The notes under the pieces were generated by a model. The model did not search any database. It was given only the letters and a program-made list of their open reading frames with translations, and was not told the DNA's origin. Shown here in pieces: positions 1-64,000 of a DNA stretch of 64,000 bases (position 1 is the first letter of the stretch; each line of letters begins with the position of its first letter). The stretch is taken from the NCBI GenBank assembly GCA_037379345.1, contig CM074523.1, positions 9,661,507-9,725,506 of the forward strand. Direction: 5' to 3'. The stretch is from Perna viridis (taxonomy: Eukaryota). Made by a program: the position numbers and the translations under genes.

Positions 1-2523
1 TGGAGGAATGAACTTGGTGATATCTCGCAAATGAGGATGATATTTAGCGACTTCAGGAACTGGAATTTCATCTGGCGTATCCAGTAACTGATCATTTTCT
101 AATATACTAGGCAACTCCAGTTCAGTGTTTTGATCGAGAGTTTCTACTACAAGTCCTTCAAGCTTCCTTCCAAAGATTTGAGACTTGGCATTACACGTAG
201 AGAGTATGTAATCAGACATACTAGTTGATCCAAAATAATCAAAGAGTTCTGACTTTCCAAGTGTCCTATTTGATTGATCATCAAGAAGTGCATACACTTG
301 TAATTTTCTGTGGGGTTCATCTCTCAAGAATACGTTCACTAGCACAATCTTGGCACATGACTTGCCTCCAAATCTATCATGACATATTTGTGTACACTTG
401 GCGTTGACTGTTTTTTCTGGTCCTTTATCTTGACCCTGACCTGAGTCATTCGATGGCTCCCCACCATGCTTTGTAGAGCCTACGTTTCTCTGATTTCTAT
501 CCTTGTGGACGTGAAGAGCCGTAGCATGATCAGTCTTTTCACAATAACGACATTTGACAGTTTCATGGCAATCACGTGATATATGAGAGTTCGAATTGCA
601 ACATCGGAAGCATATTCTGTTTTGTCTTTCTATCTTGTATCGATTTCGAAAGAAATGCTCTACAGTCATTTAACGAATGATTTGAGCCATGAATCGGACA
701 TCTTTCCTGGTTTCCACTAGATATAGCCATATTGTTAGTCTCTACTTGTTCTACTGACTCATTTCTACGAACTATTAGCATTGAAAGGTTTACTCCTTGT
801 GGCTACGGCATTCCTCTGTGTCGTTTCAGACGAAAAGCATGGATTGTTCTTTATCGTGCTCTGTTTATGAACAAAGTCAGCAAATATCCTAAAAGGCGGA
901 TAAATAGTACCATTCCTTTCATTGTAATCAACCGCGGTACGAGTCCATCTCTCTTGTAGGTGAATAGGAAGTTTACCAACTATGGGTTTCACTCCTACGG
1001 AACAATCGAAGTATGAAAAAAGACATCCATAGCTTTCATTTTCCTTTATAGAGACGATCTCTGCCAAAATATCTGACAGTACATATAATTTCGAGTAGTC
1101 ATTTGTGATTCGTGGAAAGTTATCAAGTTTCTTTCTAATCGCTTGATCGATGTGTTCGGGGCTGCCATATCGTTCGTCTAATCTAGCCCAAATTAGTCTT
1201 ACAGCCTTTTCTGGATCGTATGTGTTTGCTGCTTTTATGCTCTGAACATGTGATCGAGATTCAGATCCGGTCCATTTCACAAGAAGATCAATTTCTTCTG
1301 ACGCATCAACTCGGATTTCATTGACTATTTTCTTGAAACTAGACTTCCATGAAGGAAAGAATTCAGGACGATCATCAAAGGTATTGAATCTTAAGTGTAG
1401 TAGGTCACGTTTCAACAAAAACGAAGTGAAGTCTGATGCAATCGATTGTATTTTGTGATTGTTGTTAGTATCAGGATATTCGTGCTCTTTCTGATTGTCA
1501 TTGACGGAATTAGGCACAAATGGAGCTGAATTTGGATTCAAATGTGACGAAAACGTAGAAGTAGCAGGCTCAGAATCAAATCGAGTTCGAGGTAAATGAA
1601 AGCTGATTGTCGGTTTATCACGTTTCGATGAAGTTTTGTCCAATACAGGAGGTGTCGAATCTTTAGAAGTTTTTGGATCATTTACAAACGTAACGGGTGC
1701 TAAACGATCGACGTACACTGCTGTCTTTATCTTAGCGTCAAGCGGCGGTTCATAAATGACTTGTGACAGATCCTCCTCAAACTCGGATTCTAAAACACCC
1801 ACGACGGCTTCGGTAGCTGCAGCTTCCTTTTTCATTGAAAGTAAGTCCAAATCCGCTTTCAAATCAGCCTTATGTTTAACTAGCCTAGCTACTTCAACAG
1901 TTTCTTGCATTTCTAACAGTGCATTTTCTTTCAGCAGTGCAGCTTCCTTTTCTGCATAGAAAGCTCTAATTTTTGCTTCTTCAGCCCTGGCCTTTGCCAT
2001 AGCAAGAGATGATCCTGTTGAAGATCTGTTTATGCGATTTACTCCGTTCACGTGAATGTCTACTATGTGATAATCTTTCATCTTCTGTCAAGGCTTTTAT
2101 GTAAACATTGATTCGACGTGAATCTCTCTCCACAATTTGAGAAAACTCGTTTATCTCGTATCGAATTTCTTGAATTGCATCGGCACATTCATCTGTATTT
2201 GTGCGACTCAGGAAATCCATGTACTCCTGGCGTAGTTTGTCAAATTTCGATGTACGTGAAATAATTTCTTTTCTTAAGTCTTCGAGAGAACTTAAGTCAT
2301 TTGAATATGCTTCAATGTTTCTGACGAGAAGTTGTAAATCACTTTTAACAACAGCTAATTTCAAGGTAAAGGTTCTTTTTCTGTTATCGAATAGTTCTTT
2401 CCCTTTAAGAGTCAATTTTCGAACACGAGTCTCTGTAGAAGTTTCAACATACTCCTCAGTATCCTCTAAATCAGGTTGAACTACATTGTCAATTTCTTCT
2501 GACTTATCACCAGAATCTGCCAT
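1..2523 (-). pseudogene. BEL/Pao gag(-pol) of unit C, frameshifted, runs off the window
   Basis: MADSGDK start at 2523; Gag DUF1759-like region (FDDRPEFFPSWKSSF, WARLDERYG); zinc knuckles; protease LLDDQSNRT near 260-285. Private deletions at ~2025 and ~625 relative to the other units. Confidence 0.9.
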
Positions 2524-2570
2524 TTTCGATTGTCACATCCAAATAATATGATGCCAAGTAATCTTCTTAC

Positions 2571-3424
2571 TGTTCTGCCTCCCAATTATTTGCTTCAAAT
2601 AAAAGGACTACAGAAAAGTTAACCACTTTATTACATCGCAATCCTCACAAGTAGCATGGTACATGATATGCTGATGAACGATTGAAATGATGTGTATATG
2701 TAGTCAATTGATGGTAAGAAGCTGAAAAATACAAATAAAGCCCTATGTAACACCGAACTACTAAATATAGCATATAAATAACAATAACATACAAAGTATC
2801 AAAAAACACATTATGACACAAAAAGTCCTTCATACATGATACTTAAAAAATGTTCATAGTTCGACCAAAATATCATTCAAACATGTGAAAAGGTTGGACA
2901 TACACTTAACTTTGTTCAAAGATCAGAAATATTCAAAAATCCAAAAATCAGTGCTTTTGCATTGATAAACTGGCTTTCCATACTTTTGGAAACTCAAAAA
3001 TAGAGGGGTGTTAGACAAAAACTTTACGAAAATTTAACAACATGTTTATGGGTAAAAAGTGTGTAATGCTATACAATATTGTCTAAAATAACATATTGCA
3101 ATCATGAATTCAAGGTAAGTAATGACGTAATCGATAATTTTAGCACAGGTAGGTATGTTGTCGAAATGACATAACAAAAAACGTTGAAACTTCAACAAAA
3201 TGCATAAAACTTATCTATGTTCATAATACTAAATGCAGATATTAATAATTAATGCAAAAACTTACATTGTGCCGGGTTATGGCGACTATGTTTGGTTTGT
3301 TTACGTTTGCATTTCAAAAAATAGAGGATAGAGTCTGTAGGGAATGAAACAAACAATTAATATAAAACAATATCTAGTGCACAAAGACGGACGGTGGAGT
3401 GTTAATAAATGCGGAGCCAGTACA
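2571..3424 (-). repeat. LTR1 (854 bp), shared by units B and C
   Basis: Minus strand begins TGTACTG right after the PPT and ends CAGAACA (imperfect terminal inverted repeat). AATAAA lies near 2627-2632 on the minus strand. Confidence 0.92.
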
Positions 3425-3434
3425 CTCCCCGCCT
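3425..3434 (-). other. Polypurine tract of unit B
   Basis: AGGCGGGGAG directly precedes the LTR TG, just after the pol stop at 3453. Confidence 0.85.
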
Positions 3435-3452
3435 GGCATCTTATGTTGCCAC

Positions 3453-6400
3453 CTAAACATCAACTTTCGTTGGCAATAGTACTACCAGTTCGGTAACTGG
3501 TCTGACGAAATTGTACTTTTTCACACAATTATTGTCAATAGTACGAGCAATTTGTACCTCAGCTTTACGAACTAATTTGTCAGAACTTGGAAACACTTTC
3601 ACAATAATTCCCATTGGCCAAGATAGACGGTTGACTTGTTTGTCTTTGAGCAACACAATATCTCCTTCACTGAGATTGTCAGACGGTTCAATCCATTTCC
3701 TACGACTTTGAAGCGACTGTAAATAATCTATACGCCATCGACGCCAAAACACATCAGCCAAATACTGAACTCTTTTCCGCTGAGCGTGGTACATGTCTTT
3801 ACAGTCATATGAAACGTCCTTTGGAATGAGCACATTCGGTTTTTGAGTTATCAGCAAAGACGGTGTGAGTGGGAATGGCTCATCAGAATCTGACGAAACA
3901 CAAGTTAGAGGTCAAGAGTTAATGATAGCCGACACTTCAGCAAGGAAAGTCACCAATACTTCGTGCGAGAGTTCTTTTTCGGGAAGCTGTGCCATCATTG
4001 AATCGAGGATGCGTCTAGTTGTTTGTATCATCCTTTCCCAGGAACCACCCATAAGTGATGAGTGTTGGGAATTAAAATGCCACTCGATACCATTGTCAAA
4101 CAAGTAGTCTTTGATCGGAGAGTCTTCGACACTAACTGCTTTTATGCCGAGATGATCAGTGGCTCCTACAAAATTAGTCCCACGATCAGAACGAATACGT
4201 TTCACATCACCACGAATAGAGACGAATCTTTTGAAGGCGTTAATGAAACAGGAAGAGCTCATATCTTCAACAACTTCCAAATGAACGCTTCTTGTGGCAA
4301 TACAAGTAAAGATTATCGCCCATCTCTTTGAATTAGCGACTCCGCCTCTCGTGCGTCGTGTTACCACAGACCACGGTCCAAAGGTGTCTATACCTACGGA
4401 GGTAAACGGCGGATCAGGTTTTAGTCGGTCCTTTAGCAAATCAGCCATCATCTGTTGCTCAGTGCTACGACGCAGCTTTCTACACGTGACACACTTGTGT
4501 AAAATCGACGAAACCAATCGCTTTTGCCCAAAAATCCAATAGCCAGCACTTCTAATGGCTCCAGATGTCAAATGACGGCCTTCATGTTGAGTCGTAGAAT
4601 GGTAGAAACGCACTATTAAAGTTGCGATCCAGCCTTTACTTGGCAATATTATAGGGTTTCGTTCATCTTCACTCACATTTGCCATATTGATGCGGCCTCC
4701 TACACGAATGCATCCTGAAGAATCAATGAATGGGTTCAGACCAGCAAGACTGCTGCCTTTTCCGACAGGTAGTTTGTGTTTTAAAGATTCTAATTCGTTT
4801 TCATAGAAATCTTGTTGAACGGCTTTGATGACGAATAACTCGGTCTCTCGAAATGATTCAGTTTTGTCCATAGACTTTCTTCTAGCAATGACTTTAATCA
4901 AGAATGTAACTCCACGAATAAGCGATTCCCAAGATCCAAATCTACAGAAACGATCTGATCCTAACGATTTCTGACTACTAACACTTTTGTTACAGGAAAT
5001 TTCCGCACGCACTTCGTTGTCTTTTTCTGGGTCTTGAAGATCATATGAAGTGTCACTTTTAGAGAGATTCATTTCATCAGTAGACATTTTATCCGGCGGA
5101 CCTTTTAACCACATACTTCTTTCGAGATTTTCCGCGTTTACTGACCGAGTTCCAATATCAGCTGGGTTGCGTTCTGTGTGAACATATGACCACTATGTTG
5201 GTTTTGATAACTTATGAATCTTGGCGACTCTGTTGCTCACATATGTGTAAAATCTACGAGAAGAGTTGTAGATGTAGCCTAAAACTACCTTACTGTCAGT
5301 ATGATATCTTATGTCCGTGAGCGGAATACTGAGTTGATCAGATATAGTCTGTCCTAACTCTGTCGCTAGAACTGCCCCGCATAATTCCAATCTCGGAATT
5401 GTATGTCCATGCTGAGGCGCGACCTTTGCCTTGCCCGTGATAAATCCTAGTCCGGGTTTCTTACTATCAGATTCGAGCTGTAAATATCCAACGGCTGCTA
5501 TAGCCTTCTCGGAGGCATCTGAGTAAATGTGTACAGTCTTGATTTCAGAAGAACTAAACGAAATCGGTACGAACATTCTAGATATTCTCAGATTCTCTAA
5601 TGCAAACAATGAGGTTCTCCAATCGTCCCACTGTTCGAACTGACTAGGCGGAAGTGGGTCGTCCCACGAAGAATCTCCTGATTGAGTCATCACTATTCGA
5701 AGAATAAGTTTTCCACGAACTGTCACAGGCGCTAAAAAGCCTAAAGGGTCGTATATGCTGTTTATTGTGGATAACATACCACAACGAGTATACGGTTTGA
5801 TGCCGTTGTCAATTTGATACATGAAACTATCTGAGCTAAGATCCCAATTCATGCCTAGACTTCGTTGCACGGGAAGAATTTCAGAGTCTCAAGATCCAAG
5901 TCCTTTAGTTCTTTCGCAAGGTCCTCAGAGTCGAAAGCGTTCATGACTTCCTCCTTATTCGAAGATATTTTATGCAGTCGCAAGTTACCAAATTTATGCA
6001 GCGCTTTTTGCGTCCTTTTCATCAAGTCTATCGCAGTTTCTGAAGTTGGCTGTGACGTTAATCCGTCGTCCACATTAAAATCTTTCGACACAAAGTTTGT
6101 CATATCTGATCCAAATTGAAGTTTCCCTTTAAGAGCTGTTCTGCGAAGTCCAAAGCTGGCCACAGCTGGGCTCGGGCTATTGCCAAACACATGGACACGC
6201 ATTCTGTATATGGTAAGCGGTTTGGCAAAGTCATTGTCGGCATACCAAAAAAATCTTAGGTAATCTCTGTGTTCTATGTTGACTTTGAATGCATAAAACA
6301 TTTGTTCAATATCTCCCATCATAGCTACGGGTTCTTTCCTGAATAGAAGCAAGACGCCTAAAAGACTGTTCGTTAAGTCCTGACCACTCAAGAGTACATC

Positions 6401-9400
6401 ATTTAGAGATATGTTATCGTACTTCGCCGATGAGTCGAAAACTGCTCGGAGTTTTCCAGGTTTTTTTGGGGTGGTAAACACCGAAGATAGGTAAATACCA
6501 CTGTTCTTGGTCTTGATCAATTTCTGGTGCAATTTCCGCATTACCTTTGTCAGTATACCTTTCATAAAGGTGAAGAAATGTTCTCGTTTATCTTTACGCA
6601 GATTAGCATCCAACATTCTTGCTCTCTTCAACGCTTGAGTTTTGTTATTAGGCAGACGAGGTCGTTCAAAACGGAACGGAAGTGGGGCTGTCCAATTGTT
6701 TTCGTCGTCTTTCTGAAAATGTTCGTCCATTATACCAATAAACTCTCTATCATCTCTCGATAGTCCCGGTTTATCATCATCGACGGTACGTACGAAAACA
6801 TTTTCGCCTAATCCACTGGCTTTCGATGCCAAAATTGCAGTTTCCTCAACCTTCAGATCATTTTCACACGGCGGAAATATTGAAAGTCGCTCGGTAGCAC
6901 ACTAGTATGTCTTCTTGACACGAGCTTCGTCTGGATAATGTTGTTTTCCGAGACACGTTTCTCCGATTATGGTCCACCCTAGAGGAAGTTTTTGCGCATA
7001 AGGAGAGTCGTGAGGTCCTACTATCTGATCCTGCACATGGTGTGCTTCTATCAAGTCACGACCGATAAGGAGAAGTATCTTAGACTCTGCATTCAATGGA
7101 GGAATGAACTTGGCGATATCTCGCAAATGAGGATGATATTTAGCGACTTCAGGAACTGGAATTTCATCTGGCGTATCCGGTAACTGATCATTTTCTAATA
7201 TACTAGGCAACTCCAGTTCAGTGTTTTGATCGAGAGTTTCTACTACAAGTCCTTCAAGCTTACTTCCAGAGATTTGAGACTTGCCATTACACGTAGAGAG
7301 TATGTAATTAGACATACTAGTTGATCCAAAATAATCAAAGAGTTCTGACTTTCCAAGTGTCCTATTTGATTGATCATCAAGAAGTGCATACACTTGTAAT
7401 TTTCTGTGGGGTTCATCTCTCAAGAATACGTTCACTAGCACAATCTTGGCACATGACTTGCCTCCAAATCTATCATGACATATTTGTGTACACTTGGCGT
7501 TGACTGTTTTTTCTGGTCCTTTATCTTGACCCTGACCTGAGTAATTCGATGGCTCCCCGCCATGCTTTGTAGAGCCTACGTTTCTATGATTTCTATCCTT
7601 GTGGACGTGAAGAGCCGTAGCATGATCAGTCTTTTCACAATAACGACATTTGACAGTTTCATGGCAATCACGTGATATATGAGAGTTCGAATTGCAACAT
7701 CGGAAGCACATTCTGTTTTGTCTGAGGATTCGCTTTCTATCTTGTATCGATTTCGGAAGAAATGCTCTACAGTCATTTAACGAACGATTTGAGCCATGAA
7801 TCGGACATCTTTCCTGGTTTCCACTAGATATAGCCATATTGTTAGTCTCTACTTGTTCTACTGACTCATTTCTACGAACTATTAGCATTGAAAATTTACT
7901 CCTTGTGGCTACGGCATTCCTCTGTGTCGTTTCAAACGAAAAGCATGGATTGTTCTTTATCGTGCTCTGTTTATGAACAAAGTCAGCAAATATCCTAAAA
8001 GGCGGATAAATAGTACCATTCCTTTCATTGTAATCAACCGCGGTACGAGTCCATCTCTCTTGTAGGCGAATAGGAAGTTTAGCAACTATGGGTTTCACTC
8101 CTACGGAACAATCGAAGTATGAAAAAAGACATCCATAGCTTTCGTTTTACTTTATAGAGACGATCTCTGCCAAAATATCTGACAGTACATATAATTTCGA
8201 GTAGTCATTTGTGATTCGTGGAAAGTTATCAAGTTTCTTTCTAATCGCTTGATCGATGTGTTCGGGGCTGCCATATCGTTCGTCTAATCTAGCCTAAATT
8301 AGTCTTACCGCCTTTTCTGGATCGTATGTGTTTGCTACTTTTATGCTCTGAACATGTGATCGAGATTCAGATCCGGTCCATTTCACAAGAAGATCAATTT
8401 CTTCTGACGCATCAACTCGGATTTCATTGACTATTTTCTTGAAACTAGACTTCCATGAAGGATAGAATTCAGGACGATCATCAAAGGTATTGAATCTTGA
8501 GTGTAGTAGGTCACGTTTCAACAAAAACGAAGTGAAGTCTGATGCAATCGATTGTACTTTGTGATTGTTGTTAGTATCAGGATATTCGTGATCTTTCTGA
8601 TTGTCATTGACGGAATTAGGCACAAATGGAGCTGAATTTGGATTCAAATGTGACGAAAACGTAGAAGTAGCAGGCTCAGAATCAAATCGAGTTCGAGGTA
8701 AATGAAAGCTGATTGTTGGTTTATCACATTTCGATGAAGTTTTGTCCAATACAGGAGGTGTCGAATCTTCAGAAATTTTTGGATCATTTACAAACGTAAC
8801 GGGTGCTAAACGATCGACGTACACTGCTGTCTTTATCTTAGCGTCAAGCGGCGGTTCATCAATGACTTGTGACAGATCCTCCTCAAACTCGGATTCTAAA
8901 ACACCCACGACGGCTTCGGTAGCTGCAGCTTCCTTTTTCATTGAAAGTAAGTCCAAATCCGCTTTCAAATCAGCCTTATGTTTAACTCGCCTGTCTGCTT
9001 CAACAGTTTCTTGCATTTCTAACAGTGCATTTTCTTTCAGTAGTGCAGCTTCCTTTTCTGCATAGAAAGCTCTATTTTTTGCTTCTTCGGCCCTGGCCTT
9101 TGCCATAGCAAGAGATGACCCTGTTGAAGACTGTGACGATTGTTTATGCGATCTACTCCGTTCACGTGAATGTCTACTATGTGATAATCTTTCATCTTCT
9201 ATCAAGGCTTTTATGTAAACATTGATTCGACGTGAATCTCTCTCCACAATTTGAGAAAACTCGTTTATCTCGTATCAAATTTCTTGAATTGCATCGGCAC
9301 ATTCATCTGTATTTGTGCGACTCAGGAAACCCATGTACTCCTGGCATAGTTTGTCAAATTTCGATGTACGTGAAATAATTTCTTTTCTTAAGTCTTCGAG

Positions 9401-9637
9401 AGAACTTAAATCATTTGAATATGCTTCAATGTTTCTGACGAGAAGTTGTAAATCACTTTTAACAACAGCTAATTTCAAGGTAAAGTTTCTTTTTCTGTTA
9501 TCGAATAGTTCTTTCCCTTTAAGAGTCAATTTTCGAACACGAGTCTCTGTAGAAGTTTCAACATACTCCTCAGTATCCTCTAAATCAGGTTGAACTACAT
9601 TGTCAATTTCTTCTGACTTATCACCAGAATTTGCCAT
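3453..9637 (-). pseudogene. BEL/Pao gag-pol polyprotein of unit B (multiple stops and frameshifts)
   Basis: CFRCCNSNSHISRDC and CRYCEKTDHATALH knuckles; ALLDDQSNRT protease; RT DIEQMF...FGNSPSP...VDD; RNase H YSDASEKA/TIPRLELCGA; integrase HHCC plus VGIDTFGP/RSDRGTNFVGA/GGSWERMI; C-terminal VQYLADVFWRRWR (DUF5641-like). Confidence 0.95.
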
Positions 9638-9684
9638 TTTCGATTGTCACATCCAAATAATATGATGCCAAGTAATCTTCTTAC

Positions 9685-10537
9685 TGTTCTGCTTCCCAAT
9701 TATTTGCTTCAAATAAAAAGACTACAGAGAAGTTAACCACTTTATTACATCGCAATCCTCACAAGTAGCATGGTACATGATATGCTGATGAACGATTGAA
9801 ATGATGTGTATATGTAGTCAATTGATGGTAAGAAGCTGAAAAATACAAATAAAGCCCTATGTAACACCGAACTACTAAATATAGCATATAAATAACAATA
9901 ACATACAAAGTATCAAAAAACACATTATGACACAAAAAGTCCTTCATACATGATACTTAAAAAATGTTCATAGTTCGACCAAAATATCATTCAAACATGT
10001 GAAAAGGTTGGACATACACTTAACTTTGTTCAAAGATCAGAAATATTCAAAAATCCAAAAATCAGTGCTTTTGCATTGATAATTGGCTTTCCATACTTTT
10101 GGAAACTCAAAAATAGAGGGGTGTTAGACAAAAACTTTACGAAAATTTAACAACGTGTTTATGGGTAAAAAGTGTGTAATGCTATACAATATTGTCTCAA
10201 ATAACATATTGCAATCATGAATTCAAGGTAAGTAATGACGTAATCGATAATTTTAGCACAGGTAGGTATGTTGTCGAAATGACATAACAAAAAACGTTGA
10301 AACTTCAACAAAATGCATAAAACTTATCTATGTTCATAATACTAAATGCAGATATTAATAATTAATGCAAAAACTTACATTGTGCCGGGTTATGGCGACT
10401 ATGTTTGGTTTGTTTACGTTTGCATTTCAAAAAATAGAGGATAGAGTCTGTAGGGAATGAAACAAACAATTAATATAAAACAATATCTAGTGCACAAAGA
10501 CGGACGGTGGAGTGTTAATAAATGCGGAGTCAGTACA
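9685..10537 (-). repeat. LTR2 (853 bp), shared by units A and B; chimeric
   Basis: Near-identical to LTR1 and LTR3. PPT on one side, gag leader on the other. Confidence 0.92.
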
Positions 10538-10547
10538 CTCCCCGCCT
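10538..10547 (-). other. Polypurine tract of unit A
   Basis: AGGCGGGGAG directly precedes the LTR2 TG. Confidence 0.85.
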
Positions 10548-10565
10548 GGCATCTTATGTTGCCAC

Positions 10566-13500
10566 CTAAACATCAACTTTCGTTGGCAATAGTACTACCA
10601 GTTCGGTAACTGGTCTGACGAAATTGTACTTTTTCACACAATTATTGTCAATAGTACGAGCAATCTGTACCTCAGCTTTACGAACTAATTTGTCAGAACT
10701 TGGAAACACTTTCACAATAATTCCCATTGGCCAAGATAGACGGTTGACTTGTTTGTCTTTGAGCAACACAATATCTCCTTCACTGAGATTGTCAGACGGT
10801 TCAATCCATTTCCTACGACTTTGAAGCGACTGTAAATAATCTATACGCCATCGACGCCAAAACACATCAGCCAAATACTGAACTCTTTTCCACTGAGCGT
10901 GGTACATGTCTTTACAGTCATATGAAACGTCCTTTGGAATGAGCACATTCGGTTTTTGAGTTATCAGCAAAGACGGAGTGAGTGGGAATGGCTCATCAGA
11001 ATCTGACGAAACACAAGTTAGAGGTCAAGAGTTAATGATAGCCGACACTTCAGCAAGGAAAGTCACCAATACTTCGTGCGAGAGTTCTTTTTCGGGAAGC
11101 TGTGCCATCATTGAATCGAGGATGCGTCTAGTTGTTTGTATCATCCTTTCCCAGGAACCACCCATAAGTGATGAGTGTTGGGAATTAAAATGCCACTCGA
11201 TACCATTGTCAAACAAGTAGTCTTTGATCGGAGAGTCTTCGACACTAACTGCTTTTATGCCGAGATGATCAGTGGCTCCTACAAAATTAGTCCCACGATC
11301 AGAACGAATACGTTTCACATCACCACGAATAGAGACGAATCTTTTGAAGGCGTTAATGAAACAGGAAGAGCTCATATCTTCAACAACTTCCAAATGAACG
11401 CTTCTTGTGGCAATACAAGTAAAGATTATCGCCCATCTCTTTGAATTAGTGACTCCGCCTCTCGTGCGTCGTGTTACCACAGACCACGGTCCAAAGGTGT
11501 CTATACCTACGGAGGTAAACGGCGGATCAGGTTTTAGTCGGTCCTTTAGCAAATCAGCCATCATCTGTTGCTCAGTGCTACGACGCAGCTTTCTACACGT
11601 GACACACTTGTGTAAAATCGACGAAACCAATCGCTTTTGCCCAAAAATCCAATAGCCAGCACTTCTAATGGCTCCAGATGTCAAATGACGGCCTTCATGT
11701 TGAGTCGTAGAATGGTAGAAACGCACTATTAAAGTTGCGATCCAGCCTTTACTTGGCAATATTATAGGGTTTCGTTCATCTTCACTCACATTTGCCATAT
11801 TGATGCGGCCTCCTACACGAATGCATCCTGAAGAATCAATGAATGGGTTCAGACCAGCAAGACTGCTGCCTTTTCCGACAGGTAGTTTGTGTTTTAAAGA
11901 TTCTAATTCGTTTTCATAGAAATCTTGTTGAACGGCTTTGATGACGAATAACTCGGTCTCTCGAAATGATTCAGTTTTGTCCATAGACTTTCTTCTAGCA
12001 ATGACTTTAATCAAGAATGTAACTCCACGAATAAGCGATTCCCAAGATCCAAATCTACAGAAACGATCTGATCCTAACGATTTCTGACTACTAACACTTT
12101 TGTTACAGGAAATTTCCGCACGCACTTCGTTGTCTTTTTCTGGGTCTTGAAGATCATATGAAGTGTCACTTTTAGAGAGATTCATTTCATCAGTAGACAT
12201 TTTATCCGGCGGACCTTTTAACCACATACTTCTTTCGAGATTTTCCGCGTTTACTGACCGAGTTCCAATATCAGCTGGGTTGCGTTCTGTGTGAACATAT
12301 GACCACTATGTTGGTTTTGATAACTTATGAATCTTGGCGACTCTGTTGCTCACATATGTGTAAAATCTACGAGAAGAGTTGTAGATGTAGCCTAAAACTA
12401 CCTTACTGTCAGTATGATATCTTATGTCCGTGAGCGGAATACTGAGTTGATCAGATATAGTCTGTCCTAACTCTGTCGCTAGAACTGCCCCGCATAATTC
12501 CAATCTCGGAATTGTATGTCCATGCTGAGGCGCGACCTTTGCCTTGCCCATGATAAATCCTAGTCCGGGTTTCTTACTATCAGATTCGAGCTGTAAATAT
12601 CCAACGGCTGCTATAGCCTTCTCGGAGGCATCTGAGTAAATGTGTACAGTCTTGATTTCAGAAGAACTAAACGAAATCGGTACGAACATTCTAGATATTC
12701 TCAGATTCTCTAATGCAAACAATGAGGTTCTCCAATCGTCCCACTGTTCGAACTGACAAGGCGGAAGTGGGTCGTCCCACGAAGAATCTCCAGATTGAGT
12801 CATCACTATTCGAAGAATAAGTTTTCCACGAACTGTCACAGGCGCTAAAAAGCCTAAAGGGTCGTATATGCTGTTTATTGTGGATAACATACCACAACCA
12901 GTACACGGTTTGATGCCGTTGTCAATTTGATACATGAAACTATCTGAGCTAAGATCCCAATTCATGCCTAGACTTCGTTGCACGGGAAGAATTTCAGAGT
13001 CAAGATCCAAGTCCTTTAGTTCTTTCGCAAGGTCCTCAGAGTCGAAAGCGTTCATGACTTCCTCCTTATTCGAAGATATTTTATGCAGTCGCAAGTTACC
13101 AAATTTATGCAGCGCTTTTTGCGTCCTTTTCATCAAGTCTATCGCAGTTTCTGAAGTTGGCTGTGACGTTAATCCGTCGTCCACATTAAAATCTTTCGAC
13201 ACAAAGTTTGTCATATCTGATCCAAATTTAAGTTTCCCTTCAAGAGCTGTTCTGCGAAGTCCAAAGCTGGCCACAGCTGGGCTCGGGCTATTGCCAAACA
13301 CATGGACACGCATTCTGTATATGGTAAGCGGTTTGGCAAAGTCATTGTCGGCATACCAAAAAAATCTTAGGTAATCTCTGTGTTCTATGTTGACTTTGAA
13401 TGCATAAAACATTTGTTCAATATCTCCCATCATAGCTACGGGTTCTTTCCTGAATAGAAGCAAGACGCCTAAAAGACTGTTCGTTAAGTCCTGACCACTC

Positions 13501-16500
13501 AAGAGTACATCATTTAGAGATATGTTATCGTACTTCGCCGATGAGTCGAAAACTGCTCGGAGTTTTCCAGGTTTTTTTGGGGTGGTAAACACCGAAGATA
13601 GGTAAATACCACTGTTCTTGGTCTTGATCAATTTCTGGTGCAATTTCCGCATTACCTTTGTCGAGTATACCTTTCATAAAGGTGAAGAAATGTTCTCGTT
13701 TATCTTTACGCAGATTGGCATCCAACATTCTTGCTCTCTTCAACGCTTGAGTTTTGTTATTAGGCAGACGAGGTCGTTCAAAACGGAACGGAAGTGGGGC
13801 TGTCCAATTGTTTTCGTCGTCTTTCTGAAAATGTTCGTCCATTATACCAATAAACTCTCTATCATCTCTCGACAGTCCCGGTTTATCATCATCGACGGTA
13901 CGTACGAAAACATTTTCGCCTAATCCACTGGCTTTCGATGCCAAAATTGCAGTTTCCTCAACCTTCAGATCATTTTCACACGGCGGAAATATTGAAAGTC
14001 GCTCGGTAGCACACTAGTATGTCTTCTTGACACGAGCTTCGTCTGGATAATGTTGTTTTCCGAGACACGTTTCTCCGATTATGGTCCACCCTAGAGGAAG
14101 TTTTTGCGCATAAGGAGAGTCGTGAGGTCCTACTATCTGATCCTGCACATGGTGTGCTTCTATCAAGTCACGACCGATAAGGAGAAGTATCTTAGACTCT
14201 GCATTCAATGGAGGAATGAACTTGGCGATATCTCGCAAATGAGGATGATATTTAGCGACTTCAGGAACTGGAATTTCATCTGGCGTATCCGGTAACTGAT
14301 CATTTTCTAATATACTAGGCAACTCCAGTTCAGTGTTTTGATCGAGAGTTTCTACTACAAGTCCTTCAAGCTTCCTTCCAGAGATTTGAGACTTGCCATT
14401 ACACGTACAGAGTATGTAATCAGACATACTAGTTGATCCAAAATAATCAAAGAGTTCTGACTTTCCAAGTGTCCTATTTGATTGATCATCAAGAAGTGCA
14501 TACACTTGTAATTTTCTGTGGGGTTCATCTCTCAAGAATAAGTTCACTAGCACAATCTTGGCACATGACTTGCCTCCAAATCTATCATGACATATTTGTG
14601 TACACTTGGCGTTGACTGTTTTTTCTGGTCCTTTATCTTGACCCTGACCTGAGTAATTCGATGGCTCCCCGCCATGCTTTGTAGAGCCTACGTTTCTATG
14701 ATTTCTATCCTTGTGGACGTGAAGAGCCGTAGCATGATCAGTCTTTTCACAATAACGACATTTGACAGTTTCATGGCAATCACGTGATATATGAGAGTTC
14801 GAATTGCAACATCGGAAGCACATTCTGTTTTGTCTGAGGATTCGCTTTCTATCTTGTATCGATTTCGGAAGAAATGCTCTACAGTCATTTAACGAACGAT
14901 TTGAGCCATGAATCGGACATCTTTCCTGGTTTCCACTAGATATAGCCATATTGTTAGTCTCTACTTGTTCTACTGACTCATTTCTACGAACTATTAGCAT
15001 TGAAAATTTACTCCTTGTGGCTACGGCATTCCTCTGTGTCGTTTCAAACGAAAAGCATGGATTGTTCTTTATCGTGCTCTGTTTATGAACAAAGTCAGCA
15101 AATATCCTAAAAGGCGGATAAATAGTACCATTCCTTTCATTGTAATCAACCGCGGTACGAGTCCATCTCTCTTGTAGGCGAATAGGAAGTTTAGCAACTA
15201 TGGGTTTCACTCCTACGGAACAATCGAAGTATGACAAAAGACATCCATAGCTTTCGTTTTACTTTATAGAGACGATCTCTGCCAAAATATCTGACAGTAC
15301 ATATAATTTCGAGTAGTCATTTGTGATTCGTGGAAAGTTATCAAGTTTCTTTCTAATCGCTTGATCGATGTGTTCGGGGCTGCCATATCGTTCGTCTAAT
15401 CTAGCCTAAATTAGTCTTACCGCCTTTTCTGGATCGTATGTGTTTGCTACTTTTATGCTCTGAACATGTGATCGAGATTCAGATCCGGTCCATTTCACAA
15501 GAAGATCAATTTCTTCTGACGCATCAACTCGGATTTCATTGACTATTTTCTTGAAACTAGACTTCCATGAAGGATAGAATTCAGGACGATCATCAAAGGT
15601 ATTGAATCTTGAGTGTAGTAGGTCACGTTTCAACAAAAACGAAGTGAAGTCTGATGCAATCGATTGTACTTTGTGATTGTTGTTAGTATCAGGATATTCG
15701 TGATCTTTCTGATTGTCATTGACGGAATTAGGCACAAATGGAGCTGAATTTGGATTCAAATATGACGAAAACGTAGAAGTAGCAGGCTCAGAATCAAATC
15801 GAGTTCGAGGTAAATGAAAGCTGATTGTTGGTTTATCACATTTCGATGAAGTTTTGTCCAATACAGGAGGTGTCGAATCTTTAGAAATTTTTGGATCATT
15901 TACAAACGTAACGGGTGCTAAACGATCGACGTACACTGCTGTCTTTATCTTAGCGTCAAGCGGCGGTTCATCAATGACTTGTGACAGATCCTCCTCAAAC
16001 TCGGATTCTAAAACACCCACGACGGCTTCGGTAGCTGCAGCTTCCTTTTTCATTGAAAGTAAGTCCAAATCCGCTTTCAAATCAGCTTTATGCTTAACTA
16101 GCCTGTCTGCTTCAACAGTTTCTTGCATTTCTAACAGTGCATTTTCTTTCAGTAGTGCAGCTTCCTTTTCTGCATAGAAAGCTCTATTTTTTGCTTCTTC
16201 GGCCCTGGCCTTTGCCATAGCAAGAGATGATCCTGTTGAAGACTGTGACGATTGTTTATGCGATCTACTCCGTTCACGTGAATGTCTACTATGTGATAAT
16301 CTTTCATCTTCTATCAAGGCTTTTATGTAAACATTGATTCGACGTGAATCTCTCTCCACAATTTGAGAAAACTCGTTTATCTCGTATCAAATTTCTTGAA
16401 TTGCATCGGCACATTCATCTGTATTTGTGCGACTCAGGAAACCCATGTACTCCTGGCATAGTTTGTCAAATTTCGATGTACGTGAAATAATTTCTTTTCT

Positions 16501-16749
16501 TATGTCTTCGAGAGAACTTAAATCATTTGAATATGCTTCAATGTTTCTGACGAGAAGTTGTAAATCACTTTTAACAACAGCTAATTTCAAGGTAAAGTTT
16601 CTTTTTCTGTTATCGAATAGTTCTTTCCCTTTAAGAGTCAATTTTCGAACACGAGTCTCTGTAGAAGTTTCAACATACTCCTCAGTATCCTCTAAATCAG
16701 GTTGAACTACATTGTCAATTTCTTCTGACTTATCACCAGAATTTGCCAT
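10566..16749 (-). pseudogene. BEL/Pao gag-pol polyprotein of unit A (multiple stops, one frameshift)
   Basis: Same domains as unit B. ORF pieces at 16387-16749, 15406-16359, 14014-15237, 13525-13944, 12306-13652, 11025-12227 and 10566-10970. Confidence 0.95.
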
Positions 16750-16796
16750 TTTCGATTGTCACATCCAAATAATATGATGCCAAGTAATCTTCTTAC

Positions 16797-17653
16797 TGTT
16801 CTGCTTCCCAATTATTTGCTTCAAATAAAAAGACTACAGAGAAGTTAACCACTTTATTACATCGCAATCCTCACAAGTAGCATGGTACATGATATGCTGA
16901 TGAACGATTGAAATGATGTGTATATGTAGTCAATTGATGGTAAGAAGCTGAAAAATACAAATAAAGCCCTATGTAACACCGAACTACTAAATATAGCATA
17001 TAAATAACAATAACATACAAAGTATCAAAAAACACATTATGACACAAAAAGTCCTTCATACATGATACTTAAAAAATGTTCATAGTTCGACCAAAATATC
17101 ATTCAAACATGTGAAAAGGTTGGACATACACTTAACTTTGTTCAAAGATCAGAAATATTCAAAAATCCAAAAATCAGTGCTTTTGCATTGATAAACTGGC
17201 TTTCCATACTTTTGGAAACTCAAAAATAGAGGGGTGTTAGACAAAAACTTTACGAAAATTTAACAACGTGTTTATGGGTAAAAAGTGTGTAATGCTATAC
17301 AATATTGTCTCAAATAACATATTGCAATCATGAATTCAAGGTAAGTAATGACGTAATCGATAATTTTTGCACAGGTAGGTATGTTGTCGAAATGACATAA
17401 CAAAAAACGTTGAAACTTCAACAAAATGCATAAAACTTATCTATGTTCATAATACTAATGCAGATATTAATAATAAATGCAAAAACTTACATTGTGCCGG
17501 GTTATGGCGACTATGTTTGGTTTGTTTACGTTTGCATTTTCACAAAAAATAGAGGATAGAGTCTGTAGGGGAATGAAACAAACAATTAATATAAAACAAT
17601 ATCAAGTGCACAAAGACGGACGGTGTAGTGTTAATAAATGCGGAGTCAGTACA
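16797..17653 (-). repeat. LTR3 (857 bp), 5'-most LTR of the array
   Basis: Ends at GTACA 17653 followed by non-element DNA (AAAGT..., candidate TSD half) instead of a PPT. Confidence 0.92.
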
Positions 17654-18022
17654 AAAGTAGTCGTTATCTCATATATTTAGTCACCCTTTCTTCCTCGTTA
17701 CACAGTGTGGTTGTTTATTCGATTTCTGTGCAACATATAAGAGTTGCAAATACAATTTTACTTTATCACTTTCAAATATCTATTGTTCGGATCCGGATTT
17801 ACCATAAATTATTTAACGAAACCAGTACTGCAAAATTCAAATTTAAAATCTCTTAAAACACTGAGGCTCTGTTCGATGTAATGCACATTGTAAAACATCT
17901 CGGAGCTAGATTCGGCTTCCTTTTTCGAAATTTGTGGCTTTGAGTAAGCGACAAACGTCACTTTGCGGGTAAGTTCAATCTCAAAATTTTTCAATGAAAG
18001 ATTCCGATTTGTAAATCCGGTT

Positions 18023-18352
18023 CTGGTGTATTCATCTGCGCCATGAAAACTGATTTGTTCGACGTGTCATAGTTTTCCTTTCCCCTTTCGTCTACCCCTG
18101 ACTTGACTTTTTTATGAGCAACTCGGCGGGTGTTTCTAGAAAAGCAGAGGACGCTTACCCTACCGTTGCACCTGGTCCATGCTCCCAGATATTAGTGGAG
18201 TCCGAGTTGCTCATTTGCCTATGTTACTTTGTATGTATGATTTAAGTTACTTTATGGTCTTTGTTGTGTATGTCTGTTTTCCATGTCTGGTCTTTGTCCC
18301 TGAATTACATTCTTTTGATTACCGCTATAACCTTGGTTCCCTTAATTACTCT
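18023..18352 (+). mobile_element. Penelope-like (Naiad-type) retroelement 3' end, copy 1
   Basis: Matches the RT tail and 3' region of the longer copy at 47239-47930; ends ...CCTTGGTTCCCTTAATTACTCT. Confidence 0.7.
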
Positions 18353-18424
18353 TAAACAACATGTCATATATAAACATAAAATAAGTAAAACATTCAGTTC
18401 TTCCGAACTATCATAAGTTATTTT

Positions 18425-18750
18425 ATACCTACCTATCATCATCACTCTTCGTGAAACATAAGGCGAGTCACAGATCTCTCGGACAGTCGGTCTCTGGCAA
18501 CCTTTTCTGTTGCCTTCAAACTGTGCCACCCCATCTCGTTCCTGTCCTTCTCTGTTGTTCTCCTCCATGTCTCGTTCGTTTCCTTTTCATACCCATGTCA
18601 TCACATTCATTATTATGGTCTTAATCTTTCCAGCATTGGTCTTTAACCCAGTCATTCTGCCCATTCTTTAATGCCTGTTTTGTTTTGCATGTCGTTGAAA
18701 TTGCTCGACAGACAGCAGGGTGATGTCATCGGCAAACTAAGCTGTTTTTC
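18425..18750 (-). mobile_element. RTE-clade LINE relic, internally deleted
   Basis: Minus-strand FADDITLL...DMQNKT...MTGLKTNAGKIK, then the RTE-type C-terminus ETWRRTTEKDRNEMGWHSL...ARDR and a short GAT/TAGG tail. Confidence 0.7.
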
Positions 18751-19769
18751 AGTACATAGTCTAACACCAGTAGGAAAAGTAAGATAGACATTTGACATCC
18801 CTGTTTCAGTCCGCTTTCAATCCGTACCCATTTTGATTGCAATCTGTTGTTAACTAAACATATCGCATTGTTCTCATATAGATTCTTTATCATTTTTCTA
18901 ACAACAACAACTCAAGAAAACAAATCGTATTTGCCTAAGATGGTCGACGAGTTTAGGTTCATTCCAACTTATTAAATCAATGAAAAATATATGAATGAGA
19001 AAATAAATGACGTTGGAATACAACTTAAGTCGTAGATTTTTTTCCAAAATGTATATTACATGCACCTTACTGCTCAATAACAACTCCTAGCGATAGATGA
19101 CAAAATATTAAAGCAGATCTTTACTATAGGGACGATCATTGCGTTTAAGATTAACCAGCAGAATGCTATGCTCTTATTATCATCATAACAAAGCAATTTC
19201 ATTAATTGTATACTACAACTGAAATATATCTGCAATGTCAAAACTATGTAGACACAAATATGTCTGGTTATATCACCTTATGTTAACCGATTACTATTGT
19301 AACAAAAATGTACTTTCCCATAGATACCACTCTAAATTAGTATCAAATATCACTCCTTACAAAAAATCATGACTATTCAATATCTCTCTTAGACATTATT
19401 CTTTCAAATCCTTGCAATTGCAGTAACGTAAACGGCAAATCAAAAATGAGAATGTTTGAAATGAGCTTGATATATTTGAAAATCACCGCATTTCAAGAAC
19501 AATCTGACTACATGTTACATGTAAAATAACTATAGAACTACGAATAAATACAAAAATACAAAACTATTAAAGAAATCTCAATGAAAATTTAATTATTTAA
19601 AACTGTAATTAGAATGCTTATTCAAAGATATCAAGTAATCATTCAAAAGATGGTTAAGTAATCAACGTTTTCACTTAAAACTTGGTAAAGAAAAGCAATG
19701 TATCAAAGTTATGACTGTTATCAGTTATCATATAATCACTCTAAGTATTCAACATGGAAAATGTGCAAA

Positions 19770-20362
19770 CTAATGAAGCACCAATGAGTGACTTTCAACG
19801 TGAGGTGGTGAATTTGCCTTGACAAGTTGTCTAGACCGTGCGTTTAATTAATCATAGTATATCCACTTCGCATTTTGGGGAGTCTCACCTTAAAACTGTA
19901 CACGGTATTCATTTGTTTCAGATCGATTTCTTTTTGCAAGTACTCGTTTAATCTTGTAATGAGCGTCAGTGGACACAGCTTGGTCGGACGACATACATGC
20001 AGTTTCAAATGATGAGTTTCTAAAAACGGACAGGCACCTTTCTGATACCACTGGAACGTCGTACTGGAGGGTCAATTACACGATTTGGTCGTTCCGTTTC
20101 AGATGCGGGGTTACTAGCACTAATATTAGGTTCACTTTCATGATCAGTGTGAGCTCTGTTAGATTTATGCACATCTGGTACATTTAACAAGTAATCTAAT
20201 AGCGTAAGTGCACGAACATATGCAGGTTTAAGGCGATCAAAATGGGTTTTATTTTTAGGGGTCTCGTAGCGACACTAAATTTTACTGTCTACGATAAATG
20301 GACCGCTGTGTCTTAGTTGGAGTTTTTGGTCCTGCCCGATTGGCTCTTTCAACATGCAGACA
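19770..20362 (-). pseudogene. Gypsy integrase C-terminus (GPF motif plus chromodomain-like tail), degraded
   Basis: KLQLRHSGPFIV...HFDRLKPAYVR; HYKIKRVLAKRNRSETNEYRVQF*GETPQNAKWIYYD*L. Confidence 0.75.
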
Positions 20363-20364
20363 TA

Positions 20365-23300
20365 CAGTGTGCGCAACGCGGATTTTAATTTTCACCTAAA
20401 CGCGGTTGAGAAAAATTGCATTCTCAACGCTCTCCGCGCGTCCCATCACCGGTTGAGTCGCGGAAACGGAGTCGCGGCGATAAGCTGAGAAACGGCGAGT
20501 GCCGTTTGAGATTAATTCACCAATTCGCAAACTATGTGTAGACATAAACGGTTGTTAATTGCAGTGTGGATTCAAATGACAGGAAACTGGTTTGCCCTCA
20601 GGCAATATTCAATTATCTTAAATTTACCGGTGTGTGAACGTTATAGCTAAGTTGTTTGTTTAACAATTAATTTCCACTTCGATTGACAGGTCAACTGACT
20701 CTTTGATCTTTATTAGGAAGATTGTAATTATAAACAGTATTTTTAATTTTAATTACGAATCAGGGTACAAATTAGTTGGCTGATTTTTCAAATAATATTA
20801 TTGAAAAACGTAAATTTCTAGTATTTGAACCGTTTGATTAATAATGCTATGAATTGTGACTAAACAAATTTACGGTTAATACTTTATTTTATTTTTTTCT
20901 AAATCAACTAGAAGCAGTAGCTCGAATTAATATACTACATGAAAAGTCTATTCGCCGAAGCACTGTTTATTTCCGTAGTCCCCTAGCTACTTGGTTATAT
21001 TAAATCGCGCATCTTTGGCGGGGCAACTCTATTTTTGTAACTTTAAATGTAATTAAAACAGATTTTGGTTGTATACATACATTATTTGTTTGAGAATGTT
21101 CTGCATTTAAAAACATAAGAGAGTTCTGAAGATGTTCAGGGATTGAAATTGTTCGACAGTAAGGTCACGATTTTAGAAGTTTGATTTCGAAATCATCAAC
21201 TACACCGTCCTTAAAACAAAAAGTAGAATGTGATGTTTTACTACAATATTATACGTAGTAAACATTGTTGAAGAGTTTTTATGCGGCTGTAACCGAGTTC
21301 CATTATGTATTTAAATATTTTGCGGGTTGCTATGTGTACATACAAGTTTTTAAAAGTATAAAAACATGTAAATTAATTTTGTCCTCATTTTGTAAATCTG
21401 CCCCGGGTTCCGCGATAGTTTTCGAACACAAGCACAGTTTATTCTGAAGTTGATGATAAAAAAATAGCCTGCAGAGTACAAGAATATTGAAATTTGTTTA
21501 AATATTGGTGTGAATTCTATTTTTCTTTTATAAAATATAGATAAATTGTAATTAATTCCATTATTCCGAAGTTCAATAAATCTAGTATAGTTATTATAAC
21601 ATCTGAAATCATACGCGCGTAGTTTAGAGCCGGAGATTTCATGATTCATTCCTTGTAACCGGATCTTTTGCACCAACGGAATAAAATATATATTATAAGA
21701 GCCACATCATTGGCACAAGAGACCTGTAATTTACGTGGAGGTCTTGGTTGGAACTAAAAATAGTAATATTCAAAATACATGTATTCTATAAGATTGTTAT
21801 TGTTAACAATAATTCAAATTGGTTGCAGATCGGGTGCACCAAGGAATTCTATTTAGTTAATTATTGTGATTTATTGCTTTGGAAAATACAAATTTAATGC
21901 CGTTTCGCTTAATTTCAAATGCCTATAATACGTTAATTTTGTCCAAATTTTATGCGAAATTAACGCCACTGATTTTTTTCATTTACACTTCGTGCGCTGC
22001 TTCATTAATATCTTCATCAATTAGTTATATATAGTAATTTATTCTTCGATAAACAGTATGATAAGAACTTTATAATGTATTGCATCCATCATCCATGACA
22101 ATTCCCCGGGCGATTTGCTAACTAAATTCTACTTAAATACTGAAAATACGGGGGGGGTGTCATGTTCACGGCAATATGTTAGTCGGAAGTAATGTTACGT
22201 ATACATTGCTTTCCACACAAGCTCAGGATCAAACATTGTACGGAGTTTAAATACTTGTTATTTCAAGTTGTATGAATATTATATTCATATAAAATTTCTT
22301 CATCCGTTTATTAAAGCCAAGGATATTTATAAAAGGCGGCAGAATTATGGTCACATGAAGCATCGTCATATATTATAGCATATATGCAAAATAAATATAA
22401 TAATAAAATAATAGTAAATTGGATTTACTTAACAGAAGCCCGTAATCCTTTCCAATGTGGTAGCAGTTTACAGTGTCCAAAAATAGAAAAATAGTTTGCA
22501 CCAGTTAATTCCCCTGCAATGCGATCACGAGTACTGTGTACAGCGATGTAAGTGTCTCATTAAGCTTCTTTGTCAATCTGAGTATTTTTGTGATATGGCA
22601 AAGCATTGTTACATACGACTCAAACAGCATTCTTTACTATGTATATGTATATTGACAGAACCGACAGTTGAGCTGTGTAATGTTCAAATACACGCACCGC
22701 GAGCACACACCACGTGCTGATTGATTGAGGCTCCAAGGCACTACCCGTTAATTACTCAAATGAAATAAACATTCTGTTCCTAAGCATGTAGAGCTAGTTG
22801 AAATAACGGAGCGCAAATTAAGAATTTAAGTGTCTTTGACTTCGAGGTTTTTTTTTGTGGGGGGAGGGGTAAATTTCGATGTGATAGGGCTGAGTCGCTG
22901 TTCCACCTCCACAGTCAACGATTTTTGGGGGACAAATTAAAGGCAAGTCAAATTTAATTTGTATACATTGCTATATATGTGTGATATGCAAAAACATGCC
23001 ACAAGTTCCACAAGTTGGGGAACTACAGCTTGTTAACAAAACACATGGCATGTTTTTTTTTATATTAATCTTTTTCCGTTGCGCAACAAAACATTTTTAT
23101 GGCAATAAAAAATTTGAACTCTATACCTGAATTTCTCAGTAAACAAAAAGGTCAACTCAAATATGTATGTCGGTTATTTTATGATTTAAAAAATCCCAAT
23201 TTTAATGAATCATACTACAATAACATATACATGTATGTTATATTATTTTTCTATGTATAGATGGACAGAATATGTATTGCTTTGATAGTTGGCTACTTTT

Positions 23301-26300
23301 ATCTACTATATTGAAAATAATGTTCTAATTTTGAAATAAAAAATACAAATACTAGGACATCAGCGATTTTTGAGTTCGAAGGAGCTCGTACGTGTCTTGT
23401 TAGTATATCTAGATATTACTTCCATGGTCTGTACATATAAACTCCATGCCAACTTTTAATTTACTTTATAAAGCTGTGACATTTAGCTTTGGAAATACTT
23501 CAACAGCTGAGTTTTGATTACCATGAAACATGCGGTTCTTTAATAACAAATTGGTGATAGATTTGTAAAAGATCACGTACCCATACAGATCCATGTTTTA
23601 ATGTTTTGTAAGAACACTCAAGTATAACAGAGTTAATAGTGGTAACAGAGGTGCTTCAATGAGACTTTATCTGATGACGAGAAAAGCTTAAAACAACCGG
23701 TTTCTATAACAATTTTCTGTGAAGTTTTCATTTGAGCTTGCAGAAATACCACCTAGAAATCACTGACCTGTTGGCATAATTCGCAGAAAAAAATGCGACT
23801 TTTAATATAAAGGGTTGGAAAGTTCGTATAGGTTGAATGTATAAGCCATGTTGATCCATTCCAGCTGCACGTCTGTATGTACCTTGATATTGGCCCAATT
23901 AGAATTTAATCTACCATTTGTTTCTATAGATTGAATGTAACTTACCTATCGTCACTGCAGTTATATATTCTAATTGTTACGCGCTATTTGAACAGGCATT
24001 TCTCGTCCTGTCTTTCCATAGCCAAATACAACTCTGACTGGTAAAGCTGTAAGATACCCGCTTTAGTACGTAGTTTTAATGTTCTTACATATCAAGTTCA
24101 AGATCAACAATTCGGTAAACTTAGTCTTTTTGCAGTAACATTAAACTATCGCACAAAATCTTCTACCAATACAAACACTATAATGAGACAGTAAGTCGAT
24201 GACAACCATTCCTGCTCTATAAAGATGGTAGAACTGCCAATGCAGAATACGTATATCGTAGATTTCATACATTATTGTACTTGGCAAAAGATATATTAAC
24301 TTGGATTTCTTGCTTAATTCTTTTATTGTATAAGTTTATCTTCATTGTTCTCTGTGCATGACGGTCATGTATAATACTGTCCACCTTGCAATACTTATTC
24401 TACACTAAATCACAACGAAAGGAGAAGTCCCAAAAGTTGAAATTTACTATAATACCTGTAGAACTTTCATATTATGTAAGGCTGTTCTACGGCGAGTGAA
24501 CAATTATCTAAGACAACGTCTACTTCCAAAATTTTAAGCCTCTTTCATTAATGTGACTAAGCAAATACCTCTCTGCTACAGTCTGGACTCTGGGTTTTTT
24601 AGAAGCACTTCAGAAAGCTAAATCCTGATCATTCATTGCCTGCTTAACGTAAAACATGTAAGCAAGTGTTTTTAGGGTAATCTTTTGAAGATATAGATAG
24701 CAAAATATGTTCCACTTTTTGTTTTATTGCTCGATAAATTTGCAAATATAATCTGAAAAATTTACGACCAAGTTTCAAATTTATATCTATAAATAATTGT
24801 ATACATCGATATATCTACACAATATTGTAAGTGCGGTATTATCCGACTTCGTATACACTTATTAATTTACACGTACAATTAATTTTTAAAATCTGCGTAC
24901 ATTATTCTTTATACAATATATATTTAAAAAATTGTTTTTATTTTAGTTTGCTTTTAATCAAATTGAAAACACTGAAATTCAAAGTGTAGATTTGAATAGG
25001 AGTAAATAAAAAAAAATAGTATTCAAAACATAAAAAAGATTATTTATTTTTTTTATTACATTCTTTTACGGTACGTCTAAATACCGCTTAGCCCCGGCTA
25101 AGTGCACTTAGCCCCAAATATTGATTAATATCTATATTTTTGAAGGTTGGGATGAAAAGATATGTCAGATATGGTTATATATTTGAACTTTGAACCAATT
25201 GCGAACAAATATTCTAAATAACCTATTTGGGCCCAACGGACTGACATCGGCGGTAGATCCCTCAGATTTTCATATCAAGGCTCGAGATATTAGCAGAAAC
25301 TACCCTGAATTTGATTCGTATTTTCAAACCCGTTTAAAAGACAGACTGTTTCATTATGTTAACATTCCAAACTGGCAACTGGACTACAATCGTTTATGGA
25401 CAAACAACAACTGCGAATCCATAAATCACGTCTTCAAGAAGGCAGTAAACTGGCAACCAAAGTCAATTCCGAATTTGATACAAGACTTACATGATATTGT
25501 TACCGTGCATTTCATAGACTTAAAACGTTCACTTTACGGTAGTGGGAATTATGAATTGTATGGCCGTTACAGAAAACACTTACATAGTTAACAGAGTTGG
25601 CAAACCAAAACACAAGAACAACAGAACAACCTGTTGCATAGACTTCTAAATGATGTTACCACCAAGAATACCAGCATTAAGTCTTCATATAAAAACTTTG
25701 AAGTTCCACAACCAAAAAGACTTGCTGCCAAACCATAAAGAATAAGACCTAGAAACTGCCGTACAAAGCCAAGATTTTAACATGACAATAGTTCTGCAAA
25801 TGTCTTTATTTTGTTGATGTTTTACATGTTATTATACAATATAGAGCTGCAATAAATCATTCAAAATAATTTACATTTACTTTGTTATTTACACCAATTA
25901 ATATTTAGTAATAATGTGTAGGTGTGATAATCCTTCACGGTCTACTGAACTTGGATATACAGGCACGTGTCATTATGATATCTTAAAACACGTTTAAATC
26001 AATAATTGCTGCAGCGATACTTACAAAAATCGAAATACAACAGCTTCATAATTCAAATTTTGTCTATTGATACTAATATGCACACATAAGTGTTCCCATC
26101 CCGGGCTAAGTGCACGCTTTTCAAAACTTGTGAAAATGCGGCACATGTTAAATAGTGATAAATCAATTAACGGTACGAATGTTTGAATGTGATGTTAATT
26201 GGTGTGTTAATTTCGAATTTGGAAATAATTATGACGTAATTAGAACACATGCAGGGTAAAATTATACAGGTAAGAATTACCTGTAAATAATTAAGAAACA

Positions 26301-26643
26301 TCGTGATGACCCTCAACGGGTATACATTAACTTCAATCAAGTTTGAAGAAAAAAAGTACTAAAATCTAATTAAATAAGTAAGTTGAGGTGAAACGTAAGT
26401 ACAATCAACCTATATTAAAAATCGAACAGTTTTTTTAATTATTACATTTATGTTACGTTAAACTGATTTTTTTTTTTGTTAAAGGATTAATCATTTCTCA
26501 ACGCTATCACATCACCGATTATCAACTGGCGCTCAGCCGCGACTCAACCGCATAACGGTGATTGCCGCGGAGGCCCAATTCTCAACGCAACTCCGCATCA
26601 ACCGCGTTTAGGTGAGAAATTAAAATCCAAGTTGCGCCCAATG
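20365..26643. mobile_element. 6.3 kb TIR DNA transposon with TA target duplication (superfamily unresolved; CAGTG/CATTG termini)
   Basis: ~45 bp imperfect TIRs (CAGTGTGCGCAACGCGGATTTTAATTTTCACCTAAACGCGGTTGA versus the reverse complement of 26598-26643). TA at 20363-64 and 26644-45. Removing it restores the Gypsy frame. Confidence 0.88.
25085..26115 (+). mobile_element. Mutator-like (MULE) transposase 3' fragment between short inverted repeats
   Basis: ORF 25190-25591 WTNNNCESINHVFK...LYGSGNYEL resembles the MULE DDE C-terminal E motif, and the frame continues past a stop to ~25780. GTGCACTTAGCCC (25102) and GGGCTAAGTGCAC (26103) are inverted. Confidence 0.6.
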
Positions 26644-26645
26644 TA

Positions 26646-28262
26646 ATCGTCAACAGAAAGATTTAATGTTTAATTTTGTTATTATAACGTTAAACCATAA
26701 CTTCGACTGCTCTCTGTGCCCTAATCGATTTCATTACGGATTGCAGCCAGTTTGTCTGTTTGCTGCTTTATAAAATCAGAAAAGTCCTCCAGTAAAGTCT
26801 CGAATGATGTTCTATGTGAGGGAAATGTTAGAAATTTTGGTCTCATGCCGTTTAAAATTTCATAAGAGGAATATTTGGCCGAGGCATTCACTGATAATTT
26901 CACGGCGATATTCATAGATGGTAACACACAGTCCCATTGTTTACCTTCCTGAAAATAAGGATGGGATGGGTCCTCTCGCAAGCACAAAAACAGTGATGTA
27001 TGACACTAGGTGTAAAGTTCTGGCGAATTTACAGTAAGTTACACAGTTCGCTAGTACACTTTGCAATGAATTCATTGCATCCTCTGTCCGATATGAGAGT
27101 ATCAAATACACCATATGTGCAGACCATATCAAAAAGTACATTTGTAACGGTTAAAGAGTCACAATTCAGCGATGGAACATTGTAGACTAGCTTGCTTAAC
27201 AAGTCAATAGCTGTAAATTTAGAAGTATTCGCTTTACTCGTAATAGGTAAAGGTATAAATAAGATCCACTTCCCATATTTGGAATGGTTCACTAGGAATA
27301 CGAAACGATGATATGCTGACTTTGTATGAGCTTAGACTTTACGTGACTTACAAGCGGGACATGAATCTAATATTTTGTCGTAATGGAAGGCAGTTTTTCA
27401 AAACAGAAATGTTCACTCACCAAGTCAATTATTCTTCAATTCTGCCGTCTCCTCCAAGCGGGACTCATGAAATATTTCTAAAACTGGTTAAATTTATATA
27501 TGCGGGCATATACCATCGTCAAGAAGACTTAAGACTTATTATTTCATGTAATTGTTTTCTGTCGGGTAACTTGATATTCCCAATTTGCTCTGCAATGTAA
27601 GGAAAATGAGGATCATTTTCATCTGTATTACCGTTTTCGTCCGAAACTCCTACATCTCACCTCGACAGCGCATCAGGGACCTGCATTTGACTTCCAGGTT
27701 TGTAGCAAATATCGAAATTGTACTACTGTAAGATAGCGATCCACTTTTCATATATATTGCTCCGTGAAACTGTTTTTGAAACAGAGGACAAAATGCGTGG
27801 TGGTCATGTTGTAATATAAAGTGGTTGTCACGTAGATACGTCGTCGAACAACCAATAATGCTAGACACTTATCCTAGAAATCATAACTTTGTAAGGCCAT
27901 TGAACGTTGCCACTTGTTTATTAATTTAGACAAAAACTAATTTAAAACTCTAACAGAATCTTGGTGACTTTTGGTAGAGCATGTAACCTATTACTGTTGA
28001 AGATGTAACCACTGATAAAATAAACGTCAGGTCAAAACGTGGAAACGCAAGTATTTCTGATTGGAGCAGGAGAGTTTTAAAAGGCAACAACTTTTCTGCC
28101 TTCGTCTTCGTCCAAATCATGGAGAGTAGCAAGCAATTCAAACTCAAGCATAAATTTTATCCCATTATCTTTCGGATAGCCCGAGAATTTTTTACAACAA
28201 CTAAGTTTCTCCATATTTCTACTCACTGTGTATTTTTGGACTGCCGAAACAATTTTTGACAA
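26646..28262 (-). pseudogene. Gypsy gag N-terminus / RNase H / integrase core relic (PR and RT deleted)
   Basis: KFSGYPKDNGIKFMLEFE (gag); ILAFPRFDLTFILSVVTSSTVIGYMLYQ and YLRDNHFILQHDHH (RNase H); YGVFDTLISDRG.NEF, WDCVLP, SYEILNGMRP (integrase). Confidence 0.8.
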
Positions 28263-29609
28263 AATAAGTATCGGATAGTATTTGATCAGAGTTTTCGGTA
28301 ATATCGGTACATATTGTGTTGAACGATGATGGCGATCCTGATATGATAGTGTTGGAGGGTCGTTTAAATGGTTACTATTAACTCGAATTTGAACTTAAAG
28401 TAGGTGGCGGTTAGTTGTTGTTACTTTCTGCATGTTAGAGGTCCAAATACTAATAACTTCCGGTATACATTCATAATATTATAAATTTGGAAAAAACTTT
28501 TCTTTCCACAACGCATGTACCTATAACTTGTTTATTGAAACATCGTCGAAAACTGAAAATAGCAGAGTTCTTTCCAAAACATAAATACGGAAAATAGAAA
28601 GACAATTCCTTCCAAAAAGACGTGTTGATGTAGATCAAAATATAAGTGGTAATTGGTAACATAATACTAAGAAACGGAAATAAATTAAAACAAAAGCATA
28701 CATCAATATAATTACGTATAGCAATATTTTTTTGCAAGTTTGATCCATTATAGTTTGGCCAAGACCGTTTTTTGGTGAATACCGTCAGTGAGGCTGGTGA
28801 AACGAAACTATATTCGGTAACAAAATGGTCGAGATAATCCCTTCTCCTGGACTTTTGTAGATCCATAGACAATTTTGGTTAATAGGCATAAACTTGCGGT
28901 TTATACTGCAATTTACACATTCGCACATTCAATTTGTTGGTGCAAAATTCGATCGTCATTCTTAAATTGCCATACTCTACTTCCATAGCCATATCTATCA
29001 TTTCATTGATAAATCGAGTAGACCGGCACATGAAGAAAAGCAAGCTTGATGTCATGTTCAAAAGTTCTATAGTAATGATAGATGTCCTTGAAAACCAGTG
29101 CATAGTTTAGACACAGCAGAAATTGTCCTAGATTTTAAGTAAATAAACCGGGAATCCTTCGTCAAATACAAAAAACAAAGGGGTCGTCCCCCAGGCGTTG
29201 AAGTTCTGCTGGTAAATTCCCCTTCAAAAACTTTAAACGGCTCTCAACATTTGCACCGGGCTCAACCAAAAGTCAATAAAAGTCTCTGCGTTTACTCTGT
29301 CTTAATCTTTTCCTTTTACTATCAGATAGCAGAATGGGTTTCCGCAATGGAGTTTTTAGTTGGTCAAGGTGGTAACAGCCCACCGCATCATACAGTTTTC
29401 GATCGTTCGTGTATTTATATGTGTTAATTGTTGAGATCAAACCTGCTGAAAGATCTTGGAAGGTTCTTCACTATTTTGGGTTTGTAAGAAACTAGCTCAA
29501 TCGCACACGTACGATTTCATGTTTACTCAAACAACAACTAACAACTAATAATAAAAACAAATGCGAAACAAGCCCGTAAGTAACTCCGTACATAATGGTA
29601 ATAAATTGT

Positions 29610-29893
29610 CAGGGGCGTAGCTGCCTATACGCAAATACGCAGTTGCGTACTTTCGGAAAAAGTAACAAAAATAAAAACACATTTTAAAGATGAAATAAAG
29701 GTTATTTATCACATATGCATGCATACCATGAACGTAGTATAGGCTCTGAAAAACTGGCTCCAAAATCGTTAAAATTCAGGAGTTTCCCTAAGGGCTTTGC
29801 CTTGCCGGACTCACTGGGGGCCTTGAGCGATCCCCCCCAAGACCCCTCGCCGTAATTTTGCGTACAACTAAAACAGGCCTAGCTACGCCCCTG
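29610..29893. mobile_element. MITE with CAGGGGCGTAGCT terminal inverted repeats
   Basis: Perfect 13 bp TIR at 29610 and 29881-29893; no clear TSD. Confidence 0.75.
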
Positions 29894-30284
29894 ATTGCAT
29901 ATGTAATCAAGTCGACCATGCCACACAGACATAGAACAGCTGGTGGTTCTCCGTTCAATACTTCAGAAAAATGTTCTTCCCATCTTTTCTGTATGTCTAC
30001 TTTCTTCGTCCAGATGTTATCGTTAGGTTTATCTATAGTCCTCCGTTATGTTCGTTAACTCTATTTTAATTGTGTAGTTTTGGATCCCTTGCGACAATAA
30101 AACGGTAATGGAAATTAATTTTTACTTTTCAAGTAGTCCAGAGTTCCATGAAAATATACCATGTCTCAATAAAAGTCATAGGCACATAGCTACGACCTTC
30201 AAACAAAGTTATAAGACAATAACTACATCAAACGTAGCACTAAAGGGGGGATGATCATTAACGTCATTATCATTCAAACTACAG

Positions 30285-30370
30285 TTTTATACCCCCGCTT
30301 TAAAGGTTACTGGTACATTGTATATAGATATCAAAATGTATGTCTGTCTGTTCGTCTGTTTGTCGAATGT
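30285..30370 (+). mobile_element. Helentron/HINE-like 5' remnant
   Basis: TTTTATACCCCCGC followed by a degenerate (GTCT/GTCC)n tract. Similar remnants at ~45409-45462, ~61358-61420 and ~61563-61625. Confidence 0.45.
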
Positions 30371-30857
30371 CTATACAATCATGGAGTTCAGAATGTGTCT
30401 TAGCATCTCATATTTACAAATACAAACGTATGGTCAATTCAAAGTAATGCAACGATAACAAAGATACCCTCTTTAAATGAGGTTGTCCATACCATATGTA
30501 GGTAACAAAAATAGTAAAATACATTCAAGTATGTAAATTGATAAGACAATTATCAATTAATCAAAAAAGGTTTTTATTTTGTTGTTTCCACCTATCCGTA
30601 ACAGTTATACATTCCTGATGTAAAAGTAATGGTACAGAGTAAACTGCACCAAGTTAGTTCATGTACATGCATTTATTCCTACTCCATAACGAAAATATAA
30701 GGACGACAGTGAAAGACGTACATGTACATCCTTAGTTATTGCCTTATTGTTTCGATCGGTCACGTAGCAACCATCCGGCTTCCGTCTTACTTTTGACTGG
30801 CGGATTTCCATCTTAAACCTGTTTAACTTGTTTTTTTCTATATAAAAGATATATAAA

Positions 30858-31182
30858 AGAGTAATCAAGGGAACCAAGGTTATAGCGGTAATCAAAATAT
30901 GTAATCCAGGGACAAAGACCAGAAATGGAAAACTGACATACACAACAAAGAAAATAAAGTAACTAAAATCACACATACATAGTAACAAAAGCAAATGACC
31001 AACTTGGACTCCACTAAAAACGGGGAGCATGGACCAGGTGCACCGGTAGGGTAAGCGTCCTCTGCCTTTCCAGAAACATCCGCAGAGTTGCTCATAAAAA
31101 GTCAAGTCCGGGTAGACAAACGAGAAAAGGGAAACAGTTACATGTACTATGACCCGTTGAATAAATCAGTTTTCATGGGGCA
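30858..31182 (-). mobile_element. Penelope-like 3' end, copy 2
   Basis: Reverse complement of copies 1 and 4; source of spurious ORFs 30659-31105 and 30892-31095. Confidence 0.7.
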
Positions 31183-31287
31183 ACAGTTCTTTATGCCTTT
31201 GTATGCATTTGTAAAACGCATTATTGGAGTTGAATAACACAGTAACACAACTTATTACTAATTTACCTAACAACAAACCAGAAAATC

Positions 31288-31359
31288 ATGTCGTCGGACG
31301 TATGCAGTTAGCTATGTCGTCGGACGTATGCAGTTAGCTATGTCGTCGGACATATGCAG
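31288..31359. repeat. 26-bp tandem repeat x2.8
   Basis: ATGTCGTCGGACGTATGCAGTTAGCT repeated. Confidence 0.9.
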
Positions 31360-31515
31360 ATTGCTTTCCATTTGTTTCTTTAGAACAGAAAATTTCTTGT
31401 TATTTAAATTTTTAATGGAGAACGAATGAAATTTGACCATTTAACTTAAAGATTATCATCTCCTATACAGTATGTGTATATTAATGTCTACTTACTTTTA
31501 TTGAATAAATAAACT

Positions 31516-32036
31516 ATAGGAGTGTTCTTCGTGATGTCATCACTTACCTGTGATTTGGTTTTGGTTGGCAAAAAATCCATTGAGTGGCATGGGACATCAA
31601 TTTTAAATCATCATAACTTTTTCATTTTTTAAAGATAATAGAAAAAATCTTTTGGTTCCCAACATTTCAAATAAAATTCTTTTTATCCATGGAATTTTTA
31701 AATAAACATTAAGTAATTAGACTATATGTACATAAGATTTTAATTATAATTTTATACAAAAATAGAGGTTTACATATAAATATCACTACAAATTTATTTT
31801 TTCAAGTAAAACAGTTATAAATTCACGTACATAATATGAATTATTTTATCTCTATGAAACATTTTACAGAACCAAAATTGGATATAAAATAACAAAGTTA
31901 TAAAGTTTTGAAAATTGGGATTTTGATCGTGAAATTGTCAATTGTTTATTTAGTTGTTTATTTGCCAACCAATTTGACAATTGATATACAAATTAGTGAA
32001 TATGACATCACTAATGAGATTGGCGAACTCTCCTAT
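31516..32036. mobile_element. Putative MITE
   Basis: ATAGGAGTGTTC / GAACTCTCCTAT termini plus subterminal GTGATGTCAT / ATGACATCAC inverted motifs. Confidence 0.55.
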
Positions 32037-35000
32037 TTTTATTTTTGTACGTTCATTTTTATGAAATTCGGAAAATGTTGTGGAGTATAATTTCTCGAAT
32101 GTTCTGGTAGGTCAGACGAGTGGGGACCGCATCCTGTTGACTAGGTTCATTATATATGTGTCTGGGTGGTGACGACTGTCTTCCGGCGTCAAAGAGCCAA
32201 TCCTTGGGTTTTGGTACATATCGAGATAGTGTCAAACATTTAATCAAATGTATAATGTACATTTATGAAATGATGTTTGTCGAAATTAAACGTGTACCTT
32301 ATTACCAATGAATTCATGATGCATGATTCATGATTCATGAATTCAGTATATAAAGCTTCTATTTTAAAGTCTTACAGACAGTATAAATGATCATGCTTTT
32401 CAGAAATGTGAATTTTTTAAAAAGATAATCTTATATAACACCTTTTTTGTAGCCATAAAACATGTCGGGAATGAGTGTTGACTTTTCATGGTCACAAAAC
32501 CTAAATACTTTAACCCTTCCATGGATAATCAAGACAGTTAATAAACAATTGAAGAATGAATGACAGAACTGAAACCGACGAATCTTTTAACTGTCAGTCC
32601 CTGTAGGAGTCAGGCAGTAGGTGAAACATGGTATATACATTTGTGGGAAAAAACATCATTTTGATACTGTAATTGACCATTTGCACCAACAGAATCAAGG
32701 AAATGGGAAAAGATTATCCATGTCATGTTGGTAAACTGAGTTATAAATTCACTGAAATGCACTCAAAATGAACATTTCAAGGGCAGATAAATCTGTCAAA
32801 AATCAAATTTTTCTGACATTTTATTGAAAAAATTCTAAACAAATCCAGTGATGCAGAGATCAAATAGTGGCCTTTTCATCTAACGAAAGCACCCTCAATT
32901 GAAATTTTATTGTTAGATCGATGGAGTTTGTACATGTATGATTCTGATTTGTCCCATTTTGCCTGATTCTTACAAAAACTTACACTTAAGGTAAAAATGT
33001 TCTTTGACTCATGCATCGTTAATTAAGAGTTAAATCGGCCCGCTTGTGCAAAGGGATCCTGAGGCTTATATTGAATAAGAATTTGTTTATTTAAACTTGT
33101 TTGCAAACTAATTCAGATGACAGAACAATACATTTGTTTCTTAGCTGCAAATTGTTTTTCCTTAATCATGCATTGAAACCAATGTAGACCTGCGATTATT
33201 GTCATTTGAAATAATCCGAATCGAAGGGTTTACTCCTGGAGGTTATCATCTAATCTAAGAAAGATAATCCACATTGGAATTACTAGTAGATTCTAATTGA
33301 TATTAAATAACTACCATGGTATTTCTTGGTTAAATATAAAGTACATAAAGCCCTGAATGGTAATTGATATAAACAAGTCAATCTTTAAACAAAGGTAGTG
33401 GCTCCACCTATGTAGTATTATTAGCTTCGTAAAAAACAATCAAGTGAGATACCTGGAGTCCAGGATATGCGTAAGATTTATTGTACAAAACCTGATACGT
33501 TTTTCGAAGTCATATCAACATCAAAGATTTAAATGTTTTAGAAGAAAAGGGATAGGGAAACGCATGCACGTGAAGACGGCAATAAAGGCCCTCTTACACA
33601 ATTATAATGAATTAAATGAGTGATCCAGGAAAAAAAAAAGAAAAATCATTTGTCCATCGATCACCTGTCTGAAGAACTGTTAAGGTTAAGGAGCTACATT
33701 TTGTTCTGTAAAACGAATATGCAAAGAATAAATTAACACAAATTGTTCAAATGTAGAAACAAATGAGTAAATGATATGTTAATGGTAAGGACTAACAAAT
33801 TACCCAAAAAAGTCCAGTTTACAAGGCTCAAAGGCAATCCTTTTCCTATTTCAAAGAAGTCAAAAATGTATGTACGGAGAGTGGGGACCAATTTACGACA
33901 CATGGAAAAATATATATTCCTGACATAACATAAAAATGTATCATTCAGTGTAGCTTTCAGTGTTATCCATTTCATCGGAAATGTTTGCAGATTTAAATAC
34001 ATGCAGTATATGAACATGTTTACAAATACGATGCTTCACATTTCATAGCAGAAATATGTAGGGTTTGATAAGACTCAGTGGTAAGAGAACCTGGATGTGG
34101 TCATTTGGTCAGTGTGTGGATGCGATTGTGGAATACTTCCGATTTGTCATAGGTACTGAGAACGTCGAATGTAGTGTCATTGGGTCTGACGTCACTGTTA
34201 GAGTCAAGAATGACTGTGTTTGAATCATATTCATGCATTTACAAGTACCTACATACATATTGTATAAACATAGCTCAGATATTTCGCTGATTTTCTTTAA
34301 ATAGGATTCCGTACTTTCCTTTACCAAAAACATAAAAACCGTGTGAGTCCATAATTTGGCATACATAACAAAACACTTTTTTATTATTTTTATTCCATTG
34401 AGGGGCATATAAAACACGTGTCTAAATACCCCTTCATTAACATTAGCCTTACATTAAAAAAAATCAATTACAATCATCTACTGTCATAAGTGGTCTTTTA
34501 TCCGTCAGTATTTGGTCCAGGAAAGTTTTAACAGTTGAACTTACATGAAAGTATTAATAACAGAATTACCTTAATTATTGTTCTGTAACCAAAAGTCAAA
34601 AGCGCTTAAGCATGCATGTTTTACGTGAAAAAGACACAAGAGACCAAATCTAATAACTTGATATGTTCTCAGTCCAATCCGCTTTATACAGTCTTTATAT
34701 CAAATTCAAACCTTTGTTGTGACACCGTCACCGTACGTTAATATGTGCCTAATTTTAATTTCCCTTGTCAATTTCCAAGTTTAATCCTTTGTAGCATAGT
34801 AATTGGTCAATTTAAGGCGGGAAACATCACGTATAGAGATTTTGACATGTTGCTTTTTTAAACTTTAAATCTGTAATAGATATGTTATATTAGCCGTAAA
34901 TTGATACGATTTTTGTGTAAAAACCCATTAATTTTATCCTAATGTATTATCCTGTGTGTTCAATTTAATGCACAACAAAATGGCGCAATTGAATAGGCGT

Positions 35001-35777
35001 GCTTTATGTCTGTCGGGGCAGGATAATATAGTGCACCCCGCTCTGCAGTGGTTGCTCCCTTTAGATGGGTTGAATTGTAAAAATAAAACACTTTTTATAG
35101 TAAACTTGATTTAGTTTCATATACGGAAAGAGGAAAATTACATGATCAAGGTTCTACTGTTTCATTATAAAGTGAACAACGTCATAAACAAAGTTAACAA
35201 ATTTTGACCGACTTAAAATTTGGCACAGCTTAATATGATTAAAAAAAAATAATTAACTATGTATTATAGAAATCCTACGACTATCAGGGTTGTAAAATTT
35301 TCAGGTTAACCCAGTTTTATTGGACAAGACTTTGTATTACATGTAACTGTCTGATATAAAAGACAGAGCATGGCCACGCTGTGTTCTTGTTCGTACAATG
35401 TGGCAATGACACATATTTCACGAAATACACTTTTAAAAGTTCAACCCTCTTAGTTTTTCTTGTACAGTCTAAAATATCTTAGAACTAAAGATGCACAGGG
35501 TCCAACATTTTTTAACAATACACAGTAGGGTCGAATCTAAATTTATAAAAGGGGGTACGACTTAGAAAAACCGGTAAGGAGAGGTAAACAAAGGGAGATT
35601 TTAAGATTTTTTAAAATTGAAAACAACACCACACTATCTCAGTACTATTTTGTATCAAGTGTGTTTTTGAGTACTGATTACATTTTGGCATTTTTACATG
35701 TACACTAAACTGTTTCTCCAACTGTCTTATAATCACATTGACAACTGCTTCCTGATTACGTATCACTATACGCTAAA

Positions 35778-35973
35778 AGGGTAATCAAAGGAACCAAGAT
35801 TCCAGCGGATTTAAAAAAAAATGTAATACAGGGACAAAGTACAGGCATGGAAAACACAGGAAAGGATCAAATAAGCAAAATAATACGTACAAAGCATCAA
35901 AAGTAAATGAGCAACTCGGCCTTATCTGTATGGAACAGGTGCACCTGTGGTGTAAGCGTCCTCTGCTATTCTA
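35778..35973 (-). mobile_element. Penelope-like 3' end, diverged copy 3
   Basis: Recognisable GGAACCAAG...ATGAGCAACTCGG...CAGGTGCACC...TAAGCGTCCTCTGCT blocks. Confidence 0.6.
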
Positions 35974-35994
35974 ATGTTATATTCATGTACAATA

Positions 35995-36002
<8 letters not shown>

Positions 36003-36040
<38 letters not shown>
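36003..36040. repeat. (GT)n microsatellite
   Basis: Direct observation. Confidence 0.98.
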
Positions 36041-36043
<3 letters not shown>

Positions 36044-36586
36044 CCAAACAGACATATTTTTTTTTCATTTACATAATTGTTTTTGATGATCTTCTTATTT
36101 CCAATCCCTACAATAACTTCACTAATTTGCATAGGAGGGGTGGTTTAGTACTGAGTACGACGGAGGCATCAAATATTTAAAACTGCGTATATTTTTGTCG
36201 AGAAGATCAAAGATTGTTTTCCTAAAATATGTGTTCCAAATTGATTCACAAGTCAAATACATTCAATTTGTAGCCATGGATTCATGCTCAATTATTGCAT
36301 CTTTCTGCTTTAAACACTGAGACGTGAATGCGTTTTGAGAATTCACAGTACAAAAATGTATAATGGGCGTGAATTCACTCAAAAGAATGTGATTGTCAAA
36401 TTTATTGGAGGTCATAGTTTTTAATAAAGTCCGAACACTAGGCATATGGACTTGTACCGCCGTGTCGTATGAAGTCATCCTGTCAAATTCAAATCTACAT
36501 ACGTGAAATATTAAGCAAATTAAAATATTGTTGAATAAAAATTAACCCCTGAACTCACATGAAGAAAAAGAACTGTATGTACTATT

Positions 36587-36928
36587 TGTGGATCGTTATG
36601 GTGTATCCATCAGCACCATGAAAACTGATTTATTCAACGGGTCATAGTTTTCCTTCCCTCGTTTGTCTACCCCGGACTTGACTTTTTTATGAGCAACTCG
36701 GCGGGTGTTTCTAGAAAAGCAGAGGACGCTTACCCTACCGGTGCACCTGGTCCATGCTCCCCGTTTTTAGTGGAGTCCGAGTTGCTCATTTACTTTTGTT
36801 ACTTTGTATGTATGATTTTAGTTACTTTATGTTCTTTGTTGTGTATGTCTGTTTTCCATGTCTGGTCTTTGTCCCTGGATTACATTCTTTTGATTACCGC
36901 TATAACCTTGGTTCCCTTGATTACTCTT
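36587..36928 (+). mobile_element. Penelope-like 3' end, copy 4 (near consensus)
   Basis: Encodes VDRYGVSISTMKTDLFNGS* followed by the structured 3' region. Confidence 0.72.
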
Positions 36929-37992
36929 GTATATTTTATTTATATGGTTATAGATTGTTTTGTTTATTCATATAAATAAACCTTTTCTATACATGATAAC
37001 TTTATCAACCCGTTGCGTAAAATGAGGAATACATGTATATATGTTGAATGTAAAGATTTCTCTGCATGAGTTTTGTGTTTTGTAGGATCATTTATTCAAT
37101 ATCCAAGATCTTTCACATAAACTATTATAAAAACGAATAAATCTAATTTTTTCGCCAAACTCATAATATTGAATCTTTGAAACACCAACTTGAAAATTTA
37201 AATTACAAATGAAGTCTTAGTTATGTCACTATTTCTAGATTACAACATAAACCTACAATAACCTAACTCGAATAATTCAGCGCCCTCTCTATCGGTCAAA
37301 CACCTCTCAAGGACTTAAAGGAGCAAACGGAGATCGGCGGATTATAACGACTGATATTATTCGGGTTACATGTAACAATAACTATACTATTTTGTTGACA
37401 ACCGGAAGTAGAATACCCATATTAAACCTGTTTCGCCATATTGGGCCTCTATTTCTGTATTGGTCCAGTTAAGGACATATGGTTTTTAACATTATACATG
37501 TACATGTATTTTACATACATTTCTGGTTATAAAACCTATTAATTTTCAGTGTACAGGCACATGTACATGTATATACATTTATAAATACATGTTAATTTTC
37601 GGTACTGTTTTGATATTACCATTTTACAGGAAATGCAATAATTTGTTTATATTGAAATTTTGTCCGTGTGGAGTACTCAAGTACTCAAGGGGTTCAACAT
37701 TATCATATCCACGTGATTTAAGTCCTGGTTATTTCGGAAGCCTAAAAATGTACTTTATAAAACAGTGGTAAGTTAAAATGTTCAAAAGTACCTTCCTTAT
37801 TCTCTTCGTTCGGTTCCTCCGCCCATACATACATGTACATGTATACTATTATATTATTATTTTACTTTTATATAGTCGTTACCAAAAAATGTTTGAATTA
37901 ATAAATTCTAACTTTAAAATTACACTTCATGTTTCAGTACTTCACACACAAAAATTACACTACTATAATTACATGTTACTCAACAATAGATA

Positions 37993-38154
37993 CAGTAAAA
38001 CCTGTCTAAACCGTCCCCCTTATACTGTGAAACTAGTTCGATTTATAAAGGTGTTTGGTTTGCCAAATTCAAAATAAAGTGAGACTGATATAAAGGTGTC
38101 TAGTTTAGACAAGTCTTCGGATTCTTCGGGGATTGGTTTAGACAGTTTTCACAG
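37993..38154. mobile_element. Tc1/pogo-type MITE
   Basis: TA|CAGTAAAACCTGTCTAAACC ... GGTTTAGACAGTTTTCACAG|TA. Confidence 0.75.
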
Positions 38155-39263
38155 TACCACATTCTATTCTAAATCTAATGCTGAACACAGAGTTAATTCG
38201 GTCTTGCAAACCTGACTGTACTATGCAGGATGTACGGGGAAATCCGTGAGGCATGGGCATTGCTCATTACAAATCTGCGAACTTCAAGCTGTTTCCATTA
38301 AATTGTATTGTACTAGTTTGCATACAGAGGTGGAGTTTTTTACTGATTATAGGAGAGTAGTATACTCCATTTTTTTCCCTTTTGCAGGAGATTGACTAAT
38401 TAACAAAATGTATGTCTGGTGCGAATATTTTAAAGTCCTAACTCAAGGTAGCGCATATTAATTCATAGTCTTTCCCCACACCGGTACCACTCCGGGATGT
38501 AGTTATCGACCGGAATACCGGGATGACAGACAAATACCTGCATTGTCTGTCCTTTATTCTTGTACGCATAATCCAATCGGGATGACCAGGTCGTGTTTAA
38601 CCATATATCTTTAACTATGAATATATGTTTCAGTAACAATACAGATAATTCGATAAGGTATTACAGATCAAATAGTTTAATATATATACGTGTATATCAC
38701 AGCCACTTCCGGTCTGACAAATAATGGTCACTTCGTGCTCTTCGTCTAGATAATGTGGAGAACTCACCCACCGAACAAAGTAATAGAAGTACTGAAATAC
38801 AAGATTTTAGGGACAATTTGTACAACGTGTATTTCTGAGCATTGTCAATTTCTCGCTTACTCTTTGTCTAACATACTAACACGGTATTTAGGTGCTTGAC
38901 TTTGGTGTATTATTTCACCGCAGATTACTCCCAATACAGACAAATAAACAAATCTAACGGCGATCCCTCCCCTCTGAAATTGATACCTGTGAATTGTGTA
39001 TTGGGACATTTAATAAAATGTGAACATTGCGATAAAAATGTTCAGTGCACTGGCGCGTCCCATCAATTATAAGAGATGTGGAATTCGTATTAGCAATTTT
39101 GAATTAGAATATATTTTCTCACCTTTTTTCTGGAAAAGGGAAAAAAACAGGATTATATAGAAATGATTAGAAATATAGCGAAATTTAAATATATTGTGAA
39201 AACCGAATATCAGGAATGACGGAAACTTAATTTAAAATTTATATAGATGTGGGACTTCTAACT

Positions 39264-39333
39264 ATGAGTGCAAAAACGGATATAATTTTAATACTAGTGA
39301 CAATTTTGCATTTTTGTGAATTAACTGTATGCG
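39264..39333 (+). CDS. Candidate first coding exon (signal peptide) of the D8C/VWDE-like gene
   Basis: MSAKTDIILILVTILHFCELTVC plus one G, then a perfect GTAAGT donor. Phase 1 fits the acceptor at 59944 (G+AC = Asp). Linkage across 20.6 kb is inferred. Confidence 0.6.
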
Positions 39334-53014: not shown

Positions 53015-55164
53015 GTTTAGTTTAAACAATACTTTATTCAGTATAAAGCTGAAATGGATTGGGCAGCATGCAAATCTTATATAAGCCCTCTCCATGGTAC
53101 AAGATACAAAATTACAATTATCAATATAACACAATATTTGATATATGAATTATTAATCAGTAGACATGTGTCAGCAGAACATGGCCATTTTGGACAATGG
53201 ATTTTAGAGTAACATATGTAAACACAAGTAGTGCAATAGAATATATATTATCTGAATTATTACTAATTATTTGTCACTATATGAAATGACCTATTGCCAC
53301 TGCCTTTTATTACAAAGACACTGTAAGTTTTAATTTCTGAATTAAAGTACCTAGGGTAAGTACATAGGCCAACAGCAGTTATCTTCATCAGTATATTAAT
53401 AGTGTAAATATTGTGTGAGAGAGAGAACAAAACAAAAGTAAGAGTAGTCAAGGAAACCAAGGTTATAGCGGTATTCAAAAGAATGTTATCCAGGAACAAA
53501 AACCAGACATGGAAAACAGACGTACACAACAAAGAAAGAAGAAAGGAATTTCCAAATGAAATGAAAAGGACCATCTACAAGAGAAGGAAAAATACAGATA
53601 TTACTGACACTAGAAATGTAAATAATAAACTATTTGGCAATAGCAGGAAATTTTCATTTTGATGTAAATTGAAAATGAAAATAAAAAGAACAAAGATGTA
53701 AAGTATATACAAACAGTAGGCATAGTTGATGTTTTGAGAAAAAGGTTTACAAAGTCACAATATCATTTTACTAGATGAAAAAGTGTCAAACAAAACTATT
53801 TGAATCTCTAATATACTGATGAACTTGTTTAATAATAAACATGTTGTTCTCATAATTCAAGTTTGGGTCACCAAATACAAGATCAAGATCAATAATCACA
53901 CACATGTGACAGATTTTCAAAAAAGAATGTTTCTAATATCACTATATGCTGGGCAGTCAAAGAAGTAATGAGAATTATCCTCACATGGACTAGAGCAGCA
54001 TGGACAAGAGGGATCATCTACTACGAAATCATGAAACAAGTGATTTTAAACCACTGGCTTCATTTCTCAACTGACAAAGCATGATATTGAAAGTGCTTTG
54101 GTGGAGTATTAGGTTTATATTTTTTATCAAGTTTCACTTTGAAAGAACTATAGATAGTTGGTGAATTCTTAGTTTCATGATCAAGTTCATTCCATAATCT
54201 AATAGTAGCAGGTAAAAAACTATTATAATAAGATGATGTCCTGCATTGAAGCAGAATAAAGTTTTGATCTTCTTGTCGAAAAGCATAACTATGTTGCCTT
54301 GGATATGGAGCAACCATTTCTCGCATGTAATCAGGTGTAAGACCATTTATTATCTTGTAAAATGTTATGTTTATGTTTTCTTTCGCCTGTTGCAAAGTTT
54401 CTCAAGGCCAAGTTCAGCATATAAGAAGGGTCCAAGTACTGAACCTTGTGGTACACCTGCTGCGATACCTTGTGCACTAGAGGCAAAACCATCAAGAACA
54501 ACCTTTTGACACCTATCATTCAAATAGCCAGCAATCCACTGGACAAGATCATGATGAATACCATAAGACTTAAGTTACTGTATTAAGCCCCTGTGCAAAA
54601 CCTTATCAAAGGCTTTAGATATATCGCAGAAAATAAATCTGACATCTTTGCCCTGGTCAAGGTTGGAAATAAAATTATAAATCTCAAGGAGCTGATTCAC
54701 AGTACTATCACCAGGTTGAAACCCTGATTGATATTTAGTAAGTAGGTTATTAAACTTCATGTAGTTGAAAAGGTGCTTAAATAGTATCTTCTCCATAATC
54801 TTCGAAACAATACTAGTAAGAAAAATGGGTCGGTAGTTTAAAGTATCATGAGGACTACCTTTACCCTTATAAATAGGCGTAACATGAGAAATTTTCCAAG
54901 CGTGAGGTATACGTTTCAAACGAAGAGAGCAGTTAAAAAGTTTCGTGAGGGTTTAAATAGCCCCAATATAACCTCTTTCAATACTCGAGGTGAAATACCA
55001 TCAGGACCAGCTGATTTGTTTTGGTCTAAAATCTTCCATTGGTCAAGAACTTCAGTTTCATTAATGATAAATTCCTCCATCATAACTGGAGGATCTGGTA
55101 TATCACCAGGTAACTCAGGTTCATTATCAATCTTTGATATATTACAAAAATGGGTATTAAGTAC
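53015..55164 (-). mobile_element. CR1/L2-group LINE, 5'-truncated, RT core internally deleted
   Basis: GPDGISPRVL, WKISHVTPIYKGKG, NYRPIFLTS, QSGF, FCDISKAFDKV, GVPQGSVLGPFL fused directly to YAELGLEKLCNRR; SFLPATIRLWNEL; C-terminal CPCC...HYFFDCPAY; AATAAA and CTAAA tail at ~53015-53040. Confidence 0.88.
53439..53537 (-). mobile_element. Penelope-like extreme 3' end, copy 6, inside the CR1 3'UTR
   Basis: AAGAGTAGTCAAGGAAACCAAGGTTATAGCGGTA...CACAACAAAGAA. Confidence 0.65.
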
Positions 55165-55199
55165 CTCGAGAACCGATTCGATCTCCGAGTCATTCTTTG

Positions 55200-55428
55200 G
55201 TCAACCTCGGACTTGACATGCTATGAGCAATTCGCCAGGCTACCACCACCGGTACATCTGGTCCATGCTCTCAGTTTTTATAGTGTAATCCGAGTTGTTC
55301 GCCTGTGTTTCTTTGTATTTGTTATGTTGGTTATTTTATTTTCTTTGGTGTGTGTCTGTTTTCTCTGTCTAGAGTTGGATTATATTCTTTTGATTTCCAG
55401 TGGAATCTTGGTTCCGTTGACCACTCTT
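55200..55428 (+). mobile_element. Penelope-like 3' end, diverged copy 7
   Basis: GGACTTGAC..ATGAGCAATTCG..CCGGTACATCTGGTCCATGCTC..CCGAGTTGTTC..CTTGGTTCC. Confidence 0.6.
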
Positions 55429-56407
55429 TCATGTATGTTGTGTTAAATAGTTTAAAGCACAAGTTCAGACTTGTTTCAAGCTTGAATGCTGTGTCCATAT
55501 ATTTCCAACAGTTATTGGCTTAATCTTTGCGTACGATCAAACTACACTGTACACCGTATGGAACAATATTACATATATCTAAATACGCGTAAAATTTAAC
55601 GAAAATGAAAATATATCTATCGGTTTCTTGTGCTACTACACTGTTTGTATATTTTTTGTGTGCTTCAAAAACTGCTGTAAAAATCTCTTAAGTCAGCGAT
55701 CCATTCGTAGGGTTACAGTTGCTGTAACTCAGACCCCAAGACATTTGGTGTTAAATTATGCATACTCATCTTAATTAGTTTGGAATTTTAATATATCTCC
55801 CGGACTTTGGTAATTAATCAAGCTTAGTGGCAATGTATGGGGTTGAGTCAGTTACTGTTCAGATTTTTTCCCGGCCTGTACAGGTCTTTATTTGTGTAGA
55901 TATAATGTATTTCACCTAATATAATAGTCCATTACAAATTGGCAAACCATTCTTGACAGACCAACACGTGTTCCGAACTTTCATTAAATGTAAATTTCGA
56001 TATCAATTTCAACAATTAGCGTCAATTTCGAAACTTACATATGATGGAGATTAATGGCTACAGAAATGAACCCCGTTGAATTATCACTTGTCGTCGGTCA
56101 ACTTCGGGGTGAAGATTGGTTGTGTGTTTACAGTACACGCAAATTATTCATAAAATATTTAGTATGAATTTTAAAGCCTTCTGTCTGCGAAAGGAAGTGA
56201 TCAATCAAGTGTGTCTTAAATGTCCCTTTAAGTGTCATTTGTAAAGCCGTCTTCATTTTCCAAGATTTTTCCGGGGATGAGCCCCGGACGTTGGAACTCT
56301 CCCTTTCGTTGGAAAATTTTGTTCATTTTCATGCAAAATCTATGAAAAAATGGGCAAATATTAGCCAGGAACCATAGACCTAAAACATCCTTGTCCTATC
56401 ATGGACC

Positions 56408-56969
56408 TATGACAAGCCAAAGTGGACAAAAATCAATATTTTATAATATTAGAAAATGAATTTCTAATATTACAAAAACATTTTTTTAATATTAGAAATT
56501 CATTTCGTAATATTAAAAATTCATTTTCTAATATTACAAATTCCTGATTTAGTAATAGTATAAAACATCAGACATTTTGTAATATTACAAACTGAATATG
56601 TAATATTACAAATTGAATATGTAATATTAGAAAATGAATTTGTAATATTAGAAAATCACTTTGCAATATTGCAAAATCAGACACATTTTTTAATATTACA
56701 AAATGATTGTCTAATATTAAAAAATAGTAATTGAATACAAGAAGTCCATTTTCTAATATTAGAAAATCAATTTCTAATATTAAGAAATCGATTTTTAATA
56801 TTAGAAATTCAATCGATTTTTTAATATTAAAAAGAGTTTTGTAATATTAGAAATCTAATTTGTAAAATTAGAAAATGAATTTGTAATATTAGAAAATGAA
56901 TTTGTAATATTAAAAAATCATTTTTTAATATTAGAAAATACTTATTTTTGTCCACTTTGGCTTGGCATA
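56408..56969. mobile_element. Foldback-type MITE, 26-bp TIR, 6-bp TSD (TGGACC), internal ~21-bp repeats
   Basis: TATGACAAGCCAAAGTGGACAAAAAT / ATTTTTGTCCACTTTGGCTTGGCATA (25/26). TGGACC at 56402-56407 and 56970-56975. Confidence 0.92.
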
Positions 56970-57284
56970 TGGACCGGTATCCTATCATCTGTTGTAATTA
57001 TTTTCGTAATTGTAGAATAAGTGCATGGTAAATATTGTTATTGTATGTCTTAGTGTATCACAAGCAAGGAAGCACTCCTTTTATATATGCGACAAGGTCC
57101 TTTTTTCACATATATGTTGTCTTATGTAGTACATTAACTAGCAAACTTGCACCTTGATTAGGGTCATTAAACAAGAGGTCAACTTCCGGAACAGCAGGGA
57201 CTGTTAATTATCCGAAGTTAGATTTGCGGTAAAAAATTGTCGTTTCACTCCCCTGCATAGTAAATATCGCCCGTCAAGTATGAC

Positions 57285-57822
57285 AAGAGTAATCAATGGA
57301 ACCAAGGTTACAGCGGTAATCAAAAGAATGTAATTCAGGGACAAAGACCAGACATGGAAAACAGACATACACAACAAAGAACGCAAAATAACAAAAGGAA
57401 AATGAGCAACTCGGACTCCACTAAAAACTGGGAACATGGACCAGGTGCACCGGTAGGGTAAGCGTCCTCTGCTTTTCTAGAAACACCCGCCGAGTTGTTC
57501 ATAAAAAGTCAAGTCCGGGGTAGACAAACGAGAAAAAGAAAACTATGACACGTTGAATAAATCCGTTTTCATGGTGCAGATGGATACACCATAACGATCC
57601 ACGAGTTCATGATGACGACCATAAAACTTCTGTAGTGATGACTTCAATCATGTAGCATCATAATCCTGTTCCAGAAGCCTATTTGTTAGAGTTCTATGTT
57701 GTTCTGGCAAGTTCTGGCATAACATATGAGTTGTTATATGAACACGCCATACGCATGTGCTGAAGTGATGTTGCCACAGATGAAAGGAAAGTTGTCAATT
57801 CTGAATGAAAAGTCATCACGTT
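57285..57822 (-). mobile_element. Penelope-like element copy 8 with RT C-terminus
   Basis: Colinear with 47239-47820, with small deletions. Confidence 0.75.
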
Positions 57823-59204
57823 GAGGCTGCTTGAGCTGCGCTTCCTAATTTTTCTTGTAGAAAAATAGAGGGACACTCAACAACATTGTTTTAGCAAGTT
57901 AGTTAAAACACTCAGTTTAACATTGGCAATAGAAAAATCTGTTAATTATTCTCTATATCCTGGTAAATACATAATATATCCTTCTCCATTAGCTTTGCAA
58001 CAAAGACTTGGCCACGATTACTAATATTCTTCCATTTTCTTTTTTTTTCAATGATAGATAGCCCGTGATAGACAGGTGCACACCACTGTGTCTAATGTGT
58101 AAATAGCCAATTGCAACGGTCAAAGTAGGAATAGTCAAGTAAAGTTTAGAGGGTCAAATTCGGTCAATGATTAAATTATCCAACTTTTTGTAGGTAGGTC
58201 CTTATCTTTTTATGTTCAAATTCAAATTATAACTAAACTAAAGAATTAATTACTATTTTATGGAATTTTCAGGGTGATTACTGTAAATCCCACGTGGTTA
58301 ATCGGCGCCCAGTAATACCAAACATATTTTATGCAAATTATGTATTTAGAGCTTTCTTGTGATTCTGCAGCTTTTGGTTGTAAAACAGTTCTTACTCTCG
58401 ATCATCATTTATTGAAGTCATCTGGGGTTTCTTCCAGGAGAATTAGGAATCCTAGATCATCAATAGAGACTCGTGTAAGAACCTGTTAAACAATCTACTC
58501 CTGACATACAGTAACCATGGCAACTGCCTTGTACTTGATTTAATTAAGATGTTGAAGATTTTTTGGGACTAACTCTTATTTCTGCATATTTAATGAACTT
58601 CCTGCTTGAAATGACCAATAATCTGCTTATAAAAGTAAAGTGCACTGTAATCACAAGGCTTATATAAATTCCCTGATCTTTGAAATTACCAAGGTTGTAT
58701 TTTTAATCAAAGAAGTAAAAAATGCTCAGAAATTACAATTCATGACAAAAATATCCAGTGGCAGATTCAGGGGTTCTAGGAGTTCAACACTTTTAGTTGG
58801 AATTTTTTTTATTTTATGCAAAATGAGAGATTGATAGCCTGGAACCCCTCCATCTTTTATAAATACATGTATCTGGACCCCTCAGTGAAGTCAGTGTGAG
58901 CAATGCTGTTTGATGGAATGAAGTCCAGTTTCAGTGATAATCTTAAACAGGCAAAATTATTCCACATGAATTTCACATAACTTTTATCTGAATTAAACAA
59001 ATAAAATTTGTGATAGAGTTCACATAGATTCATATGAATCAGCCTTTCACACTAACTTCATATAAAATTTATGTCAGTCTTTAATAATGCTCCTATTGCC
59101 TCACTTCACCTATCCTCCAATATGCCTGCTTTCACATGAGGACTTAAATCTATGAATTTCATTTGAACAATATTTGCCAGGTTGTGTTGACTGTTTAATA
59201 TAAT

Positions 59205-59445
59205 AACAGCCTCAGAGGTCACATTCTAGCTTGCTCACCTCCAATATGGAAGGTCGTGGGATCGATCCATGGCCAAGTCATCCCCGAAGATTTTAAAATT
59301 AGTAGTCACTACATGTTCACCACGTGCAAGGCATGTAGAAGTTCTAGTGATGATTGGTTGGCAGAGAGTCAGAAGAATCTGTCCAAGTGAGATGACATTC
59401 TTACCTGTAAGCTGCTGATTCTATTAGCTAGTACAATAAAACAAC
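59205..59445 (+). mobile_element. Degenerate tRNA-derived SINE
   Basis: B-box-like GGGATCGATCC at ~59258, followed by GTCATCCCCGAAGATTTTAAAATTAGTAGT and GGTTGGCAGAGAGTCAGAAGAATCTGTCCAAGTG blocks recalled from mollusc SINE cores. Confidence 0.5.
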
Positions 59446-59944
59446 AACAAATTAATATGGGGTTAAACTAGTACAAAAACAGGGTTTGTCTGCATGCTTG
59501 ATCAAAAGTTATTGTCTAGAAATACATGAAATTTTATGACATCTTCTGTATTATTTTGACTACTGATTATACCAAGTTAGCTATCTTGTGCTTCTTTTTG
59601 TATTGCAATATACTAGGAAAAACCTTATTAAAGCAGAAGGTTTAGCGTACTAAAAGACCTAGTTTAACCCTCCATTCCAATCGGAAATGTCTGTACCAAG
59701 ACGACCATTGCCACTGTTTCTATCGTCTGAATTTTTGCATTGAAATTGTTTATACGGGCTTCCCTTTTGACCATTGCCTAGAGGTTATCAGTTTGATATT
59801 TTTGTTTATATCCTTTATTTATTCCATAGTATGTTAAAAAAAGCACACAAGCTGTTAGATATTTATAAAAAACAATCATTTTTTCCTCTTATATGATTTT
59901 ATGTTGTAAGCTAATACATGTGATTTTTTTATATTTCAAGATAG

Positions 59945-60111
59945 ACCCATGCTCAGACAAGAGATACTCAGTAATAGATGACTACCGACGTTCCCCAACT
60001 TCATACTATGATTTGTCAGAGCATCGTTTGTGTGACAACAGGATACGCCAAGGCTGGTATAGGTTAAAGGTTAATGGTACTGATGCACAGATTCCTACCC
60101 AATGTGTGAAG
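59945..60111 (+). CDS. D8C (uromodulin/GP2/OIT3-like) domain exon, N-terminal half; VWDE-like secreted protein
   Basis: DPCSDKRYSVIDDYRRS...CDNRIRQGWYRLKVNGTDAQIPTQCVK. Acceptor TAG at 59944 (alternative AAG at 59940); donor GTTGGT at 60112, phase 0. Confidence 0.85.
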
Positions 60112-60529
60112 GTTGGTATAGGTTAAAGGTCAATGTTACTGATGCACAGATTCCTACCCAATGTGTTAAGGTTGGTATTGGTTAAAAGTTAATGGTACTG
60201 ATGCACATATTCCCACCCACTTTGTGAAGGTGTGAAGGTGTTTATTGGTTAAAGGTCAATGGGAATGATGCACAGATATCTACCCAATGTGTCAAGGTTG
60301 TATAGGTTAAAAGTTAATTGTATTGATGCACAGATTCCTACCCAATGTGTGAAGGTTGGTATAGGTTAAAGGTCAATGTTACTGATGCAGATTCCTACCC
60401 AATTTGTTAAGGTTGGTATATGTTAAAGGTCAATGTTACTGATGCACAGATTCCTACCCAATGTGTGAAGGTTGGTATAGGTTAAAGGTCAATGTTACTG
60501 ATGCACAGATTCCTACCCAATGTGTTAAG
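60053..60529 (+). repeat. 59-bp tandem repeat x8 made from the exon 3' end
   Basis: Unit GTTGGTATAGGTTAAAGGTCAATGTTACTGATGCACAGATTCCTACCCAATGTGTGAAG; the first unit is coding. Confidence 0.95.
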
Positions 60530-61104
60530 GTATGTACATGCAATCTATATGTTGTGGTTTATACCAGGTAAATTTACTGCAAACCAGAGTTAATTTTGCA
60601 ATAGACATGAACAAAATATTAATATAGAGACCTGGATATTCTTTAAATAGAACATTATATATAGTATGATTTGATTTATCGACAAAAAATATGAAAGGGC
60701 CAGCAGTGGCATGATTCAAATATTTGAAAATAAAAAAAAAAACATGGCCTAGATGTGAACACACAAAACAGAGATGATCTACATTCACAATGTAGTGAAC
60801 ATAACAAAAAAGATTGCACACAAGACCAAAGATAAGGGAAACAAGACACCACATGAATATTGCAGATTTAATAGACTTTGTGAATGTGAATTGATGGTAA
60901 AACCATAAAAGAAGACAGTGCTAAATATTTCCTCTTTACAGAATTGTAACATGAAATGAAATTTTTGCAGGATCATTGCATATGTATTTATACACACCAA
61001 GCCTTCTCTTTTAGAAATCAGGTTTGTTAGTGGTCACAGCTTTTAGAATTAGTACACTACCAAAGTTTATGTGTGTACAATTATTGTTTTATTCTTAATT
61101 ACAG

Positions 61105-61330
61105 AAAGGTTGTGGGACCCGCGCACCCATTTGGATGAAACCACCAAAGAATGGTTTACCAACACCAGGAAGAAAGGCCAGAACACATGCATGTGCTTCT
61201 TTCAATGTGCCTGGGAGTGAGACCAAATGCTGTGGGCTAAAGTTTCCGATTACTGTCAAAAATTGTGGGACATATTTTGTCTACCGCCTTCGTAGTACTA
61301 AAGGTTGTGATCTGGCTTACTGCACAGAAG
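61105..61330 (+). CDS. D8C domain exon, C-terminal half
   Basis: TTACAG acceptor; KGCGTRAPIWM...ACASF...CCGLKFPITVKNCGTYFVYRLRSTKGCDLAYCTE; donor GTATAT at 61331, phase 1. Confidence 0.92.
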
Positions 61331-62024
61331 GTATATAGGTGTAATCATTTCAGTTTTGTGAGCCCACTTTTTAAGGGGATATGTTGTGGTGTTATATTAT
61401 CTGTCCGTCTGTTCTATCCATACATAACTCAAAAATGATTTGATGGATTTTAATGAATTTTTGATACAATGTTCATCATCTGAAAATAATAATAAGGAAG
61501 CTCTCTTCGTTTTCAGTTTTTCATTATTTTTTTCATTCCATTTAATGACGTTTTACTACTTTATTATACCCCTTGCAACCCATAGAACACTTTGAACATC
61601 TGTTTGTCTGTCTGTTTGTCTATCCACACGTCTTTTGTGCACATAAAGGGAGGTAATCTAACTTGAGTGTTCGAGATGTTGCCAATGTGGAGCTTATATT
61701 CCTAGTTTTTAATGATAAGTCCTATAACTTATGAAATGGACTAAATCTGGCACTGTACCCACACAAGTAGTCCATTGTTATATGATTTCTTTTATTCAGT
61801 GATTGAAAAAGGTTGTGGAATTGATCAAGTCTATGTTCTTCACCTGCAGAAATGTGTGGGTAAGTACATGTAAAGGAGGAGATAAGTAAAGGTAATGAAT
61901 TGGCCAGATCATATCTGTGGTCTATTTTTAGAGGTACTCTAAAGGATTTAAGGGTACTCCTCACCTGGAGGTTTCCCGCGCGCACAATACTCAAAAACAT
62001 GCTAAACGCTCACCCAACACATGA

Positions 62025-62495
62025 TAAACGAATGCTCCTATCGTGCGTTTAAACGCAGGATAAACAAATGCTCCCAATGAGCGTTTTAAGGCACGATACC
62101 CAACGCTCCCAGCAGGTGTTTAAATGTACTATAGATGAACGATGAAAAATAATAATATTTACAAATAATGAAGAAAGAATAAGTAGAAAATTGAATGAAT
62201 GAAAATATATAAATTAATAATGGCAAAAATGTATAACTTACAGTTGAATCAAGGAAATAATTGAAGTACAAAAATAAATGCTTCTATCGTGCTTTTAAAC
62301 GAATGCTTCTATCGTGCTTTTAAACAAACGCTCATATCGTGCGTTTAAACGAACGCTATTTTCATGCATTTATTTAAACAGACGCTTCCAGCATGCGTTT
62401 AAACAAACGTTTCTATCATGCCATTAAACGAATGCTCCTATCCTGTGTTTAAATGAACGCTTCTATCGTGTGTTAATCACACGTTTAAATGAACG
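62025..62495. repeat. Degenerate 25-bp tandem repeats (two blocks), probably the interior of a non-autonomous DNA transposon
   Basis: Unit AAACGAATGCTTCTATCGTGCTTTT. Confidence 0.8.
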
Positions 62496-62965
62496 CAAAA
62501 CGATGTGAAAACGCACCATAAATGATGCACAAACACTAAAATAGGAAACGTTTCAAGGAGTGTAAAAGAAGTAATATTAAGATTTATGAATGTCTAGATA
62601 AAGAGTATGTTCTCTACTTTCTGAAATGTGTTGGCAATTACATTTAAAGGAGACAATACCTAAAAAAAATGCCATATCTTGTCTGTGTTCTATATCTGCA
62701 ATTGTGTGGTTTATTCTATTAATAGGAGGTGGTATATTAAGATTTATGGCTTACCACAATATGAAGTTTTAATCTTAAGGTAGCTGCATATAAGAAGAAT
62801 TGGTATGTTTAGAAATTTAAATTGGCAAGATTAAGTTCATTAAGTTAAATGGTGTATTTGAATAGAAAAGTAAAAATTGTCTCACAAAGTTTTGTTTCAT
62901 ACAACAGAAATGTGTTAGAAATTACATGTATCTACCTTGGTAATTTATATTAATATATGTTGCAG

Positions 62966-63198
62966 ATATAAAAGTACAGATATCAAAACCTAAATTACAT
63001 GTGAAACAATACCCTGATCGTGTGTCAATTGTGTGTTTGTTTAATGTACACAATATAACAGTTTACCAGCACAAACCAACCTTCCTTGTGACATGGGTCA
63101 GAATGAGAAGTGGTGTATCATCAATCATCAGGTTCAAATTCATAACTGGCACAAAAGATCAAATTGTTCTGGGAAAAGATGTCTACACTGGGGACATG
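62966..63198 (+). CDS. Ig-like domain exon of the VWDE-like gene
   Basis: TTGCAG acceptor with phase 1 matching the previous exon; DIKVQISKPKLHV...SIVCLF...FLVTW...VYTGDM; GTAAGG donor at 63199. The window ends on a likely next acceptor (CCACAG at 64000). Confidence 0.8.
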
Positions 63199-63288
63199 GT
63201 AAGGATTATATTTTCCTTAATTTTCACTCAACTATAAGCTAATGGGTGATATGTTTGAAACACTGTATCTGTTTTTCTCAAGCTTGAC

Positions 63289-63796
63289 TGAGCAACTTGG
63301 CGGGTGTTTCTAGAAAAGCAGATGATGCTTACCCTACCGGTGCACCTGGTCCATGCTCCCAGTTTTTAGTGGAGTCCAAGTTGCTCATTTACTTTTGTTA
63401 CTTTGTATGTATGATTTTAGTTACTTTATGTTCTTTGTTGTGTATGTCTGTTTTCCATGTCTGGTCTTTGTCCCTGGATTACATTCTTTTGATTACCGCT
63501 ATAACCTTGGTTCCCTTGATTACTCTTTGATTACCGCTATAACCTTGGTTCCCTTGCTTACTCTTTGATAACTGCTATAACCTAGGTTCCCTTGATACTC
63601 TTTGATTACTGCTATAACCTTGGTTCCCTGGATTACTCTTTGATTACTGCTACAACCTTGGTTCCCTTGATTACTCTTTGATTACCACTATAAACTTGGT
63701 TCCCTTGATTACTCTTTGATTACCGTTATAACCTTGATTCCCTTGATTACTCTTTGATTACCACTATAACCTTGATTCCCTTGATTACTCTTTGAC
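63289..63796 (+). mobile_element. Penelope-like 3' end, copy 9, with terminal 38 bp reiterated x8
   Basis: Same 3' region as copy 4. TTTGATTACCGCTATAACCTTGGTTCCCTTGATTACTC is repeated from 63488 to 63790. Confidence 0.8.
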
Positions 63797-64000
63797 TCCC
63801 AATCCATGCATTTTGATTTTACCAGTGTTTACCTTAAATTGAAGTGAAAGTTAACTATAATTTTAAGTTAACTGAATTTAAGATTCGGTTAACATGCTGT
63901 CTACAGCAAGGCTGGTGTATTAATACTTTAATATTATTATGTAAACTGTTAATAGGCTTGAAAAACAGTAACTTTCAATTGTTAATATGTTTACCCACAG

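What the first reader, a model, noticed from the sequence alone, without database searches (positions are those of the whole stretch)
2560..3275. Splicing-generated self-primer: an LTR intron junction creates the exact complement of the primer-binding site
Seen (element sense = minus strand): the LTR end ...CAGAACA is followed directly by GTAAGAAGATT (2570-2560), not by the TGG of a tRNA PBS. The LTR holds a consensus donor CACAAT|GTAAGT (G at 3265) and a consensus acceptor TTTGTATTTTTCAG|CTTCTTAC (G at 2722), defining a 544-nt intron. The 8 nt right after the acceptor are the perfect complement of the first 8 nt after the LTR. Joining the exons gives AAT+CTTCTTAC, extending the match to 11/11 (unspliced RNA pairs only 8). 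The 3' C of this 11-mer pairs with the base adjacent to the LTR end, where minus-strand synthesis must start. The arrangement is intact in LTR2 (PBS 9674-9684, intron 9836-10378) and LTR3 (16786-16796, intron 16948-17490), though these are near-identical copies, not independent evidence. Known: Tf1 of S. pombe self-primes with an 11-nt piece of its own RNA released by RT/RNase H cleavage. Inference: this BEL/Pao lineage is tRNA-independent and builds its primer by splicing, coupling reverse transcription to spliceosome activity. I do not know of a description of this.
Basis: partly seen in the sequence, partly recalled or inferred. Interest (0 to 1): 0.92.

Follow-up and report, generated by a model that had tools for sequence, protein, structure and literature searches.

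The report
Retrotransposon primer assembled by splicing
In this BEL/Pao retrotransposon and at least 25 related lineages, removing an intron inside the long terminal repeat joins two RNA pieces into an 11-17 base sequence that exactly complements the site where DNA copying must start. The element therefore probably primes its own reverse transcription with a primer made by the host's splicing machinery.

Summary
The interpretation passed every computational test I could run.

The window holds a tandem array of a BEL/Pao element on the minus strand. The array has 4 LTRs and 3 internal regions, flanked by a 5-bp target duplication.

- **Intron.** The 544-nt LTR intron (2722-3265) is removed exactly at the predicted GT..AG in transcript contigs of four runs from two studies.
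- **Complementarity.** Splicing joins AAT to CTTCTTAC. That is 11/11 complementary to the 11 bases after the LTR. Unspliced RNA pairs only 8.
- **Relatives.** The same split design recurs with different letters in seven other families of this genome, in eight named species (seven molluscs and a priapulid), in three Logan assembly contigs and in about eight metagenome lineages. The pairing is always perfect, 11-17 bp long, and starts 0 or 2 nt after the LTR end.
- **Variation.** Nine of 11 duplex positions vary and stay Watson-Crick.
- **Intron loss.** One family has an element with the intron precisely missing from both LTRs. Two lineages carry the 11-mer uninterrupted.

Best reading (about 0.7): Tf1-like self-priming, with a primer that is internal to the RNA and assembled by splicing. 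Priming and cleavage themselves are not shown.

I found no description of this in the literature. Earlier scan notes flagged this intron (s1-780903) and an LTR intron elsewhere in this genome (s1-761746).

The parts
2571..3424 (-). LTR1 (854 bp, TGT..ACA) of the tandem BEL/Pao array
   Evidence: Self-BLAST. Array end and C15 copy.
9685..10537 (-). LTR2, with the same donor, acceptor and PBS arrangement
16797..17653 (-). LTR3, the 5'-most LTR of the array
17654..17658 (-). Target-site duplication ACTTT. The matching copy follows the fourth LTR, outside the window.
3425..3434 (-). Polypurine tract directly upstream of LTR1
   Evidence: The same ..GGGGAG|TGT motif occurs in relatives.
3266..3325 (-). 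Exon 1 of the LTR transcript. Its last 3 nt, AAT (3268-3266), are the 5' part of the 11-mer. The 5' limit is approximate: transcript contigs end near 3319-3325, about 35 nt downstream of a TATA-like TATATTAA.
   Evidence: The start site is inferred, not mapped.
2722..3265 (-). LTR intron, 544 nt, GTAAGT...polypyrimidine-CAG
   Evidence: Joint 2721->3266 in 4 runs from 2 studies.
2714..2721 (-). First 8 nt of exon 2 (CTTCTTAC). This is the 3' part of the 11-mer, and its last C pairs with the first base after the LTR.
2627..2632 (-). AATAAA polyadenylation signal in exon 2. It puts the 11-mer in R and leaves a U5 of about 40 nt.
   Evidence: The signal is present in exon 2 of the relatives read. 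The cleavage site is not mapped.
2560..2570 (-). Primer-binding site GTAAGAAGATT, directly after the LTR
1981..2523 (-). Start of the gag-like ORF (ATG at 2523, 47 nt after the LTR)
3425..9684 (-). Internal region of the middle unit. The gag-pol reading frame is broken into at least five ORFs. It contains Pao (PF05380) and integrase-like segments.

Best explanation
This is a self-primed BEL/Pao LTR retrotransposon whose primer is assembled by pre-mRNA splicing.

**Proposed sequence of events**
1. Transcription starts in the LTR about 60 nt upstream of a consensus donor.
2. The R region contains a spliceosomal intron.
3. Removing the intron joins the last 3 nt of exon 1 to the first 8 nt of exon 2. 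This makes an 11-nt sequence perfectly complementary to the 11 nt that follow the 5' LTR, about 150 nt downstream in the same RNA.
4. The two pair, closing a structured R-U5 loop.
5. By analogy with Tf1/Tf2, the element's RNase H cuts the RNA at the 3' end of the duplex.
6. The new 3'-OH primes minus-strand DNA, which therefore begins at the last base of U5.

**Consequences (inferred)**
- Strong-stop DNA ends at the cut. Everything upstream of the cut, including the intron, is then copied from the 3' R.
- An RNA spliced at its 5' end but unspliced at its 3' end gives intron-containing progeny.
- An RNA spliced at both ends gives intron-less LTRs.
- Plus-strand copying of the primer rewrites the PBS in each cycle, which keeps the two sequences complementary.

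**Shown:** the intron is spliced; the complementarity exists, is conserved and covaries; it abuts the LTR end; intron-less progeny exist.

**Inferred:** cleavage, priming, whether it acts in cis or in trans, and the transcription start site.
For: - **Splicing.** Exact GT..AG removal of 2722-3265 in contigs of 4 runs from 2 studies. One contig continues into the unique flank of the array, and one is spliced onward to a host exon, so these are transcripts.
- **Own genome.** The 8-bp part is the only helix RNAalifold predicts across six families, with 2 compensatory columns and none broken. It also closes the minimum-free-energy and centroid folds of the window RNA, z = -3.4.
- **Full junction match in this genome's families.** L043 11/11, L044 11/11, L049 14/14, L050 11/11, L061 11/11, L055 11/11. 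L057 is 13/13 with a completely different PBS.
- **Named species.** Pecten, Haliotis, Priapulus, Mytilus and Magallana 11; Mya 12; Pinctada 13; Littorina 14.
- **Assembly and metagenome contigs.** 11-17 nt.
- **Position.** The duplex starts at the first base after the LTR. In two lineages it starts 2 nt later.
- **Covariation.** Nine of 11 positions vary and all stay Watson-Crick. Mock-PBS rate is at most 3e-4 with consensus splice sites.
- **Intron loss.** Element L051/L053 lacks the 825-nt intron precisely in both LTRs. Its sister L050 has it.
- **Uninterrupted primer.** Contiguous 11-mers in L086/L088 and L141.
- **No tRNA-type PBS.** There is no TGG after the LTR. The extended PBS complement is not enriched in the genome (304 hits against 558 for the control).
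- **Precedent.** In Tf1 the first 11 bases pair with the PBS and RNase H cuts between bases 11 and 12 (PMC7175516; model in PMC5341516).
Against: - No RNA 3' end at ...CTTAC and no primer-linked strong-stop DNA has been seen.
- No contig shows a spliced leader continuing through the PBS into gag on one molecule. The assembly contigs that reach the 5' LTR are unspliced.
- The runs are only guessed to be RNA by the tool.
- Unlike Tf1, the complement is internal. At least 49 nt of exon 1 lie upstream in the transcripts, so a primer of about 70 nt or a second cut is needed.
- The intron is also spliced in a 3'-LTR context (X1 contig), so the idea that the 3' copy stays unspliced is untested.
- The window copies have broken ORFs, and the family has very few copies in this genome.
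- The lineages are related, so counts of lineages overstate independence. Only the letter changes count as evidence.
Confidence: 0.7

Rival explanations
1. The junction-PBS duplex is a conserved RNA structure that is not the primer. One version: the post-LTR sequence acts as a splint. It holds the end of exon 1 and the start of exon 2 together, favouring splicing of the 5' copy of the intron only. Another version: the duplex is a packaging, dimerisation or translation switch. In either case an unidentified RNA primes.
For: - Both exon ends pair with adjacent parts of one downstream sequence.
- Only the 5' LTR copy is followed by that sequence in the RNA.
- The helix closes a stable fold.
- No priming has been observed.
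Against: - The duplex ends at the LTR boundary (0 or 2 nt) in every lineage. A primer requires this; a splint or packaging helix does not.
- Another primer would have to bind the same bases. Those bases differ widely between families: compare the window PBS with L057 and Magallana.
- Intron-less lineages keep the contiguous 11-mer, so the pairing matters without any splicing.
Confidence: 0.15
2. Classical Tf1-type self-priming. Transcription starts at or next to the 8-mer (about 2721), so the RNA begins with CUUCUUAC. The intron then lies in U3 and is irrelevant to priming.
For: - The 8-mer follows a TCAG that resembles an initiator element.
- An 8-bp helix already forms in unspliced RNA.
- This layout would give an ordinary U3/R/U5 arrangement.
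Against: - The last 3-9 nt of exon 1 covary with PBS positions 9 onward in every lineage.
- Transcript contigs carry 49 nt or more of exon 1 spliced onto the 8-mer.
- Precise intron loss in L051/L053 shows that the donor lies within the transcribed, reverse-transcribed RNA.
Confidence: 0.05
3. A host tRNA fragment or another small host RNA ending in ...CUU(C/U)UUAC primes. The LTR match is then mimicry or chance.
For: - copia and Ty5 are known to use internal tRNA fragments (my own knowledge, not checked here).
- Many lineages share a PBS that starts GT(A/G)AA.
- tRNA genes of this genome could not be scanned.
Against: - PBS positions 3-11 differ between families and always match that family's own junction.
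- L057 and Magallana have unrelated PBS sequences.
- There is no multicopy host locus with the extended complement.
Confidence: 0.03

Closest known systems
Tf1/Tf2 (and Tj1) of fission yeasts, and the Tf1/sushi group of self-primed Ty3/gypsy elements
   Same: - No tRNA-type PBS.
- An 11-nt piece of the element's own R region is complementary to the PBS just after the LTR.
- The two lie about 100-150 nt apart around a structured R-U5 loop.
- In Tf1, RNase H cuts at the end of the duplex to make the primer (PMC7175516, PMC4600332, PMC5341516).
   Different: - Different superfamily (BEL/Pao, not Ty3/gypsy).
- The complement is not at the 5' end of the RNA but about 60 nt in.
- It is not encoded contiguously. 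It exists only after an LTR intron is spliced out, except in a few intron-less lineages.
- The duplex length varies from 11 to 17 nt.
Regulation of Tf2 by choice of transcription start site (PMC5341516)
   Same: Whether the RNA contains a usable self-primer is decided by an RNA-processing or initiation choice. This separates replication-competent RNA from incompetent RNA.
   Different: There the choice is the start site. Here it would be removal of an intron.
tRNA-primed LTR retrotransposons and retroviruses, including half-tRNA priming in copia and Ty5
   Same: The PBS sits directly (0-2 nt) after the 5' LTR. The polypurine tract sits before the 3' LTR.
   Different: The PBS has no TGG, and it covaries with the element's own LTR rather than matching a conserved host RNA.
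Retroelements that carry spliceosomal introns (for example Ogre elements of legumes, and env splicing in gypsy-like elements; from my own knowledge)
   Same: Host splicing acts on the element's RNA.
   Different: Those introns lie in the internal region and serve protein expression. This one lies in R of the LTR, so it is present twice in the RNA, and it interrupts the primer sequence.

Membership tests
BEL/Pao LTR retrotransposons | Pol with the Pao-type domain (Pfam PF05380) | tested here: met
   E = 7.7e-41 and 1.4e-39 on two window ORFs. Present in all relatives listed.
BEL/Pao LTR retrotransposons | Integrase core (rve) downstream of RT/RNase H | tested here: inconclusive
   The window ORF 3915-5114 matches PF00665 at 23.1 bits, below the 32.6 cut-off. 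Relatives carry PF00665 and DUF5641.
BEL/Pao LTR retrotransposons | LTRs with TG..CA ends, a short target duplication, and a polypurine tract before the 3' LTR | tested here: met
   TGT..ACA ends, 5-bp duplication ACTTT, and polypurine tract AGGCGGGGAG.
Tf1-type self-primed retrotransposons | The PBS is complementary to the element's own R region and not to a tRNA 3' end | tested here: met
   11/11 after splicing and 8/8 before it. No TGG after the LTR.
Tf1-type self-primed retrotransposons | The complementary bases are the first bases of the mRNA | tested here: not met
   Spliced transcript contigs carry at least 49 nt upstream of the junction.
Tf1-type self-primed retrotransposons | RNase H cuts the RNA duplex to release the primer | not testable with these tools
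   Needs biochemistry or end mapping. Contigs cannot show RNA ends.
Tf1-type self-primed retrotransposons | Belongs to the Ty3/gypsy (chromovirus, Tf1/sushi) lineage | tested here: not met
   The Pfam signature is that of Pao elements.
tRNA-primed LTR elements | The PBS complements the 3' CCA end of a host tRNA | tested here: not met
   The post-LTR sequence starts GTAAG. The nearest TGG is 13 nt away, which is too far to define the LTR end.
tRNA-primed LTR elements | The PBS complements an internal tRNA fragment (copia/Ty5 type) | tested here: inconclusive
   The 14-mer complement is not enriched in the genome. There are no tRNA genes in the window. The genome's tRNA set could not be fetched. 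Covariation argues against this feature.

The most novel reading that the evidence does not exclude
A large, old clade of BEL/Pao retrotransposons licenses reverse transcription by splicing. The clade spans bivalves, gastropods, a priapulid and unnamed marine hosts. Only RNA whose cap-proximal LTR intron has been removed carries a complete self-primer. Because strong-stop DNA ends at the primer cut, the intron is re-inherited from the unspliced 3' copy. That would let a retroelement keep a functional intron in its own leader, which is otherwise paradoxical. It would be the first case of a replication primer built by the spliceosome, and it would identify the previously undescribed priming mode of this BEL/Pao clade.
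Probability: 0.55. Interest if true: 0.93.

Novelty: new variant of a known kind. Interest (0 to 1): 0.9.

Why it matters
- **An open gap.** How these BEL/Pao elements prime reverse transcription is not addressed in the BEL/Pao surveys and related papers I could read (PMC3118150, PMC554778, PMC2996953). Pipelines that search only for tRNA-type PBSs would miss or misfile these elements.
- **A wider view of self-priming.** A primer split by an intron extends self-priming beyond the Tf1/sushi group. It links retrotransposition to the spliceosome.
- **Intron survival.** It offers a mechanism for how an intron can persist in a retroelement's terminal repeat.
- **Testable predictions.** It predicts a defined RNA 3' end, a defined end of strong-stop DNA, and a mix of intron-containing and intron-less progeny.
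- **Annotation.** The junction/PBS rule is a precise way to locate LTR ends and splice sites in these families.
- **Host interaction.** Independence from tRNA primers could also matter for silencing by tRNA fragments (PMC7472051).

Tried and rejected
1. **A second splice donor at the PBS (ACA|GTAAGA).** Contigs leave the element at 2569-2571. The extra letters turned out to be the array's own flank (X5), or the flank of an LTR copy absent from the reference that is spliced to a host exon on C1 (X2/X3). There is no evidence that this donor is used.

2. **Start site at the 8-mer.** Rejected; see the rival explanations.

3. **tRNA alternative.** A pattern search gave no enrichment. There is no tRNA in the window.

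4. **The 6.5-kb insert in the C15 LTR.** It has no transposon domains and no clear target duplication. It remains unexplained.

5. **A spliced leader and the PBS on one molecule.** Logan contigs L072-L079 reach the 5' LTR but are unspliced or circularly assembled.

6. **Distant families L054, L059, L060 and L041.** No pattern was found, but their LTR ends are undefined, so they are not counted as negatives. Most metagenome contigs lack a complete 5' LTR.

7. **L148.** The hit is judged a chance match. The donors in L082 and L099 are weak.

8. **Levin's original papers** are not held in the library. The Tf1 facts are cited from reviews.

9. **Steps not taken.**
   - The joined (spliced) leader was not folded or searched. 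Only exon-wise references and separate string comparisons of each exon end with the PBS were used.

Full report
**What is in the window**

Positions 1-17653 are a tandem array with a period of about 7112 bp. Read on the minus strand, it is LTR3 (17653-16797), internal region, LTR2 (10537-9685), internal region, LTR1 (3424-2571), then an internal region running off the window.

A genome search found a fourth LTR beyond the window. It ends at exactly the equivalent of 2571. The array is flanked by the 5-bp duplication ACTTT, so it descends from one insertion.

The ORFs carry the Pao domain PF05380 and an integrase-like segment. Each unit's reading frame is broken into several pieces. A polypurine tract precedes each LTR. 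The element is therefore a degenerate BEL/Pao LTR retrotransposon with firmly placed LTR ends.

**The observation**

- the donor cacAAT|GTAAGT
- the acceptor with a polypyrimidine tract, followed by CTTCTTAC
- GTAAGAAGATT directly after the LTR

The 8-mer is the only 8-nt complement of the post-LTR sequence in the LTR.

**The intron is real**

Contigs of four runs from two studies were laid on window 1-6000. All skip 2722-3265 exactly, with CT..AC on the plus strand, which is GT..AG in element sense.

The tool only guesses that these runs are RNA. Two contigs settle the point:
- The X5 contig joins the spliced LTR to the unique DNA that flanks the array. The reference keeps the intron there.
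- The X3 contig runs from a spliced LTR, through 5 nt of flank, onto a sequence on C1. In the genome that sequence is preceded by a polypyrimidine tract and AG. X2 shows the same flank unspliced, followed by GTATGT.

These are therefore LTR-containing transcripts. The X2 and X3 contigs end near 3319-3325, about 35 nt downstream of a TATA-like motif. This suggests, but does not prove, a start site about 60 nt upstream of the donor. Unspliced contigs also exist.

**Covariation**

This is the decisive result. I collected relatives from four sources:
- the same genome, by a pol search, then by fetching 5' regions and some 3' LTRs
- named species, through protein hits and their contigs
- assembly contigs
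- metagenome contigs

Wherever the LTR end could be fixed, the first bases after the LTR are the perfect complement of [end of exon 1 + start of exon 2] across a consensus GT..AG intron in the LTR. The PBS sequences include:

| Lineage | PBS | Locus |
|---|---|---|
| Window element | GTAAGAAGATT | window |
| Own genome | GTAAAAAGATA | L043 |
| Own genome | GTAAAAAGACT | L044 |
| Own genome | GTGAAAAGACT | L050 |
| Own genome | GTAAAAAGCCT | L061 |
| Own genome | GTAAAACCTCT | L055 |
| Own genome (after a 2-nt spacer) | ATTTACAAATTAA | L057 |
| Pecten | GTAAGAAGCTG | L062 |
| Haliotis | GTAAAAGGACT | L064 |
| Priapulus | GTAAGAAGTTG | L065 |
| Magallana (after a 2-nt spacer) | GTAGATAACTG | L063 |

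Each one matches its own junction.

Match lengths are:
- 11 in most lineages
- 12 in Mya
- 13 in Pinctada and L057
- 14 in Littorina and L049
- 15 in L075
- up to 17 in metagenome locus L091

The intron splits the primer 3+8 in most molluscan families. It splits it 4+7 in Pecten, Priapulus, Magallana and others, and 8+5 or 6+5 in two lineages.

Across 13 lineages, nine of the 11 duplex positions vary. In all 13 the exact complement of the PBS is present among the junctions that consensus-like splice sites can form. For mock PBS 11-mers that happens at a rate of at most 3e-4 per LTR.

RNAalifold on the exon 2-to-PBS stretch of six families predicts exactly one helix, these 8 bp, with two compensatory columns. 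In the window RNA the same helix closes the minimum-free-energy and centroid folds, z = -3.4.

**DNA-level proof of splicing in a relative**

L050 has an 825-nt intron. Its sister element (5' LTR in L051, 3' LTR in L053) lacks exactly those 825 nt in both LTRs, which leaves the 11-mer contiguous. A spliced RNA has therefore been reverse transcribed and integrated.

Two metagenome lineages (L086/L088 and L141) have contiguous 11-mers and no intron.

**How it most likely works**

The duplex always ends at the LTR boundary, or 2 nt from it. That boundary is by definition where the minus-strand primer's 3' end sits. A structural helix has no reason to respect it.

A host primer cannot track family-specific letters on both sides of an intron. 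Plus-strand copying of a self-primer would renew the match in every cycle.

The closest precedent is Tf1. Its first 11 bases pair with the PBS, and RNase H cuts between bases 11 and 12 (PMC7175516, PMC4600332, PMC5341516).

I therefore read the junction as a self-primer, released by a cut after its last paired base.

If so, strong-stop DNA ends at the cut, and the LTR upstream of the cut is copied from the 3' R. This would explain both observed outcomes:
- intron-containing progeny, when the 3' copy is unspliced
- intron-less progeny, when both copies are spliced

These last steps are inference.

**Open problems**
- The primer would be about 70 nt long unless there is a second cut. Exon 1 ends in a conserved ..CAC-A-G/A-T-like motif of unknown role.
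- The X1 contig shows that splicing also happens in a 3'-LTR context.
- Nothing distinguishes action in cis from action in trans.

**Rivals**
- A splint or structure role without priming: about 0.15.
- A Tf1-style start at the 8-mer: about 0.05. Exon 1 covariation and the transcripts contradict it.
- A host RNA primer: about 0.03.
- Chance: negligible.

**Known or new**

Full-text searches for self-priming, BEL/Pao, PBS and LTR introns found no description. The BEL/Pao surveys I read do not mention a PBS at all.

I class this as a new variant of self-priming. It is in a new superfamily, the primer is internal rather than 5'-terminal, and it is assembled by splicing.

The scan had already noted this intron (s1-780903). 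It had also noted an asymmetric LTR with a 967-bp intron elsewhere in this genome (s1-761746), which I could not fetch.

**Limits**
- Contigs cannot show RNA ends or abundance.
- The lineages are related.
- The tRNA test is weak.
- Distant families without defined LTR ends were not scored.

Noticed in passing
window 1-17653 and C13 upstream of the window (L004, L008): The element forms a tandem array of 4 LTRs and 3 internal regions within a single 5-bp target duplication (ACTTT). The units are 98-99% identical, and all have broken reading frames.
   Followed up: partly
L007 2869-9363 and L005 (contig C15, about 10.46-10.47 Mb): A second copy's 3' LTR is interrupted by 6.5 kb of non-coding, repeat-rich DNA. 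The insert sits exactly (+/-1 nt) after the last base of the 11-mer, which is the predicted primer cut and strand-transfer point. It has no target duplication and no transposon domains. This could be coincidence or a footprint of aberrant strand transfer.
   Followed up: partly
L010 about 1520-1535 (contig C1:14334349, minus strand): Runs X2 and X3 carry an LTR copy that is absent from the reference. Its transcript reads 5 nt into the flank and is then spliced from a GTATGT donor to a host exon on C1. This is an LTR-driven chimeric transcript from a polymorphic insertion.
   Followed up: partly
window 2602-2615: Transcript contigs of X2 and X3 carry a 17-nt insertion near the presumed poly(A) site of the LTR. 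It is a local duplication of the neighbouring sequence.
   Followed up: no
window 18007-18353, 30840-31182, 36584-36945, 47235-47574, 57279-57602, 63289-63531: Six copies of a repeat of about 340 bp, in both orientations, 85-98% identical. It looks like a SINE or MITE.
   Followed up: no
window 50559-50985, 60049-60536, 63471-63795, 56408-56969: Three short-period tandem arrays (periods of about 41, 59 and 38 bp) and one large imperfect palindrome.
   Followed up: no
L064 1-2627 and 10501-10867 (Haliotis): The Haliotis element is inserted in a long satellite with a 39-bp period that continues on both sides.
   Followed up: no
exon 1 ends in all lineages (for example window 3266-3273): The bases just upstream of the primer are conserved (roughly CCAC-A-G/A-T before the donor) across molluscs and Priapulus, although they lie outside the 11-bp duplex in most families. 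Function unknown; a second processing site is possible.
   Followed up: no
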